A stretch of DNA of 64,000 bases from an uncultured delta proteobacterium (lineage in GTDB: Bacteria; Myxococcota; Myxococcia; Myxococcales; Anaeromyxobacteraceae): positions 192,001 through 256,000 of the forward strand of contig CAWFDF010000008.1 in assembly GCA_963814585.1 (NCBI GenBank). Reading direction: 5' to 3'. Below the pieces are notes generated by a model. The model was not told the DNA's origin. It did not search any database and saw only the letters and a list, made by a program, of their open reading frames with translations. Shown here in pieces: positions 1 through 64,000 of this stretch. The position numbers and the translations under genes were made by a program. The first letter of the stretch is position 1, and each line of letters starts with the position of its first letter.

Positions 1-157
1 GGGCGGCGTCGACCACGTCCGGGATGGGGATGCCGGAGTCGGTCTGGAACACCTTCTTGCGGCGGGGCAGCTTCGCCAGCGCCTGCGCCAGCTCCTCGGC
101 GGTCCAGCGCTCGCGCTCCTTGAGGACGGCGGCCAGCTCTTCGGTCGAGAAGGACAT
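1..157 (-). CDS. Probable methylmalonyl-CoA mutase large-subunit family protein, N-terminus only (runs off window)
   Basis: Manual translation from ATG at 157: MSFSTEELAAVLKERERWTAEELAQALAKLPRRKKVFQTDSGIPIPDV; resembles the W...RK..F.T.SGI.I N-terminus of mutase alpha subunits; only 52 codons visible. Confidence 0.5.
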   Translation of the reverse strand, partial: MSFSTEELAAVLKERERWTAEELAQALAKLPRRKKVFQTDSGIPIPDVVDAA

Positions 158-244
158 GCCGATCTCAGTAACCGCTCGGGAGCCAAAACGGAAGGGGGAA
201 GCGGTGGCCCCGCTCCGATGGCCCCCGGCCGGCCAGGTGGGGCC

Positions 245-1345
245 TCACGCCCTTCGCGGCACGATCCGGACGGCCGGGGCCTTCACCACCGCCGCCACCC
301 GCCGGCCGGCGGCCAGCCCGAGCCGCTCGGCGCTGGCCCGCGTCACCAGCGCCACCAGCCGGGCGCCGCAGTCGACGACGATGCGCGAGAGCGGCCCCTC
401 GTCGCGCCGCGACGCGACCACCCCGGCCAGCCGGTTTCGCGCCGAGGAGTCGTGGCCCCCGGCCGGCTCCAGCACCACCTCCTCGGCGCGGATGCAGGCG
501 TAGGCCTCGTCCTCGACGCCGCCGGGATCGACCGCCACCAGCTCGACGCCGCCCGGGCCGGCCGTCCGGACCACCACCAGCCCCTCCTCCCGCCGCACCA
601 GCCTCGACGGGAAGACGTTCTCCGTGCCCACCGCCCGCGCCACCTCCGCGTCGACCGGGGCCGAAAAGACCTCGTGGACCGGGCCGATCTGCCGGATGGC
701 GCCGTCGACGAGCACGGCCAGCCGGTCCCCGAGCGCCAGCGCCTCGAGCCGATCGTGCGTGACCACCACGGCCGGCACGCCGGCCTGCTCGAGCAGGTGG
801 CGCAGCTCGCCCCGCAGCGCCTCCCGGGTGGGCGCGTCGAGGGCGGAGAGCGGCTCGTCGAGCAGCAGCAGACGGGGGCGGGGCGCCAGGGCCCGGCCCA
901 GGGCCACGCGCTGCTTCTGCCCTCCCGAGAGCTGCGCCGGGCGCCGGTCCATGAGCTCGACGACGCCGAGCCGCCCCGCCAGCTCGGCCACCCGCGCCTG
1001 GCGCTCGGCGCGCGGGAGCCGGTGCAGGCCGTAGCCGAGGTTGGCCGCCACCGACAGGTGCGGGAAGAGCGCGTCGTCCTGGAAGATCAGCCCCACGCCG
1101 CGCGCCTGCGGCGTGACGTCGATCCCCAGCCGCGCGTCGAACCAGGTCTCTGCGCCGAAGCGGATGGACCCCTCGTCGGGACGGTCGAGCCCGGCCAGGG
1201 CCCGCAGCACCGTGGACTTGCCCGAACCCGACGCCCCGAAGAGGACCGTGACCGGCGCGCCCTCGAGCGGCCACGCCCCCCGCGCCGAGACCACCGGGCC
1301 CCGCCGGAAGCGCCGGACCACCTCGAAGGTCAGCGCTCGTTCCAT
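245..1345 (-). CDS. modC: Molybdate ABC transporter ATP-binding protein with C-terminal TOBE domain
   Basis: Walker A GASGSGKS, LSGGQ signature, LLLLDEP Walker B, SSARN TOBE motif; ATG at 1345 overlaps modB end. Confidence 0.92.
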   Translation of the reverse strand: MERALTFEVVRRFRRGPVVSARGAWPLEGAPVTVLFGASGSGKSTVLRALAGLDRPDEGSIRFGAETWFDARLGIDVTPQARGVGLIFQDDALFPHLSVAANLGYGLHRLPRAERQARVAELAGRLGVVELMDRRPAQLSGGQKQRVALGRALAPRPRLLLLDEPLSALDAPTREALRGELRHLLEQAGVPAVVVTHDRLEALALGDRLAVLVDGAIRQIGPVHEVFSAPVDAEVARAVGTENVFPSRLVRREEGLVVVRTAGPGGVELVAVDPGGVEDEAYACIRAEEVVLEPAGGHDSSARNRLAGVVASRRDEGPLSRIVVDCGARLVALVTRASAERLGLAAGRRVAAVVKAPAVRIVPRRA

Positions 1346-2004
1346 CTGAAGAGCGACCGCCGCTGCAGGGCGTAGACGAGGGCCAGCACCGCGAAGGAGA
1401 TGGCCAGCAGCAGGCCCGCGGTCCGGTGCGCGGCGCCATACTCCAGCGCCTCGACGTGGTCGAAGATGGCGACCGACAGCGTCCGGGTCCGTCCCGGGAT
1501 GTTGCCGCCCACCATCAACACCACGCCGAACTCGCCCAGCGTGTGGGCGAAGGTGAGGACCGCGCCGGCCAGCACGCCCGGCCAGGCCAGCGGGAGCGTC
1601 ACCCTGAAGAAGGTGGAGAGCCGCGAGACGCCGAGCGTGTGCGAGGCCTCGACGAAGCGGCGCTCGACGCCCGCCAGCGCCCCGGCGAACGGCTGCACGG
1701 CGAAGGGCAGGCTGTAGAGCAGCGAGGCCACCAGCAGCCCGGCGAAGGAGAACGGGAACGGGTGGCCGGCCACCGCCTCGAAGAGCTGGCCGGCCGGGCT
1801 GCGGGGCCCGAGCCCGACCAGCAGGTAGAAGCCCAGCACCGTGGGCGGCAGGATCAGCGGGAGCGCCACCACCGCCTCGACCAGGAACTTGGCCCGCCAT
1901 CGGCTCACCACCAGCCACCAGGCCAGCGGCAGGCCGAGCACCAGCAGGATGACCGTGGTGAGCGCGGCCAGCTCGACCGAGAGGATGAGGGCGGTGACGT
2001 CCAT
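1330..2004 (-). CDS. modB: Molybdate ABC transporter permease
   Basis: LPLILPPTVLGFYLL and FAHTLGEFGVVLMVGGNIPG motifs; lies between modA and modC. Confidence 0.95.
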   Translation of the reverse strand: MDVTALILSVELAALTTVILLVLGLPLAWWLVVSRWRAKFLVEAVVALPLILPPTVLGFYLLVGLGPRSPAGQLFEAVAGHPFPFSFAGLLVASLLYSLPFAVQPFAGALAGVERRFVEASHTLGVSRLSTFFRVTLPLAWPGVLAGAVLTFAHTLGEFGVVLMVGGNIPGRTRTLSVAIFDHVEALEYGAAHRTAGLLLAISFAVLALVYALQRRSLFRWNER

Positions 2005-2016
2005 GGGGCGGGGTCA

Positions 2017-2095
2017 TAGTGCCCCGACCCAGGCCAGATGCCTACTGCGGGAGGATCGGCTCTCGTCACTTCATCGTGCCTGGGCCCGGGCGCTA
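2017..2095. mobile_element. Short (79 bp) copy of MITE-like inverted-repeat family
   Basis: Imperfect 24-bp terminal inverted repeats TAGTGCCCCGACCCAGGCCAGATG / CATCGTGCCTGGGCCCGGGCGCTA; right end supplies the modA TAG stop. Confidence 0.75.
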
Positions 2096-2857
2096 CGGCA
2101 GGCCGTACCCGCCACGGGAGAGGATGGCCCGCCCCTTCTCGCCGGTGAGGAAGCGGAGGAAGTCGCGGGCCAGGGCCGGCTCCCGGGCGCCGGCCAGCAC
2201 CACGCCGGATTGCCCGATCCTCGGGTAGAGCTCCGCGGCGACCTCGACCGTCCGGCCCGCGGCCAGCTCCTTCCCGGAGGTGAGAGAGAGCGGCAGGAAG
2301 GCCACGTCGGCGGCGCCGGTGGTGGCGAACTGGGCCGCCTGCCCGACGCTGGTGCCGAGCACCAGCTTCTGCTTCACCGCGTCGTGGACTCCGGCCGCCT
2401 TGAGGGCCGCCTCGGCGGCACGACCGAAGGGAGCGACCGCGGGGTTGGCGATGGCGATGCGCCTCACGCCGGCGTCGGCCAGCGCCGCCAGCCCGCGCCC
2501 CTCCAGGTCCAGCGTCGAGCCCGGCGGCAGCCAGGCCACCAGCCTGCCGTAGGCGTAGGTCCGCTCGTCGGCCGCGGCGGCCAGCCCGGCCGACACCAGC
2601 CTGGCCGGGTAGTCGCGGTCGGCGGAGAGGAAGAGATCGAAGGGGGCGCCGTTCTGGATCTGGGCGAAGAGCGCACCAGAGGCCCCGAACGTCAGCGTCA
2701 GCTCGACGCCCGGCCGCGCCGCCTCGAAGGCCTGCTTCAGCTCCACGGCCGCCTCCTTGAGGTTGGCCGCGGCGGCGATGGCGACGGTGTGGTGCTTCGG
2801 CGAGGGCCCCGGGGCGGACAGGAGGAGCGCGAGCGCGAGCGGGGCGATGCCAGCCAT
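2093..2857 (-). CDS. modA: Molybdate ABC transporter substrate-binding protein
   Basis: Signal peptide, AAAANL, FGASG, QIQNGAPFDLFLSAD, IAIANP..APFG motifs. Confidence 0.95.
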   Translation of the reverse strand: MAGIAPLALALLLSAPGPSPKHHTVAIAAAANLKEAAVELKQAFEAARPGVELTLTFGASGALFAQIQNGAPFDLFLSADRDYPARLVSAGLAAAADERTYAYGRLVAWLPPGSTLDLEGRGLAALADAGVRRIAIANPAVAPFGRAAEAALKAAGVHDAVKQKLVLGTSVGQAAQFATTGAADVAFLPLSLTSGKELAAGRTVEVAAELYPRIGQSGVVLAGAREPALARDFLRFLTGEKGRAILSRGGYGLP

Positions 2858-2992
2858 GTCCTCTCCAGGGAGCCACGTGGATCCGAGGCCGTCGATGCTC
2901 GCATGCTGCAGGGCACCGGCCGGGACCGGAAGGAGCGCGGCCCGCCGAGGGACTCCAGCGGGCCGCGGGACTGCTCGACGATGCTGCCTGTC

Positions 2993-3069
2993 TGGTGGTG
3001 AGGGGGAGAATCGAACTCCCGACCTGGGGATTATGAGACCCCCGCTCTAGCCGACTGAGCTACCTCACC
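2993..3069 (-). tRNA. tRNA-Met (CAT), probably elongator
   Basis: GGTGAGGTAGCTCAG...CTCATAA...GTTCGATTC...CCTCACCACCA cloverleaf with encoded CCA; paired G1-C72 argues against initiator; Ile2 not fully excluded. Confidence 0.9.
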
Positions 3070-3132
3070 GAAGTGGCCCCACGCCCGAAGAGCCGCAAGG
3101 ACGCGGGGTTATAGGGCCCCGCGCCGGAGCCG

Positions 3133-4227
3133 TCAAGCGCCGGCCGGCGGCACCCCGGCTCCCTTCGCGGCGCCAGGTCCCTCCGCCGCGAGCGCCTCGG
3201 CCTCCTCCTCGTCCAGCGCCTCGGCGGTCCCCTCGGGCGACCGGAAGATGCGCGCCATCTGGATGTGGGGCGAGAAGATGAAGATCGCGCCGAGCAGGAG
3301 CTGGAAGCCGACCTGCGAGGCCCACAGCACGTTGGCCCAGGCCACGCCGCGCGTGTGGGCGACCTCCTCCGGGACGAAGAGCGAAAGCCCGAAGGCGGCC
3401 GCCAGCTGGAACGTCCCCACCATCCCGGGCCCGGCCGGGATCATGATCCCGGCCACCAGGACGCCGAGGATGGTGAAGGCGTCGACGAGCTGGAGGTCGA
3501 GGGCGAAGGCGCGCGCCATCAGCTGCATGCCCCAGCCGTTGACGCCCCAGTAGGCGGCGGTGAGGGCGATGAAGAGCGCCATCTTCCGCTTGCTCGGGAC
3601 CAGGCGCAGGCCGCGGATGAAGGCGTCGAGCATCCCGGCGGCGTGCTCGGCCAGGCGGGGTGAGAAGGGCCTGAGGAGCCGGATCACGATCCGGACCGCC
3701 AGCTCCCGGTTCAGGTAGGCCACCACCAGGAAGGCCAGCAGGCCGCCGAAGAGCGCCGCCATCACGAAGCCCGCCTTGCGGATCTCGGCGAGGTGCGGCG
3801 TCCCCTCCGGCACGGCGAAGAGCGTCACCAGCAGGAGCAGCGCCGTGAAGACGCCATCGGCCACCCGCTCCACCACCACGCTGGAGAGCGCCGCCGAGAC
3901 CCGCAGCCGCGGCCGGTCGCTGATGAGGTACGGGCGGGCGAACTCGCCGAGCCGGAACGGCAGGATCATCAGCGCCGTGAACCCGACCGCCGAGACCGCG
4001 TTGAGGCGTCCGAACGGGACCTTGGCGACCGGCTCGAGCAGGATCCCCCAGCGGACCGTGCGCAGCAGGTGGATGAGGCCCAGCGAGGCCAGGTAGACCG
4101 GCAGGTACCGGTAGTCGCCGGCCCGCACCGCCAGCCAGATGGCGCCGAGATCCTTCCCCCGGAAGGTCAGGTAGATGGCCAGGGCCGAGATGCCCACGCC
4201 GATCACCGACTGGAGGACGCGCTTCAC
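3133..4227 (-). CDS. Lysylphosphatidylglycerol synthase TM-domain / UPF0104 flippase-like membrane protein
   Basis: LRTVRWGILL, LPFRLGEFARPYL, VVERVAD, IPAGPGMVG motifs; GTG start overlaps upstream TGA. Confidence 0.85.
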   Translation of the reverse strand: MKRVLQSVIGVGISALAIYLTFRGKDLGAIWLAVRAGDYRYLPVYLASLGLIHLLRTVRWGILLEPVAKVPFGRLNAVSAVGFTALMILPFRLGEFARPYLISDRPRLRVSAALSSVVVERVADGVFTALLLLVTLFAVPEGTPHLAEIRKAGFVMAALFGGLLAFLVVAYLNRELAVRIVIRLLRPFSPRLAEHAAGMLDAFIRGLRLVPSKRKMALFIALTAAYWGVNGWGMQLMARAFALDLQLVDAFTILGVLVAGIMIPAGPGMVGTFQLAAAFGLSLFVPEEVAHTRGVAWANVLWASQVGFQLLLGAIFIFSPHIQMARIFRSPEGTAEALDEEEAEALAAEGPGAAKGAGVPPAGA

Positions 4228-4949
4228 CCGAGCTCCTCCCCGGCCAGGATGCGGCGCGGGTTGGAGGAGAAGAGCCGCTCGAGCGTCTCCACGCCGCCGC
4301 GCTGCACGAGCTGGTCCATCGCCTCGGGCACCCACTCGTCGGCGCCGTCCGGCCGGTGCAGGTCGGTGGCGGCCACCGCGTAGAGCCCCTCTTCGAGGAA
4401 CTGCTCGGCCAGCTTGCGCGCCGTCGCGCCGTAGAGCCCCACCAGGGCGCCGACGTTGAGCTGCAGCCCGCCACCCAGCCGCACCACCTCGGCCGCCCGG
4501 CCCGGCCGCTCGAACTCCTGGCAGCGCTCCGGGTGGGCGACGAGCGGGAGCACGTCGCGCCGTCTGAGCCGGAAGATCAGCTCGGGCAGGGTCGGCACCG
4601 CGCCCCGGAACGGGAGCTCCACCAGCACCCAGCGCTGGCTCTCGCCGATGCCCCTCCGGTCCGGCACGTCGAGCCGCTCCAGGAAGCGGTCGTCCAGCTT
4701 GTTCTCGGCGTTCTGGTGGAGGCGGAGCGGGATCTGCTCGGCGTCCAGCAGCGTGGCCAGCTCGGCCCGGCGCGCGGTGCAGGAGGCCGCGTCGCGGGAC
4801 GGCACCTCCAGGTTGGCGTGGGGGCTCGGGGCGGCGTCGCTGAAGCCCAGCGAGGCCAGCAGCCTGGAGGCGGCGACCGCCTCCTCGGCCGTCTCGACGC
4901 CGTCGTCGAGCGCCCAGAGGAGGTGGCAGTGGAGATCGACGAAGCCCAT
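4224..4949 (-). CDS. CpsB/CapC-type PHP tyrosine-protein phosphatase
   Basis: DLHCHLL..LDDG, SPH, AHPER, ATDLH metal-binding motifs. Confidence 0.88.
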   Translation of the reverse strand: MGFVDLHCHLLWALDDGVETAEEAVAASRLLASLGFSDAAPSPHANLEVPSRDAASCTARRAELATLLDAEQIPLRLHQNAENKLDDRFLERLDVPDRRGIGESQRWVLVELPFRGAVPTLPELIFRLRRRDVLPLVAHPERCQEFERPGRAAEVVRLGGGLQLNVGALVGLYGATARKLAEQFLEEGLYAVAATDLHRPDGADEWVPEAMDQLVQRGGVETLERLFSSNPRRILAGEELG

Positions 4950-4988
4950 CGCGGCGGGCTCATACCACAACGGGGCCGGGCCGCCGAC

Positions 4989-5186
4989 TCAGGACTTCTC
5001 CGGCTCTCCTTCCCCGCCGCCCGGGTCGGCCCCACCGTCGCCGGCCGGCTCGCCCGGGACCCGGTACTGGCCGTCGAACCACTTCCCGAGGTCGATCAGG
5101 CGGCACCGCTCCGAGCAGAACGGGAAGGCGCGGTTCACGCCCCGCTGGCCGACCGGCTGGTGGCAGACCGGGCAGCGGCGCGTCAC
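4989..5186 (-). CDS. yacG: DNA gyrase inhibitor YacG
   Basis: CPVC...FPFCSERCRLIDLGKWFDGQYRVPG. Confidence 0.92.
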   Translation of the reverse strand: MTRRCPVCHQPVGQRGVNRAFPFCSERCRLIDLGKWFDGQYRVPGEPAGDGGADPGGGEGEPEKS

Positions 5187-5704
5187 GGGCTTCCCTCCCG
5201 GCAGCCCGGGGCCAGCAGCGGGGCCGAGGCCTCCTCGAGCCGGCGCCGGTCCAGCGCCCCCTCGAAGACCCGCGCCACCCGCCCCTCGCGGTCGAGCAGG
5301 AAGGTGCGCGGGTAGGCGGTCACGCCCCAGGCGGCCGCCACCTCGGCGCGGACGTCCAGGACCACCGGGTATGGCAGGGTCCTCGCCACCGCGGCCACGT
5401 CGTCACGGGCCGACTCCTCCGCCACCCCCAGCACCTCGAGGCAGCGCCCGCCGTCCACCTGGCGGGCGGCCGAGAGCTCGGGGAGCTCGGCCAGGCACGG
5501 CGAGCACCAGGTGGCCCAGAAGTTCACCGCCACCACCCGGCCCCGCAGCGCGGCCAGGTCCACCTCGGCGCCGTCGGTCGACCTGAGCGTGAACGGAGCC
5601 GGCGTCGCGCCGGCCGCCACCAGGCGCTCCGAGCGCTGCACCAGGAGCTGGCCGACCACCACCGCCGCCACGCCCGCCAGCGCCAGCTTGAGCCAGGCCT
5701 TCAA
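5183..5704 (-). CDS. TlpA-family thiol-disulfide oxidoreductase
   Basis: N-terminal TM segment, VNFWATWCSPC, YPRTFLLDREG. Confidence 0.88.
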   Translation of the reverse strand: MKAWLKLALAGVAAVVVGQLLVQRSERLVAAGATPAPFTLRSTDGAEVDLAALRGRVVAVNFWATWCSPCLAELPELSAARQVDGGRCLEVLGVAEESARDDVAAVARTLPYPVVLDVRAEVAAAWGVTAYPRTFLLDREGRVARVFEGALDRRRLEEASAPLLAPGCREGSP

Positions 5705-5711
5705 CGCCGCC

Positions 5712-7465
5712 TCAGTTGACCGCCGGGGAGACCATCGAGCCGGCGCCCATGCCCATGAGCGTCTTCAGGTCGTCGTCCGTGAAGAAGATCCCGCCACCGA
5801 AGAAGACGTCGGTTCCGAGGGTGAACTTCGGACCGCCCGGATACCGGCCCGACCGCCATTGGTTGAGGAAGTCGTCCGAGCCGGCGGTGACGTAGAAGTG
5901 CTGCAGGAAGTTGTAGTTGAGCCAGAACTTGGCGCGCGGGAAGACGCCCTGGAATGGCCGGCTGAACTGGTAGATCGAGACCGACACCTGCAGCCGGTCG
6001 TCGAAGAGGTGGAGATCCGAGCCCACGCCGCCCGAGCTCTCGATGACCCCCGCGCGGAAGGCGACCGGGCCGTAGCGCTTGGCGAACTGCAGCGTGAAGG
6101 TGAGCTTCTGCTCGTGGACCGTGCTGGTGGTGATGGAGGTGACGTCCGGCAGCGTGGGCTGGGACGGATCGCGCGTGGTGGAGGTGGTGGTGGTCACGGT
6201 GTCCACGCCGCGCGGGTCCGAGACCAGCTCGAAGATGAAGTACTTGTCCGGTCGCGGCAGCAGGCGGACGCCGAAGTAGGTCTTGGCCGCGGTCTGGTTG
6301 AGGAGCCACTCCGAGCGGAGCCGGACCTCGACCTGCAGGCGGTACAGGTTGTCGACGTAGTTGGCGTAGGTCTCGATGGCGTCGCCGACCTTGTTGCCGA
6401 GCCGCTCGTCGTTGAGCAGCTTGCCGGCGATGCTGTCGCCCTGCTGCAGCTTGGCCAGGAGCTCGTCGAGCCGGTTCAGGCTGACGTTGGCCTTCTCGAT
6501 GGCCTGCTTGACGCCCCGCGCCTCGGTGCTGGCCGTGGCGCCCGCCCCCGTCCCAGCGGCGCCGGCCGTGGCCGGGGGGATCCCGCCGGTCCCGCCGGCG
6601 TGGCCGGTCCGGCCGGACTGCCTCCTCCAGCCGGCCGCGGCGCCACCCCGCCCGCCACCGCGCCGGCACCAGGCCCCGTCACCGCGCCGCTGGAGCCGCC
6701 GTCGGAGCCCGTGGTCCCTCCGTCCATGATGGACTGCGTGCTGGCCAGCAGCTGCCGCAGCTGCCGCGACACCACCTCGGTGTTCCGGACGATCTCGCGG
6801 ATGTGCTCCTTCTCCGAGCCGGTCAGCTCCCGCACGTCGCCGGAGATGGCCTCGGCGTTGGAGATCAGGCTGGTGAGCTTCCCCTGGTTCGCGGCGACCG
6901 TCTCGTCGAGCCGTCGCGTCAACCTGACGATGTTCTCGATGATCTCGCGCATCGAGCCGCGCTCGGCGCCCACCATCTTGGTGAGGTCGGCGCTCACCAC
7001 CTGCACGTCGGCGGCGATCTTGGACAGGGTCTCGATGAGCTTCTGGGTGCTGCCGGCCTCGCGGACGCAGGTCACCTCGCGCTGCTCCCTGGGGAGCCGC
7101 GAGAGCACCGGGGCGGCCTCGCTGCCGAGCGAGACCTCCAGCAGGGCGTCGGGGAGCAGCGCCGAAGGGAAGACCTTGGAGAGGCAGGCGTCGGCCCGGA
7201 GCTCGACCTCGTTCTTGATGCGCAGGTCGAGCCGGGCCCGGTGTCCCACCAGCGAGATCTTCTCGACCTCGCCGATCTGGATGCCGGCGATCTGCACCCG
7301 GCTCTTCCAGGTGAGCCCGGTGGCGTCCGTGAACAGGGCGTGGACCACGTAGCTGTCCTTCTCCGAGTAGCCACCCGTCCTGATGAAGGTGAACACCAGC
7401 AGGAAGGCGGCCCCGGTCACCGCCACCAGCGCGCCCACCGAGAGGGCCTTGTTGAGGTGCGGCAT
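5712..7465 (-). pseudogene. mlaD: MlaD/MCE-domain protein, split by one apparent frameshift near 6574-6579
   Basis: MCE motif ATGL...SRVQIAGIQIGEV in frame 6476..7579; helical region (GDSIAGKLLNDE) and beta-rich C-terminus continue in frame of 5712..6206; adding one base to the 6-bp G/C run restores a single ORF. Confidence 0.8.
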
Positions 7466-7481
7466 CTTCACGGGCGGGAGC

Positions 7482-8222
7482 TCACTGCTTCTGGAACCAG
7501 GTGGAGAGGTAGCGCTGCACGTAGGGATCCTGGCTCGCCTTGACCTCGGCGGGCGTCCCCTCGGCAGCCAGGTTCCCATCGTAGAGCACCGCCAGGCGGT
7601 CGGCCACCTTGAATGCCGAGGCCACGTCGTGGCTGATCACCATCGAGGTGATGCCCAGCCTCTGCTTGGCGGCCAGGATCATCCCGTCCACGTAGTCGGT
7701 GGTGATGGGGTCGAGGCCGGTGGTCGGCTCGTCGTAGAGCACGATCTTCGGGTCGGAGACCAGCGCCCGGGCCAGCGCCACCCGCTTGCGCATGCCGCCC
7801 GAGAGCTCGGCGGGGTACCGCGCCAGGACCTCCTCGCCCAGGTCGACCACCTTGAGCTTGGCGAGGACCTTCTCCCGCACCTCCTCCGGCGGAGGGGCGT
7901 GGCCGCGCTCGCGCAGCGGGAAGGCCACGTTCTCGTACACGGTCATCGAGTCGAAGAGCGCCGCCCACTGGAAGACCATGCCGAAGACGCCGCGCGCCTC
8001 GGTGAGCGCCTTCCCGGTGAGGCTGGAGATCTCGACCCCGTCGACGTGGACCGTGCCCCGGTCCGGCTTGAGGAGCCCGATGACGTGCTTCATCAGCACC
8101 GTCTTGCCCGAGCCCGAGCCGCCCAGCACCACGTAGACCTCGCCGCGCTCGATGGTGAGGCTGATCCCCTTGAGGACCTGGTTCTCCCCGAACGCCTTCC
8201 AGAGGTCGCGCACTTCGATCAA
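7482..8222 (-). CDS. mlaF: Mla/Ttg2 ABC transporter ATP-binding protein
   Basis: GGSGSGKT, ALFDSMTVYENVAFPL, ELSGGMRKRVALARAL, YDEPTTGLDPI. Confidence 0.92.
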   Translation of the reverse strand: MIEVRDLWKAFGENQVLKGISLTIERGEVYVVLGGSGSGKTVLMKHVIGLLKPDRGTVHVDGVEISSLTGKALTEARGVFGMVFQWAALFDSMTVYENVAFPLRERGHAPPPEEVREKVLAKLKVVDLGEEVLARYPAELSGGMRKRVALARALVSDPKIVLYDEPTTGLDPITTDYVDGMILAAKQRLGITSMVISHDVASAFKVADRLAVLYDGNLAAEGTPAEVKASQDPYVQRYLSTWFQKQ

Positions 8223-8225
8223 GGC

Positions 8226-8990
8226 TCAGGTCCCCACCGAGAACAGGGTCATGGCGTAGTCGACCACCAGGATGCCGATCGAGCTGGTGACCACCGCCCG
8301 GGTGGTCCCCTCGCCCACGCCGCGCGAGCCGCCGGAGGCCGAGTAGCCTCGCCAGGTGGTGACCACCGACACCAGCAGCCCGAAGAGGAGCGCCTTGCCC
8401 AGCCCGTGGAACACGTCCTCGGGCAGGACGATGGTCCGGGTGTGCTCGATGAAGGGGCCGGCCGGGATCCGGGACACGAAGACCCCCATCAGGTAGGCCC
8501 CGGCGTAGCCGAGCGCGTTGAAGAGCATGGTCAGCACGGGGAACATCAGGACCGACGCGACCACCCTGGGGACCACCAGGTACTGGATGGGGTTGACCGC
8601 CATGGAGTCCATGGCATCCATCTGCTCGGTGACCCGCATGGTCCCCAGCTCGGTGGCGATGGCGCTCCCGGCCCGCCCGGTCACCATGAGCGCGGTGAGC
8701 ACCGGCGACAGCTCGCGGGCCAGCGCCAGCGCCGTGGTGCCACCCACGTACCCCTCGGCGGCGAACTGCCGCATGCCGTAGTTCGTCTGCAACGCGAACA
8801 CCATGCCGGTGAAGGTCCCGGTCACGCCGACGATGAAGACCGATCCGACCCCGATGAAGGCCATCTGGGTCAGGATCAGCCACGGCCGGAACGGCGGGCG
8901 AAAGGCCCAGGCGATGGTCTCAAAGGCGAAGAAGATCATGCCCCCGAAGTCCTCGAGGGCGGCCGTGAGCCGTCTCATGGGCCCGATCAT
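8226..8990 (-). CDS. mlaE: Mla/Ttg2 ABC transporter permease
   Basis: RELSPVLTALMVTGRAGSAIATELGTMRVTEQMDA, GVGEGTTRAVV; start could also be 8978. Confidence 0.92.
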   Translation of the reverse strand: MIGPMRRLTAALEDFGGMIFFAFETIAWAFRPPFRPWLILTQMAFIGVGSVFIVGVTGTFTGMVFALQTNYGMRQFAAEGYVGGTTALALARELSPVLTALMVTGRAGSAIATELGTMRVTEQMDAMDSMAVNPIQYLVVPRVVASVLMFPVLTMLFNALGYAGAYLMGVFVSRIPAGPFIEHTRTIVLPEDVFHGLGKALLFGLLVSVVTTWRGYSASGGSRGVGEGTTRAVVTSSIGILVVDYAMTLFSVGT

Positions 8991-9070
8991 GGCATGCTTC
9001 CCCGGGGTGGTCGCCTTTCCCTCCTTGTGGCCTATCCGGGTACGGCCGTTCCTGTATGCTGCGCGTCCCT

Positions 9071-9481
9071 ATGATCAAGGTCGGCGGCGAAGTGGATGCG
9101 CTCTGCAGCAAGTGCGAGCTGACGCTGGCACACACGGTGATCGCCATGGTGGGCGACAAGCCGGCGAAGGTGAAGTGCAACACCTGCAAGGGGGAGCACA
9201 AGTACCGACCCCCGGCCGGGGCGGCTTCCCCGACCACCTCGGTGGCGAAGCGGAAGGCGGCCCGCCCGCCCCGGGAGAAGAAGGCGGTGGTCACCTTCGA
9301 GGAGCTGCTGGCCTCGCACAAGCGGCCGCCCGTCCCCTACTCGGTGAGGCGTCGCTTCGTGGTCGACGACGTCGTCGATCACCCGACCTTCGGCGTCGGG
9401 TTCGTCCACGCCGTCCGCATCGACAAGATCGACGTGACCTTCCGCGCCGAGCCACGGGTCCTGATCCACGGTCGGGCCTGA
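9071..9481 (+). CDS. Conserved-looking hypothetical protein: zinc ribbon plus Tudor-like C-terminal domain
   Basis: CSKC..H and CNTC...H pairs; DVVDHPTFGVGFV C-terminal motif; strong GC3 codon bias. Confidence 0.7.
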   Translation: MIKVGGEVDALCSKCELTLAHTVIAMVGDKPAKVKCNTCKGEHKYRPPAGAASPTTSVAKRKAARPPREKKAVVTFEELLASHKRPPVPYSVRRRFVVDDVVDHPTFGVGFVHAVRIDKIDVTFRAEPRVLIHGRA

Positions 9482-9494
9482 GGCCGCGCCGTCC

Positions 9495-10190
9495 TCATCC
9501 GCGCAGCGCGGCCAGCGCCGCGGCCAGGTCCAGGGGACAGGGCGCCTCGAGGGTGAGAACCTGGCCCGCCGGGTGGCGGATCACCAGCGCCGCCGCGTGG
9601 AGCGGCGTCCGCTCCAGCAGCACCGTGCCGTCCGGCCCCCGCAGCGGCCCCGCCTCGCCGTAGGCGGGATCGATGGCGAGCGGGAAGCCGGCCGCCAGCA
9701 GGTGGACCCTGATCTGGTGGGTGCGTCCCGTCTCCGGCAGCGCCTCGAGCAGGGCCAGCGGGCCGGGTCCGCCGGCGGGCTCGAGCCGCTCCAGCACGCG
9801 GAAGGTGGTTCGCGCCGGCTTGCCGCGCCGGTCCCCGTGCGGGACCGGCTTCATCCTCCCCTTCCGTGCCGGCGCGATCCCGGCCTGGCACCGGAACTGG
9901 TCCGGGGGCCGGCCGGACACCAGCGCCAGGTAGGCCTTGCGAGGCTCGCCCCGCTCGAACTGCCCATTGAGGTCGCGGTGGGCCTCGGCGGTTCGAGCGA
10001 AGAGCAGGACGCCGCTGGTGCCACGATCGAGCCGGTGGACCACCCAGAGCGGGCCGTGACTCCTCGTGAGCTGATCGCGCAGCGAGACCTCTCCCGCCGT
10101 CCGGCCAGGGATGACCAGCCGGCCCGCCGGCTTGTCGATGGCCAGCAGGACATCGTCCTCGTGGAGGATGGCCGGCGGGTCCGCGGTCAC
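9495..10190 (-). CDS. RluA-family pseudouridine synthase
   Basis: DKPAG, VHRLDRGTSG with catalytic Asp, TGRTHQIRVH, LHA. Confidence 0.92.
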   Translation of the reverse strand: MTADPPAILHEDDVLLAIDKPAGRLVIPGRTAGEVSLRDQLTRSHGPLWVVHRLDRGTSGVLLFARTAEAHRDLNGQFERGEPRKAYLALVSGRPPDQFRCQAGIAPARKGRMKPVPHGDRRGKPARTTFRVLERLEPAGGPGPLALLEALPETGRTHQIRVHLLAAGFPLAIDPAYGEAGPLRGPDGTVLLERTPLHAAALVIRHPAGQVLTLEAPCPLDLAAALAALRG

Positions 10191-11506
10191 GTCACCGTCC
10201 GGGCCGCCACCACCCTGACCGGGCCGAAGCGGGCCAGCTGGGCCCGGAGCCGCCGGGCCGGGCCGACCGCCACCACCACGCGCCGGGACTCGGGGAACCA
10301 GCGCCGCGCCACGTCGAGGCAGGCGGCCGCGGTCACGGCCCTGACCCGGTCCGGGAAGCCCGCCACCTCATCGGCGGCCAGGCCGTACAGCTCCACCTCG
10401 GCCAGCTTCTCGGCCCATTGCTCATGGGTCTCGAGCCCGAGCGGATAGAGGCCGCAGAGGTAGCCGCGGGTGCGCTCCAGCTCCTCCTCGGTCGGACCGC
10501 CCTCGCGAAAGCGCGCCACCTCGTCGAGCGCGACCTGCACCAGCTCTCCGGCGGTCTCCACCTTGGTGAAGGACGAGAAGGCGAAGAGCCCGCCGGCCCG
10601 GCTGGTGGCGAAGCGGCTGCGGACGCCGTAGCTCAGGCCCCGGTTGACGCGCACCGCCTCCATGAGGCGCGAGGTGAAGCCGCCACCCAGCACGGCGCCG
10701 GCCACCAGCCCGGCGGTGTAATCCGGGCTGGCGCGCGGGTAGCCGCCCGAGGCGATCCGGAGCTGCACCTGGGTCAGCTCCGGGCTGTCCACGATGAGCA
10801 CCGCCGGCCCGGCCGGCGGCGCCGGCGGGGCGATCTCGAGCTCCGCGCCCGGCGTCCCCCTCCATCCGCCGAACCGCCTCCCCACCAGCGCCAGGGTGCG
10901 CGCCGGGTCCACCGGCCCGACCACCAGCAGCGTGGCCCTCGAGGGGCGCCAGTGGCGGGCGTGGAACGAGCCCAGCTCGGTGCGGCGGACGGCGGCCACG
11001 TCGCGACCCCGCCCCTCCGCCGGGTGGCCGTACGGGTGCTCGCCGTAGGCGGCCGCCAGCGTGGCCCGGTCGGCCAGGACGCCCGGCTCGTCGAGGTCGT
11101 GCGCCAGCGAGGCCGCCTCGCGGCGACGCAGCCGATCCACCTCGCCGGCCGGGAAGGCGGGGTGCATGGCCACGTCGGCCACCACGTCGAGGAGGCGCGG
11201 CAGCGCCTCGAGCGGCGCCGAGAGGCCGAGCGCCGCGGCGTCCTCGTCGACGCCGCCGCCCAGCTCGGCGCCGAGCGCCTCCACCTCGGCGTCGAGCCGC
11301 TTCCCGCTGCGCCGCCGCGTCCCCCGGCGGACCGCCGCGGCCACCAGGTGCGCCAGGCCGAAGCGCCGGGCCGGGTCCAGCGAGGAGCCGGCGCGGACCA
11401 GCAGCCGGATCGCCACCAGCGGCACCCCGGGACGCGGCGCCACCACCACCTGCAGCCCGCTGGCCAGCCGGACCCGCTCCGCCGGCGGCGCCTGGATTGC
11501 GCTCAT
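10187..11506 (-). CDS. M16B peptidase, non-catalytic subunit
   Basis: M16 fold motifs (GLAHLV lacking HxxEH, LGGGFTSRL...R..RGLSY); ATG overlaps partner stop. Confidence 0.85.
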   Translation of the reverse strand: MSAIQAPPAERVRLASGLQVVVAPRPGVPLVAIRLLVRAGSSLDPARRFGLAHLVAAAVRRGTRRRSGKRLDAEVEALGAELGGGVDEDAAALGLSAPLEALPRLLDVVADVAMHPAFPAGEVDRLRRREAASLAHDLDEPGVLADRATLAAAYGEHPYGHPAEGRGRDVAAVRRTELGSFHARHWRPSRATLLVVGPVDPARTLALVGRRFGGWRGTPGAELEIAPPAPPAGPAVLIVDSPELTQVQLRIASGGYPRASPDYTAGLVAGAVLGGGFTSRLMEAVRVNRGLSYGVRSRFATSRAGGLFAFSSFTKVETAGELVQVALDEVARFREGGPTEEELERTRGYLCGLYPLGLETHEQWAEKLAEVELYGLAADEVAGFPDRVRAVTAAACLDVARRWFPESRRVVVAVGPARRLRAQLARFGPVRVVAARTVT

Positions 11507-12789
11507 GCCCTCGACCCCGGGACCAGGACCACGGCGTTGGTGCGATCGGGCGCGAGCAGGTCGCGCACCACCCGCTGGATCTCGGCCGGCCGGACCCGTG
11601 CGTACTGCTCGAGCGCCCGCCCCGCCTCGCGCCAGTCGCCCTGGAGCGCCTCGGCCTGCCCGAGCGCGTGCGCCAGCCCGTGGTGGGTCCCCAGCTCGTG
11701 CAGCACCGAGCTGCGCAGCAGGGCCCGGGCCCGCTGCAGCTCGCCGGTGGTGACGCCGCGCTCCGCCACCCGCGCCAGCTCCTCGGCGAGGACGCGCTCC
11801 ACCCGGGCCACCTTCACGCCCGGTGACATCTCGGCGAAGATCGAGAACACGCCGGGATCGATCCTCCAGCCGAAGGAGACCCCCACCGCGCTGGCCAGGG
11901 CCTCGCGGTGGACCAGCCGCCGGCGCAGGCGTGACGACTCGCCGACGCCGAGGCAGACCTGCGCCAGGTCGAGGGCGGCGGCCTCGCGCGTCCCGGCCGC
12001 CGCGGCGCGCCAGCCGCACAGCAGCGCCGGCCCCTGCGCCGGGTAGCGGATCTCGGCCCGCCGGGCTCCCCGCTGCGCGGGCTCTCCCGCCGCCACCGAC
12101 GGCGGCGGCGGACCGGCCGGGATGTCCTGGTAGGCCCGCTCCAGCAGCGCCAGCGTCGCCTCCGGATCGAGGTCGCCCACCACGTAGATGGCGGCGTTGC
12201 CCGGGGCGTAGTAGGTGCGGAAGTAGGCCTCGCAGTCGGCGCGGCTGATCCGCTCGATGTCGGACATCCAGCCGATCACCGGCCAGCGGTAGGGGTGGGC
12301 CTGGTGGACCAGCGACTCCAGCGCCTCCTCCATGAGCCCGTACACCGAGTCGTCGGTGCGGAGGCGGCGCTCCTCCTTCACCACCTGCCGCTCCTGCTCC
12401 AGCGCCTCGTCGTCGATCCGGAGCGAGCGCATCCGGTCCGACTCCAGGTCGACGACGGTCTCCAGCGCCTCGGCGGCGAAGTCCTCGTAGTACACGGTCA
12501 GGTCGTTCGAGGTGTAGGCGTTGGAGCTGCCGCCCCGGGCCTCGAGCACGCGGTCGAACTCCTTGGGGCCGTACCTGGCCGCCCCGTTGAACATCATGTG
12601 CTCGAAGAGGTGGCTGATGCCGGTCATCCCTGGGCGCTCGTTGCGCGAGCCGACCCGGAAGAAGGTGGCGTAGCTGAGCGTCGGCGAGCCGGTCTCGCGG
12701 AGCACGCGCAGCCGCAGGCCACTGGGGAGGACCCGGTGGTGGACGGCGTCGAGTTCGATGAGTGGGCGGGGAGCGGCCGGGCGGGTCAT
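11503..12789 (-). CDS. M16B zinc peptidase, catalytic subunit
   Basis: GSRNE...GISHLFEHMMFNG (HxxEH), NAYTS.D.T.Y, HPYRWPVIGWMSD. Confidence 0.92.
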   Translation of the reverse strand: MTRPAAPRPLIELDAVHHRVLPSGLRLRVLRETGSPTLSYATFFRVGSRNERPGMTGISHLFEHMMFNGAARYGPKEFDRVLEARGGSSNAYTSNDLTVYYEDFAAEALETVVDLESDRMRSLRIDDEALEQERQVVKEERRLRTDDSVYGLMEEALESLVHQAHPYRWPVIGWMSDIERISRADCEAYFRTYYAPGNAAIYVVGDLDPEATLALLERAYQDIPAGPPPPSVAAGEPAQRGARRAEIRYPAQGPALLCGWRAAAAGTREAAALDLAQVCLGVGESSRLRRRLVHREALASAVGVSFGWRIDPGVFSIFAEMSPGVKVARVERVLAEELARVAERGVTTGELQRARALLRSSVLHELGTHHGLAHALGQAEALQGDWREAGRALEQYARVRPAEIQRVVRDLLAPDRTNAVVLVPGSRA

Positions 12790-12817
12790 CCAGGATGACC
12801 TTAACCGCGAGCCGGGC

Positions 12818-13048
12818 TCAGATCGAGTCGAGTGGCCGCTTGCAGGCGGCGCAGCGGCCGGCGCGGCGGCGCAGCGGCAGGCCACAGCCAGGGCAGCGGC
12901 GCACCGGGCGTGCCGGCTTCTCCACCGCGGCCCGGCCGTCACCGGTCCCGACCCGCCCCGTCTCCAGCTGCAGCACGCGCTGCTCCAGCCCGGCCAGGCG
13001 GGCCTGCAGGGCGGCGACGGTGCGTGGGGAGGGGGCGCGGCGAGCCAT
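12818..13048 (-). CDS. Small coiled-coil / double zinc-ribbon hypothetical protein
   Basis: LQARLAGLEQRVLQLE coiled coil followed by CPGC..CAAC; upstream of and co-oriented with the M16 pair. Confidence 0.55.
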   Translation of the reverse strand: MARRAPSPRTVAALQARLAGLEQRVLQLETGRVGTGDGRAAVEKPARPVRRCPGCGLPLRRRAGRCAACKRPLDSI

Positions 13049-13143
13049 CGCGACGAGCCTAGACGGCCCGGTGGCCGACGCAACTTTCCTTCGGGACACT
13101 TCGCCGAGCAGGCCTGCCAGACCGCGTGTAGGCTCGGGGGCGA

Positions 13144-14739
13144 ATGAGCTCCGACCTCCAGCCACCGGGCCTCCCCGCCTGGGAGACCCCCGAGATCCAG
13201 CGCCTGCTGGCCGAGCCCGTGACCGGCCGGCGAGAGGTGCCGGCGGCGCGCCAGGTCTTCGTCAACCGCACGCTCCGCATGGACAAGATCGAGGCGGTCG
13301 GCTTCGACATGGACTACACCCTGGCCATCTACCAGCTCCGCCACATGGAGGCGCTGGCCTTCCGGATGACCGCCGAGCTGATGGTGTCCCGCTTCGGGTA
13401 CCCGGCCGAGCTGCAGGACGTCGCCTACGACCCCGACTTCGTCATCCGCGGGGTGGTGGTGGACAAGCAGCAGGGCAACCTCTTCAAGATGGACCGCCAC
13501 AACCACGTGGGGCGCGGCGTCCACGGCCGCCGCCCCATCCCCCACGCGGCCATCCACAGGCTCTACCGCGAGGAGAAGATCCACCTCGGGTCGCCGCGCT
13601 TCGCCTGGCTCGACACGCTCTTCGCCCTCCCGGAGGGCTGCCTCTTCGCCGAGGCCATCGAGCTGCTCGAGCGGACCGGCGCCGAGGTGGACTACACCCG
13701 GCTCTACGACCACATCCGCGAGGCCATCGACACCGTCCACCGCGACGGGACGCTCAAGCGGGTGGTGCTCTCCGACCTGCCGCGCTACCTGGTGCGTGAC
13801 CCGGAGCTGGGGCCGGCTCTCCACAAGCTCCGCTCCGGCGGCAAGCGCCTCTTCCTGCTCACCAACTCCCTCGCCGACTACACCGACGCGGTCATGCGCC
13901 ACGTCCTCGACGGCGTCATGCCCGAGTACGCCTCCTGGCGCAGCTACTTCGACGGCATCGTCACCGGGGCCGGAAAGCCCGGCTTCTTCAGCGAGCGGCG
14001 GCCGCTGCTGCAGCTCGGCCCCGACGGCACGCCGGCGGGCGAGGCGGCCTCGCTGGAGCGGGGCAGGCTGTACCAGGGTGGCGACCTGGGGCGGCTGGAG
14101 GAGCTGCTCGGGATCGGCGGGGACCGGGTGCTCTACGTGGGGGATCACATCTACGGCGACATCCTCCGCTCGCGGAAGAGCTCGCTATGGCGGACCGCGC
14201 TGGTCGTCGAGGAGCTGGAACGCGAGCTGACCTGGCTCGACGGCCACCGCGAGACGCTCGGCGAGCTGGCGCGGCTGGAGGGGCTCCGCACCCGCCTGGA
14301 GGACGCCGTCGCCTCGCACCGCACGGCGCTGAACCAGGCCGAGCGGCGGCGCGACCGGGCGGGGAACGGCGAGGTGGCCGGGCTGGAGGAGCCCTCGAGG
14401 CGGATCCGGCTGGAGCTGGAGCGGCTGCGCGCGGCGCTGCGCGGGGCCGACGAGCGCATCGAGGCGCTGGCCCGGGACCTGGAGACGGGCGTCAACGCCA
14501 CCTGGGGCTTCCTCTTCAAGGAGGGGAACGAGAACTCGCGCTTCGGCGAGCAGGTGGAGGACTACGCCTGCCTCTACACCAGCCGCGCCTCCAACTTCGG
14601 CTACTACTCCCCGATGGAACGGTTCCGCTCCCCGCGCGCCGCCATGCCCCACGAGCGCGCCACCGTGGTCCTCTCGATCTGGGGCGAGGAGCACGGCCAG
14701 GCCGCCGCCGCCGCGCGCCCGTCCAAGGCACCGCGCTGA
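13144..14739 (+). CDS. HAD-IG family cytosolic 5'-nucleotidase (cN-II-like)
   Basis: VFVNRTL, GFDMDYTLA, LFLLTNS, KPGFF, YVGDHIYGDI. Confidence 0.93.
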   Translation: MSSDLQPPGLPAWETPEIQRLLAEPVTGRREVPAARQVFVNRTLRMDKIEAVGFDMDYTLAIYQLRHMEALAFRMTAELMVSRFGYPAELQDVAYDPDFVIRGVVVDKQQGNLFKMDRHNHVGRGVHGRRPIPHAAIHRLYREEKIHLGSPRFAWLDTLFALPEGCLFAEAIELLERTGAEVDYTRLYDHIREAIDTVHRDGTLKRVVLSDLPRYLVRDPELGPALHKLRSGGKRLFLLTNSLADYTDAVMRHVLDGVMPEYASWRSYFDGIVTGAGKPGFFSERRPLLQLGPDGTPAGEAASLERGRLYQGGDLGRLEELLGIGGDRVLYVGDHIYGDILRSRKSSLWRTALVVEELERELTWLDGHRETLGELARLEGLRTRLEDAVASHRTALNQAERRRDRAGNGEVAGLEEPSRRIRLELERLRAALRGADERIEALARDLETGVNATWGFLFKEGNENSRFGEQVEDYACLYTSRASNFGYYSPMERFRSPRAAMPHERATVVLSIWGEEHGQAAAAARPSKAPR

Positions 14740-14782
14740 CGGGAGCTTGACCGGCCGTCGCCCCTCCCGTACACCCGGTGAC

Positions 14783-14881
14783 GGCAGGGCGTCCTGGGCT
14801 GGTGCCGGGCCCGGTCTTCAAAACCGGTGAGTGGTGCTGAGAGGCGCTGCTGGGGGGTTCGATTCCCCTGCCCTGCCGCCA
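14783..14881 (+). tRNA. selC: tRNA-Sec (UCA)
   Basis: 8-bp acceptor GGCAGGGC/GCCCTGCC, anticodon arm CCGGT-CTTCAAA-ACCGG, long variable arm, GTTCGATT T-loop, G discriminator plus CCA. Confidence 0.93.
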
Positions 14882-14895
14882 CCCTCCTCCGGCCG

Positions 14896-15096
14896 CTACT
14901 CGACCTTGAAGCCGACGCGGATGGTGACCTGGAACTCGGCCACCTTGCCGTCCTTGATGCTGCCGCGCTGCTCGGCGACCTCGAACCAGCTCATCTGGCG
15001 CAGCGACTTGCCGGCCTCGGCCACCGCGGCCTTGACGGCCTCGGCGAAGCTGACCTTCGACGTCCCCACGATCTCGATCTTCTTGTAGACGGCCAT
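14896..15096 (-). CDS. Dodecin (flavin-binding protein)
   Basis: VYKKIEIVGTS, WFEV.E.RG.I.DG.V..FQV...VGF; 66 aa. Confidence 0.93.
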   Translation of the reverse strand: MAVYKKIEIVGTSKVSFAEAVKAAVAEAGKSLRQMSWFEVAEQRGSIKDGKVAEFQVTIRVGFKVE

Positions 15097-15151
15097 GCGT
15101 CACTCCTGGGTGGTGGCCCCCGCCCCGCCGAGGCGGGCCAGGAGCGGTTGA

Positions 15152-17116
15152 TCAGCGCTCCTGCAGGTAGGTGTACCCCTTCATGACGGCCTCGTAGAAG
15201 TCGCCGAGCGAGACGCCGTCCTTGGGGCGGATGGTGCCGTCCTTGATCCGCTGGTCGAGCTCGTTCTTGACGCGGCGGAAGAGGTCGGAGGGCTCGTACT
15301 GCACGCGGGAGAGCACCTTGGCGATGGTCTCGCCGGGGATGTACTCCTCGATGTAGAAGTCCTCCGGGTCCTCGTCGTCGGCGAACACGTGGAGCTCGTT
15401 GACCCGGCCGAAGAGGTTGTGCATGTCGGCGAGGATGTCCTGGTAGGCGCCGGTGAGGAACATGCCCAGGTAGTAGGGCTCCCCGGGGCGGAGCGGGTGG
15501 AGCGAGAGCGTCTCGTCGACCCCATCCCCCTCGATGAACCGGTCGATCTTGCCGTCCGAGTCGCAGGTCACGTCGACGATGGTGCAGTCGCGGGTGGGCG
15601 GCTCGTCCATGCGGTGCAGGGGGATGATGGGGAAGAGCTGGTCGAAGGCCCAGTGGTCGGGGGCGCTCTGGAAGAGCGAGAAGTTGGCGAGGTACTGATC
15701 GGCGATCTTGTCGCCGAGGTCCTTGGTCTCGCGGGGCAGCCGCTTCTTGCCCCGGTTCATCTCGGCGATGCCCCGGGCCAGCTTCCAGAAGAGCGACTCG
15801 ACCACGGCGCGCTCCTCCAGGCCCAGCAGCCCCAGCTTGAACATCTGCAGCGCCTCCTCCTTCTTGGCGGCGGCGTCGTGGTAGGCCTCGGCCCGGTTGC
15901 GGGCCGTCAGCGCGGAGACGATCTCGCGCATCTCGCGGACGATCTTGGCCTCGCTCGGCTGCGGCACCGAGGCGGCTGCGATCTCCTCGGCCGAGCCGAT
16001 CTCGATGTGGCCGAAGACGTTCATGATGACGCAGCTGTGGTGGGCGGCGATGGCCCGCCCCGACTCCGAGACCAGGTGCGGCTCCGGCACGCCCTCGTTC
16101 CCGCAGATCCGCTGCAGGCTGTAGACGACGTCGTCGACGTACTCGTCCATGGAGTAGTTGATGGAGGAGGAGTGGCCGCTCATGCGGGTGCCGACGTAGT
16201 CGACTCCCAGGCCGCCGCCCACGTCGAAGTACTCGATGGGCAACCCCATCTTGCGCAGCTTGGCGTAGACCCGGGCCCCCTCGTTGACGGCGTCCTTGAC
16301 CACCCGGATCTCGGTGAGCTGCGAGCCGACGTGGAAGTGCAGCAGCTTGGCGCAGTGCTCCTTGCCGGCCTCCTTGAGGATCCGCACGGCGTGGATCATC
16401 TCGGGGATGGTGAGGCCGAACTTGGCGAAGTCGCCCGAGGAGCCCTCCCACTTGCCGGTGCCGCGGGTGCTCAGCTTGGAGCGCAGCCCGACCATGGGCT
16501 CGACCTGCATCTCCTCGGCGAGGCGCAGCAGCGCCGGCAGCTCGGAGAGCTTCTCGATGACCACGATCACCTTGCGCCCCAGCTTGCGCCCCAGCAGGGC
16601 CAGCCGCAGGTAGTCGTCGTCCTTGTAGCCGTTGCAGATGGTGAGCGCCTCGGGATCGGTGTTCATCGCCAGCACGATGAGCAGCTCGCCCTTGGAGCCG
16701 GCCTCGAGCCCGTAGTGGTACGGGGCGCCGGCGTCGACGATCTCGTCGACCACCTCGCGCATCTGGTTCACCTTGGTGGGGTAGACGCCGTAGTAGCGCC
16801 CGGCGTAGCCCTGCTCGGCCACCGATCGCGCGAAGGACTCGTTGATCTGCTTGACCCTGGCGCGCAGCACGTCCTGGAAGCGGACCACGCAGGGGAAGCC
16901 GATGCCGCGCTCCCGGATGTCCTCGACCACGTCCATCAGGTCGATGACCGGGCCGGGCTGCCCATGGGGGTGGACCACCACGTGCCCCTTGTCGTTGACC
17001 GAGAAGTACCCGGCCCCCCACCCGGCGATGTTGTAGTACTGCGTGGCGCGCTCGATCGACCAGTCCGACGGGGCCATGGCCGTCGTGGCGTCGCTTCTCG
17101 GCTCGGGCAAGGTCAT
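15152..17116 (-). CDS. speA: Biosynthetic arginine decarboxylase
   Basis: [14 protein letters not shown] (PLP Lys), [51 protein letters not shown]; start could also be 17078. Confidence 0.95.
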
Positions 17117-17236
17117 CTCCCCGACGTGATTACAGGAGAGCGGCGAAAAAATGAAGGGCGCCGGCGACCCATCGACGCAGGCGCGCCCTGGCGCGAAGCG
17201 GTAGAAGAGGGCGCCACACTCGCCCGGGAGGCCGAC

Positions 17237-18430
17237 GTGATCCGCGACTTCGACGCCCACCTCGCCGCCCAGCTGGCCCGCCTCGAGGCCGACGGCCTCC
17301 TCAAGCCGGAGCGGGTCCTGACCAGCCGGCAGGGCGCCTGGGTCGAGACCGGCGGGCGGAGGGTCATCAACCTCTGCGCCAACAACTACCTCGGGCTGGC
17401 GGGCCGGCCCGAACTGGTGGAGGCCGGCAAGGAGGCGCTGGAGCGCCACGGCTTCGGCCTCTCCTCGGTCCGCTTCATCTGCGGCACCCAGGACGTCCAC
17501 AAGGCGCTGGAGGCGCGGCTGGCCGGCTTCCTCGGCTTCGAGGACGCCATCCTCTTCTCCTCCTGCTTCGACGCCAACGGCGGCGTCTTCGAGGCGCTGC
17601 TCGGCGAGGAGGACGCCGTCGTCAGCGACGCCCTCAACCACGCCTCGATCATCGACGGCATCCGGCTCTGCAAGGCGAGGCGGTTCCGCTACGCCAACGG
17701 CGACCTGGCCGACCTGGGCGCGCAGCTGGCCGCCGCCGACGCCGCCGGGGCCCGCTTCAAGCTGGTGGTCACCGACGGCGTCTTCAGCATGGACGGCTAC
17801 CTGGCCAAGCTGCCGGCCATCTGCGACCTGGCCGAGAAGCACGGGGCGCTGGTGATGGTCGACGACAGCCACGCCGTCGGCTTCATGGGCGAGCACGGGC
17901 GCGGCACCCACGAGCACCACGGGGTCATGGGGCGGGTCGACCTGGTCACCGGCACCCTCGGCAAGGCGCTGGGCGGCGCCGCCGGCGGCTACGTGGCCGG
18001 CTCCAGGCCCATGGTCGCCTGGCTGCGGCAGAAGGCTCGCCCCTACCTCTTCTCCAACACGCTGCCGCCGGTCGTTGCCGGGGTGAGCCTGCACGTGCTC
18101 GACCTGCTGGGGCAGGGAGACGACCTGCGCCGCCGGCTTCGCGCCAACGCCGCGCACTTCCGGGCCGCCATGACGGCGCTCGGCTTCACCCTGCTGCCGG
18201 GCGAGCACCCCATCATCCCGGTGATGCTCGGCGAGGCGCCGCTGGCGCAGGCGTTCGCGCGGCGCCTCCTCGAGGAGGGGGTGTACGCCGTCGGCTTCTT
18301 CTTCCCGGTGGTGCCGAGAGGCGAGGCCCGCATCCGCACCCAGATGAGCGCCGCCCACACCCACGAGGATCTCGACCTCGCCATCGCCGCGTTCGCCAGG
18401 GTCGGCCGGGCGCTCGGCGTCATCCGCTGA
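17237..18430 (+). CDS. kbl: Glycine C-acetyltransferase (2-amino-3-ketobutyrate CoA ligase)
   Basis: [39 protein letters not shown] start with GGAG RBS; adjacent to tdh. Confidence 0.95.
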
Positions 18431-18440
18431 AGGAGCCCGC

Positions 18441-19466
18441 ATGAAGGCGCTGGTCAAGTCACGGCCCACCGAGGGCATCTGGATGGTCGGCGACGCGCCG
18501 GAGCCGGCGGTGGGCGTCCACGACGTGCTCATCCGCATCAAGAAGAGCGCCATCTGCGGCACCGACGTCCACATCTACAACTGGGACGAGTGGAGCCAGA
18601 AGACCATCCCGGTGCCGATGATCGTCGGCCACGAGTACGTCGGCGTGGTGGAGCGGGTCGGCGCCGAGGTGGAGGCCTTCGAGCCGGGCGACCGGGTCAG
18701 CGGTGAGGGGCACCTCACCTGCGGCTTCTGCCGCAACTGCCGCGCCGGCCGGCGCCACCTCTGCCGCCACACCGTGGGCGTGGGCGTCAACCGGCCCGGC
18801 TCCTTCGCCGAGCTGCTCAGCCTGCCGGCGGTCAACGTCTACCGGATCCCCGACGACGTCCCGGACGAGATCGCCGCCATCTTCGACCCGTACGGCAACG
18901 CCGCCCACACCGCCCTCTCCTTCGATCTGGTCGGCGAGGACGTGCTCATCACCGGCGCCGGCCCCATCGGCGTGATGGCGGCCGCCATCGCGCGGCACGT
19001 CGGGGCGCGCCACGTGGTGGTGACCGACGTCAACGACTACCGGCTGGCGCTGGCCGCCCGGGTCGGCGCCACGCGGACCGTCAACGTGGCCCGGGAGGAG
19101 CTGCGGGAGGTCATGGCCCAGCTCGGCATGAAGGAGGGCTTCGACGTCGGCCTGGAGATGAGCGGCAACGGTCGTGCCTTCCGCCAGCTGCTCGAGGTGA
19201 TGAATCACGGCGGCAAGGTGGCGCTGCTCGGGATCATGCCTGGGCAGGAGGCCATCGACTGGAGCCAGGTGGTCTTCAAGGGGCTCCTCCTCAAGGGCAT
19301 CTACGGGCGGGAGATGTTCGAGACCTGGTACAAGATGGTCGCCATGCTGCAGAGCGGCCTCGACCTCTCCGCGGTGGTCACCCACCGCTTCCCCATCGAC
19401 CGTTTCCAGCAGGGCTTCGACGCCATGCGGAGCGGGCAGTCGGGGAAGGTGGTGCTGGAGTGGTGA
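18441..19466 (+). CDS. tdh: L-threonine 3-dehydrogenase
   Basis: [39 protein letters not shown]. Confidence 0.96.
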
Positions 19467-19504
19467 ACGGCTCGACCCCGGCGACGAACGCGGCCGGGGC
19501 GAAG

Positions 19505-19591
19505 CGAGACCAATTCTCACTTACTTGACGCCGATCAAGGATCGGGCCCTGGGCCCGGTCTAGGTTTGGCGAATAGTGAGACTTCTTCTCG
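19505..19591 (+). promoter_or_regulatory. Putative FNR-type class II promoter flanked by two Fur-like palindromes
   Basis: TTGACGCCGATCAA (19525-19538) vs TTGAT-N4-ATCAA; TAGGTT -10-like at 19561; GAGA-N5-TCTC palindromes at 19505-19519 and 19577-19591. Confidence 0.5.
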
Positions 19592-20415
19592 TTGTCGCGT
19601 CCTGTGGCTGGTTCCATCCATCCCCTCGCGTGGGTCGGCCGGTCTATCGAACGAGCAGCTCCACCCGGCCAGTCAGACTGGCTCGTGCTCTGCTCTTGCT
19701 GCTCTTTTCGCTCCATCCGCGCCTCGCGTGGTCCTCCCCACCCGAGTCCACCGAGGAGTCCACCGAACTGGTCATCGAGGCGCTTTACCTGTGCGACCCG
19801 GTCCCGCCCGGCGGACACGAGGTGAGCCTTGCCACCACGTTCGTGCCAGGCGCTACCAGGGACTCCGCCGGGGCTCTCATCATGGAGCCGCTCCCCCGCG
19901 TCCAGGTCGCCGTGGCCTTCTCCGATCGCCTGGGCCTCACCGCGGACGTCGGCCTAGCCACCGAGCAGGGGCGCCTGGTCACCGACGCCCCGAGCGCCTC
20001 GCTCAAGTACCTCCTGATCGACCCGGCGGGCGGCCGGGTCGGGCTCGCGGCGTCGCTCGACCTCCTCGGCTCGACCCGGTCCCTCGCCGAGTCCGAGCTC
20101 GGAATCGGCCTCGGCACCCTGCGGGGGATCGGCCCGATCACGGTGCGTGCCGGCCTGGCCGCCGCCACGACCACCGGGGCGTGGGCTCCGCACCTGCACG
20201 CCGGGGCCTCGGCGGCGTTGGCGCTCTCCTCCCGCGTGCGGGCGCTGGCCGAGGTGGTGGCCAGCGTGGGAAGCGGAGCGCGGACGGTGGCTGCCGGCCC
20301 GACGATCAAGGTGGCGCTGGCTCCCGCGACCTCGCTGACCCTCGGCGCGCTGCTCCCGGTCAGCCCGGGCGCCGGCCCGATGCTGGTCACGCTGCAGGTC
20401 GCCCAGGGGATCTGA
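19576..20415 (+). CDS. Exported hypothetical protein, probable outer-membrane beta-barrel (start uncertain, possibly 19630)
   Basis: Signal-peptide-like RLARALLLLLFSLHPRLAWS followed by alternating amphipathic beta strands. Confidence 0.55.
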   Translation: MRLLLVVASCGWFHPSPRVGRPVYRTSSSTRPVRLARALLLLLFSLHPRLAWSSPPESTEESTELVIEALYLCDPVPPGGHEVSLATTFVPGATRDSAGALIMEPLPRVQVAVAFSDRLGLTADVGLATEQGRLVTDAPSASLKYLLIDPAGGRVGLAASLDLLGSTRSLAESELGIGLGTLRGIGPITVRAGLAAATTTGAWAPHLHAGASAALALSSRVRALAEVVASVGSGARTVAAGPTIKVALAPATSLTLGALLPVSPGAGPMLVTLQVAQGI

Positions 20416-20520
20416 CGGCGTCGCCCGCCCGGCGAGATCCCGGCGCCGGGCCCGCCGGGATGCCGGCGAGGTGGAGGCCAGGCCCGCCGCGGATCAGGCC
20501 CGCTGGCCACCGCTGCCGCC

Positions 20521-23064
20521 TCACGACCCCCGCAGCCACGCCCCCAGCGCCGGCCGCGCCCGCTCGGCCAGCGCGACGTCCTCGGCCAGCCGCTCCAGCG
20601 TCTGGGCCACCGCCGCCTTCACCGGCTCCACCGGCCTGGCGGCGTAGAAGGCCCGCGCCTCCTCGAGCTCTGCCCGGGTGGTGAGCAGCCCGGTCGCCTC
20701 GACCACCCGCCGCCAGAGCATCGGGGCGTTGGCCAGCCTCGAGGTCACCGCCGGCCACTCGGCCCGCAGCCTCGCCCAGGCTGGGCCGCGGGCCGCCGGG
20801 TTGGACAGCAGCCCCGCCGCGAACGACGCCCAGTCCTGCAGCGGCACGCCGTCGCCGAAGAGCAGGGCCAGCGACCGCTCCACCTGCTCGGGGGCCTCGA
20901 AGGCCGCCAGCCCCAGCAGCCATCGCCGGCGCCAGGCCGGATCGACCTCGCGCTCGAAGCGGTCCTTGAAGGCATCCCACCGCGCCGCATCCCCGCCGCG
21001 CGCCGCCAGGGTCACCGCCGCGTCGACCAGGTTGGGCTCCAGCGCGCCCCGGTCGCCACCGGCGAAGCGCCCGACGCGGGCCGAGGCCTCCTCGATCACC
21101 GCCTCGTCGCGCCCCCGCAGGCCCACCGCCCGGAGCAGCGCGGCGCGCCGCAGCCGGTCGACGTCGCCCTCCCCGGCCTGCGCATCCCAGCCGGCCGCCC
21201 GCCAGGCGGCGCCGTACCGATCGCGCACCAGCCTGGAGAACCGCGGCCGGTCGCCGGCCTCCAGCAGCCGGTGGTCGATGGTGCCGAGCCTGGCCACCAG
21301 CTCGTCGAGCACCGCGTGGTCGGTCTCGCCCTCGAAGGCCAGCGCCAGCGCCATCCAGGCCTCGATCGACCTCTCGCCGCAGCGGACCAGCGCCCACTCG
21401 TCGGCCAGCAGCCCGACCCGCTCCGACGGCGCCAGCTCCGCGAGGTTGGCGGCGAGCCGATCGCGCAGCGGCGCCTCGAGGGCGACCCGGTAGAACCCGG
21501 TGGCGCCGGCGTTGGCCACCAGCCAGGCGGGGGGCCCCTCCAGCGACACCGTCGCGGTCCCCTCGCGCAGCACCAGGCGCCGCTCGTGCACCTGCTCGCC
21601 GGCCCCGTAGCGCAGCACCACCGGCACCGGCCAGCGCGCCGCGGGCTCGGCGTCGCCGGGGCGGGAGAAGAAGCGGCGCTGCGTGAGCCGCACGCTGGCG
21701 CCGTCGAGCGTGACCGAGACCAGCGGATAGCCGGGCGAGTCGATCCAGGCCTCGGCCAGCTCCAGCACCGGCTCGCCGGAGGCCTCGCCGAGGGCGCGCC
21801 AGAGATCGGCCGCCACGGCGTTGCCGCGGGCGTGGCGCACCATGTAGCGGCGGATGCCGGCGCGGAAGCGCTCCCGGCCGAGGTAGCCCTCCAGCATCCG
21901 CAGCACCGCCCCGCCCTTCTGGTAGGTGATGAGGTCGAAGGCCTCGGTGGCCTCGGCCACGGTCCGGACCGGGGCGTGGACCGGGTGGGTGGAGCGGAGC
22001 GCGTCGAGCTCCAGCGCCGAGGCCTTCCCCTGGTCGAACTCCAGCCACATCCGCCAGTCCGGCCGCCAGTCGTCCACCACCAGGGCGGCGATCCAGGTGG
22101 CGAAGGCCTCGTTGAGCCAGAGGTCGTCCCACCAGGTCATGGTCACCAGGTTGCCGAACCACTGGTGGGACAGCTCATGGGTCACGACCTCCGCGATCCG
22201 CTTGCGCTGCGCCAGCGAGGCCGTGGCCGGGTCGAGCAGCAGCGCCACCTCGCGGTAGGTGATGAGGCCGGCGTTCTCCATGGCGCCGGCCTCGAACTCG
22301 GGGAGGCCGACCTGGTCGAGCTTGCCGAATGCGTAGGGCAAGCCGAAGTAGTCCTCCAGCCGCGGCAGCGCCGCCCCAGCCACCTCCTGGCCGAAGCCGA
22401 GCAGCGCCGCCTTGTCCGGGCTGCCCCAGGTGCGCGCCGGCACCCCGCGCACCTCGGCGGCGGAGCCGGAGGCCAGCGGCCCCACCACCAGCGCCACCAG
22501 GTAGGTGGGGAGCGGGGGCGTCTCGGCGAAGCGGTGCCGCCGGCGGTCCCCGGCGGCCTCCACCGACTCGACCGCGCCGTTGGAGAGCACCACCGCACTG
22601 GCCGGCGCCTCCACGGTGAGCCGCCACGGCGCCTTGAAGCCGGGCTCGTCGAGGCACGGAAAGACCCGCCGCGCGTCGGCGGCCTCGAACTGGGTCGCCG
22701 CCAGCCCCGGGCCGGCCAGGTAGAGGCCGCGCAGCCCGTCGCAGAAGCGCCCGGTCCAGGCCAGCCGCACCTGCACCGGCCCCGCCCGCAGCGGCCGGGC
22801 GAAGCCCAGCCGCACCGTCTCGCTCACCGCCACCGGCGTCACGGTGGCGGCCTGCTCGGCGCCGCCCGACTCGGCCACGGCGCGCGTCAGCTCGAGCCCG
22901 GTGGCGTGGAGGATCAGCTCCTTCGCGTCGCGCCCCAGCTGGAGGGACAGCGTCAGCTGCCCCTCGAAGCAGCGGCCCTCGACGTCGACCGAGAGGACGG
23001 CGTCGTAGCGGAGCGGGCGAACGTCGAGCGGGAGCCTGAAGGCGGCGTCGGAGATGGGGATCAT
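20521..23064 (-). CDS. M1-family aminopeptidase (aminopeptidase N / puromycin-sensitive type)
   Basis: TQFEAADARRVFPC.DEP, GAMEN, HELSHQWFGNLVT...WLNEAF (HExxH-18-E), ERAP1-like C-terminus. Confidence 0.93.
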   Translation of the reverse strand: MIPISDAAFRLPLDVRPLRYDAVLSVDVEGRCFEGQLTLSLQLGRDAKELILHATGLELTRAVAESGGAEQAATVTPVAVSETVRLGFARPLRAGPVQVRLAWTGRFCDGLRGLYLAGPGLAATQFEAADARRVFPCLDEPGFKAPWRLTVEAPASAVVLSNGAVESVEAAGDRRRHRFAETPPLPTYLVALVVGPLASGSAAEVRGVPARTWGSPDKAALLGFGQEVAGAALPRLEDYFGLPYAFGKLDQVGLPEFEAGAMENAGLITYREVALLLDPATASLAQRKRIAEVVTHELSHQWFGNLVTMTWWDDLWLNEAFATWIAALVVDDWRPDWRMWLEFDQGKASALELDALRSTHPVHAPVRTVAEATEAFDLITYQKGGAVLRMLEGYLGRERFRAGIRRYMVRHARGNAVAADLWRALGEASGEPVLELAEAWIDSPGYPLVSVTLDGASVRLTQRRFFSRPGDAEPAARWPVPVVLRYGAGEQVHERRLVLREGTATVSLEGPPAWLVANAGATGFYRVALEAPLRDRLAANLAELAPSERVGLLADEWALVRCGERSIEAWMALALAFEGETDHAVLDELVARLGTIDHRLLEAGDRPRFSRLVRDRYGAAWRAAGWDAQAGEGDVDRLRRAALLRAVGLRGRDEAVIEEASARVGRFAGGDRGALEPNLVDAAVTLAARGGDAARWDAFKDRFEREVDPAWRRRWLLGLAAFEAPEQVERSLALLFGDGVPLQDWASFAAGLLSNPAARGPAWARLRAEWPAVTSRLANAPMLWRRVVEATGLLTTRAELEEARAFYAARPVEPVKAAVAQTLERLAEDVALAERARPALGAWLRGS

Positions 23065-23068
23065 CGGG

Positions 23069-24046
23069 CTACTCCAGGGTCAGGATCTCGGCGCCGTCGT
23101 CCGTCACCAGCACGGTGTGCTCGAACTGGGCCGAGCGGAGCCCGTCGGCGGTGACCGCCGTCCAGCCGTCGCCCCAGATGGCGTCGTCCCAGTGGCCCTC
23201 GGTGATCATCGGCTCGATGGTGAAGGACATCCCCGGCTCCATGACCTGCCGGGCGCGGGGATCGACGTGGTGCGGGATCTGCAGCGCGGTGTGGAAGGTC
23301 TCGCCGATGCCGTGGCCGCAGTAGGAGCGGACCACGCCGAAGCCGGAGGCGGTGGCGTGCGGCTCGATGGCCCGGCCGATGTCGCCGACCGGCCGGCCCG
23401 GCCTGACGGCCGAGATGCCGCGCTCCAGGCACTCCCGCGCCACCCGCACCAGGCGCCTCCCGGCCTCGTCCACCTCGCCGACCAGGAAGGTGGCGGAGCA
23501 GTCACCGTGCATGCCGTCGAGCCAGATGGTGATGTCGAGGTTGACGATGTCGCCGTCGCCGAGCGGCCGGCTGTCGGGGATGCCGTGGCAGATCACCTCG
23601 TTGGGCGACGTGCAGATCGACTTGGGGAAGCCGCGGTAGTTGAGCGGGCTGGGGTAGCCGCCCAGGCGGATGATCTCCTCGTGGCAGACCGCGTCGAGCT
23701 CGTCGGTGGTGACGCCGACGCGGACCGCCTCGCCCCCGATCCGGAGCACCCGGGCGGCGGCCCGGCAGGCACGGCGCAGCCGGACCTGCTCCTCGGGCGA
23801 CTTGACGTCCCGCCCCTGCCCTCTGGGGCGGCCTGTGAGGGCGTAGTCGGGGCGCGGGATGGCCTCCGGGACGGCCCGGGCCGGCGTGACCCGCCCTGGT
23901 CGCAGCGCCGCCCGCCCCGCACGCCGAGCAGGGACGGTGCGGCCGTCCTGGTCGGAGCCGAGGTGGCACTTCTTGTACTTCTGGCCGCTGCCGCACCAGC
24001 AGAGCTCGTTGCGGCCCGGCCTGGCTCCCTGGGCGGGCTCGGTCAT
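23069..24046 (-). CDS. map: Type I methionyl aminopeptidase with N-terminal SEC-C motif
   Basis: GRNELCWCGSGQKYKKCH; FPKSICTSPNEVICHGIP, HGD, GHGIG, FTIEPMI, SAQFEHT. Confidence 0.93.
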   Translation of the reverse strand: MTEPAQGARPGRNELCWCGSGQKYKKCHLGSDQDGRTVPARRAGRAALRPGRVTPARAVPEAIPRPDYALTGRPRGQGRDVKSPEEQVRLRRACRAAARVLRIGGEAVRVGVTTDELDAVCHEEIIRLGGYPSPLNYRGFPKSICTSPNEVICHGIPDSRPLGDGDIVNLDITIWLDGMHGDCSATFLVGEVDEAGRRLVRVARECLERGISAVRPGRPVGDIGRAIEPHATASGFGVVRSYCGHGIGETFHTALQIPHHVDPRARQVMEPGMSFTIEPMITEGHWDDAIWGDGWTAVTADGLRSAQFEHTVLVTDDGAEILTLE

Positions 24047-24093
24047 GACAGGGGTTTATGGCCGGACGGCCCGCGGGGCAAGGCGATGACCCC

Positions 24094-26313
24094 TCAGGCC
24101 GCGCGGCTCCCGCTCAGGCGGATGAGCTCGGCCAGCACGCCGCCGGCGGTGAGCGGGCCACCCACGCCCGCGCCCTGGACCAGCAGCGGCCGCTCGGCAT
24201 GGCGGGCGGTGGTGAAGGCCACGAAGGCCTCGACGCCGACCAGCCTCGCCGCCGGGTGGTTGGCGTCGACCGCCCGGGGCCCGACCCGTATCGAGGCCCG
24301 GCCGCCGGGCCCCGGCTCGATGGTCACGAGGTAGCGCAGGGCCTTCCCCTCCCCGCGCAGCCGCTCCACCTCGGCGGCCAGCACCGCGTCGTGCCGGCGC
24401 AGCGAGGCGATCAGCTCGACCGGCGTGAGCAGGTTGGGGGGGAGGAACGGCTCGACCACCACGTCGGCCAGCTCCACGTCGAGGCCCGCCTCCCTCGCCA
24501 GGATGAGCGCCTTCCGGGCCGAGTCGAGGCCGGAGAGATCGTCCCGGGCGTCGGCCTCGGTGTATCCGAGCCCCACCGCCCAGCGGGTCGCCATGGAGAG
24601 CGGCACGCCCTTCTGCACCTCGCTGGCGAGGTAGCCCAGGGTCCCGGACAGCGCCCCCTCGATCCGGAGGATCCGGTCACCGGCCTGCACCAGCTTGCGC
24701 AGGGTGTCGAGCACCGGGAGGCTGGCGCCCACCGCGGTGTCGTAGGCGAAGTGGCGGTGGTGCTGCCGGCGGGCCTCGCGCAGCTCCCGCGCCCGCCTCG
24801 CCGGCGCCGCCAGCGGGAGCTTGTTGGCCGCGATGACGTCGATGCCGCGCCGGAAGGCCTGCTGGTAGATCTCGTCCATCCCCTCGGCCGCGGTCAGGTC
24901 GATCAGCACCGGGTGCGGCAGCCTCGCCAGCCGGTCGAGCAGCGCCGGCGCCCGGGCGGCGTCGACGGGCCCGGTCTCGGGGGCCTCCGCCAGCCTTTCC
25001 CTCCACGCCGCCAGCTCCACGCCGCGCTCGTCGAACAGCGTGGCGCGCCGGTCGGCCACCCCGGCCAGGCGGAGCACCAGGTCGTGATCGGCCTCGAGCG
25101 AGCCGCGCAGCGCCGCCAGCTGGTCGAGGAGCGCCCCCCCCACCTTCCCCTTTCCCAGCACCAGCAGCGACATCCCCTTCCCGGCGTAGGCCCGCTCCAC
25201 GGCGTCGCCACTGGCCGCCTGTGCCGTCCGGCCGCGGAACTCGGCCACCAGGTCGGAGAGCCGATCGACGTCGATGAGGAAGGCGTCGTGGCCGTGCGGC
25301 GAGTCCATCACCGCGAGCCGGGCCCCGGGCACCAGCCGCGCCACCTCGCGCTGCTCGGCCGGCCAGTAGAGGATGTCGGAGTCGATGGCCACCACCAGGG
25401 TGCGGGGACGGACGCCGCGCAGCACCTCGTCGAAGTCGCCGCGCCCGCGGCTGACGTCATGGGTGTCCATGGCCCGGGTCAGCGTCACGTAGCTGGCCGG
25501 GTCGAAGCGGTCGACCAGCGCCCGCCCCTGGTGGTGCAGGTAGCTCTCGATGGCGAACTGGCCGGCCGACTGCGAGCGCCGGCCGAACCGCTCCTCGAAG
25601 GACGGGAAGCTCCGGTAGGAGAGCATCGCCATCATGCGGGCGGCGGAGAGGCCGGCGCTGGGTGGATCGGCCGCGTCGTAGTCGCCGCCGCGCCAGCGCG
25701 GGTCGGCGAAGATGGCCTGGCGCTGGGCCTCCCCCAGGCCGATGGCCCAGGCCGAGTGTCGCGCGGTGGAGGCGATGAAGACCTGGGCCTCGACCAGCTC
25801 CGGGTGGAGCAGGCCCCACTCCAGCACCTGCATGCCTCCCAGCGAGCCGCCGATCACCAGCTTGATCCGCTTCACCCCCAGCGCCACCGCCAGCCGGTGC
25901 TGGACGCCGATCATGTCCCGGACGGTGATGGCGGGGAAGGCGCCGTGCCAGGGGCGGCCGGTGGCGGGATCGGGATCGGCCGGGCCGGTGGTGCCGTAGC
26001 AGCTGCCGAGGATGTTGGAGCAGAGGATGAAGTCGCGCGCCGGATCGAGCGCCCGCCCCGGCCCGAACATGCGCGTCCACCAGCGGTCGGCGTCCGCCGA
26101 GCCGGTCAGGGCGTGGCAGATGACCACCGCGTTGGCGCCGTCGGCGTCGAGCTCGCCCCAGCTCCGCCAGGCCACCCGGACGGCGGGGAGCGTGCCGCCC
26201 AGCTCCAGCGGGAATGGACCCGGGAGCTCGAGGACGCGGGTCTCCGGGGCGGCGAAGCCGGCTCGTCCGGCGCCGGGGGCCGGGCGACCGGCGCTGGTGG
26301 ACGTGTCCGTCAT
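24094..26313 (-). CDS. metX: Homoserine O-acyltransferase (MetX) fused to homoserine dehydrogenase
   Basis: N-terminal CHALTG, GGSLGGM nucleophile, HGHDAFL; C-terminal [40 protein letters not shown]. Confidence 0.9.
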
Positions 26314-26354
26314 AGTGGAGGCGCGGCGAAGATAACGGCGCCTCGCCAGGGGTG

Positions 26355-26873
26355 TCAAGAACGGGCGCCGACCCCCCGCCGAGCGGGCTTCCGGCGGACG
26401 AAGCGGGCCACCAGGAGGTCGGCCAGCCCGGCGAGCCGGTCCGCGTCGAAGCGCGGCAGCGCCCGCGGCGGCGCCTCGTCGCTCACCACCGCGAAGACGC
26501 GTCGATCGGTGGCGCACAGGAAGGCCCGGGCCACGCCGCGCCGGTGGACCTCGATCCGGGGCAGCGGCTCTCCCCGCCACCCCTCCGCGAGCACCAGGTC
26601 GCAGGCCGGCAGCAACCGGGCCAGCGCTCGCGCTCCACCGGCCGGCGGCCCGAAGAGGGCCATCCCGCGCGGACCCTCGATGGCCGCGGCCACGGCCCCG
26701 GCGCGCCGGAGCACCTCGGTGTCCTTGCCTGGTGCGTCGAAGGCGTGGAGGTGGCCCGTGTGCTTGATGACCGCCACGCTCACGCCGCGGCGGCGCAGCA
26801 ACGGGATGAGCCGCAGCAGCGCCCTGGTCTTCCCGGCGCCACTCGGGCCCGTGACCGCCACGATGGGCGTCAC
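26355..26873 (-). CDS. mobB: Molybdopterin-guanine dinucleotide biosynthesis protein B
   Basis: [41 protein letters not shown] start at 26873. Confidence 0.88.
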
Positions 26874-27060
26874 CGCGCGTCGTCGAGCAGCCACGCCGTC
26901 ACCTCCTCGCCGCCATCCGGACGCTCTCGACGGGCCTCGTCCCACCGCGAGAGCGGACCCGGTCGCCGGTGATCTCGAACGCCTCCGGTGGGACCTCCTC
27001 CGAAGGGCGTGGGGACGGCGTCGCGATGAGCTGGTCGCGGATCGCGAGGAGCCGCTTCAC
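26870..27060 (-). pseudogene. Small hypothetical ORF with an apparent 1-bp frameshift near 26950
   Basis: [15 protein letters not shown]...GDRVR continues in another frame as [26 protein letters not shown], whose TGA overlaps the mobB GTG. Confidence 0.35.
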
Positions 27061-27123
27061 GGGGCCAATCATGCCACGCGGTCGGCGGCCTGCCGGACCC
27101 GCAATGATTGCGCCTGGGTAGGC

Positions 27124-27161
27124 TTGATCCGGGGCAAGGCGCAACCGGTGCACCAGATCAA
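27124..27161. promoter_or_regulatory. Two degenerate FNR/CRP-family boxes upstream of the Fnr-like gene
   Basis: TTGATCCGGGGCAA (27124-27137) and GTGCACCAGATCAA (27148-27161) in an AT-richer intergenic region. Confidence 0.45.
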
Positions 27162-27247
27162 GTGGATTCCTTTTAACATTTCACGGGCCTACCTCATGCA
27201 AAGAGAGTACGGTCAAGTCGCTCAGGATCTTCTTCCCAGGAGTTGCC

Positions 27248-27919
27248 ATGCTCTCGAAGCAACCGGTCACCGACTGCAGCTGCTGCAGCTTCGGCATCGC
27301 CTCCCAGATGAGCACTCCCCAGGGGAAGTGCCGGCTCACCCCGGCGACCAGGGAGCCGGGCTCCACCATCTGCGCCCAGGGGGAGCGCCCCCGGACCGTC
27401 TTCTTCGTGAAGGAGGGGGTGGTCGCCCTCTCGTCCGTCAGCCCGAAGGGGGCCGAGCTGGCCCTGACGCTGCGCGGGCCCACCGCGCTGCTGTGCACCG
27501 AGGCGCTCCAGGGCGAGGCCTCGCCGTTCGAGGTCCGAGCGCTCTCCCGGGTGCGGCTCTGCGGGATCAGCGGCGAGGCCCTCTCCCAGTGGGTCGGCCC
27601 GGAGAAGGGCGCCTCGCGCGTGGTGCTGGAGCTGCTCCTCACCGAGGCGCGCCAGCAGCGCGACGAGGTCAACTGGCGGCAGGGGGATTGCCTCGCCCGC
27701 GTGGCGCGGTTCGCGCTGGCGCACGCCCGCTTCCTCGCCGATCGGCCCAACGCCGTGAGGAAGCAGGTGGTGGCGCGGTTGCTCGGCATGCGGCCGGAGA
27801 CCCTCTCCCGCTGCCTGACCCGGCTCGAGGCGGAAGGGCTGATCGACGCCTCTCGCGGCGTCCGCGTCCTCGACGCCGGCCGGCTGGCGACGGTGGCGGC
27901 CGAGGAGCAGGCGGCGTAG
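27248..27919 (+). CDS. Crp/Fnr-family transcriptional regulator with N-terminal Cys cluster
   Basis: CSCC...C N-terminus, cNMP-like domain ([13 protein letters not shown]), HTH with PETLSR. Confidence 0.88.
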
Positions 27920-27990
27920 GCTCGAGCGGAAGACAGCCTCGGCGGTTCTGGTGTAGAAAGGCCACCGACGCGGTCCACGGGAGCAGCCAC

Positions 27991-28182
27991 ATGTTCGGTC
28001 TCAGAATGCCGGAGCTGCTGATCATCGGGTTCATCCTGGTGCTGCTGTTCGGCGCCAGCAAGCTGCCGGCCCTCGGGGCCGGGCTGGGCCAGGGGATCCG
28101 CAGCTTCAAGAAGTCGTTCGGCGGCGATGACGAGAAGGACAAGAAGGACCCGCCCGCCAGCGAGCCGCCCGCCAAGGCCTAG
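27991..28182 (+). CDS. tatA: Twin-arginine translocase TatA/E subunit
   Basis: [37 protein letters not shown]. Confidence 0.93.
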
Positions 28183-28249
28183 GGCCGCGCCCATGGCAAG
28201 ATGCCTGCAGCGAGAGCCGGTCCTCTCGCTGCGGCAGGCGGCCTCGTCG
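28180..28249. mobile_element. Truncated copy of MITE-like family (one end only)
   Basis: TAGGGCCGCGCCCATGGCAAGATGCCTGCAGCGAGAGCCGGTCCTCTCGCTGCGGCAGGCGGCCTCGTCGG matches the left part of the 56675 copy; begins at the tatA TAG stop. Confidence 0.7.
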
Positions 28250-28297
28250 GGCTGCCTCGGTTGACTCCCGGCCCCACGCTCCATAGATCTGCACGCC

Positions 28298-29434
28298 ATG
28301 CCGGCGAAGGTCTTCCACGAGCTGCAGCGCTACGTCCAGTTCGGAGAGGACGAGGAGCGCCGGCTCCGCGCCCTCCACCGGCTGGTGGCGCCGTCGTTCC
28401 AGGAGGTCGCCGAGGCCTTCTACGCCCGCATCCTCATGCACGAGGAGGCCACCCGCGTCCTGCAGGGCGGCGAGAGCCACGTCGGGCGCCTCAAGGGGAC
28501 GCTGGTGGCCTGGCTCGACACCATGCTGCTCGGCCCGTGGGATGACGCCTACTGGGAGCACCGCAAGCGGATCGGCCAGGTGCACGTCCGCATCGGGATG
28601 CCCCAGCACCTCATGTTCGGCGCCATGAACGTGGTCCGCGGCGAGCTCGACCGCCTGGCCGTGGCGCGGCTCCCGGCCGGGCCCGAGCTGGAGGCCACCC
28701 GCGCCGCCGTCGGGAAGATCCTCAATCTCGAGCTGGCGGTCATGCTCCACACCTATCGCGACGACCTGCTCGCCCAGCAGGCCCGCGTCGAGCGGCTCAG
28801 CACCTTCGGGCAGCTGGTGGCCTCCATCGGCCACGACCTGCGCAACCCGCTCGGCGTCATCGAGAGCTCGCTCTTCATCCTGCGGGGCCGCCTCGGCGAG
28901 GACGAGAGGGCCAGGAAGCACGCCGACCGGATCGGAGAGCAGGTCGACATCGCCAACGGGATCATCACCAACCTGCTCGACATGGTCCGCAACAAGCCGC
29001 TGGCCCGCGAGCCGGTGCAGCTCGCCGAGGTGGTCGAGGCGGCGCGCCGGGCCCTCACCTGGCCCGCCGCGGTGAAGGTGGAGCTGGCCGGGCTCTCCGG
29101 GCTGCCGGCCGTGGAGGGCGATGCCGGGCAGCTGCGCCAGGTGCTGGTCAACCTGCTGGAGAACGCGCTCCACGCCGCGTCGCCCGCCGGGACGGTCACG
29201 GTGAGGGGCCGGCAGGAGCCCGGCGTGCTGGCGGTGGACGTCGACGACACCGGGCCGGGCGTCGATCCGGCCACGCGGCGGCGGCTCTTCGAGCCGCTCA
29301 TCACCACCAAGGCCCGGGGCGTCGGCCTCGGCCTGGCGCTCTGCAAGCGGATCGCCGAGCGGCACGGCGGCGACATCTCCTACGCCGATCGCGAGGGCGG
29401 CGGAGCCCGCTTCACGCTGCGCCTCCCGGCCTGA
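28298..29434 (+). CDS. Globin-coupled (protoglobin) O2-sensing histidine kinase, GcHK-like
   Basis: Globin domain ([14 protein letters not shown] with proximal His) plus GHDLRNP H-box and N/G1/F/G2 boxes; closely recalls Anaeromyxobacter AfGcHK (from memory). Confidence 0.88.
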
Positions 29435-29449
29435 GCGCCCTCCCCGCCC

Positions 29450-30160
29450 ATGCGCCGCTACCTGATCGTCGACGACAACCTCGAGTTCGCCGAGAACCTC
29501 GCCGAGATCCTCCGCGACCTGGGGGCCGAGGCGGACCTCGCCGGGAGCGGCGCCGAGGCGCTGGGCCTGGTGGAGCGGGGCCGCTACCACGCGCTGCTCA
29601 CCGACATGCGGATGCCGGGGATGGGCGGCGCCGAGGTGGTCCACGAGGTGCGGCACCTCGATCCCGGGCTGGCGGCCCTGGTGGTCACTGCCCACGTCGC
29701 CGACGACGCGCTGGAGGCGGCGCGGCGCGAGGGACTGCTGGCGGTCCTCGCCAAGCCGGTGCCGATCGGGCCGCTGCTCGAGCTGCTCGGCGCGGCCCGG
29801 CGCGACGGCCTGGTGGCGGTCATCGAGGACGACCAGCGGCTCTCCGACAACCTCTGCGAGGTCCTCAGGAGCCGCGGGTTCGCCGCCGTCACCGCCGCCT
29901 CGGTGCTGGAGACCCAGCGGCTCGGCCCGGTGCGGCCGTTCTGCGCGCTGGTCGACCTGCGCGTGCCCGGCGGCCCCGACGGCGAGGCCATGCGCCGGCT
30001 CGGGGAGCGGTACCCGGGCCTGCCCATGCTGATCATGACGGGCGTCCACGACGGGCCGGTCCCGGGCACGCCGGCCTTCTTCAAGAAGCCGTTCGACACC
30101 GCCGCGCTGCTGGCCGCCGTCGAGCGCCTCCACGCCTCGCAGCCAGGGGCACCGCCGTGA
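29450..30160 (+). CDS. Response regulator with two receiver domains
   Basis: IVDD..TDMRMPG..KP and IEDD..VDLRVPG..KP; no output domain. Confidence 0.87.
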   Translation: MRRYLIVDDNLEFAENLAEILRDLGAEADLAGSGAEALGLVERGRYHALLTDMRMPGMGGAEVVHEVRHLDPGLAALVVTAHVADDALEAARREGLLAVLAKPVPIGPLLELLGAARRDGLVAVIEDDQRLSDNLCEVLRSRGFAAVTAASVLETQRLGPVRPFCALVDLRVPGGPDGEAMRRLGERYPGLPMLIMTGVHDGPVPGTPAFFKKPFDTAALLAAVERLHASQPGAPP

Positions 30161-31290
30161 TCGAGCCCTCCCCGCGCCGGCCGCGAGTCCTGCTGGTCGA
30201 CGACAACTCCCCGCTGGTGGAGAACCTGCGCGAGATCCTCGAGGAGGCCGGCTACGCGGTCCACTCGGCCGGGTCCTGTGCCGGCGCGCTGCCGCTGGCC
30301 GCCGAGGGGTTCGACGTGGCGCTGGTGGACCTGAAGCTCCCCGACGGGGACGGCACCGCGCTGGCGCCCCGGCTCAAGGAGCTGAGCCCGACCGGCGAGG
30401 TGGTGCTGCTGACCGGCTTCGCCACCCTGGAGTCGGCGGTGGCGGCGGTGCGGGCCGGCGCCTGCGCCTACCTGGTGAAACCGTGCGCCACCCAGGAGCT
30501 GCTGGTGACCGTGGAGCAGGCCATGCGGCAGGTGCGGCTGCACGGCGAGAAGCAGGCGCTGGCCCACAAGGCCCAGATGGCCGAGAAGCTGGCCGCCGTC
30601 GGCACCATGACGGCCGGCCTCTCCCACGAGATCCGCAACCCGCTCAACGCCGCCCTCCTGCAGCTCACCGTGCTGGAGCGGCGCATCCAGCGCCTGGCGG
30701 CCGACCTGCATCCTCCCCTGCTCGAGCCGCTGGTGCTGGTGAAGGACGAGATCCGGCGGCTCGACCACATCCTCGAGGACTTCCTGCAGTTCGCCCGGCC
30801 GCGCGTGTTCGTGCCCCGGCCGGTCGACCTGTGCCAGGTGGTCTCCCGGGTGCTCGACCTGCTCTCGGGCGAGGCCGAGCGGCGCGCCATCCGCCTGGTG
30901 CGGGAGCTCGCGCCCAATCCGGGGGGCACCCGCGTGGCCGGGGAGGAGGAGCGCCTCCGCCAGGTGCTGGTCAACCTCACCATCAACGCCATGGAGGCGA
31001 CCCCCGAGGGCGGCCAGGTGCGGGTGCGCTGCCTGCCCGAGGCGCCGGACCCGGCGCTGGGCGAGCGCGGCACCAGCGTGGTGGTGGCCATCGAGGACTC
31101 CGGCCCGGGCGTCCCGGCGGCCCTGCGCGACCGGATCTTCGAGCCCTTCTTCACCACCAAGGCCAAGGGCTCCGGGCTGGGACTCTCAATCGTCCACGCC
31201 ATCGTGTCGCAGCACGGCGGGACCATCTCGGTGGAGGACGCCCCGGGAGGCGGGGCCCGCTGCCAGCTTCGCCTTCCGCGGCTCGGCTGA
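30157..31290 (+). CDS. Hybrid receiver-histidine kinase
   Basis: N-terminal REC (VDLKLPDGDG), SHEIRNPL, DSGPG, FEPFFTTK, GSGLGL. Confidence 0.9.
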   Translation: MIEPSPRRPRVLLVDDNSPLVENLREILEEAGYAVHSAGSCAGALPLAAEGFDVALVDLKLPDGDGTALAPRLKELSPTGEVVLLTGFATLESAVAAVRAGACAYLVKPCATQELLVTVEQAMRQVRLHGEKQALAHKAQMAEKLAAVGTMTAGLSHEIRNPLNAALLQLTVLERRIQRLAADLHPPLLEPLVLVKDEIRRLDHILEDFLQFARPRVFVPRPVDLCQVVSRVLDLLSGEAERRAIRLVRELAPNPGGTRVAGEEERLRQVLVNLTINAMEATPEGGQVRVRCLPEAPDPALGERGTSVVVAIEDSGPGVPAALRDRIFEPFFTTKAKGSGLGLSIVHAIVSQHGGTISVEDAPGGGARCQLRLPRLG

Positions 31291-31299
31291 GCGGCCGGC

Positions 31300-32730
31300 T
31301 CACTCCTCGTCCTCGCCCTCGGGGCGCGGCACGAAGCGGCCCTCCTCGCGCTCCTTGTACTCCTTCTGCCGGTACTGGATCTTCCGGACGCTGATGCCGA
31401 GGATCTCGGCGGCCCGCGACGTCGAGCCGCCCACCATCTCCAGGGTGCGCACGATGGCCTCCCGCTCGATGTCGTAGAGCGTGGCGCCGGGGATGAGCGC
31501 GCCCGGGGAGCGATCGCTGCGCGGCCGCAGGCCGCGCAGCGTGGGCGGCAGGTCGTCGCCGTTCAGCTCGGAGCCCTTGCAGAGGACCACCGCCCGCTCC
31601 ACCACGTTCTCCAGCTCGCGGACGTTGCCGGGCCAGTCGTGGGAGAGCAGCGCGTTGAGCGTGCCGGGCGCCAGCGCCTTGATCTCCTTGCCGTAGGCCT
31701 TGGCGTACTTGGCGATGAAGTGCGTGACCAGCGAGGGGATGTCACCCTTTCGCTCCCGCAGCGGCGGCAAGGTCACGGCCACCACGTTGAGCCGGTAGAA
31801 GAGATCCTCGCGGAACCGGCCCGTCTTCACCAGCTCGCCGAGGTCGCGGTTGGTGGCGGCCACCAGCCGGACGTCCACCTTGAGCGTGCGGGTGCCGCCG
31901 ACCCGCTCGAACTCGCGCTGCTGCAGGACGCGCAGCAGCTTGACCTGCAGGCCCGGGGAGATCTCCCCGATCTCGTCGAGGAAGAGCGTCCCGCCGTCGG
32001 CCAGCTCGAAGCGCCCCTCCTTCAGGCCGATGGCGCCGGTGAAGGCCCCCTTCTCGTGGCCGAAGAGCTCCGACTCCAGCAGGGTCTCGGAGAGCGCGGC
32101 GCAGTTCACCTTGATGAAGGCCTTGTCGGCGCGCGGCGACTCCTCGTGGAGCGCCTGCGCCACCAGCTCCTTGCCCGTCCCCGACTCGCCGAGGATGAGC
32201 ACCGTGGCGCGCGTGGGCGCGGCCCGCTTCACCACGTCGAAGACCGCCTGCAGCTCGGGGGCCTCCCCGACGATGTTGTGGAAGCTGTACCGGTCGCGCA
32301 CCCGCTCCCGGAGGTTCTGGGCGTCGCGCTGCAGCTTGAGCTTCTCGAGCGCCTTGGCCAGGACCACCTGCACGGCGCTGAAGTCGAGCGGCTTGGTGAG
32401 GTAGTTCTCGGCGCCGGCCCGCATCGCCTCGACGGCGGCCTCGACCGAGGCGTACGCGGTCATCATCACGAAGACCGCGTCCGTCCCCTGCTCGCGCGCC
32501 CGCCTGAGCAGCGTGATGCCGTCGAGCCGGGGCATCCGGACGTCCGCCAGCACCACCGACGGCCCGAAGCCGGGGATCAGCGCCAGCGCCTCCTCCCCGT
32601 CGGCGGCCTCGAGGACCTCGTATCCTTCCTCCGCCAGCATGGTCCGGAGCGCGACGCGGGCGTTCTGCTCGTCGTCGACGACCAGGATCCAATCCTTGGA
32701 CACCCTCGACACCGTGCTGGGTGTGGTCAT
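31300..32730 (-). CDS. Sigma54-dependent response regulator (NtrC/AtoC family)
   Basis: [34 protein letters not shown], Fis-type HTH. Confidence 0.93.
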
Positions 32731-32836
32731 TCGGCTCCATCACCATCGGCGCGCAAAGACTGCGTGATGGACCGTTCTATGCCCATTCTGGTGGAAAAGA
32801 TCCAGCACTCTCGGCCAAATCGGAGAGGATGGGAGC

Positions 32837-33520
32837 TCAGGACTTTGCGCGCTCGAGATCCTGGACTGACCCGAACTGGGGATCGTGGTGGCGGCCGATG
32901 CGGCCGTACGGGCGCCACTTGAACCTGGCCCCCAGTCCCTCGGCCACCTCGCGGCACTCCGGCTCCGAGAGCCCCTCCACGCCGACGACGCTGGCCGTCA
33001 CCTCGGGCAGGTGAGCCACGGCCGAGCGGATGAACGCCTTCACCGCGTCATGGGCCGCCTCACCGTACCGGCTCGGGCAGAGGCGGGCGTAGGTCTTCGC
33101 GTCGGCGGCGTTGAGGGAGACCGAGGCCGCGTCGAGGCCGGCGGCGGCCAGCTCCGGCACCACGTCGCGCCCCTCGCGCAGGCTGGCCAGGCCGTCGGTG
33201 TCCAGCCGGACCCGCTTCACCCCGGCCGCCTTGAGGCGGCGCGTGATCTCCAGCACCACCTCGAGCCGGCGCGTCGGCTCGCCGAAGCCCGTGAAGACCA
33301 CCTCGCTGCGCCCGGCCAGGCCCGCCGCCAGCGCCGCCGTCCAGACCTCCTCGAGGCCTGGATGACCCTGGAGCCGGAGGTCGAAGGGGCCGACGGTGAA
33401 GTCGTCGTCGCTGATCTTGGGGCAGAAGACGCAGGCCAGCGTGCAGGCGCTGGTGACGTTGAGGTAGAGCGCATCGCCGAGCGGATAGGCGAGGACGGGA
33501 GGTGGGGCGGGCGAGCTCAT
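32837..33520 (-). CDS. TatD-associated radical SAM protein
   Basis: LYLNVT..CTLACVFC (CxxxCxxC), EVVF.G.GEPT, SVSLNA. Confidence 0.85.
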   Translation of the reverse strand: MSSPAPPPVLAYPLGDALYLNVTSACTLACVFCPKISDDDFTVGPFDLRLQGHPGLEEVWTAALAAGLAGRSEVVFTGFGEPTRRLEVVLEITRRLKAAGVKRVRLDTDGLASLREGRDVVPELAAAGLDAASVSLNAADAKTYARLCPSRYGEAAHDAVKAFIRSAVAHLPEVTASVVGVEGLSEPECREVAEGLGARFKWRPYGRIGRHHDPQFGSVQDLERAKS

Positions 33521-33559
33521 GGTGGGCCCGCGGGTGATATCAGGGGCTCGACGCCGGCG

Positions 33560-33922
33560 CTACTCGACCGCCGGAACCTGGCCGCTGCAGCCGACGCAGT
33601 AGCGCGCCTCGGGGATCGCCCGCATCCGCTGCAGCCCCATCGGCCCCCCGCAGGCCAGGCAGCTGCCGTAGGAGCCCTGATCGATCCTCAGCAGCGCGGC
33701 GTCGATCTCGGCCAGCTCGCGGCGGGCCTCGTCGTCGGCCGGCTCCGGGAGCGCCTCGGCGTCGAACCAGTAGGCCCCCGCGGTCGCGCCCACCGCGCCC
33801 GCGGCGCGTGACTGCCGCCTCAGGCGGTGGCGGCGCGTCAGCAGGGACTCGCGGGCCTCGGATTCGAAGTGGACCATCGAGGCGAGACCAAGCACGCGGC
33901 GTGCCGCCACTTTCGGCTGCAA
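33560..33922 (-). CDS. TraR/DksA C4-type zinc finger protein (start uncertain)
   Basis: EIDAALLRIDQGSYGSCLACG..M...R..AIPEARYCVGC. Confidence 0.8.
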   Translation of the reverse strand: MQPKVAARRVLGLASMVHFESEARESLLTRRHRLRRQSRAAGAVGATAGAYWFDAEALPEPADDEARRELAEIDAALLRIDQGSYGSCLACGGPMGLQRMRAIPEARYCVGCSGQVPAVE

Positions 33923-34023
33923 TTCCGGGCTTCCCGTCGCGAAACCTGCGCCCTGGCATCACCTCGCGCACCGCTTGCGCGATCGCGTCGACCGGCCCGA
34001 GTTGGCCCCGGGGCCAGGCGCGA

Positions 34024-35370
34024 TCAGCCCGGCAGGGCGCGCCGGACCGTGCCGTCGACCGCGGTGTCGACCAGCGGGCCGGTCGCCAGGCGCGTGGCCG
34101 GGTCGAGGCGCCTCACCAGCGGCTTGTCCCAGCGCGCCCGGTCACGCGCCGGCACCGCCACCCGCCCCAGGCCTCCGTCGGCCAGCTCCACCAGCGTGCC
34201 GGGTGGATGGAGTCCCAGGGCGTTGACCAGCGCCTGCGCCAGCGCGGCGTGGTAGAGCCTCCCGCCGGCCTTGAGCATCGCCCCGAGGGCGTCGGCGCGG
34301 GTGACCTTGGCCCCGTAGAGCCGGATGACGTTGGCGTAGTCCTCCGCGAGTCGCAGCGCCGCTCCGCCGCCCGACGGGGGCCCCTGCGGATCGGCCAGGT
34401 CGCGGTGGTGCTCCAGCACCCCGCGCAGCCTGCGAAGCTTGGCCTCCGAGAAGCCGCGCTGGCGCAGCAGGAGCCGCGCCCCCTCGAGGGGATGGCGCGC
34501 CAGGGCCGCCGTCCCCTCCCCGACCGACGGCACCAGGTACCCGACGTCGTGGACCAGGCCGGCGATGCCGACGTCCTGGAGCAGCCCGGCGGGGAACCCG
34601 GCCGCCTTGCCGGCCAGCAGGGCCACCATGGCCACCTCGACGGCGTGGGCCGCGTGCGGCGGGCAGTCGGGGAAGCCGAGCCAGAAGGCGGGCGCCTCGA
34701 GGCCCGCGGCGAGCGCCTCGGCCACGGCTCGCCGGATGGGCAACGGGTTGAGCACCCGGCCGGCGGCGAGGTGATCCCAGCCGTCGCAGGTCAGGTCGAG
34801 CAGCAGCCGGAGGACCTGCTCCGGCGTCCGCGGCGGCGGCGCTTGCTCCGACCGGGCGGCCTGGAACCGGTAGATGCCCAGCAGCTCCACCGCGTCGAGC
34901 CCCTGGTCCAGCAGCCACTGGCCGAGCGTGCCACGCGGCCACTCCTGGGCGGGCGGGCTGGCCAGCCCCTTCACCAGGGTCCGGATCTGCGGCCCGGTGA
35001 GCGGCGAGTGGAACAGGAGCCCGCCGGTGTTGTGGCGCTTCAGCTCGGCCCCCAGGCCGGCCGCGCCCGGCCGGTCGTCGGTGCGGACGCGGATGTCGTT
35101 GAGGTAGACCTGGTCCTCGACCGTCACCAGGGTGACCGGCCCGAGCGCCTCCCCCAGCGCCGCCAGCACCCGCGCCAGCTCGGCCACCGGCGCGTCGAAG
35201 GCTTGGTTGTCCGGGCTGTGGATCCGGGTCAGCTTGAGGAGGCCGGCCACCAGCTGCACCAGGCTCTCGCCCCCCTCGCGGACCCTCTGCGCCAGCTCCC
35301 GGTCCTCTCCGGCGCGGGCGCGGCCGAGGGCACGGCCGAGGCTGGCCTGGGCCCGGGCGAGCTCATCCAT
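34024..35370 (-). CDS. HD-domain protein (HD-GYP-like, GYP motif degenerate)
   Basis: HAVEV, GLVHDVG, HPLEGA, EHH, and C-terminal LGLHPPGTLVELADG; no GYP. Confidence 0.78.
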   Translation of the reverse strand: MDELARAQASLGRALGRARAGEDRELAQRVREGGESLVQLVAGLLKLTRIHSPDNQAFDAPVAELARVLAALGEALGPVTLVTVEDQVYLNDIRVRTDDRPGAAGLGAELKRHNTGGLLFHSPLTGPQIRTLVKGLASPPAQEWPRGTLGQWLLDQGLDAVELLGIYRFQAARSEQAPPPRTPEQVLRLLLDLTCDGWDHLAAGRVLNPLPIRRAVAEALAAGLEAPAFWLGFPDCPPHAAHAVEVAMVALLAGKAAGFPAGLLQDVGIAGLVHDVGYLVPSVGEGTAALARHPLEGARLLLRQRGFSEAKLRRLRGVLEHHRDLADPQGPPSGGGAALRLAEDYANVIRLYGAKVTRADALGAMLKAGGRLYHAALAQALVNALGLHPPGTLVELADGGLGRVAVPARDRARWDKPLVRRLDPATRLATGPLVDTAVDGTVRRALPG

Positions 35371-37048
35371 GGCGGGCCCCCAGGTGGCGGCGGCGCGCCA
35401 GCATGGCGAGGCAGTGGCGCCGGAGGGCGTCGTCGTCGACCTCCTTGACCAGCGCCTCCAGCTGGGCCAGCGCCTCGGGCGCCGGGTGGGAGGCCAGCCC
35501 CGAGGCGCCGGCGGCGCGCAGGGCGTCGTCGTGCCCGGAGCCCGAGAACGCCTTGAGCAGGCCGCGGCGCGGCTTGAGCCACTCGGCGAAGACGGACGAG
35601 GCTCGCCCCGGATCGAGCCGGGCCATGGCCGAGCCGAAGGCATCGGCCTCGGCGAACGAGCACCCCTTGCGACCAGCCAGCGCGTCGTGGACGGACTGGA
35701 AGGCGGCGGCCTTGCCGCTGCGGGCCAGCGCGCGCGCCACGCCGATGCGGACCGGCTCCCGTGGCGACTGGAGGAGTCGCAGCAGCCGCTGCACCGGCAC
35801 CTCCCCCCCGGCCGCCTCGAGCGCCTGGAGCGCGGCCACCTGCAGGCCCTCGTCCGCGTGATCGAGCAGCGCCAGCGCCGCCGGCGTCGCGAAGGCGGGG
35901 GCCCGGGCGCCGATGGCGGTGACCAGCGCGCGCGCCACCCTGGCGTCGAGCGTGGCGAGCCGCTCGACGATGGCGCCGGCGTCGGCGGGAAGCCGGGCCT
36001 CGGCGACGAGGGCGAGGACGTGACGGCGCCCCGGGTCGACCTCGGTGGCCAGCAGATCGAGGGCGGCCTGCGCGGTGACCAGCGGCACCAGGCGCTGCGC
36101 CTCGGGAGGGAGCCTGGCGCTGCCGGCCGGCACCGCCGCCAGCACCGCGTCGAGCAGCCGGGGATCGCCCAGGGTCCGGAGCAGCTCGTCGCGCAGCGGA
36201 CCGGGAGGCATCCGCGCGGCCAGCTCCGCCAGCTCCGCCAGCGGCGCCAGCGCCGCGTCGGCGATGAAGGCGTCGCGCAGCTCGACCAGGAAGAGCTGCG
36301 CCTCCCGCACCGGGACCACGCCGCGCGCGGCCTCGGCGAGCAGGAGCCCGGCCAGGCGGAGGGCGCCGGCCCCCAGCGCCTCGGCCGCCTCGCCGGCGTG
36401 GAGCGAGGCCAGGGCCTCCGCCGGCACGTCGCGCCAGGCGATGGGACCGGGAGGCGGGAGGAGCGGGAACGGCGCGTCGAAGCCGGCCGGCGCGCGGCTC
36501 CCCGCCCCCCGGGACCGGCGGGTCCGCTCGGGCTCCGGGTTGTCCTCCTCCGGCGTGAACCCCTCGACGGCCTCGAAGCCGATCCGCTGGAACTCACCCT
36601 TGCGGAGCAGCGTGATGACGTCCTCCTCCTGCTGCCGGATGCCCACGTAGCGGACGGCGAGGATCTCGAGGAAGGCCAGCAGCTCCTCCCAGGGCACGCC
36701 GGATCGGAAGGTGATGCGGCGAACGCCATCCCGGAAGAGCCGGAAGGCCAGGGACCGCTCCCGGTCCTCCTCGCGATAGACGGCCTCTCCGTCGCGCAGC
36801 AGCTCGAACGGAAGGACCTCGAGCGTCAGGTCGGCGGCGGCCGTGGCCGCCTCGGCGCGGGCCTGGTAGTCGGAGAGGAACTGCCGGACCACGGCGTTGC
36901 CGGGCGCGTAGAGCGTGAAGGAGCGCGCGGCCTTGGAGAGCGCGGAGACGAACTGCGCCGCCACCGCGCCCGGACCGCTGGTGGCCAGCGGCGCGGCGGG
37001 CCCGGCCTCCCTCGGTGAGCCACCTCTCGGCGGCATGGGCAGCGCCAT
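35363..37048 (-). CDS. HEAT-repeat protein
   Basis: LY..GN N-terminal domain, LAFRLFRDGVRRITF..G...EEL, C-terminal HEAT-like repeats; overlaps the HD gene start. Confidence 0.72.
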   Translation of the reverse strand: MALPMPPRGGSPREAGPAAPLATSGPGAVAAQFVSALSKAARSFTLYAPGNAVVRQFLSDYQARAEAATAAADLTLEVLPFELLRDGEAVYREEDRERSLAFRLFRDGVRRITFRSGVPWEELLAFLEILAVRYVGIRQQEEDVITLLRKGEFQRIGFEAVEGFTPEEDNPEPERTRRSRGAGSRAPAGFDAPFPLLPPPGPIAWRDVPAEALASLHAGEAAEALGAGALRLAGLLLAEAARGVVPVREAQLFLVELRDAFIADAALAPLAELAELAARMPPGPLRDELLRTLGDPRLLDAVLAAVPAGSARLPPEAQRLVPLVTAQAALDLLATEVDPGRRHVLALVAEARLPADAGAIVERLATLDARVARALVTAIGARAPAFATPAALALLDHADEGLQVAALQALEAAGGEVPVQRLLRLLQSPREPVRIGVARALARSGKAAAFQSVHDALAGRKGCSFAEADAFGSAMARLDPGRASSVFAEWLKPRRGLLKAFSGSGHDDALRAAGASGLASHPAPEALAQLEALVKEVDDDALRRHCLAMLARRRHLGARHG

Positions 37049-37161
37049 CCGACCCCCTCCGAGGGAGTGAACCTCCCCGGCACGGGGGCGTCAAGGAAAC
37101 GGGCGTGCCGGCGGACGGGACGTGGCAGAAGCGCGCGTGCGCCAACGTGACGCAAGCGCGG

Positions 37162-37179
37162 GTGTGGAGAAATTGAACG
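37162..37179 (-). promoter_or_regulatory. Single copy of the sigma54-activator binding motif upstream of the sensor operon
   Basis: Reverse complement CGTTCAATTTCTCCACAC matches CGTCGAAGTTCTCCACAC of the 43592 enhancer at 15/18 positions. Confidence 0.5.
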
Positions 37180-37258
37180 ATGATGCCGGGCGCCGGTCGC
37201 GTGGGGTGGAGCCCAGCGCCGCGGGTCGGGGACGATCACGCTTCAGGGGGGGGGCCAC

Positions 37259-38899
37259 ATGAAGTCCACCGAAACGCCTCCCGGCCCCTCGGCCGATCTC
37301 GGGTACGAGCTCCGCTGGCGCGATCGCCTCTCCTCCAAGCTCCTGCTCTTCACCACCATGGCCGGGCTGGTGATCGTGGCGGCGTTCTTCGTCGCCGAGC
37401 TCCGCTTCGAGCGGTTCGTGGTCCAGCAGGCTGCCGAGGAGTCGGACCTGGTGGCCCAGACCGCGGCCAGCGCCATCTACCGGGCCATGCTCCTCGACCG
37501 GCGCGAGGACGCCTACCGCATCCTCGAAGACATCGGGCGGCAGCCGGGCGTCGATCGGATCCGCCTCCTCGACCACGGCGGCCGCGTCGCCTTCTCGACC
37601 GACGCCACCGAGACCGGCCGGACGCTGGACCCTCGCGGCCCGCACTGCGTGGTCTGCCACGCCGCCGGGGCGGATCGGGCCCCGGGGCTCGAGGGGCGCC
37701 GGCGCGTCGAGGAGGTCGGGGGGCAGCGCGTGCTCCAGCTGGTCGCGCCCATGCCCAACCAGCCGGCCTGCGCCGCCGCCGGCTGCCACGTCCACCCCAC
37801 CGCGGCGAGGCTCCTCGGGCTGCTCGCCGTCGATCGCTCCCTGGCCGCGGCCGATGCCCGGCTGGCTGGCTTCCGCTGGAGCTCGCTGGTGGTCGCCGCC
37901 GTGGTCGCCGCCGCCCTGGGGCTGGCCTTCTGGTGGCTGACCCACCGCCGCCTGGTCCAGCCGGTGGCTGCCCTGGTGGCGGCCACCCGCCGCGTCGCCC
38001 ATCAGGACCTGGAGCAGCCTGCGGCGCCCGACTTCGGCGGGGAGCTCGGGCTGCTGGCGGCCTCCTTCGGCGAGATGGTCCGCTCCCTGCGGGCCACCCG
38101 CGCCGAGCTGGATGCGCTCAACCAGGACCTCGAGCGCCAGGTCGAGGACCGCACCCGGGCGCTGGTCGAGACCCGCGAGCAGCTGGCGCGGGGCGAGACG
38201 CTGGCCGCCCTGGGCCGGCTCTCCGCCGCCGTCGGACACCGGCTGGGCAGCCCGCTCTCCGGCATCCTCACCATCGCCCGGAACGGCGCCCGCTCGCTCG
38301 AGGCCGGCCCCCTTCCCGACCCCGAGCGCGCCCGGCTGGCCCACGATCTCCGGCTCGTCGAGCGGGAGGCCGATCGCGCCGGCGAGGTGGTGGTGCGGCT
38401 CCTCGACTTCTCGCGCGAGCGCCCCTTCTCGGCGCAGCTCCTCGGAGCCGACTCGGTGGTCGACGAGGCGCTGGAGCTGGCCACGTCCGAGGCGAGGCTG
38501 CAGGGCATCGCCGTCACCCGGCGCAGCACGCCGACCTCTCCGCTCCTGGCCGACCGCAGCCAGCTCCGGCAGGCCGTGCTCGACACGCTGCTCCGGGCCT
38601 TCGGCGCCATGCCGGACGGCGGGCAGCTCACCGTCGAGACCGGCCCGGCCGCGAGCGGCCGCGAGGTCGAGATCGCCGTCACCGACTCGGGCCCGATGCT
38701 CCCGGCCGGGGAGCTGGGCCGCGTCTTCGAGCCCGACTTCTCGGCCACGGCGGGCGCCGGCCTCGGGCTGGCGCAGGCCCACGCCATCGCCGTCCGCCAC
38801 GGCGGGCGGCTCGAGGTCACCAGCGAGCCGGGACGAGGCACCCGGATCGCCATCCGCCTGCCGGCACCACCTGCGGCCGACGAGGGCGCCGGGCGGTGA
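37259..38899 (+). CDS. Membrane sensor kinase-like protein with periplasmic c-haem motifs; degenerate kinase core
   Basis: TM-CVVCH-CAAAGCH-TM-HAMP; H-box VGHRLGSP, N-box QAVLDTLLRAFGAM lacking both Asn. Confidence 0.85.
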   Translation: MKSTETPPGPSADLGYELRWRDRLSSKLLLFTTMAGLVIVAAFFVAELRFERFVVQQAAEESDLVAQTAASAIYRAMLLDRREDAYRILEDIGRQPGVDRIRLLDHGGRVAFSTDATETGRTLDPRGPHCVVCHAAGADRAPGLEGRRRVEEVGGQRVLQLVAPMPNQPACAAAGCHVHPTAARLLGLLAVDRSLAAADARLAGFRWSSLVVAAVVAAALGLAFWWLTHRRLVQPVAALVAATRRVAHQDLEQPAAPDFGGELGLLAASFGEMVRSLRATRAELDALNQDLERQVEDRTRALVETREQLARGETLAALGRLSAAVGHRLGSPLSGILTIARNGARSLEAGPLPDPERARLAHDLRLVEREADRAGEVVVRLLDFSRERPFSAQLLGADSVVDEALELATSEARLQGIAVTRRSTPTSPLLADRSQLRQAVLDTLLRAFGAMPDGGQLTVETGPAASGREVEIAVTDSGPMLPAGELGRVFEPDFSATAGAGLGLAQAHAIAVRHGGRLEVTSEPGRGTRIAIRLPAPPAADEGAGR

Positions 38900-38906
38900 C
38901 TCCGCG

Positions 38907-39455
38907 ATGGACCCCATCTCCATCTGCTGGATCGGGGAGCACGAGGCGGTCCCGGCGGTGATCGAGCGCGTGCGCCACGAGCTGGAGCGCGCCTACGGCG
39001 TGCCGGCGGTCCTCTGGGACCCGGCCGACCGGCCGCGCGACACCCTCGACCCGAAGCGGCGCCAGCACGCCTCCGGCAAGCTGCTGGCCTGGCTGCTCCA
39101 GGCCGCTCCACCCGGCCGGAAGGTCCTGGGGCTCACCGACCAGGACCTGTTCATCCCCATCCTCACCTACGTGTTCGGCGAGGCCCAGCTCGGCGGCCGC
39201 GTGGCGGTGGCCTCCACCGCCCGGCTCTCCGAGGACCTCGACCGCCGGGGCGAGCGACGCTTCACCGAGCGGGTCGTCAAGGAGGCGGTCCACGAGGTGG
39301 GCCACGCCTACGGCCTGGTGCACTGCAACGTCCCTCGCTGCGTCATGAGCCGCGCCGCCGGCGTCCGCGACGTCGACGAGAAGTCCGTCGAGCTCTGTCC
39401 ACGCTGTCGCCGCCGGCTCTCCGAGCCGGGGAGGAGTCCTCATGGCCTCGAATGA
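38907..39455 (+). CDS. Archaemetzincin (peptidase M54) Zn protease
   Basis: DLFIPILTYVFGEA, KEAVHEVGHAYGLVHC...CVM...D.K...LCPRC. Confidence 0.9.
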   Translation: MDPISICWIGEHEAVPAVIERVRHELERAYGVPAVLWDPADRPRDTLDPKRRQHASGKLLAWLLQAAPPGRKVLGLTDQDLFIPILTYVFGEAQLGGRVAVASTARLSEDLDRRGERRFTERVVKEAVHEVGHAYGLVHCNVPRCVMSRAAGVRDVDEKSVELCPRCRRRLSEPGRSPHGLE

Positions 39456-40851
39456 GCGCGTCCGCATCCTGGTGGTCGACGACGAGGAGATCGTCCGGGA
39501 GTCGCTGGCCGGCTGGCTGGACAAGGACGGCTACGCGGTCGACCAGGCGGCCGACGGGCCCTCGGCGCTGGAGAAGCTGCGCGCCCGGCCCTACTCCATC
39601 CTCATCGCCGACCTGAAGATGCCGGGCATGGACGGCCTCACCGTCCAGGTCGAGGCCCGGAAGCTGCAGCCCGCCCTGGCGGTGGTGATCATGACCGCCT
39701 ACGCCACCGTCGACACCGCCGTGACGGCCATGAAGCAGGGCGCCTTCGACTACCTCGTGAAGCCGTTCGATCCCGAGGAGTTGACGATGATGATGCAGAA
39801 GATCGTCGCCCAGCAGGAGCTGCTGCGCGAGAACGCCGTGCTCCGCAAGGCGCTGAAGAAGGAGCACCGGCTCCACGATCTCGCCTCCAAGGCCCCGGCG
39901 ATGCAGGCGGTCTTCGACCTGGCCCGCAGCGCGGCCCGCTCCAGCTCCACCATCCTCGTCCTCGGCGAGTCCGGCTCGGGCAAGGAGGTCCTGGCCCGCG
40001 CCATCCATGCCGAGAGCCCGCGCGCCGAGGGCCCGTTCGTGGAGGTCTCGTGCGCCGCGCTCACCGAGACGCTGCTGGAGTCCGAGCTCTTCGGCCACGA
40101 GAAGGGGTCCTTCACCGGCGCCACCGCGCGACGCAAGGGCAAGTTCGAGGCCGCCCACAAGGGCACCCTCTTCCTCGACGAGGTCGGCGACATCGGCCCC
40201 AAGCTCCAGCTCGACCTGCTGCGGGTGCTGGAGGAGCGCCGCTTCCAGCGGATCGGCGGCAACGAGACGGTCGAGGTGGACGTCCGCATCGTCGCCGCGA
40301 CCAACAAGGACCTGCAGCGGGCCGTGGCGGCCGGGAGCTTCCGGGAGGACCTCTTCTACCGGCTCAACGTCATCCCCATCCGCCTGCCCCCGCTCCGGGA
40401 ACGGCGCGAGGACATCCCGCTGCTGGTCGACCACTTCATCGAGCGGCTCTCGGCCGAGCTGGGACGGCCCATCGAGGGGATCTCGGCCGAGGCCATGAAC
40501 GCGCTGATGATCCAGCCCTGGCCAGGGAACGTGCGCGAGCTGCGCAACGTCCTCGAACGGGGCGCGGTCGTTGCGCGCGGGCCGCTCATCGAGCTGGAGG
40601 ACCTCGGCCTCACCACTCGAGCGGGCCCCGCCCCGGCAGGGCCACCGCCCGCAGCCGTGACCTCGCCCGATGAGTCGCTCGACGAGGTGGAGCGGCGGCA
40701 CATCGCCAGCGTGCTGGCCCACACCGGGTTCAACGTCAGCCAGTCGGCCCGGGTCCTCGGCGTCGACCGGGTCACGCTCTACAACAAGATGCGAAAGTAT
40801 GGGCTGCGGCGGGAGGGCGAGGAGGAGCCTGGCCCGCCGAGCGCCCGTTGA
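39442..40851 (+). CDS. Sigma54-dependent response regulator (NtrC/AtoC family)
   Basis: REC with [37 protein letters not shown], Fis HTH. Confidence 0.93.
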   Translation: MASNERVRILVVDDEEIVRESLAGWLDKDGYAVDQAADGPSALEKLRARPYSILIADLKMPGMDGLTVQVEARKLQPALAVVIMTAYATVDTAVTAMKQGAFDYLVKPFDPEELTMMMQKIVAQQELLRENAVLRKALKKEHRLHDLASKAPAMQAVFDLARSAARSSSTILVLGESGSGKEVLARAIHAESPRAEGPFVEVSCAALTETLLESELFGHEKGSFTGATARRKGKFEAAHKGTLFLDEVGDIGPKLQLDLLRVLEERRFQRIGGNETVEVDVRIVAATNKDLQRAVAAGSFREDLFYRLNVIPIRLPPLRERREDIPLLVDHFIERLSAELGRPIEGISAEAMNALMIQPWPGNVRELRNVLERGAVVARGPLIELEDLGLTTRAGPAPAGPPPAAVTSPDESLDEVERRHIASVLAHTGFNVSQSARVLGVDRVTLYNKMRKYGLRREGEEEPGPPSAR

Positions 40852-40915
40852 GCACCGACGAAGTTCTCCACACCTTCCCCATCCGACTGTAGAGCGCCGT
40901 TGAGTTCTTCCACGC
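40843..40915 (+). promoter_or_regulatory. Enhancer (UAS) copy 1, 73 bp
   Basis: 63/73 identical to 43592-43664; two internal units 42 bp apart. Confidence 0.8.
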
Positions 40916-41008
40916 CCGCTGGCGCGCGGCGGGCGTGCGCCGGCGCGCGGCCAGCGACATCTCCCAGTGAATCCGGTCGATTCCGCGGCGGCGCCGCGCC
41001 GGGGCCGC

Positions 41009-41025
41009 TTGGCCCCATCCTTGCT
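41009..41025 (+). promoter_or_regulatory. Sigma54 (-24/-12) promoter
   Basis: TTGGCCCCATCCTTGCT, GG-N10-GC. Confidence 0.82.
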
Positions 41026-41048
41026 GAACGTCTCCCCCGGAGGCGCGA

Positions 41049-41258
41049 ATGACTTGCCCGTATCGGAAAGAGGTCTCGATGGTCTTCTGCCGGGCCTACC
41101 CGGTGAAGAAGCTGGTCCCGATCGATCGAGTCACCACCGCGAGCACCTGCGAAGGCGAGGGCTTCCGGACCTGCGCGGCCTACGCCGAGGCGGCGGGACG
41201 CAGCTGGCGAGGGAACGTGGACGAAGACGACACCCTGGAGGGGGCGGGCCATTCCTGA
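41049..41258 (+). CDS. Small four-cysteine protein
   Basis: GGAGG RBS; MTCPY..C..C..C; first gene after the sigma54 promoter. Confidence 0.7.
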   Translation: MTCPYRKEVSMVFCRAYPVKKLVPIDRVTTASTCEGEGFRTCAAYAEAAGRSWRGNVDEDDTLEGAGHS

Positions 41259-41279
41259 ATGGACCCGAGGGAGACAGCC

Positions 41280-42158
41280 ATGAGGATGACGAGGCGAGCG
41301 TTCTTCAAGGTGGCGGGCGTCACGGCCGGCACCGGTCTTGCCGTGGCGGCCACGGCGCGGGCGGCGGACCCGGCCCCGGCCGACGAGTCGCTCCCCGGCG
41401 TGCTGGTCGACACCACCCGCTGCGCCGGCTGCCGGGCCTGCGAGGCGGCCTGCGCCGAGACCAACAAGAACCCGGCCCCCGCCGAGAGCGCCGACATGTC
41501 GGTGCGCCGCGACACCAGCCAGCACGTCTTCACGGTGATCAACCGGGCCGAGGGCCCGGGTGGCGTGGAGCGCTTCGCGAAGAAGCAGTGCATGCACTGC
41601 CTCGCCCCGGCCTGCGCCTCGGCCTGCCCGGTCCGGGCCATGGACAAGCTCCCCACCGGCCCGGTGGTCTACGACGCGTCCAAGTGCATGGGCTGCCGCT
41701 ACTGCATGGTGGCCTGCGCCTTCGACATCCCCAAGTACGAGTACGAGCGGGCCGCGCCGCGCGTGCGCAAGTGCACCTTCTGCGCCGAGCGCCAGGCCGA
41801 GGGCCTCGAGCCGGCCTGCACCTCGGTCTGCCCCACCGGCGCGCTCACCTTCGGCAAGCGGGCCGCGCTGCTCGAGGAGGCCAAGCGGCGCATCTACGCC
41901 GAGGGCTCCAGGTACGTGCGCCGCGTCTACGGCGAGCGCGAGGCCGGCGGCACCAGCTGGCTCTACATCTCGGACATCCCCTTCGAGCAGCTGGCGCTCA
42001 ACACCGGGATGCCGGAGCGCCCGTACACCGAGCTGGTGGCCGGCGCGCTGGGCGCTCCCCCCTTCGTCATGACGCTCTGGCCGCCGCTGCTGATGGGGCT
42101 CTACACGTTCTCGAAGCGCCGTGAAGAGGTCGAGGAGAAGGAGGAGCACCATGGCTAA
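41280..42158 (+). CDS. Tat-exported 4x[4Fe-4S] protein, HybA/HmcB-like
   Basis: TRRAFFK Tat motif; CAGCRACEAAC, CMHCLAPACASACP, CMGCRYCMVAC, KCTFC..PAC..VCP; E.GGTSWLY; C-terminal TM. Confidence 0.9.
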   Translation: MRMTRRAFFKVAGVTAGTGLAVAATARAADPAPADESLPGVLVDTTRCAGCRACEAACAETNKNPAPAESADMSVRRDTSQHVFTVINRAEGPGGVERFAKKQCMHCLAPACASACPVRAMDKLPTGPVVYDASKCMGCRYCMVACAFDIPKYEYERAAPRVRKCTFCAERQAEGLEPACTSVCPTGALTFGKRAALLEEAKRRIYAEGSRYVRRVYGEREAGGTSWLYISDIPFEQLALNTGMPERPYTELVAGALGAPPFVMTLWPPLLMGLYTFSKRREEVEEKEEHHG

Positions 42159-43374
42159 CGCCACCGCCGCTTCGCTGGCCGGCAGCTCGTCGTTCTTCCG
42201 CGAGAAGATCTTGCTGGGCATGGGCTGGGGCGAGTACCTCCGCTCCCTGCTCACTCCGGGCAACGCCGTGGCCGCCGTCATCCTGGTGGTCGGCCTCCCG
42301 CTGCTCGCCTACCGGTTCGCGGCCGGCCTGGGCGCCACCACGGCCCTGTCCCAGGCCTACCCCTGGGGCCTCTGGATCGGCTTCGACATGATGACCGGCA
42401 TCGTCCTCGCCGCCGGGGGCTTCACCGTCGGGGCCACGGTCCAGCTGCTCGGCCTGAAGGACTACCACGCCATCGAGCGGTCGGCGATCCTCACCGCCTT
42501 CCTCGGCTACCTGATGGCGATCTTCGGCCTGCTGGCCGACCTGGGCCGGCCCTGGAACATCGTCCAGGCCATCTTCAACTACGGCACCGCCTCGGCCCTC
42601 TTCGAGGTCGCCTGGTGCGTGATGTGCTACTCGACCGTCCTCTTCCTGGAGTTCACCCTGCCCTTCTTCGAGTGGCTCGGCTGGCGGCGCATCCACGCCG
42701 TCCTCAAGAAGGCGCTCATCGCCCTCACCGTGATGTCGGTGGTCTTCTCCACCATGCACCAGTCGGCGCTCGGGTCGCTCTTCCTGCTGGCGCCCACCAA
42801 GCTCCACCCGCTCTGGTACTCGCCCTTCATCTTCATCTTCTTCTTCATCTCGGCGATCCTGGCCGGGATCGCCATGGCCATCATCGAGAGCTCCATCTCG
42901 CACCGGGTCTTCGCCCGCCAGCTGGGTGGGCAGCACGTCGACGTGGACAAGCTGGTGGTCGGCCTCGGCAAGGCCGGCGCGGTGGTGTCCTTCGCCTACT
43001 TCTTCATCAAGCTGCAGGGCGTCATCGACGGACACGCCTGGGGTCACCTGGCCACCGGGTGGGGCGCGCTCTTCCTCGTCGAGACCGTCGGCCTGGTGCT
43101 GGTCCCCTCCTTCCTCTTCGCCTACGGTGCCCGCAACGGCCAGGCCGGGCCCGTCAAGCTGGCGGCGGTGCTGACGGTGTGCGGCATCATCCTCAACCGG
43201 CTCAACGTCGCGGTCATCGCCTTCAACTGGACCAACCCCGTCCGGTACGCGCCGAGCTGGATGGAGGTCTGGGTCTCGATCACGCTGGTCACGCTCGGCG
43301 TCGTCGCCTTCCGGTGGATCGTCAACCGCATGCCGATCCTCCGTGAGGACCCGGCCTTCCCGCAGGAACACTGA
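42151..43374 (+). CDS. NrfD-family integral membrane protein, HybB/HmcC-like
   Basis: YPWGLWIGFD, LAAGGF, AILTAFLGY, DLGRPW, STMHQSALG, KLHPLWYS, RLNV, Y.PSW.E. Confidence 0.9.
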   Translation: MANATAASLAGSSSFFREKILLGMGWGEYLRSLLTPGNAVAAVILVVGLPLLAYRFAAGLGATTALSQAYPWGLWIGFDMMTGIVLAAGGFTVGATVQLLGLKDYHAIERSAILTAFLGYLMAIFGLLADLGRPWNIVQAIFNYGTASALFEVAWCVMCYSTVLFLEFTLPFFEWLGWRRIHAVLKKALIALTVMSVVFSTMHQSALGSLFLLAPTKLHPLWYSPFIFIFFFISAILAGIAMAIIESSISHRVFARQLGGQHVDVDKLVVGLGKAGAVVSFAYFFIKLQGVIDGHAWGHLATGWGALFLVETVGLVLVPSFLFAYGARNGQAGPVKLAAVLTVCGIILNRLNVAVIAFNWTNPVRYAPSWMEVWVSITLVTLGVVAFRWIVNRMPILREDPAFPQEH

Positions 43375-43394
43375 GCGGGCCATCCAGGGGGGCT

Positions 43395-43422
43395 GCGGCG
43401 CCGCGCTCATGCGCGGCGCCGC
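43395..43422 (+). terminator. Perfect 12-bp hairpin after the HybB-like gene
   Basis: GCGGCGCCGCGC-TCAT-GCGCGGCGCCGC followed by GTCATTTC (weak U tract). Confidence 0.45.
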
Positions 43423-43591
43423 GTCATTTCCGGGCCGCCCGGGACCCTTCCGCCTCCTCACCCCCTCGGACCAGGCCCGGGACCGGCCCGCACCGGACTC
43501 GACGCCAGCCAGGCGGCGCGCGCCCCCGCGGCCGGCCGGGTCCAGCCCGGCGAGGAGCTGCCTGGGCGCCGTGCGCCACCGTGGACCTGGT

Positions 43592-43664
43592 GCCCGTAGA
43601 GCGCCGTCGAAGTTCTCCACACATCCCCTCCACGACTGTAGAGCGCCGTTGAGTTCCTCCACGC
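43592..43664 (+). promoter_or_regulatory. Enhancer (UAS) copy 2, 73 bp
   Basis: GTAGAGCGCCGTCGAAGTTCTCCAC and GTAGAGCGCCGTTGAGTTCCTCCAC units 42 bp apart. Confidence 0.8.
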
Positions 43665-43757
43665 TTCCCTGCGGGAGCCCGTCCCCACCGGACGCGGTGG
43701 CACCTTCACCTACCTGGAAGTACGGGCCATTTGGCGTCGCCGCCGGGCCGAGCCGAC

Positions 43758-43774
43758 TTGGCCGCATCCTTGCT
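43758..43774 (+). promoter_or_regulatory. Sigma54 (-24/-12) promoter
   Basis: TTGGCCGCATCCTTGCT, 16/17 identical to the 41009 promoter. Confidence 0.82.
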
Positions 43775-43822
43775 ACTGCTCTCCATGGAGTCGCGAAGTA
43801 CCCGCCCGCAACGGAGACGGCA

Positions 43823-44563
43823 ATGACCCACGAATTCCTCAGCATCTACCCGGCCAAGCTCATGGAGTACGGCCTGGCGATCACCTACCTGCTGCTCTTC
43901 ATCCCCATGTGGCGCTACGTGCAGGGTGGCCGCCGCCAGGCCGCGGAGGCCGTGGTGCGCGGGCGCCGCGACGCCGAGCGCTGGCCTGCCGTCGCGGTGG
44001 CGGCCCCGTGGCCGAGCCTCGGCTGGTTCCAGGTCCCGGCAGGCGTGGCCCTCCACCCGGGTCACACCTGGGCCCGGCTCGACGCCGACGGCACCGTGGC
44101 GGTGGGCGTGGATGACTTCGCCCAGCGGCTGGTGGCGCCGACCCGCATCGAGCTGCCGCGCGCCGGCGCCGTGGTGGCGCAGGGTGAGTCGGCCGTGGCG
44201 CTGGGCGACGGCCACCGCACCGTGCCGCTGGTCTCCCCGGTCAACGGGACGGTGGTGGCGGTGAACCGCGCCGTGGCCGAGACCCCGGACCTGCTCCAGG
44301 ACCCCTACGGCGCCGGCTGGCTCTTCAAGGTGAAGGCCCCGCGGCTCGAGGCCGACCAGCGGCAGCTGCTCCACGCCCAGTCGGCGCGCCACTTCCTGGA
44401 TGGCGAGGCGGAGGCCCTGGCGATGCGGGCCAGCCCGGAGGTCGGACAGGTGCTGCAGGACGGCGGCGTGCCGGTCCACGGGCTGGCCCGGGCGCTGGCC
44501 GGGGACGCCGGCTGGGACGCGCTGGCCCGCGAGTTCTTCCACACCGAGAAGGGGACGCCATGA
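43823..44563 (+). CDS. Membrane-anchored glycine cleavage H-like protein lacking the lipoyl-Lys (His at that position)
   Basis: N-terminal TM; HPGHTW, VGVDDFAQ, SPVNG.V..VN, DPYGAGW; LGDGHR in place of AESVKA; C-terminal DGG extension. Confidence 0.85.
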   Translation: MTHEFLSIYPAKLMEYGLAITYLLLFIPMWRYVQGGRRQAAEAVVRGRRDAERWPAVAVAAPWPSLGWFQVPAGVALHPGHTWARLDADGTVAVGVDDFAQRLVAPTRIELPRAGAVVAQGESAVALGDGHRTVPLVSPVNGTVVAVNRAVAETPDLLQDPYGAGWLFKVKAPRLEADQRQLLHAQSARHFLDGEAEALAMRASPEVGQVLQDGGVPVHGLARALAGDAGWDALAREFFHTEKGTP

Positions 44564-44907
44564 CCACCACGCTCCGTCGGGCCCTGCGGATGACCAGCGC
44601 CGTCGTGCTGCTGGGCGCCGGCCTGGCCCTGGCCTACGAGCTGCCCCGCCTTCCCGGGCCCGTCGCCCTGAAGCGAGGCGCCGACAGCCCCGGCCTGGTG
44701 ACCTTCCGGCACGAGAGCCACGTCGACTCGGCCAAGCCCACCTGCCTGGCCTGCCACCCGGAGCGGTTCAGCCTGCTCGGCCGCACCGCCACCGAGAAGC
44801 GGCCGGACATCACCCACGATCGCATGACCGGGGGGCGCGACTGCGGCGCCTGCCACGGGAAGGAGGCCTTCGGCCTGGACGACTGCACCAACTGTCACGC
44901 GGAGTGA
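44560..44907 (+). CDS. Periplasmic trihaem c7-type cytochrome
   Basis: Signal peptide, VTFRHESH, CLACH, CGACH, CTNCH. Confidence 0.9.
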   Translation: MTTTLRRALRMTSAVVLLGAGLALAYELPRLPGPVALKRGADSPGLVTFRHESHVDSAKPTCLACHPERFSLLGRTATEKRPDITHDRMTGGRDCGACHGKEAFGLDDCTNCHAE

Positions 44908-44958
44908 GCGTAGCGTCACGGATGACCGCATCATGCTGAAAGGAAGAAGGAGACTGTC

Positions 44959-45660
44959 ATGACCACCATCTACGGAGCCATCGAACTGGTTGCGGTGTTC
45001 CTCGTCGGGCTGGCCGCGCGCGCCGGCATCGTCCTCGCCCTCGTCGTCTTGCTGGCCATCCCGGTCCTGCTCATCGCCGCCATGATGCGCGGCGCCGGCG
45101 AGCTGAAGAAGAGGTCGCTCGGCCTCCGCGAGGTGGCTGGGCTCATCTTCCGGCCCGACGCCTGGTACAGCGCCGGCCACACCTGGATGACCCGGCTCGC
45201 CGGTGGCTCGCTCCGCATCGGCCTCGATGCCCTCGCCCTCCGGCTCATGCCCACCGTCAACGGCGTCGAGCTGAAGCCGGCCGGGACCCGCGTCACCAGG
45301 GGCGCGACCATCGCCACCATCCACGCCGGCGCCCGCTCGCTGGCGATCCGCTCCCCGGTCGACGGCGTGGTGGTGGCCGCCAACGCCGCCGCGCTCCGCG
45401 ACCCGTCACTGGTCAAGAGCGACGGCTATGGCCGCGGCTGGCTGGTCACCGTGGCTCCCGCCAACATGGCCTTCGCCGACCTGCCCAGCGGCCGCTCCGC
45501 CGAGAAGTTCCTCCGCGAGGAGGCGGCGCGCTGGAACCACTTCGTCGAGGGTCGGCTCGGCTACGCGGCCGCCGACGGCGGCGAGCTGACGGCGCCGGCG
45601 CCCTGGCTGCTCGGCGACGAGGGCTGGCGCGAGCTGGCCGACGCCTTCGTCGACCGCTGA
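44959..45660 (+). CDS. Second membrane-anchored glycine cleavage H-like protein lacking the lipoyl-Lys (Ala at that position)
   Basis: N-terminal TM; YSAGHTW, RIGLD, SPVDG.V...N, DGYGRGWL; IHAGAR in place of AESVKA; DGG extension. Confidence 0.85.
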   Translation: MTTIYGAIELVAVFLVGLAARAGIVLALVVLLAIPVLLIAAMMRGAGELKKRSLGLREVAGLIFRPDAWYSAGHTWMTRLAGGSLRIGLDALALRLMPTVNGVELKPAGTRVTRGATIATIHAGARSLAIRSPVDGVVVAANAAALRDPSLVKSDGYGRGWLVTVAPANMAFADLPSGRSAEKFLREEAARWNHFVEGRLGYAAADGGELTAPAPWLLGDEGWRELADAFVDR

Positions 45661-45662
45661 GC

Positions 45663-46106
45663 TCAGCGGCCGGGTCCCGCCTCGCGGCGGTCCAGGCGCG
45701 GCTCCCGGCGGCCCGGTCCAGGGTCGCCGGCGGGCCGCGCCGGCGTTTCCGGGTGCCGGCGGGCCAGCCCCCAAGCCGATGGTGACCCGTGCCGCGCCCC
45801 AGGCAAGATGACGTGACGAGAGAGCCGAGACCGAAGCGAGGCTGGCGCCCGAGGAGGGAGCAGCGGAAGCGTAGCAGCGCTACGCTGAGCAGCGGACCGA
45901 CGAGGCCGCCTGCCGCAGCGAGAGGATCGGCTCTCGCAGTAGGCATCTTGCCTGGGGCGCGGCACGAGCCCCGGGAGCGGCAGCGCCGCCACGAAGAGGA
46001 GGCCGAGCACCGGCGCGGCGACGAGGAGCAGCGGCGTCGGGACGAGGCGCCGGGGCCGCCGGGGTGGCGAGGCCGGCCGGGCGGCTCCTCGAGGGCCCGG
46101 CCTCAC
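45663..46106 (-). CDS. Small membrane protein ORF carrying an in-frame MITE insertion
   Basis: VPTPLLLVAAPVLGLLFVAALP hydrophobic segment; GTG overlaps the kinase TGA; frame stays open across the 177-bp repeat. Confidence 0.4.
   Translation of the reverse strand: MRPGPRGAARPASPPRRPRRLVPTPLLLVAAPVLGLLFVAALPLPGLVPRPRQDAYCESRSSRCGRRPRRSAAQRSAATLPLLPPRAPASLRSRLSRHVILPGARHGSPSAWGLARRHPETPARPAGDPGPGRREPRLDRREAGPGR
45789..45965. mobile_element. Full-length (177 bp) MITE-like element
   Basis: Perfect 22-bp TIR GTGCCGCGCCCCAGGCAAGATG; interior nearly identical (inverted) to 56675-56855. Confidence 0.88.
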
Positions 46107-47755
46107 TCGGCGACCAGCTCGCCACCACCCGTCCCCGGCTCGACGGCCGGGAGCCGGATGACGAAGCGCGCCCCGTGGCCCGGTGCGCGCTCCACGTCGA
46201 TGCGCCCACCGTGCCGTGTCACGATGCCGTAGACCACGGAGAGGCCGAGGCCGGTGCCCTTCTCCTTGGTGGTGAAGAACGGGTCGAAGATCTTGCGGAG
46301 GTTCTCGGGTGAGATGCCCGGCCCGGTGTCCTCGACGGCGATCTCGACGGTCCGGCCCCCGTCGGCGACCCGGGTCTCCAGCAGCAGCGTGCCGCCCTCC
46401 CCCATGGCCTCCATGGCGTTGAGGGCGAGGTTGACCACGGCCTGCCGCAGCTCGCCGAAGTCGGCCAGGACCGGCGGAAGCGGCTGGAGCCTGCGGTCGA
46501 GCCGGAGGCCGGCGATGCTGAGCTTGTGGCCGACGAGCTGGATCGACTCCTCGATGGCGGCGTTGGCGTCGACCGGCTCGAGCTTGAGCGGCCGCTCGCG
46601 GGCGAAGTCGAGCAGGTTGCGGACGATGGCCGAGCAGCGCCCGGCCTCCCGCTCCACCAGCGACAGGTTCCGGGTGAGCGTGGCGCGGCTGGCCGGGTCG
46701 GGGACGGCGGTCTCGAGCTGGCGCGTGACCAGCTTGGCGAAGGTGAGGATGCCGGCCAGGGGGTTGTTGATCTCGTGGGCGATCGACGCCGAGAGCTGGC
46801 CGAGCGAGGAGAGCTTCTCGGTCTGGACCAGCGCCGCCTGGGCCCTGCGCAGGTCGGCGGTCCGATCCTCGACCTTCTGCTCCAGCTCGACGTTGAGCGA
46901 CCTCAGGTCACCCTCGACGCGGCGCAGCGAATGGGTCATCTCGTTGAACGACCTGGCCAGGACCCCCAGCTCGCCGCGGTCGTCGACCTGGATCTCCTGG
47001 TCGAGCTGATCACGGGCGATCCGGCGGGTGCCCTCGAGGATGGCGGAGACCGGCTGGACCACCCTGCGGCGCGCGAAGGTGACCAGGGTCCCGCCGAGCA
47101 GCGTCACGCCGAGCACGGCCGCGGCCAGCCCGAACACCCGGGCCATGGACTGCCGGCGATCGGCCTCCTCGAGCGAGACCAGCACCTCCTGGATGCCCAG
47201 CACCTGGTCGCCGCGCGCATGGTGGTGGCAGGTCGAGGAGGAGCAGCGGGCCTCGTTGTGGATGGGGGTGATGACGTGGAGGGCGCGGTGCCCTTCCATC
47301 TCCACGACCCGGCTGGCCCGGTCGACGCTGAGCCGGGCGAGCGGCTGGGGGCCCTGGTGGCAGGGGCGGCACGACTCCTCGGTGCGATCGAGGATCAGCC
47401 CCTCCTCGCCGGAGACCGTGGAGAAGGTGATGGTGCCGTCCTTGTTGAAGACGCGGACCAGGTCGATGCCGGGCTGGCGCCCGATGGCCCGCATGATCTC
47501 GTAGGCGTCGGACCGGCGGTCCTCCAGCATGGCCCGCCGCGTGGCGCTGGAGATGGTCTCGCCGAAGAGGACCGCCCCGGAGAGGGCCTGCTCCATGAGC
47601 GCCTGGCGCATGGTCCGCTCGAAGGCGCCGTAGGCGATGAGCGAGCCGACGAAGAGGATGGCGGTCAGCGAGAGGAGCTGCGTGGAGAGCCGGTGGCGCC
47701 ACGGGATCCTCGCCGTGGGGTCCTGCTGCGGACCGGAGGTGGGTCCCCGCCTCAT
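46103..47755 (-). CDS. Membrane sensor histidine kinase with periplasmic c-haem motifs (intact kinase)
   Basis: TM-CRPCH-CSSSTCH-TM-HAMP; AHEINNPL, QAVVNLALNA, DTGPGI, FDPFFTTK, GTGLGL. Confidence 0.9.
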   Translation of the reverse strand: MRRGPTSGPQQDPTARIPWRHRLSTQLLSLTAILFVGSLIAYGAFERTMRQALMEQALSGAVLFGETISSATRRAMLEDRRSDAYEIMRAIGRQPGIDLVRVFNKDGTITFSTVSGEEGLILDRTEESCRPCHQGPQPLARLSVDRASRVVEMEGHRALHVITPIHNEARCSSSTCHHHARGDQVLGIQEVLVSLEEADRRQSMARVFGLAAAVLGVTLLGGTLVTFARRRVVQPVSAILEGTRRIARDQLDQEIQVDDRGELGVLARSFNEMTHSLRRVEGDLRSLNVELEQKVEDRTADLRRAQAALVQTEKLSSLGQLSASIAHEINNPLAGILTFAKLVTRQLETAVPDPASRATLTRNLSLVEREAGRCSAIVRNLLDFARERPLKLEPVDANAAIEESIQLVGHKLSIAGLRLDRRLQPLPPVLADFGELRQAVVNLALNAMEAMGEGGTLLLETRVADGGRTVEIAVEDTGPGISPENLRKIFDPFFTTKEKGTGLGLSVVYGIVTRHGGRIDVERAPGHGARFVIRLPAVEPGTGGGELVAE

Positions 47756-47829
47756 GGTTCGCCGCGCCTGGGCATGGTCCTGGATGTCATCATCCCCCTT
47801 GGAGGCACGCGCGCGCCGTCGAGACGTCG

Positions 47830-47908
47830 GTGCCCAGACCCCGGCAAGGTGCCTGCAGCGAGAGGATCGGCCCTCTCGTCGCGTCATCCTGCCTGGGTCA
47901 CGGCACTA
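47830..47908. mobile_element. Short degenerate copy of MITE-like family
   Basis: GTGCCCAGACCCCGGCAAGGTGCC...GAGAGGATCGGC...CATCCTGCCTGGGTCACGGCACTAG. Confidence 0.7.
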
Positions 47909-48064
47909 GCATGCACCGGGCCGGACCCGGACCGTCGCAGGGGGGGCGAGACATTCGGGCGCGTGGCGAATCGCCGCGGGCGCCTGGCGCCAGGGGATGC
48001 GGGTCGGGCCGCCGGCGGCGAGGAGGTCCTTTCCGCCGCGCCCGGTCGGTGGTGGGATACCGGC

Positions 48065-48853
48065 ATGACGCCAGCCCAGCACCGTTCCTTCACCGAGTCG
48101 GTCCTCGCCCGGGTCGCCGCCGATCACGACGTCCTGGGCCTGGTCGGGCTCGGCTCGACCTCGGGCCTGCCGCCCGGGCCCGACGACTTCTCGGACCACG
48201 ATCTCTTCGTGATCACCCGCCCCGGAGCCCAGGAGCGCTACCGCCGGGACCTGGGCTGGCTCCCGGGCTCCGCGGGGCCGGTGGCGCTCTCGCTCCGCGA
48301 GACGGCCCACGGGGTGAAGGTGCTGTTCCAGGATGGCCACCTCGTCGAGTTCGCCGCCTTCGACCTCGAGGAGCTGGCGCTGGCGAAGGTCAACCGGTAC
48401 GCCGTGCTCCTCGACCGGGCCGACGTGGCGGCCCGGCTCTCGAGGGTGCGTGAGGCCACCGCCGCCGCGGTCGCCGGCCAGCACGTGGACGAGGCCTGGC
48501 AGGCCGGCCAGCTCCTCACCACGCTGGTCGCCGGGGCGGGGCGGGCCGCTCGAGGCGAGCGCCTCTCGGCTCACCAGCTGATCCGGGTGGCGGCGCTCGG
48601 CCACCTGGTCGCGCTCCTGCGCGCCGCCCTGCCCCCGGGGGCCACGGAGGTGCTCGACGACCTGGATCCGTACCGCCGCCTGGAGCGGGCCCTCCCCGAG
48701 GCGGCGCGACGGATCGAGGAGGCCCTGCGCCTGACCGCGGTCGGCGCCGCGGGCGCGCTGCTGGCGATCCTGCTCGACGAGCGGCCGGGGCTGGTCGGCC
48801 CGCTGGCCCGGTCGGCGGTCGAGCGGGCCCTGGAGCGGGCCTCGGCGGCCTGA
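48065..48853 (+). CDS. Pol-beta-superfamily nucleotidyltransferase-like protein
   Basis: GLVGLGS...DDFSDHDLFV motif, third acidic residue in LVEFAAF, helical C-terminal domain. Confidence 0.7.
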   Translation: MTPAQHRSFTESVLARVAADHDVLGLVGLGSTSGLPPGPDDFSDHDLFVITRPGAQERYRRDLGWLPGSAGPVALSLRETAHGVKVLFQDGHLVEFAAFDLEELALAKVNRYAVLLDRADVAARLSRVREATAAAVAGQHVDEAWQAGQLLTTLVAGAGRAARGERLSAHQLIRVAALGHLVALLRAALPPGATEVLDDLDPYRRLERALPEAARRIEEALRLTAVGAAGALLAILLDERPGLVGPLARSAVERALERASAA

Positions 48854-49160
48854 GCCCGCCACCTTGAGGCGCGTGGCCCCGCCCACCGGCGGCGAGCTGC
48901 CGCCGAGCGCGTGGTGGGAGCACGGGGTGCCGGCCGGCCTGGCCCGACCCGCTGCGTCGCGGGGCTGCGACGAATTGTCCTCGCACTCCCGGTCATGGTC
49001 CCGGGCCCGGATCCGGCGCGGCCCTGGACCCCGCTGCCGAGGGCCTCGCGACGTGGATTCCCCGTGGTCAGGGCCCGCCGCAAGCGCCATTTCTGGCCCG
49101 GACGGGTCCAGTATGAGCGAATCCAATGCCTTGACAGGTGCGCCCACTCTTGATGTTTAG

Positions 49161-52421
<3,261 letters not shown>

Positions 52422-52447
52422 CTCCCGGCTCCTCGAGCCGAAGTCCG

Positions 52448-52479
52448 GAGGCCCCGGCCGCGATCGCGACCGGGGCCTC
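52448..52479 (+). terminator. GC hairpin after mdh
   Basis: GAGGCCCCGG...CCGGGGCCTC stem; no U tract. Confidence 0.4.
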
Positions 52480-52585
52480 GCCGTGTCCGGGGTGGTGGCG
52501 TGGACCGACGCGGCGCTGCCGCCGAGCCCCATCTCGCCGCCGTGGCGATGCAGCGGTGCCCCCACCGAGGAGGTAGAGTCTTGCC

Positions 52586-53620
52586 ATGCCTGACCCGACT
52601 GGGGCCGAGGTCGTGGTGGTGGGAGCCGGCGTCTCGGGGCTCACCTGTGCGCGTCGGCTGGTCTCGGCCGGCCGCGAGGTGGTGCTGCTGGACCGGGCCC
52701 GAGGCGTGGGTGGCCGCTGCGCCACCCGCCTCCTGGAGGGGCAGGCCATCGACCACGGCGTCGCCTTCCTCCACGGGCGGCACCCGGGCTTCCTCGCGGA
52801 GCTGCGACAGGTCCCGGCCACGGTCCTGCCTGGCTGGCCCACCGCCGTGAGCGGCCTCGGCCAGCCCTGCCAGCCGGAGGCCTTCACGCCGGGCGAGCAG
52901 CGGCTGGCCTTCGCCGAGGGGGTGGCCGCCTTCCCCCGTCACCTGGCGTCGGGGCTCGACGTCCGGCTGCAGGTGACGGTGTCGGCGCTGGAAGCTGGCC
53001 CGGGCGGCCTGCTGCTGCGCACCGAGGGAGGTGAGCCTCACCGGGCCGGCGAGGTGGTGCTGGCGCTGGCCGCCGAGCAGACCCTGCGGCTGCTCGCCAC
53101 CTGGCCGGCGCCGCCGCCGGAGATCGCCTCCGCCGTGGCGCTGCTCGGCTTCTCGAGGAGCCAGGCCTGCCTGGCCCTGCTGGCCCTCTACGCGGACGAT
53201 GCACCGCGCCCGGCCTGGCAGGTCTGCTACCCGGAGTCCTCCAGGGTGATCCAGCTGATCTCGCACGACTCCACGAAGCGGCCAGCGCCGGCCCGGCTGG
53301 CGCTGCTGCTGCAGGCGCGACCGGCCTGGTCGCGGGCCCACCTCGAGGACCCGGACTGGTCGGCGGCCCTGCTGGAGGAGGCGGCGCGACTGCTGGGGCC
53401 GTGGGCCGGCCGGCCCGCCAGCAGCCACGCCCACCGCTGGAGCTTCGCCCGCTCGGACCGCGCCTCCGAGCTGGCGGGGCCCATGCTCCTGGCTCTGCCG
53501 GGCGGTGCACGGATCGGGATCTGCGGAGATCGCTTCGCGCCGGGCGGCGGGGTCGAGGGGGCCTGGCGGTCGGGCCTCATGCTGGCGGAGCGGCTGCTGG
53601 CCGCGGGAGGAGGACGGTGA
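52586..53620 (+). CDS. Renalase-like FAD-dependent oxidoreductase
   Basis: VVGAGVSG, GGRCATR, DHG..F, HRW.FA, CGD...G.GVEGAW.SG. Confidence 0.85.
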   Translation: MPDPTGAEVVVVGAGVSGLTCARRLVSAGREVVLLDRARGVGGRCATRLLEGQAIDHGVAFLHGRHPGFLAELRQVPATVLPGWPTAVSGLGQPCQPEAFTPGEQRLAFAEGVAAFPRHLASGLDVRLQVTVSALEAGPGGLLLRTEGGEPHRAGEVVLALAAEQTLRLLATWPAPPPEIASAVALLGFSRSQACLALLALYADDAPRPAWQVCYPESSRVIQLISHDSTKRPAPARLALLLQARPAWSRAHLEDPDWSAALLEEAARLLGPWAGRPASSHAHRWSFARSDRASELAGPMLLALPGGARIGICGDRFAPGGGVEGAWRSGLMLAERLLAAGGGR

Positions 53621-54366
53621 TGGCGGACGATTCGCTGCGCGAGCTGGTGGCGAGGGATCAGGACCACGAGTGCGAGGGGTTCGGACCGGCCAGGGTCTGC
53701 GTCCGGGTGGTGGCGGTGGCCGATCTCCCGACCCGCTTCGGTCCCTTCCGGCTGGTCGGCTTCTGGAACAACCGGGACGGCAAGGAGCACGTCGCCCTGG
53801 TGCTCGGTGAGGTGGTGGGTGGCCAGGAGGTGCCGGTGCGGCTCCACTCCGAGTGCCTGACCGGCGACGTCATGGGCTCGCTCCGCTGTGACTGCCGCGA
53901 CCAGCTCACCGGCGGGCTGGAGGCCATCCAGCGCCTCGGGCGCGGTGTCCTGCTCTACTTGCGGCAGGAAGGGCGCGGCATCGGCCTGATCAACAAGATC
54001 CGGGCCTACGCCCTGCAGGAGCAGGGGCTCGACACCGTGGAGGCCAACCTCGCGCTGGGCTTCCGCGACGACGAGCGTGACTACGCCGTCGCCGCGCACA
54101 TGCTCCTGAGCATGGGGCTCGGCTCGGTGCGGCTGATCACCAACAACCCGGAGAAGATCCGACAGCTGACGCAGCACCGGGTGAAGGTGGCCGGGCGCAT
54201 CCCGCACGTCATCCAGCCTAACCAGTACAACCGGTTCTACCTGGAGACCAAGGCGCGTCGCAGCGGCCACTTCATCGACTTCTCGGGGAAGGCCCGGCAC
54301 GGGGAGCAGAGCGACCCGGTCCGGGTGGAAGGGATGCCCGAGCCGGAGGGCGAGACCGGGAGCTGA
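53620..54366 (+). CDS. ribA: GTP cyclohydrolase II
   Basis: VRLHSECLTGD..GSLRCDC..QL, QEGRGIGL.NK..AY.LQ, TNNP.K, YL.TK...GH. Confidence 0.94.
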   Translation: MADDSLRELVARDQDHECEGFGPARVCVRVVAVADLPTRFGPFRLVGFWNNRDGKEHVALVLGEVVGGQEVPVRLHSECLTGDVMGSLRCDCRDQLTGGLEAIQRLGRGVLLYLRQEGRGIGLINKIRAYALQEQGLDTVEANLALGFRDDERDYAVAAHMLLSMGLGSVRLITNNPEKIRQLTQHRVKVAGRIPHVIQPNQYNRFYLETKARRSGHFIDFSGKARHGEQSDPVRVEGMPEPEGETGS

Positions 54367-55880
54367 GCTCCTGGATCCTCTCGGGGCGGCACGCCCGTGC
54401 GCCGAGGAGGCTCCCGGGTTGCACGACCCTGGGACGGGGGTGCATGACTCTGGGTCGGGCGAGGGGGTTCACGACCCTGGGACGGGCGCGGAGGCGGGAA
54501 GTGGCAGCGGCCAGCGTCGTCCGGGCCGCCCACGCCGCCCTGGCGGAGCAGCCCCAGGTTGATCTCGGCGCGGAAGTGGCCGGGGTCGGCCTGCAGCGCC
54601 CGCTCGAAGGCCCGCTCGGCCTCACGCGATCGGCAGGCCTCGGCCAGCGCGACGCCGAGGTTGTTCCACGCCCTCGCGCTCCACGGCGACTTGGCCGCGG
54701 CGTCGGCCCAGAAGGAGAGCTCGTCCCGGTAGACGAGGCTCCGGGCCGCGAAGCCCCCGCCCAGCGCGACCAGCAGCGCCACCACCGCGGCCCGGCGGGC
54801 GGCCCCCGCACCGGCCCATGCGGCGAGCGCCCGGGCGGCCAGCCAGGCTGGCCCGACCAGCGCGAGGTAGAGCTGCCGCTCGCTGGCCGGGTCACGCCTC
54901 GGGACCACCCACCCGGTCGGCGCCAGCCAGAGCAGGAACCAGAGGATGGCCAGACCCACCGCAGGCCGGCTCCGGAGCCAGGCCACGCCGGCCACGGCTG
55001 CGGAGACCAGGGCCAGCCCCGACGCTGCCGCGGCGGGCGTGACGGACGCCAGCGCCGGCAGCCCGGGCTCGGCGCTGAGGCTCCAGGGGCGGAGCAGCTG
55101 CCCGCTCAGCCAGGCCACCGCCACCGCCTGGGTGGGCAGGTTGTCCCCCGGCGGGCGCAGCGACAGCCCGGTGCCGGCCAGCCAGCGATAGGTGGGGGAG
55201 GCCAGCACCAGCCCGGCGGCGCCGGCCAGCACCACGCCATGCGGCGCCACGGCGCCGAGCGCGGCCCGCCAGGAGAAGGAGCGGCGGACCTCGCCGGCCT
55301 CCAGGAGCAGCAGCGCCGCCGGCAGCACGGCCACGTACTCCTTGACGCCCAGGGCGGCGGCGAAGAGGGCCACCGAGAGGAGCGGGAGCCGCCAGCCGCC
55401 CCGCTCCCGGCCATCGAGCCAAGCCACGGCGCTCCCCAGCGCCAGGGCCCCGGCCAGCGCCGCCGGCCGGCCGGAGACGTAGGTGACCGCCTCGGTCTGC
55501 ACCGGGTGCAGCGCGAAGAGCAGCGCGCCGATCAGCGCCGCCCCGTGAGCCGGCGCCGCCGGGTCGAGCCGGCGCTCCAGCCGGAGGAGCAGCGCGTGGA
55601 CCAGCAGCGCGGCGGCGGCGTGGGACAGCAGGTTGACGGCGTGGAAGCCGGCCAGGCCGAGGCCGGAGGCGTGGTTGAGCGCGTAGCTCAGCTTGAGCAG
55701 CGGCCGGATGCCCGGCATGGCGCTCCACCATGCCGCCAGCGACTGGACGCGCGGATCCTGCACCACCACCCGCCAGTCGTCGTGGACGAAGCCGCCGGCG
55801 AACGAGGTGGCGCCCGCCGCCGCCACCGCCGCGACCAGGATCCAGCCGGCCCTGGCGCCGGCTCGCCGGGCCTCATCCAT
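54237..55880 (-). CDS. TMTC-like membrane glycosyltransferase with C-terminal TPR (3' end uncertain)
   Basis: FVHDD, RPL, FHAVNL..H, LFALHPVQTEAV.YVSGR, KE, ERQLY, TPR AWNNLG; low-complexity tail overlaps ribA. Confidence 0.78.
   Translation of the reverse strand: MDEARRAGARAGWILVAAVAAAGATSFAGGFVHDDWRVVVQDPRVQSLAAWWSAMPGIRPLLKLSYALNHASGLGLAGFHAVNLLSHAAAALLVHALLLRLERRLDPAAPAHGAALIGALLFALHPVQTEAVTYVSGRPAALAGALALGSAVAWLDGRERGGWRLPLLSVALFAAALGVKEYVAVLPAALLLLEAGEVRRSFSWRAALGAVAPHGVVLAGAAGLVLASPTYRWLAGTGLSLRPPGDNLPTQAVAVAWLSGQLLRPWSLSAEPGLPALASVTPAAAASGLALVSAAVAGVAWLRSRPAVGLAILWFLLWLAPTGWVVPRRDPASERQLYLALVGPAWLAARALAAWAGAGAARRAAVVALLVALGGGFAARSLVYRDELSFWADAAAKSPWSARAWNNLGVALAEACRSREAERAFERALQADPGHFRAEINLGLLRQGGVGGPDDAGRCHFPPPRPSQGREPPRPTQSHAPPSQGRATREPPRRTGVPPREDPGAQLPVSPSGSGIPSTRTGSLCSPCRAFPEKSMKWPLRRALVSR
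54422..54485. repeat. Three imperfect 16-bp direct repeats
   Basis: CACGACCCTGGGACGG (54422, 54470) and CATGACTCTGGGTCGG (54443); spacing 21 and 27 bp. Confidence 0.65.
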
Positions 55881-56667
55881 CGCCGGGCTCGAAGGCGAGC
55901 TCGACCAGCCCGGCGGCGTTCCAGAAGCGGTCCGGGGCACCGAGCAGCACCACCACCACCTCCCGCCCGCTCCGCTCGGCCAGCACCACCAGGCACTTGC
56001 CGGCGCCCGGCGTGTACCCGGTCTTCACGCCCCGCACGCCGTCGACCCGGCCGACCAGGGGATTGTGGCTGGGCAGGTCGAAGACGCGTCCCCCGCGCGT
56101 CGACAGCCGCACCCGGACCGCTCCCACCGTGAGCCTGAACTCGGGCCGCTCCAGGGCGGCCCGGGTGAGCCGGACCAGGTCTCGCGCCGAGGTGTGCTGG
56201 GCCGCTCCATCGTGACCGCAAGGGTTGTCGAAGCGGGTGGCCCCGAGTCCCAGGTCGGCGGCGCGCCGGTTCATCCGCTCCACGAAGGCCGCCTCGGATC
56301 CCGCCGCGTGCTCGGCCAGCGCCAGACAGGCGTCATTGGCCGAGGCGATGAGCATGGCGCGCAGGGCGTCGCGGGCCGCCAGCTGCTCCCCGGCCCGCAG
56401 GCCGAGCCGCGTGCCGCTCTCGCGCGCGGCCCTGGCGCTCACCGTGATGGTCGCGGCGGGATCCCAGCGCTCCTCCAGGAGCAGGAGCGCGGTCATGATC
56501 TTGGTGAGCGAGGCCGGCGGACGGGGCGAGTCGGGCGCCCGGCCCCACCGCTCGCGGCCATCCACCGTCACCAGGTAGGCGGACGCCGCGACGGCCGGAT
56601 AGGGATCCTGCAGCGCCGCCGCCGGCGTCGCCGCGACCAGGGCCAGCGCCAGGAGCAGGGCCGCCAC
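55873..56667 (-). CDS. D-alanyl-D-alanine carboxypeptidase (peptidase S11)
   Basis: Signal peptide, PASLTK (SxxK), SAN (SxN), KTGYT. Confidence 0.92.
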   Translation of the reverse strand: MAALLLALALVAATPAAALQDPYPAVAASAYLVTVDGRERWGRAPDSPRPPASLTKIMTALLLLEERWDPAATITVSARAARESGTRLGLRAGEQLAARDALRAMLIASANDACLALAEHAAGSEAAFVERMNRRAADLGLGATRFDNPCGHDGAAQHTSARDLVRLTRAALERPEFRLTVGAVRVRLSTRGGRVFDLPSHNPLVGRVDGVRGVKTGYTPGAGKCLVVLAERSGREVVVVLLGAPDRFWNAAGLVELAFEPGDG

Positions 56668-56674
56668 CGCGAGC

Positions 56675-56855
56675 TAGCGCCCCGACCCAGGCAAGATGCC
56701 TACTGCGAGAGCCGATCCTCTCGCTGCGGCAGGCGGCCTCGTCGGTCCGCTGCTCAACGTAGCGCTGCTACGCTTCCGCTGCTCCCTCCTCGGGCGCCAG
56801 CCTCGCTTCGGTCTCGGCTCTCTCGTCACGTCATCTTGCCTGGGTCGGGGCACTA
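56675..56855. mobile_element. Full-length MITE-like element bounded by CTAG at both ends
   Basis: CTAGCGCCCCGACCCAGGCAAGATG ... CATCTTGCCTGGGTCGGGGCACTAG; right end supplies the TAG stop of the upstream minus-strand gene. Confidence 0.9.
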
Positions 56856-57857
56856 GAACCCGAAGATGCCTTTCAGGGCCTTCTTGCCCTGGTCCACCGC
56901 GCCCTCCTTCGGCTCCCCCTCCGGCTCCGCCGGCGCACCCTTCTTCTTCTTCGCCTTCGGGTCCTGGACCAGCAGCTCCTTGCCGTAGGCCAGGCAGAAG
57001 TCGCGGATCCCGGGCGCCAGGTTGGAGTCCTCCTTGCCGGCGCACTCCTTCTGCGCCAGGGCCTTGCGCTCCGCCGGGCAGCTCGAGCCCAGGAAGGCCA
57101 GGTCCTTGCGCTGGGCCGCCTCGGAGCAGAAGCGGCCGCGCAGGGCCACCAGATCGACCTGGCAGAGCCCGGCCGCCTTCTCCAGGGTCTCCTCGCCCGC
57201 CTTGCCGGCCTTCTGGAAGCCCTCCACGGTCTGCAGGCGCTTGCAGAACTCGGCCTGATGAGGCGTTCCCTTGCAGGTGACGGCGCCCGTCATGAGGAAC
57301 AGCGCCGGCTCCACGTTGCGGGCCGCCTTCCGGCACTCCTTGTCGATTCCCTTGGCGGTGTCCTGCTTCGACTGCTCCATCAGGGCCATGATCTCGGCCT
57401 GCCGGCTGTCCCCGGGCAGCGGCTGGCCCATCACGCAGGCGCCCCCGACCTTGCGGCCGCTCAGCTTCATGCGCCCGCTGCCGCTCGTGCTGGAGAAGGT
57501 CATGGTCCCACGATAGGCGTCGCCGTCGCGGGTCATGGTCCCCTGCCCGCTCATCTTCTCCGGACCGTCGCAGGCCATCTTCCAGCTGGTGGTCTTCCCG
57601 CTCTGCTTCAGGTCGGTCATCCGGCATTTCGAGTCACCGGGCTGGGTCGGGGGCGGCTCCCGCCACTCGCCCTCGGGGGCGCAGTGGCGGGCGGTCTGTG
57701 GCGGCAGGACCATGCCGGAGGCCTCCATCTCGGTGGTCGACTCCCAGACGACCCCCTTCTTGCCGGCCTGGTCCGCCGGCGCGGCCACGGCGTCCGCGAG
57801 CGCGAAGACGACCAGCAGGGTGGTGCTGGCGAAGGACAGGGCGTGGCGCGTCGTCAT
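56853..57857 (-). CDS. Exported DUF3617-like protein with Cys-rich C-terminus
   Basis: Signal peptide, G.WE.TT.ME, C..C..WKMAC, GRKVGGAC; many paired Cys. Confidence 0.65.
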   Translation of the reverse strand: MTTRHALSFASTTLLVVFALADAVAAPADQAGKKGVVWESTTEMEASGMVLPPQTARHCAPEGEWREPPPTQPGDSKCRMTDLKQSGKTTSWKMACDGPEKMSGQGTMTRDGDAYRGTMTFSSTSGSGRMKLSGRKVGGACVMGQPLPGDSRQAEIMALMEQSKQDTAKGIDKECRKAARNVEPALFLMTGAVTCKGTPHQAEFCKRLQTVEGFQKAGKAGEETLEKAAGLCQVDLVALRGRFCSEAAQRKDLAFLGSSCPAERKALAQKECAGKEDSNLAPGIRDFCLAYGKELLVQDPKAKKKKGAPAEPEGEPKEGAVDQGKKALKGIFGF

Positions 57858-57990
57858 GGCGGTTTCTCCGTGCCCCGGGCCTCGCCGCGGCGTCGCGACG
57901 GCCGGCGGCCGACCCGAGGTCTGGAGGACAACCTACTTCAGGGCCACCCCCCCCGTCACGGGGCCGGCGGGGGGTCCCCTGGCCAGGCGC

Positions 57991-59214
57991 TCAGCCCGCC
58001 GCCACCTCGGCGGCCGGGGCCTCGGGCGGCTCCCCGTGATGCGCCACCGGGGCGTGGGCGTCGTCGCCGAAGATGGGCAGCACCTTGTTGAAGAGCCAGA
58101 GCAGCACGAAGGGCATGACCACCAGGGCGATGGCCATGAGGATCCCCTCGCGGCCGAACACCTCCGGGCTGTAGTGGGAGCGCAGGCCCCGGAAGGACTT
58201 GGAGAGGAGCTGGCCGCCGATGACGATGTTCCAGCGCATCGAGAAGACCTGGATGAGCAGGAGGATCGAGGAGGCGATGCAGAGCGTGTTGCGGAGCCGC
58301 TCGTGGAGGTAGCGGTCCATCAGCACCACCACGCCCAGCAGGATGAGCGGGATGAGGCCACCCACCACCATCTGCATGGTGATGAAGGAGAACTCGAGCC
58401 GGGTGGTGAGGAGCTGCGAGATGATGTGCCAGGCCTCCGACTTCTCGTACGCCAGCATGATGATCTCGAGGAGCTCGAGGGTGATGGTGAGGATGAGGAA
58501 GAACCAGAGCCAGCGCGCCAGGGCCGCCACCGTCCGCCCCTCGATGGCCCGGCGGTTCAGCTTGGCCACCACCTGGTAGAGGATGGAGAGCAGCGCGATG
58601 CCGGAGACGGCCGCCGAGAGCAGGAAGATGACCGGCATGAGCGGCGTCGACCACCAGGGGTTGGCCTTGATGCCGCCGAAGATGAAGCCGACGTAGCCGT
58701 GGAGCATGCAGGCGCCGGGCAGGCCGATGGCGGCGAGGAGGGTGGCGGCCCGGTGATCGATGGCCACCGCCTCCGCCGACTGGTCGTAGGTGCCGAGCGC
58801 CAGGGCCGCGTAGAGGGTGCGCTTCCAGCCCCGGCTCTGTCGGGCCGCCTGGATGATCTCCTGGCGCCAGACGAACCAGACCTCGAGCACCAGGATGAGC
58901 AGGTAGCCCGAGTAGAGCATGCCGAAGCCGGCCATGGCCGACGACAGGTTGGGCGTCACCATCACCAGCCAGCTGCGCTCGGGGTGGCCCAGGTGGAGGT
59001 TGAGCGGCAGCGTCGCCACCGCCATGAAGCAGAGGGAGGTGGCCATGGCCAGCCGCGCCACCGGCCGGAACTCCTCCCGGCCGAAGACGTGGAAGAGCGC
59101 CGAGACGATGAAGGCGCCGGCCACGAACCCGGTGATGTACGGGTACATCACGATCATCAGCGACCAGTGGACGTGGATGTCGTTGGGGAAGGCATACCCC
59201 GTGATCTCGGGCAT
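57991..59214 (-). CDS. NrfD/PsrC-family membrane anchor
   Basis: HWSLMIVMYPYITG..AG, LHLGHPER, HGYVGFIFG, MRWNIVIGGQ. Confidence 0.88.
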   Translation of the reverse strand: MPEITGYAFPNDIHVHWSLMIVMYPYITGFVAGAFIVSALFHVFGREEFRPVARLAMATSLCFMAVATLPLNLHLGHPERSWLVMVTPNLSSAMAGFGMLYSGYLLILVLEVWFVWRQEIIQAARQSRGWKRTLYAALALGTYDQSAEAVAIDHRAATLLAAIGLPGACMLHGYVGFIFGGIKANPWWSTPLMPVIFLLSAAVSGIALLSILYQVVAKLNRRAIEGRTVAALARWLWFFLILTITLELLEIIMLAYEKSEAWHIISQLLTTRLEFSFITMQMVVGGLIPLILLGVVVLMDRYLHERLRNTLCIASSILLLIQVFSMRWNIVIGGQLLSKSFRGLRSHYSPEVFGREGILMAIALVVMPFVLLWLFNKVLPIFGDDAHAPVAHHGEPPEAPAAEVAAG

Positions 59215-60050
59215 CACCGCACCTCCATGTCGAGGTTGAGGTAGAAGCACTGCGGCTGGGTGAGCAGGTGCCCCTGCATGATCGAGACCCGCTCGCGATC
59301 GATGGTCTGCCGCACCGGATCGTCCTCCCGGAGCATGTCGCCGAAGGCGCGGGTGGCCGTGGGGCAGACCTCCACGCAGGCCGGCTTCAGCCCCTTGGTG
59401 ATGCGGTGGTAGCACCAGGTGCACTTCTCGGCGGTGTGGGTCTCCGGGTGGAGGAAGCGGCTCCCGTACGGGCAGGCCTGCACGCAGTAGCCGCAGCCGA
59501 TGCAGGACTTCCCGTCGACCATCACCACCCCGTCCTTGGTCCGGTAGGAGGCGCCCACCGGGCAGACCTGCACGCAGGGGGTCTCCTTGCAGTGGTTGCA
59601 CATCTTGGGGACGAAGAAGGCCTTGGTGGGCGTGAAGGCGGTCGGCACCGGCGGGAAGCCGTCGAGGCCGCCCTTGGGCGAGTCCACGTACGAGCCTCCG
59701 GGGCCCACGATGTAGCGCTCCACCCAGGTGCGGACGAAGCCGTCCGGCACGTTGTTCTCCTGCTTGCAGGCGCGGACGCAGGAGCCACAGCCGATGCACT
59801 TGGCGGTGTCGATGACGTAGGCCCAGCGGTGCTCCTCCCAGTTGTAGGCGTCGCCACCGGGAGGCGGCGCGTGGTGCGTCTCGCCCGAGGCGGCGGCCTC
59901 GAGGCCGGCCAGGGCGACGGCGGCGCCCCCAGTGAGCTTGAGGGCGGTGCCGAGGAACTCCCGGCGATCGGTGACGGCGGGCGCGGCGCCGGCCGGCTGG
60001 TCGGCCGCCGGGGACGGGGTCGAGGCCCGGGGGCTGGTGGCGTGGTCCAT
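59214..60050 (-). CDS. Tat-exported NrfC/PsrB-type 4Fe-4S protein
   Basis: DRREFL Tat motif; CIGCGSCVRAC, CNHC..TPCVQVCP, CIGCGYCVQACPY, KCTWC..PACVEVCP. Confidence 0.9.
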   Translation of the reverse strand: MDHATSPRASTPSPAADQPAGAAPAVTDRREFLGTALKLTGGAAVALAGLEAAASGETHHAPPPGGDAYNWEEHRWAYVIDTAKCIGCGSCVRACKQENNVPDGFVRTWVERYIVGPGGSYVDSPKGGLDGFPPVPTAFTPTKAFFVPKMCNHCKETPCVQVCPVGASYRTKDGVVMVDGKSCIGCGYCVQACPYGSRFLHPETHTAEKCTWCYHRITKGLKPACVEVCPTATRAFGDMLREDDPVRQTIDRERVSIMQGHLLTQPQCFYLNLDMEVR

Positions 60051-60058
60051 GGCGGCTC

Positions 60059-60523
60059 CTAGGGCTTCGGCGAGTGAGGGTCGTGGCATTCGAGGCAGAC
60101 CGCGCCCTCGAGCTTGGCGGTGACGTGCTGCTCCAGCACCACCTGCGGGAACTTCTCCGGGCGGCCCTGGACGCGGCGGTGGCAGCGGGCGCAGAGCCCG
60201 AAGGCCTTGTCGACGGGCATCGGCCCGGTCTTCTTGCCGTCGGCGACGTGGCGCAGGAGCGGCGCGTGGCAGACCTCGCAGCTGACCGTCCTGTGGCCAC
60301 CGGCGGCCCGTGCCGCGGCCTGCTTCTTGTGGCATGGCGTGCAGCTGGCGGCACCGGCATGGGCCGGCGGCCGGATCTTCATCTGCTCGGCCACGTTGTC
60401 GGCGCGGTACGAGCCGAAGGTGCCGTAGGACCCTGGCACCAGGAACCCCCTGCCGATGAGGATGGCGGCGAGGCCCCCGACGACGACCAGGACCACTCGA
60501 AACACATGCCGTGCGTGCTCCAT
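60059..60523 (-). CDS. Membrane-anchored tetrahaem c-type cytochrome
   Basis: N-terminal TM; CTPCH, CEVCH, CARCH, CLECH. Confidence 0.9.
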   Translation of the reverse strand: MEHARHVFRVVLVVVGGLAAILIGRGFLVPGSYGTFGSYRADNVAEQMKIRPPAHAGAASCTPCHKKQAAARAAGGHRTVSCEVCHAPLLRHVADGKKTGPMPVDKAFGLCARCHRRVQGRPEKFPQVVLEQHVTAKLEGAVCLECHDPHSPKP

Positions 60524-60547
60524 CCGTCTCCTCCAGTGCGGCGTTCT

Positions 60548-60844
60548 TCAGTCGTCGAGGTGCTCTGGGCGAAAGAGCAGGTTGAGCCAGCGGGTGCGGT
60601 GGCGTGGCGGCTCGGGGGCGTCATGGCCGAGCGCCTCCCGGCCGAAGATGGTGGCGAGGACCCCGCGGGTGGACGGCGCCTCCGGCTCGGGATCGAGCGG
60701 GAGGCGCTCGGGCGCGAAGATGGCGCGGAGCAGCTCGTTGCCGGTTCCGGGCCGGGCCGGGGTGGAGAGAGGCGGCGGCAGCTCTTCTCGCCGGAGCGCG
60801 GCGCGGAAGCCCTCGAGGAATGCCCTGACGCGATCGCCAATCAC
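60548..60844 (-). CDS. Small hypothetical protein with three imperfect internal repeats
   Basis: LRAIFAPERLPLD / LATIFGREALGHD / LNLLFRPEHLDD. Confidence 0.55.
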   Translation of the reverse strand: MIGDRVRAFLEGFRAALRREELPPPLSTPARPGTGNELLRAIFAPERLPLDPEPEAPSTRGVLATIFGREALGHDAPEPPRHRTRWLNLLFRPEHLDD

Positions 60845-60992
60845 CGTGCGTCACGCTGCCACAACCCGAACGCAGGTGAACAGCACAATCGCCCCGACCC
60901 GCGGGAAAACACGCCTGGGCTCATGACACGACGCTCCAACCCGTATCGCGAGACGACGTCTCGATGAGACATCGAATCACCGCCGCGCGATC

Positions 60993-62784
60993 TCATCCGA
61001 CTGCTCCCTTCGCCGGCGGCGGCGCGGCAGGCTGCTTCGCCGGGCTCCTGGCGCGAAGCCGCGGCACCAGGATGAGCGCCAGCCCGTAGAGGCCGAACGA
61101 CACGAACAGCGTCGCCGGCCGCCCGCTCGGCAGGTCCTCCAGCAGGACCTTGAGCCCGGTCGCGACCAGCACCGGGTAGGCCAGCCAGCCAGCCTCGCGC
61201 CAGGCTTCCCGCCGTCCCGCCCACGCCAGCAGCAGCGTCCCGGCCACCAGCACCATGGTCCGCACCGCCGCCACCTCGCCGCGGCCGGCCTCGACGCCCC
61301 GTCCTCCCGTCACCAGGGGGACCAGCAGCCAGATGAGCAAGCCGGCGGCGCCCACCGCCGCCACGGCCACCACCGCGAGCTGCGGGAGGCGCGAGGCCGG
61401 CGTGCGACGGTCGCCGGCCGGGCCGCGCGAACCGAGCCAGGCACAGGCGCCGGCCGCGAGCATGGCGACGGAGGTGGCGCCGATCGGCGCCGTCCAGGCC
61501 TGCGCCGCCGGGGTGAAGAGGGCGTCGGAGGCCACCGGGAGCAGTCGGGCCATCACGGCGGCGCCGACCGCGTAGGTCGCGGCGTGGGCGGCCACCGTGC
61601 GCCGGCCGAGCGGTCCGGCCAGCACCGCGGCGACGACGGCCAGCACGCTCCAGGTGAGCCCGAGCTGGGGACCGTCGAGCAGGATGATGGTCCCCGACGC
61701 GACCAGCAACAGGGCCACGGCGGCGTAGAACGGGAAGTTGGCCCGATCCTGCTCCCGCTTCTCGCGGAAGGCGAAGGCGACGCCGTAGGCGGCCAGGCCG
61801 AGCACCGTCGCCGCGGCGCCGAAGGCGATGGCGCTGGCGACTGCCACCCGGGGTGCGCGCCGCCACGTAGGCCGCGCCGCCCAGCCCCGCCGCCACGCTG
61901 CCCACGGTCTGGACCACCTCGAACGGCACCACGGCGCGGTGCATGAGCAGCGTCCGGGCGGCGAAGCTGGCCTGGTAGGCCGCCAGGATGAGCGCCTGGA
62001 TCAGCAGGGCCATGCCCGGCCCCTCCACGGCGTCCGGCGCGACGGCCCGGATGGCCAGCCCCAGCACCGCCAGGTCGACGATCACCGCGGTGGGCCAGCG
62101 AAGCCCGTGCCAGTCGAGGACGTAGGCCAGCCAGAGCGTCTCGAAGCCGAGCAGGAGGAGGAAGAGCGTGCCGGGGACCATGCGGCCTGCCAGCAGCATC
62201 AGGGCCAGGGCGGTGAAGATGCTCCCCACCGTGGCCATCCACGCCAGCGGCTGCATCCGCCGTCGCGCGGCGACGGCGAGCAGCGCCGTGGTGACCAGCG
62301 CCAGCGCGGCGCCAGCGGCCGCGGGGCCGAGGAGCTTGAACTTCGACGCCGCCTCGAAGAGGAGCGGGAAGGCGATGATCAGCGCCGAGAAGCCGTGGAC
62401 GCCGGCGCTCAGCGCGTGGCCGGCCCGGGCGGAGCGGTCGGCCACGGCGATCCAGGTGGCGGCGTAGGCGAAGCCGAGCGCCACGCCGAGCCAGCCCGGG
62501 ATGGCGCCAGAGTCGGTCACCGCCCGCAGCACGAAGGCGCCGGCCAGCACGAGGAGCGTGCGGCCACCGAGGGAGAGGGAGGCCCCGACCAGGCCGCCCT
62601 CGGGAACCGGCAGGGCCATCCCCTCTCCGCCGGCCGCCTCCTCGGCGCGCCGGACCCGCCTCACGGCCGGGGCCGCCACCGCGGGCCGGTGCGCCTCGAG
62701 CGCCGCGAGGCGGCCGCCGAGACGAGCCACCTCCTCCGAGAGTGCCGCCACCTTCGCCTCGAGTTCAGCCGTCCGATCGGACAC
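60993..62784 (-). pseudogene. Polytopic membrane protein (DUF2339-like) split by an apparent frameshift near 61850
   Basis: GTG 62784, coiled coil then many TM helices up to ..AAYVAART; TM helices continue in ORF 60993..61847 (WLAYPVLV..GLKVLLEDL..GRP). Confidence 0.68.
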
Positions 62785-63089
62785 GAGTTCCTCCCCGCCA
62801 CGAGACCGAAGCCCTTGATGGTGCGGCAGCAGACCACACGTGGCGGGATGTCGCAGCAGCGAAGTTCCAGCCGGAGGGGCCGGCGGAGCTCGTCGAGGCC
62901 CGTCCGGATGCGATGAAAGGCCCTGTTCATGCGGTATCCCGTGGCCAGGGCGGGCTCGCCACGACCCGGTCGATACCAGCCCCGGTCCACCGGCGGCCGG
63001 AACCGGAACTTGCTCTACGTCAATCGCCGTGACGGCCGGGCCTGCCGATTCACCGGCGGTCAGGTGGCCGGCGAGGCGCACGCCGCCCG

Positions 63090-64000
63090 TCAGCCGCCGA
63101 GGAGCTTCTTCAGCGCCTTCTTGGCGTCCTGCTCGAGCTTCCTCTTCGCGGCGTCGGCCTCCTCCTTGGCCCGCTGCTTCGCCGCGGCGGCCTCCTCCTC
63201 CACGCCCTCCCTGGCGGCCGGCTGCGGGTCGCGCTGGTGCCCGAACACCCTCCCGATGGCCTGGGCCCCCATGCTCTGCGCCAGCGACTTCACCGCCGGC
63301 CCCACGTCGAGCCCGGCGAGGCGCGGGCTCCAGGCCTTGCCCACCAGCCTGAAGGCGAAGGGGAGCGGGGCGCCGGGCCGGGCCTTGCCGCCGGTGAGCT
63401 CGGCGACCACGTCCGGAGCGAGCGAGAGGGTCGCCGGCATGTCGAGCTCGCCGTCGAAGGAGAAGGTTCCCTGCACCGTCAAGGTGGAGCCGCGGTCCAC
63501 CACCTCGATCGGCCGCTGGAGCAGCGCCTTCCCACCCTGGATCCGGAGGGAGAACGGCAGGACCTTCCCCAGCGAGGTGGTCCCACCCCTGGTGACGCGC
63601 CCCTGGATCGACGGGATGGCCTTCACCACGGGGTCCATGACCGAGGCGACCAGGTCCTTGCCGCGGAAGACGCCGTCGAGGAGCTTCCCGTCGAGCGTGC
63701 CATCGAGCGCCTTCAGGATGGCGTCGGTCCCCTCCCCCTTCCCGGTGAGCTGCACCTCGGCGTCGAGCCGGGCCTCGGCGACCTTCTGGTCGGTGAAGGC
63801 GGCCAGCAGGTCGGCGAGCTGCACCTGGGCGGCGCGCGCCTTCAGCCGGAACGGGTGGTCGGCGGGCGCCAGGCGGACCTGCGTGCCGGCCAGGTCGATG
63901 GTCCCCGCCCAGATCCCGAAGCGCGCCTCCTCCAGGTCGATCTGGTCCTCCTTCACCACCGCCCGGGCGCGCACGTCGCCGAGGCGCTGCCTCCGGGCGG
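63090..64000 (-). CDS. AsmA-family protein, C-terminal part (5' end outside window)
   Basis: Beta-taco-like strands, L.G.G...DAILKALDG, DG.F.GKDL, LPF.FRL.G...SP, charged tail KKALKKLLGG. Confidence 0.7.
   Translation of the reverse strand, partial: ARRQRLGDVRARAVVKEDQIDLEEARFGIWAGTIDLAGTQVRLAPADHPFRLKARAAQVQLADLLAAFTDQKVAEARLDAEVQLTGKGEGTDAILKALDGTLDGKLLDGVFRGKDLVASVMDPVVKAIPSIQGRVTRGGTTSLGKVLPFSLRIQGGKALLQRPIEVVDRGSTLTVQGTFSFDGELDMPATLSLAPDVVAELTGGKARPGAPLPFAFRLVGKAWSPRLAGLDVGPAVKSLAQSMGAQAIGRVFGHQRDPQPAAREGVEEEAAAAKQRAKEEADAAKRKLEQDAKKALKKLLGG

Follow-up and report, generated by a model that had tools for sequence, protein, structure and literature searches.

The window, 64,000 nucleotides of an uncultured delta proteobacterium (GCA_963814585.1 CAWFDF010000008.1:192001-256000), carries an island of ten open reading frames at 37259-47755, all found at the positions given by a first-pass annotation. 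Family searches matched their products to two HAMP-HisKA-HATPase kinases (HK1 and HK2), an M54 peptidase, a Fer4 protein, an NrfD protein, two GCV_H proteins and a cytochrome c7. The ten genes, the haem motifs, the missing lipoyl lysines and the duplicated enhancer and promoter reported in that annotation were all verified. The cluster is conserved in Anaeromyxobacteraceae and other lineages, and its genes do co-occur in other genomes, a point on which the annotation had left itself open to refutation; the named loci were collected with a HybB query, which biases the set towards the family. The annotation knew of no functional description, and a literature search, mainly of the main texts of freely accessible papers, found no published description of the cluster and no paper pairing glycine cleavage system H, HybB or archaemetzincin with one another; the accessible part of PMC2330069 does not discuss the locus. 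No catalytic partner appeared in an ORF listing of the window, in line with the annotated absence of hydrogenase, molybdoenzyme and gcvP/T/L genes. A feature missing from the annotation is a passenger MITE of 177 nt with 23-nt terminal inverted repeats (45789-45965, unstranded), one of 25 full-length copies in the genome, which adjoins what remains of a small conserved gene (45966-46043, minus strand).

The redox genes lie on the plus strand. The product of 41259-42158 is an HmcB/HybA-type protein, Tat-exported and tail-anchored with four [4Fe-4S] sites, and that of 42151-43374 is an HmcC/HybB-type NrfD membrane subunit with ten hydrophobic segments, for which a sequence search found no solved relative. 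They had been annotated as HybA/HmcB-like and HybB/HmcC-like. The best NCBIfam matches, ahead of HybA/HybB, were HmcB (324 bits against a cut-off of 420) and HmcC (442 bits against 550), and the pair reads as HmcBC-type with an HmcD helix rather than as an orphan HybAB. Residues 1-35 of the first GCV_H protein, GcvH1 (43823-43927), form a membrane helix. Against a profile built from four free-standing HmcD-type proteins it scored 25.9 bits, compared with 9.6 for the best of 1048 membrane-helix decoys, and hhalign gave 98.7%. With the NCBIfam HmcD model (cut-off 34), relatives scored 27-31 bits when fused and 40-44 bits when free, and the helix in the window gave no match. By profile comparison, the N-terminal helix of GcvH1 is homologous to HmcD, and because of this homology the redox core is called HmcB-HmcC-HmcD, together with the c7 cytochrome. 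The membrane anchor of GcvH2 gave no match to HmcD in a profile comparison. The cytochrome (44560-44907, plus strand) has a signal peptide, three CxxCH motifs and a c7-type domain of the GSU1996-domain type (TIGR04257, 59.1 bits, cut-off 40; PDB 3OV0, E = 6e-21). Of the 50 family loci whose flanks were long enough, 40 run on into genes for a nonahaem cytochrome and a cytochrome b; the corresponding pair of this genome is on contig C14, outside the island. The annotation had proposed a self-contained haem-sensor circuit expressing a c7-to-quinone conduit. A haem-sensor/sigma-54 circuit with a cytochrome-to-quinone conduit is still the best reading, and "self-contained" holds only for the genus-level arrangement because of these longer loci. 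RNA contigs of relatives, mostly less than 95% alike, covered redox and H-fold genes in two runs of one study; level, strand and operon are not readable from contigs, so they were not used as evidence.

Two putative promoters were assigned by consensus match, both on the plus strand. P1 (40847-41024) has enhancer dyads at 40847 and 40889 and a -24/-12 site at 41010-41024, and P2 (43596-43773) has dyads at 43596 and 43638 and a -24/-12 site at 43759-43773. They lie in a duplicated regulatory region of 183 nt with 72% identity (40843-41025/43592-43774), and the local score of 120, where 500 random genome windows reached 43 at most, bears out the duplication noted earlier. Ten close relatives were compared: one shares the P2 copy with the window, and in nine the gap between hybB and gcvH1 is 0-17 nt. 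By this comparison, the second promoter is a recent local copy of P1; of the three transcription units annotated, the duplicated promoter stands, whereas the third unit reduces to a local duplication. The genome has 39 enhancer-like dyads, and a sigma-54 site was found downstream only for the four in the P1 and P2 regions. In three of three loci examined where GcvH1/2 had moved away from hmcBC, the sigma-54 site and the C-terminal tail of the H-fold proteins were retained. No strict sigma-54 site was present upstream of this genome's nonahaem block, and a genome scan found no further enhancer copies and no other promoter with this enhancer. This last result would fit a quinone-pool sensor in which HmcBCD-c7 is the input arm and delivers quinol electrons to the kinase haems. 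Such a sensor would be costly with no other output, the only targets found being the redox genes themselves; most family loci extend into the nonahaem/cytochrome b pair, and two loci (L081 and L083) have redox genes with no kinase or activator nearby. We consider this explanation improbable.

The regulatory genes encode HK1 (37259-38899, plus strand), a membrane sensor; an NtrC-type sigma-54 activator with receiver, AAA and HTH domains (39442-40851, plus strand); and HK2 (46103-47755, minus strand), an intact, convergent haem-motif histidine kinase that is 41% identical to HK1. Both kinases have CxxCH and Cx4CH, putative haem motifs by sequence, between two membrane helices, and both motifs were kept in 57/57 aligned kinase rows. 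The sensor region gave weak matches to the c-haem sensor domain of the GSU0582/GSU0935 type (3B47/3B42, E = 0.23-0.32; PF21563, E = 0.003). HK2 has all kinase boxes (H box E-x-x-N, N box, G1, F and G2). HK1 had been called a di-haem pseudokinase; its two haem motifs and its altered adjacent Glu/Asn, N box, G1 and F box agree with the name, whereas the phospho-His, like G2, is retained. The catalytic boxes were altered in six of the 57 rows, each accompanied by a second, convergent kinase with H and N boxes kept, and the dN/dS of the altered catalytic part was 0.23-0.38. The HK1 pseudokinase, like the third transcription unit, arose by local duplication.

GcvH1 (43823-44563, plus strand) joins the HmcD-type helix to a lipoyl-less H-fold and a C-terminal tail with QDGG, and GcvH2 (44959-45660, plus strand) joins a different membrane anchor to a lipoyl-less H-fold and an ADGG tail (45556-45582). 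The GcvH1 model (pLDDT 88.7) demonstrated the H-protein fold, with an rmsd of 1.6-1.8 Å over about 126 residues. At the position that we take, from the canonical motif, to be that of the lipoyl lysine, GcvH1 has His and GcvH2 has Ala, in line with the earlier description; the column was variable across 172 aligned H-folds, with Lys in seven and none in an ESVK context. These proteins share the fold of, and are automatically annotated as, glycine cleavage H protein; 952 of 8000 candidates matched at E 1e-10 or better, a count that mixes in true GcvH. That they are real lipoyl carriers or part of glycine cleavage, or that the redox pair completes a hydrogenase whose other genes lie elsewhere, is very improbable: the lipoyl lysine is missing, the genome has its own gcvT-gcvH-gcvP at C8:351238-354108, and its hydrogenase, on contig C12, has its own HybA/HybB.

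The H-fold tail has the consensus G-x-x-x-(Q/A)-D-G-G. DGG was found in 158 of 160 other H-fold ORFs, a count that includes some overlapping loci; outside the family, 18 H-folds from nine loci had DGG (12), DGA (4) or no motif despite an adjoining protease gene (2), and the cassettes also encode nine small membrane proteins that have the tail alone. H-folds are fused elsewhere to receiver, ferredoxin, binding-protein and cytochrome domains. The Cys4 mini-protein encoded at 41049-41258 (plus strand), with C3, C14, C34 and C42 invariant in 47/47, no Pfam family, unnamed Atlas matches and a fold model of pLDDT 58, recurs as a domain of soluble H-fold fusion proteins, once in L134 and twice in L184, with E values of 4e-19 and 8e-12. 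Another Cys-rich H-fold domain was rejected as its homologue (hhalign 0.4%). We propose from these fusions that the H-fold may be a reusable output domain behind varied sensing parts, namely the HmcD helix, the Cys4 domain, receiver, ferredoxin, binding protein and cytochrome. The occurrence of H-folds follows that of the protease and the two-component pair better than that of the quinone module, and several H-fold loci have neither haem sensor nor HybAB. A structural alternative is an Hmc/Nhc-type conduit controlled by an ordinary two-component system, in which the H-folds would be cytoplasmic accessory or assembly subunits of the membrane complex, matured or trimmed by the protease with no transcription feedback. 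GcvH1 does start with the HmcD helix directly after hmcC, and true hmcE-F-A-D-B-C operons with free HmcD occur among relatives (L105 and L106). Four loci (L212, L214, L217 and L152), however, combine H-fold, protease, kinase and activator but lack a hybA/hybB homologue in the retrieved stretch, the fusions to receiver, ferredoxin and binding-protein domains point away from a structural part, and the redox core persists without H-folds. That H-folds are dispensable for the core also weighs against our preferred model. We judge the structural explanation distinctly unlikely.

The island's archaemetzincin (38907-39455, plus strand) is cytoplasmic and scored 159.6 bits on NF033823 (cut-off 145), with PDB matches at E 3e-24 to 6e-16. 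It has the M54 signature, that is, intact HExxHxxGxxH, the Met-turn and the Cys4 site; H129, E130, H133, H139 and the four Cys were invariant in 47/47 archaemetzincins, and the catalytic Glu was present in 121/121 aligned. A CarG-type, non-proteolytic archaemetzincin was rejected on this Glu and on NF033824 (91.7 bits, cut-off 250). Some genomes have a second archaemetzincin paralogue (33-38% identical), in most cases next to gyrB; these are of another type than the cassette enzyme, and a score threshold removed them.

Complex prediction for GcvH1 and the archaemetzincin gave a score of 0.67, compared with 0.13 for the best of three controls, with runs agreeing in at least 89% of contacts and a partner pLDDT of at least 88. 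The score mark was reached by 116/157 solved and 2/215 mismatched pairs and is rough here, with our own alignments and zinc riding along. Memory of this pair is an unlikely source of the score because the four solved archaemetzincin sequences found are single molecules, although metzincin-peptide complexes do exist. In the model, GcvH1 residues 199-225 contact protease residues 83-95, 126, 129-130, 133, 138-139 and 149-152, and the tail motif (residues 205-218 with Asp213-Gly-Gly; 44435-44476, plus strand) is predicted along the active-site cleft, residues 210-217 running antiparallel to protease residues 94-85. With P1/P1' assigned by general metzincin geometry, the tail register resembles a substrate's. 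The same model would place substrates and uncut inhibitory loops alike. The interface residues of the protease correspond in alignment to the AfAmzA segments named as edge strand, bulge-edge and S1' wall (accessible part of PMC3427221). Against the proposal, Arg at the S1'-wall position, which would suit an acidic P1', occurs in 56/58 family sequences but in only 29/63 distant ones, and the groove of AfAmzA is described as suiting basic or hydrophobic substrates and the enzyme as inactive in standard assays (accessible part of PMC3427221). The same part of that source, from 2012, states the natural substrates of archaemetzincins as unknown, and the accessible part of PMC4681839 describes no natural substrate and no such cluster.

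The distribution of the genes was consistent with the predicted contact. In the phylum sample of 301 genomes, 40 had both H-fold and protease, two the H-fold only, four the protease only and 255 neither; within the family (33 genomes), the two sets were identical. All seven genomes with a helix-only GcvH1 had no full GcvH1 and no cassette protease genome-wide. Six of them, L032 included, keep GcvH2, and DGG was lost in 6/6 compared with retention in 32/32 other GcvH2, with motif identity falling from 0.92 to 0.33 and core identity only from 0.68 to 0.57. Judged by a shared two-residue deletion, the tail loss in this lineage is one event. A second helix-only lineage lost the entire regulatory part, and three draft genomes (L051, L062 and L093) retain DGG though no cassette protease was found. 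The data suggest that the G-x-x-x-(Q/A)-D-G-G tail is probably a specific archaemetzincin ligand; on the model, cleavage in front of the tail Asp has an even chance. The tail could also be bait that is never cut, an inhibitory or tethering loop holding the archaemetzincin at the membrane until the freed protease acts on the activator or kinase or as a non-proteolytic co-regulator. The same complex and co-loss would result, tail-only membrane proteins would fit as decoys, and in metagenome loci of at least 6 kb the protease gene adjoins the activator more often (37/40) than the H-fold (26/40). CarG offers a precedent as a non-proteolytic archaemetzincin that works as co-regulator for CarD, but it has Gln in place of the catalytic Glu that is universal here (accessible part of PMC3427221), and the modelled register is substrate-like. 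We hold bait without cutting to be unlikely, though less so than a purely structural role of the H-folds.

Our preferred model has two layers, an HmcBCD conduit and a haem kinase/activator control in which the H-fold tail is gripped by the archaemetzincin, and we put its probability at about 0.5. HmcB, HmcC and the HmcD-type helix of GcvH1 would form a core for electron exchange between menaquinone and periplasmic cytochromes, these being c7 and, in most relatives, also the nonahaem cytochrome/cytochrome b pair, and would require no catalytic subunit of their own. HK2, from its domain content and sites, would read periplasmic redox or a haem ligand, phosphorylate the sigma-54 activator and drive P1 and P2, with HK1 as a retained, probably inactive paralogue tuning HK2 or the activator. 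The activator's products would include the H-fold proteins, whose cytoplasmic tail would meet the archaemetzincin; H-fold modulators had been annotated with no partner named, and the present evidence names this protease. Whether the H-folds feed back on the kinase or activator, their state or lifetime being altered by the cut, is a tentative proposal of somewhat less than even odds. A little more tentative is a new bacterial signalling module, widespread in anaerobes, in which kinase and sigma-54 activator act under lipoyl-less H-folds with interchangeable sensing parts, switched by archaemetzincin cutting between (Q/A) and D-G-G of the consensus; the HmcD helix of GcvH1 would then be docked on the quinone complex.

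If true, archaemetzincins, a family known in archaea, bacteria and humans, would have their first class of natural substrates; here the family gains a specific candidate target. Cut GcvH2 would end in alanines, and tail-only membrane proteins would set a threshold as competing substrates. A C-terminus ending in alanines resembles known ClpXP degrons. A large protein set annotated as glycine cleavage H protein would be reassigned, HmcD would acquire a role that can be traced, that of a docking helix, and Anaeromyxobacter, including cultured metal-reducing soil and paddy bacteria, would have a regulated quinone-to-cytochrome route. The 10-residue candidate site, the predicted register and the natural loss lineage mean that a peptide and two small soluble proteins would suffice to test the proposal.

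Among known systems, the Hmc complex and the related Nhc complex of sulfate reducers are linked to the island by its best family matches, to HmcB and HmcC, by the HmcD-homologous helix and by a periplasmic multihaem partner. Unlike Hmc, the island has no HmcA (16 haems), NarI-like HmcE or HdrD-like HmcF, all present in L105/L106; it has a trihaem c7 instead, HmcD is fused to the H-fold, its scores fall under the curated HmcB/HmcC cut-offs, and it has its own haem kinase, activator and protease. HmcC was grouped with HybB and QrcD and quinone reduction was suggested, its function being called uncertain (accessible part of PMC6303296). Compared with hydrogenase-2 (HybOABC), the island has no linked small and large subunits. 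CbcL of Geobacter sulfurreducens, with nine c haems and a di-haem b domain, passes electrons to a trihaem c7 (accessible part of PMC9129911); CbcL/PpcA resembles, by architecture alone, the nonahaem cytochrome and b561-type cytochrome b appended in relatives, commonly fused elsewhere, whereas the CbcL-like pair in relatives is split in two genes and in this genome lies outside the window. The protease shares the HExxHxxGxxH-Cys4 signature with AmzA (2X7M, 3ZVS/4A3W/4AXQ, 3LMC), AMZ-tk and CarG of Myxococcus xanthus, the last likewise a regulator's partner (accessible part of PMC3427221), and differs from known archaemetzincins in the specific tail motif predicted in its cleft; AfAmzA Phe136 is Arg in the island's family. 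The H-folds share the H-protein fold with GcvH, GcvH-L and LbpA, but differ from GcvH in having no lipoyl lysine, HxGHxW for the canonical HEW, a membrane anchor, a 55-residue C-terminal extension with DGG and scores below the GcvH cut-offs. In RseA/DegS/RseP and BlaR1/BlaI, a transcription circuit likewise includes a dedicated protease and a protein that is anchored in the membrane and has a cytoplasmic domain; the island differs in its folds, in using a soluble metzincin and in its two-component/sigma-54 output, and the likeness is one of analogy only. The redox core alone is a variation on the Hmc/Nhc kind, and what would be new is the proposed protease/H-fold control module.

All ten genes that the first-pass annotation had placed in the island (window 37259-47755) were found in place with the expected families. 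In both haem-motif kinases (HK1 and HK2), a CxxCH and a Cx4CH motif, read from the sequence, lie between two membrane helices. The two GcvH-like proteins (GcvH1 and GcvH2) have the H-protein fold (GcvH1 model with pLDDT 88.7; rmsd 1.6-1.8 Å against the E. coli H protein), and both were indeed missing the lipoyl lysine. The Fe-S and membrane proteins (HybA and HybB) had HmcB and HmcC as their top-scoring families, yet fell below the curated cut-offs. The proposed duplication of enhancer and promoter was borne out by 183 nt at 72% common to the regions before the Cys4 mini-protein and GcvH1; their similarity score of 120 was far beyond chance (maximum of 43 across 500 windows), and nowhere else in the genome did the enhancer dyad lie upstream of a sigma-54 site, the two regions accounting for all 4 such cases among 39 dyads. 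Elsewhere the genome encodes a genuine gcvT-gcvH-gcvP run, as well as a hydrogenase accompanied by a HybA/HybB pair of its own, so the island was ruled out as a stray part of glycine cleavage or of a hydrogenase. The HEAT-repeat and HD-domain protein pair immediately upstream of HK1 (window 34024-37048, minus strand) was also present in locus L035, and the ORF text for window 27248-32730 listed a Crp-like regulator, a globin-coupled-looking kinase, tandem receiver proteins and a further sigma-54 activator. A 177-nt MITE with 23-nt terminal inverted repeats (window 45789-45965) adjoins a remnant (45966-46043, minus strand) of what was a small conserved gene; many of its 25 full-length copies in the genome were 100% identical, indicating recent mobility.

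The nearest named homologues were from Anaeromyxobacter. Using HybB as query, 65 loci of the Anaeromyxobacteraceae type were gathered, and the expected co-occurrence was found in these and in metagenome loci. By BLAST on ORFs, from which small genes and frameshifted assemblies may escape, the 53 loci with sufficient upstream flank contained HybA (53), the activator (48), a kinase (47), the archaemetzincin (44) and the mini-protein (44), while the 50 with sufficient downstream flank contained the trihaem cytochrome c7 (48), GcvH1 (43), a nonahaem cytochrome and cytochrome b (40) and GcvH2 (30). Of 80 metagenome loci fetched via the protease, the 40 of at least 6 kb were counted; these spanned a G+C of 0.37 to 0.72 and contained the activator in 37, a kinase in 34, an H-fold in 26, HybA in 20 and HybB in 17. 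In a phylum sample of 301 genomes, a strong H-fold match was detected in 32 of 39 family genomes versus 0 of 115 in the largest other family.

Residues 1-35 of GcvH1 matched stand-alone HmcD. A profile was built from four stand-alone proteins, two from true hmcE-F-A-D-B-C operons (L105, L106) and two free 48-residue proteins (L102, L103) that cleared the NCBIfam HmcD cut-off of 34 (43.8 and 40.4). It scored the GcvH1 helix of the window at 25.9 bits, against 9.6 for the top of 1048 membrane-helix decoys; the reverse profile gave 33-46 bits versus 12.5, and hhalign a probability of 98.7%. Two lineages had GcvH1 reduced to this helix only, still between hmcC and c7, which argues that the helix is an independent unit and the H-fold an add-on. 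The HmcD-type helix most probably belongs to the membrane complex as a subunit, and HmcBCD makes up the redox core, which is a variant of the Hmc/Nhc type. The island as observed by the first-pass annotation was confirmed, and its interpretation as a redox-signalling system stood in part, with the core reassigned to this variant. In PMC6303296, HmcC is grouped with HybB and QrcD and the direction of electron flow is left open; a direction in the present core is something we infer. In loci L102-L104, two adjacent HmcBC-type operons point away from each other: one includes free HmcD along with a 13-haem cytochrome, and its neighbour combines two H-folds with an Fe-S protein that has no Tat signal. 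A second redox operon in the window (about 57990-60523, minus strand) encodes a tetrahaem cytochrome, a TtrB/DsrO-like Fe-S protein and a probable membrane subunit, and no catalytic subunit was seen in it.

H-folds followed a range of domains (receiver, cytochrome, binding-protein, ferredoxin and Cys-rich). The fusion set (L159:5036-6730, L185:2028-3752, P0170, P0237, P0139, P0186, L214:9210-10514 and P0191) comprised H-folds preceded by a periplasmic binding protein, by cytochromes c, by a receiver domain or by a ferredoxin, and one arrangement in which three H-fold copies stood ahead of an FAD/Fe-S oxidoreductase; the mini-protein was joined to a soluble H-fold in L134 and L184. In L212, L214, L217 and L152, the kinase, activator and protease accompanied an H-fold without HybAB nearby, with PAS or Cache sensors replacing haem, and relocated H-fold genes still had sigma-54 sites. 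Therefore, the constant unit is kinase, activator, protease and H-fold, with the haem sensor and HmcBCD-c7 as its commonest input and output; the H-fold may act in feedback within this control module. Orphan H-fold genes, most with their own sigma-54 site, were present in family genomes at L022, L023, L025, L027, L036, L195 (two near-identical copies) and L201-L204.

The H-fold family carries a 55-residue extension in which DGG is nearly invariant. Complex prediction of the protease with GcvH1 scored 0.67 (best control 0.13); 116 of 157 solved pairs attained the score mark, which is roughly calibrated here, as did 2 of 215 mismatched ones. Runs agreed in at least 89% of contacts, with a partner pLDDT of at least 88. 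The modelled interface was almost entirely tail (GcvH1 199-225), with residues 210-217 antiparallel to protease 94-85 and in contact with zinc-site residues 129-139 and 149-152. The H-fold tail is thus predicted to sit in the archaemetzincin cleft, and the protease may cleave it; by standard metzincin geometry, we take Gln212 and Asp213 of GcvH1 in the model to be P1 and P1', and the predicted counterparts in GcvH2 are Ala205 and Asp206. The protease interface residues align with the edge-strand, bulge-edge and S1'-wall segments described for AfAmzA in PMC3427221.

In one lineage, tail and protease were also lost together. Among the 19 genomes given, all seven with helix-only GcvH1 were without full GcvH1 and without the cassette protease; six of the seven genomes without an H-fold in the locus had protease and full GcvH1 elsewhere, the seventh being a 2.5-Mb draft. 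In this protease-less lineage (L070 and L078 among its members), which kept the kinase or mini-protein, GcvH2 had lost DGG in 6/6 genomes, which share a deletion and count as one event, compared with retention in 32/32 other GcvH2; motif identity fell from 0.92 to 0.33 and core identity from 0.68 to 0.57. Of 160 further H-fold ORFs, drawn from loci that in part overlap, 158 had DGG. The cassettes also encode nine small membrane proteins made up of nothing but helix and tail; these proteins (60-110 aa; L102-L104, L157, L158, L161, L163, L170, L184) were conserved solely in an LG(L/F)T(M/L)ADGG tail. At a protease threshold of 147 bits, set to exclude the gyrB-linked paralogue, 40 of the 301 phylum genomes had both H-fold and protease, four the protease only and two the H-fold only, one of which (L213) had a weaker protease match adjoining its H-folds; within the family, the two genome sets were the same. 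However, DGG was retained in three draft genomes where the cassette protease was not found, and of the 18 H-folds that nine non-family loci contain, four had DGA and two were without the motif. The Arg that would suit an acidic P1' was present in 56/58 family but 29/63 distant sequences, and AfAmzA is described in PMC3427221 as without activity and with a groove fitting basic or hydrophobic substrates. The second archaemetzincin paralogue adjoins gyrB in L196, L197, L199, L200 and L205, and those in which HExxH has become HAAGH are probably non-proteolytic. The predicted pairing offers a cheap, precise test of the archaemetzincin's target. No described counterpart of the control module was found in the literature searched, from which locus-tag mentions in supplementary tables could escape.

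Six of the 57 kinase rows showed altered HK1 catalytic motifs; these came without exception from the window's clade, each with a convergent second kinase, and both kinases were intact in sister loci L043 and L048. The altered part showed dN/dS of 0.23-0.38 against five relatives, and this purifying selection argues for a retained pseudokinase rather than a decaying gene. The promoter before GcvH1 was confined to the window and L037, and the gap between hybB and gcvH1 was 0-17 nt in nine other close loci. The nonahaem/cytochrome-b block, straight after GcvH2 in most relatives and also present in L021 and L026, was relocated in this genome to another contig (G000:C14:186400-192200, minus strand). 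It encodes the nonahaem cytochrome, a cytochrome b561, an M56/BlaR1-like peptidase, a 190-aa protein, a one-haem HisKA_3 kinase and a LuxR-type regulator, and is a second signalling unit containing a protease. Pairs of this kind are frequently fused, a design like that described for CbcL in PMC9129911, the likeness being drawn from architecture.

Follow-up and report, generated by a model that had tools for sequence, protein, structure and literature searches.

The window, that is, the whole 64,000-nucleotide stretch of DNA analyzed here, carries a locus in which a sensor kinase gene (copy 1) is followed by genes for an archaemetzincin, a sigma-54 regulator, a small Cys4 protein, HmcB-like and HmcC-like proteins, P0001, a c7-type cytochrome and P0002, with a second, convergent kinase gene (copy 2) at the end (Table 1).

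Table 1. Features of the locus, in window coordinates
Feature	Position	Strand	Basis or remark
Sensor kinase copy 1; periplasmic CxxCH and Cx4CH, degenerate H-box and N-box	37259..38899	+	Motif inspection
Archaemetzincin (M54) zinc metallopeptidase; HEVGHAYGLVHC intact	38907..39455	+	NF033823, 159.5 bits (cut-off 145)
Sigma-54 (NtrC-type) response regulator of a family-linked clade	39442..40851	+	Profile match, regulator tree
Operon sigma-54 promoter region (predicted)	40843..41025	+	-24/-12 site 41010-41024; upstream site 40899-40913
Small Cys4 protein, 69 aa; invariant C3, C14, C34, C42	41049..41258	+	Occurs as a fusion with the H-DGG domain at other loci
HmcB/HybA-like Fe-S protein; twin-arginine signal, 16 Cys	41259..42158	+	Best NCBIfam match HmcB, 324 bits (cut-off 420)
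HmcC/NrfD-family membrane quinone subunit	42151..43374	+	Best NCBIfam match HmcC, 442 bits (cut-off 550)
Internal sigma-54 promoter region (predicted)	43592..43774	+	-24/-12 TGGC-N7-TTGC 43759-43773; palindromic sites 43606-43620 and 43648-43662
P0001 (type A), 246 aa; HmcD-like helix (residues ~1-36), linker, lysine-less H-protein domain (~70-192), DGG tail	43823..44563	+	
HmcD-homologous anchor of P0001; invariant K12, E15, Y16, plus W30	43823..43930	+	Relatives' NF045712 matches, anchor profile
His131 of P0001 at the lipoyl-Lys position	44213..44215	+	Codon CAC; alignment to solved H-proteins
DGG motif of P0001, residues 213-215, in the loop between two tail helices	44459..44467	+	Sequence and model
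Trihaem c7-type cytochrome; signal-peptide-like N-terminus	44560..44907	+	Three CxxCH, TIGR04257
P0002 (type B), 233 aa; hydrophobic anchor (residues ~5-42), basic stretch, lysine-less H-protein domain, DGG tail	44959..45660	+	
Ala125 of P0002 at the lipoyl-Lys position	45331..45333	+	Codon GCC; alignment to solved H-proteins
DGG motif of P0002, residues 206-208	45574..45582	+	Sequence
Sensor kinase copy 2; both haem-type motifs of copy 1, HEINNP and N-box intact, start uncertain	46103..47755	-	Convergent on the pair

The archaemetzincin scores above the NF033823 cut-off and carries the HExxHxxGxxH-Cys motif, and kinase copy 1, judged by its motifs, is likely a pseudokinase. The start of the cytochrome gene overlaps the stop of P0001 (ATGA), and its product passes TIGR04257 (59.1 bits; cut-off 40). 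The original prediction described this cytochrome as sandwiched by the pair, which is true here but not universal, as the cytochrome precedes the first gene in two other loci (L007 and L012). The small Cys4 protein matched nothing in Pfam or NCBIfam, and its fold prediction reached a pLDDT of 59 and a pTM of 0.27. Metatranscriptome contigs of relatives (85-93% alike; two datasets from one study) span positions 41087-45660 and bridge P0001, the cytochrome and P0002; we did not count them as evidence, since the datasets were themselves found with the window sequence and contigs are no demonstration of transcripts.

Two predicted sigma-54 promoters and a palindromic upstream site may drive the locus, putatively under the control of the adjacent regulator. 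The internal promoter region is a 183-nt duplicate of the operon promoter (72% identity) and is missing from close relatives (L002-L006), where the type-A gene abuts hmcC directly. Because the window contains four sigma-54 site matches versus 1.45 expected, weight rests on the position of the sites and not on their count. A GTTGA-N5-TCAAC-like palindrome was found upstream in 20 of 28 promoter regions versus 1.9 expected, and upstream sites were enriched 36 to 2.0, an enrichment that is partly circular since the consensus was read from the regions counted. Perfect copies occur in Gemmatimonadota and Acidobacteriota loci, and a genome-wide regulon scan yielded no sites beyond the present locus.

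Across the family, 61 of 62 full-length locus regulators fell into a single clade (support 0.997) that excluded the 12 remaining sigma-54 regulators of the host genome, in a tree whose outgroups came from a single genome only. Both haem-type motifs were present in the sensor region of 56 of 57 kinases from the first set of loci; some loci found with a profile of the tail use PAS kinases without haem motifs, and kinase types differ among loci. The archaemetzincin motif was intact in 45 of 52 open reading frames.

The lost lipoyl site and the DGG tail

P0001 and P0002 share 36% identity over 183 residues. The two proteins had been predicted to be H-protein homologues with His and Ala in place of the lipoyl-lysine, and both the codons and gapless alignments onto the lipoyl-Lys of solved H-proteins agree with this (E. 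coli, E = 8e-20 for P0001; the M. tuberculosis protein with its ESTK motif, E = 2e-11 for P0002). The proposed profile check likewise returned GCV_H (PF01597) for both (E = 1e-21 and 2e-16). An Arg directly follows His131 and Ala125, neither hairpin (LGDGHRTVPL in P0001, IHAGARSLAI in P0002) contains a Lys at any position, and neither protein contains a Cys. With the Lys and its E-S/T-x-K context both lost from the pair, the canonical lipoylation site is unusable, as proposed. A canonical gcvH (ESTK) is present in one copy ~115 kb away on the same contig, between genes that we take, from their sequences, to be gcvT- and gcvP-like. Database labels such as 'glycine cleavage system H protein' and 'lipoate-binding protein' are misleading for the window pair, in line with the warning about gcvH-type annotation given at the outset.

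An AlphaFold2 model of P0001 (residues 64-246; 138-row alignment; pLDDT 89) superimposed on the pea H-protein with a Z-score of 18.6 and an rmsd of 1.6 Å over 129 aligned residues; the fold of P0002 was judged by sequence. Past the H fold, the model has an extended helix and a short one, then the DGG loop and a last helix, the DGG region having a pLDDT of 60-77 in the monomer. For the C-terminal extension, initially described as a DGG...GD..W..LA..F tail, we found D-G-G, W and F to be family-wide, whereas 'GD' and 'LA' are merely local. The tail profile gave no significant match in the PDB or Pfam, and all clusters retrieved from the ESM Atlas were labelled GCV_H or hypothetical. Conserved polar residues specific to the family comprise HxGHTW, GxDD and DGG.

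A scan of GTDB genomes recovered 79 loci, a lower bound on family size, of which ~28 are Anaeromyxobacter-like and hence not independent. They derive from Myxococcota, Acidobacteriota, Thermodesulfobacteriota, Planctomycetota, Gemmatimonadota, Calditrichota, Ignavibacteriota/Bacteroidota, Glassbacteria and Zixiibacteriota. We counted 160 family domains, including those of the window and excluding L079, which was rejected as a member based on its true Lys and lipoate-ligase context. An 885-aa kinase-receiver-H reading frame in L057 is a probable frameshift artefact, its domain still being among the 160, and frameshifted long-read loci (L027, L028, L040 and L064) yield partial domains.

The former Lys site was occupied by G (47), E (17), D (17), A (16), H (12), S (12), R (10), N (10), K (9) and others, while DGG was kept in 148 of the 160 domains. 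Among close homologues of each type, DGG was found in 121/121 of type A and 82/84 of type B, Lys occupied the site in 1/121 and 0/84, and E-S/T-x-K occurred in neither set. These counts indicate that the hairpin tip drifts and that the tail is the conserved novelty: His and Ala are indeed present in the window pair but vary across the family, and what persists is the loss of the Lys and its context. In the host genome, the tail-only profile matched solely the P0001 and P0002 genes; it was found in 29 of 40 genomes of the host's taxonomic family and in 30 of 151 from the phylum of locus L030. Full-length members were present in 14 of 18 genomes of the same family and in 0 of 12 from the order's other families. 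Purifying selection acts on both P0001 (dN/dS 0.19-0.26) and P0002 (0.14-0.40). The suggestion that the H fold has been repurposed is borne out to the extent that the fold is retained, the lipoyl site is gone and the added tail is conserved.

Membrane anchors and topology

Both proteins have the N-terminal membrane anchors expected of them, P0002 in the form of a long hydrophobic stretch and P0001 as a helix whose HmcD-like nature the original prediction overlooked. The HmcD model NF045712 was matched by the N-termini of 9/9 type-A relatives (E = 1.6e-7 to 4.8e-4; 20-31 bits against a cut-off of 34), and P0001's own first 40 residues gave no direct match to it. Using a profile built on 16 anchors from outside Anaeromyxobacter, P0001 was the sole significant match in the genome (E = 3.5e-6). 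The hmcC-hmcD gene order is mirrored, with hmcC adjoining 33 of 50 type-A genes, and type A forms a single clade (support 0.954). The anchor of P0001 shows only moderate hydrophobicity (highest Kyte-Doolittle value over 19 residues, 1.34), which is explained by its being a helix of the HmcD type, in which K, E and Y are conserved. This homology makes the operon readable as a cut-down HmcB-C-D plus cytochrome complex and strongly suggests that P0001 is a subunit of an HmcBC membrane complex, held there by its HmcD-type helix. The type-A linker that follows (residues ~37-65) varies in length and sequence.

Basic residues follow the anchor, a positive-inside bias, in 49 of 50 type-A proteins and in 54 of 59 type-B or other anchored members. 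Because of these flanking residues, and because other members are fused to cytoplasmic domains, both H domains very probably face the cytoplasm. The pair had also been suggested to be an interaction or ligand-binding module, perhaps a heterodimer. Complex prediction for the soluble domains (alignments of 74 and 70 rows) scored 0.00 in two runs and speaks neither for nor against it. Type-A genes are solitary in L011, L012, L021-L023 and L025, so a fixed P0001-P0002 heterodimer is not required.

Genomic associations and functional readings

The family is tied more tightly to the cassette of sigma-54 regulator and archaemetzincin than to respiration or a cytochrome, an association that the original prediction missed. 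Among 47 long loci (>=18 kb), 35 contain two or more family domains. All but one of these (34) encode the kinase, the regulator and the archaemetzincin; HmcBC is found in 31 and a Cys4 module in 30. The cassette occurred without HmcBC in six long loci and HmcBC without the cassette in two, and four type-A genes plus two frameshifted ones were on their own. A hand count of 20 further regions, picked from 15 genomes by tail matches, gave 16 with a sigma-54 regulator, 13 with an archaemetzincin and 8 with HmcB and HmcC. Three loci from related Ignavibacteria/Bacteroidota genomes (L070, L072 and L073) keep the cassette and have two family genes 43-46 nt apart, evolving with a dN/dS of 0.15-0.23 from one genome to another; no HmcC match was found anywhere in these genomes, one of which is a single-chromosome assembly. 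Ten genomes without HmcBC at the locus were checked, and four others among them carry a strong HmcC-type match elsewhere.

Elsewhere in the family, the H domain is fused to a receiver, to two unrelated Cys4 modules (no homology to each other; hhalign probability 1%), to a HoxU-like Fe-S protein whose gene adjoins NuoE/NuoF-like genes, to Fe-S/MvhD proteins and to acetyl-CoA synthetase. Cys4 modules are fused to or lie beside the domain in the 30 multi-copy loci noted above, the two types never together.

We give about even credence to a reading in which H-DGG proteins are cofactor-free cytoplasmic docking modules that would couple an HmcB-HmcC-HmcD-cytochrome quinone complex to its dedicated sigma-54 cassette. 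Starting from the intact fold, lost lipoyl site and conserved tail, and from the probable entry of P0001 into the membrane complex with its H domain in the cytoplasm, the periplasmic c7 cytochrome and HmcB would exchange electrons with quinone via HmcC, and the haem-motif kinase would sense the same periplasmic redox pool. The phosphorylated regulator, bound to GTTGA-N5-TCAAC-like sites, would then fire both sigma-54 promoters. Most speculatively, the H-DGG domains and the small Cys4 protein might dock on the kinase, regulator or archaemetzincin, with the flexible DGG loop as the predicted binding element, and so feed back on signalling; through docking, transcription of the redox complex would come to depend on whether the complex is present or on its state. 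PspA/PspF offers a precedent for anchoring and sequestering a sigma-54 activator.

Several observations count against docking. Receiver-fused forms lack the DGG tail in 6/6 cases, and type-A genes that stand by themselves are accompanied by HmcBC without the cassette in L012 and L022 and have neither of the two inside 10 kb in L011, L021, L023 and L025. Some Desulfo-type loci (L110 and L114) lack both regulator and peptidase nearby. Plain target genes would also co-locate with a regulator.

It is possible, though doubtful, that the proteins are instead structural or assembly subunits, the HmcD-H and TM-H proteins capping the complex on its cytoplasmic side, either in place of HmcE/HmcF or to receive a soluble redox partner, in the manner of the cofactor-less barrel-sandwich domains of NqrA and RnfC, with the cassette providing mere transcriptional control. 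The HmcD fusion and hmcC adjacency fit such a role, as do the presence of HmcC at 27 of 31 long type-A loci, the HoxU-like and MvhD/Fe-S fusions, and weak structural resemblance of the P0001 model to NqrA/Rnf barrel-sandwich domains (Z = 3.1-3.5; ranks 36, 37 and 45), together with an NQRA_N match on one family member (E = 6e-5). However, type-B and Cys-type members are under purifying selection in the genomes without HmcC described above, minimal loci (L066 and L126-L129) consist of nothing but H-DGG genes and those for the kinase, regulator and peptidase, and an HmcC-type subunit without an HmcE-like cytochrome b has no known cytoplasmic electron exit.

A carrier or sensor of a non-lipoate ligand appears unlikely. 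Here the H cleft and DGG loop would bind a small ligand or metal, or scaffold a Cys4 (Zn or Fe-S) redox switch, which would suit the conserved polar residues, the low pLDDT of the DGG region and the frequency of Cys4 modules at multi-copy loci; on the other side stand the failure of the tail to match the PDB or Pfam and the lack of Cys in the window proteins. Less probable again is a relay in which the archaemetzincin takes the proteins as substrates or adaptors and cuts the poorly conserved linker, freeing the H domain from the membrane. The peptidase motif is mostly intact and co-inherited with the family, and the type-A linker is variable, but no cleavage site is conserved, soluble members have no anchor, and the peptidase is also found in genomes without the family (in genus g21, peptidase 6/6 and tail 0/6). 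That the proteins do carry lipoate, on a Lys close to the usual site, or that they are gcvH copies in decay, is scarcely credible despite Lys at the site in the 93% identical L001 orthologue and in nine of the 160 members, and at +1 in 40 of 121 type-A homologues, given the Lys-free hairpins of both window proteins, their low dN/dS and the canonical gcvH in the genome.

Beyond docking at the Hmc-like complex, we tentatively raise a broader proposal that may well prove wrong: the H-DGG domain could be a portable tag that anaerobes graft onto enzymes to be monitored (HmcD, HoxU-like, MvhD/Fe-S and acetyl-CoA synthetase). By docking directly or by regulated proteolysis, such a tag would use the DGG loop, Cys4 modules and an archaemetzincin to control a single, ancient clade of sigma-54 activators. 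If true, it would represent a new class of anaerobic signalling system and give bacterial archaemetzincins a defined role.

Significance and comparison with known systems

No published description of a lysine-less H-DGG family was found in the literature searched, most subscription papers lying outside the search; the family is real, undescribed as far as searched, and made of known parts. The present analysis contributes the HmcD-type anchor, the palindrome upstream, the grouping of the regulators in one clade, the selection seen in genomes without HmcC and the fusions to enzymes. A single lysine was supposed to define this cofactor carrier, yet a large family that carries no cofactor has descended from it and is spread over nine or more phyla of anaerobes; the database labels of its members inflate predictions of glycine cleavage. 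The locus also presents a predicted minimal HmcBCD-type complex and a candidate function for bacterial archaemetzincins, and the presence of the family in cultured Anaeromyxobacter (strain K, Fw109-5 and A. oryzae) opens it to genetics.

With GcvH (PF01597, TIGR00527; PDB 1dxm and 3ab9), the pair shares the whole fold, 30-35% identity and the invariant structural residues H-x-W, G, P-x-x-G, N and G-W. It differs in lacking the lipoyl Lys and E-S/T-x-K, in having N-terminal anchors and a ~50-residue helical DGG tail, and in having no gcvT/P/L nearby. Both proteins miss the GcvH cut-offs of TIGR00527 and PRK01202 (115.85 and 117 bits), with 71.6 and 78.1 bits for P0001 and 45.7 and 63.2 for P0002. 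Simiate/FAM206A is a lysine-less eukaryotic parallel. NF045810 (GcvH_rel_desulf) is likewise a named GcvH-related family, for which the pair scored 28.5 and 34.8 bits (cut-off 150), and in five genomes rich in the H-DGG family no member exceeded that cut-off.

The Hmc complex of Desulfovibrio shares HmcB- and HmcC-like parts and, by a homology traced through relatives, an HmcD-like part in the same order, as well as a periplasmic c-type cytochrome. The window locus differs in having a trihaem cytochrome in place of the 16-haem HmcA, HmcD fused to an H domain, and a dedicated kinase, sigma-54 regulator, peptidase and Cys4 protein in addition. HmcE and HmcF are absent from the locus, the 92%-complete genome has no above-cut-off match to the 16-haem HmcA model (NF045713), and the HmcB and HmcC scores fall below the curated cut-offs (Table 1). 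The module would work like a reduced Hmc yet fails its membership tests. The accessible part of one source describes Desulfovibrio Hmc as HmcA-F and does not mention GcvH (bioRxiv 10.1101/2023.11.02.564894). HmcC is close to QrcD and HybB and probably electrogenic, with uncertain direction, and the direction and role of the complex are uncertain even in Desulfovibrio (PMC6303296).

LbpA of the sHdr system and GcvH-L (PDB 5a35) are also H-protein homologues used outside glycine cleavage. In contrast to the window pair, which has neither, they bear lipoate on a conserved Lys and have ligases, and LbpA depends on its Lys and ligase (PMC10332631). NqrA and RnfC share with the pair a lipoyl-domain-type fold minus its cofactor. 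Their cofactor-less barrel-sandwich hybrid domains act in respiratory complexes; they are distant (Z about 3), whereas the window proteins keep the full H-protein fold as separate, paralogous and anchored proteins.

Regulatory elements and the sensor kinase pair

The duplication of the operon promoter and its enhancer in the window is recent; among close relatives, the duplicate is present only in the window and one other locus (L001). The perfect inverted repeat appears to be a mobile REP/MITE-like element, because sequence resembling it is found again near 47880 and 56850 of the window. Of the two sensor kinase copies in the window, the operon copy, despite its degenerate H-box and N-box, is kept in close relatives L001-L006 (dN/dS 0.23-0.31), and is likely a pseudokinase that would partner the intact second copy. 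The HEAT-repeat/HD-domain gene pair is also kept in L001-L006.

Coordinates of features in the window and in loci of other genomes (L handles)
Feature	Position	Strand	Remarks
HEAT-repeat + HD-domain gene pair	34024-37048	-	Divergent from kinase
Sensor kinase copy 1	37259-38899	+	Operon copy; H-box (HRLGSP) and N-box degenerate
Cys4 protein	41049-41258		69 aa, unannotated; C-x10-C-x19-C-x7-C
Promoter + enhancer duplicate	43592-43774		Between hmcC and P0001 (type-A gene)
Inverted repeat	45788-45966		Perfect, 23 nt, 133-nt loop; between convergent genes
Sensor kinase copy 2	46103-47755	-	Intact copy
H-type domain fusion	L112:6173-8815	-	
H-type domain fusion	L110:6047-9040	-	
H-type domain fusion	L111:5136-8102		
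H-type domain fusion	L077:8251-9576		

Variation in hmcBC content

In L071, hmcBC lies between the two H-DGG family genes; in its relatives L070, L072 and L073, the two are joined by a 43-46-nt junction without hmcBC. Because L071 is closest to L073, hmcBC was regained, or lost more than once, within this group. In L051-L056, L061, L068, L069 and L071, the HmcB homologues are 249-264 aa long, lack a twin-arginine signal and are encoded immediately 3' of two anchored H-DGG genes; some have genes for hydrogenase maturation or formate dehydrogenase close by.

Cys4 protein, solitary copies and domain fusions

The Cys4 protein, whose Atlas clusters are all hypothetical, is separate in Anaeromyxobacter and in other loci is joined to the H-DGG domain in one or two copies. 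Anaeromyxobacter-like genomes contain additional solitary type-A copies (L011, L014, L016, L021-L023 and L025), which have a sigma-54 promoter of their own and whose upstream motif is a different, CCGCTGCGGTTGTCA-like one. In the fusions, the H-type domain lies on the C-terminal side of acetyl-CoA synthetase, Fe-S/MvhD/molybdopterin-binding proteins or a HoxU-like subunit.
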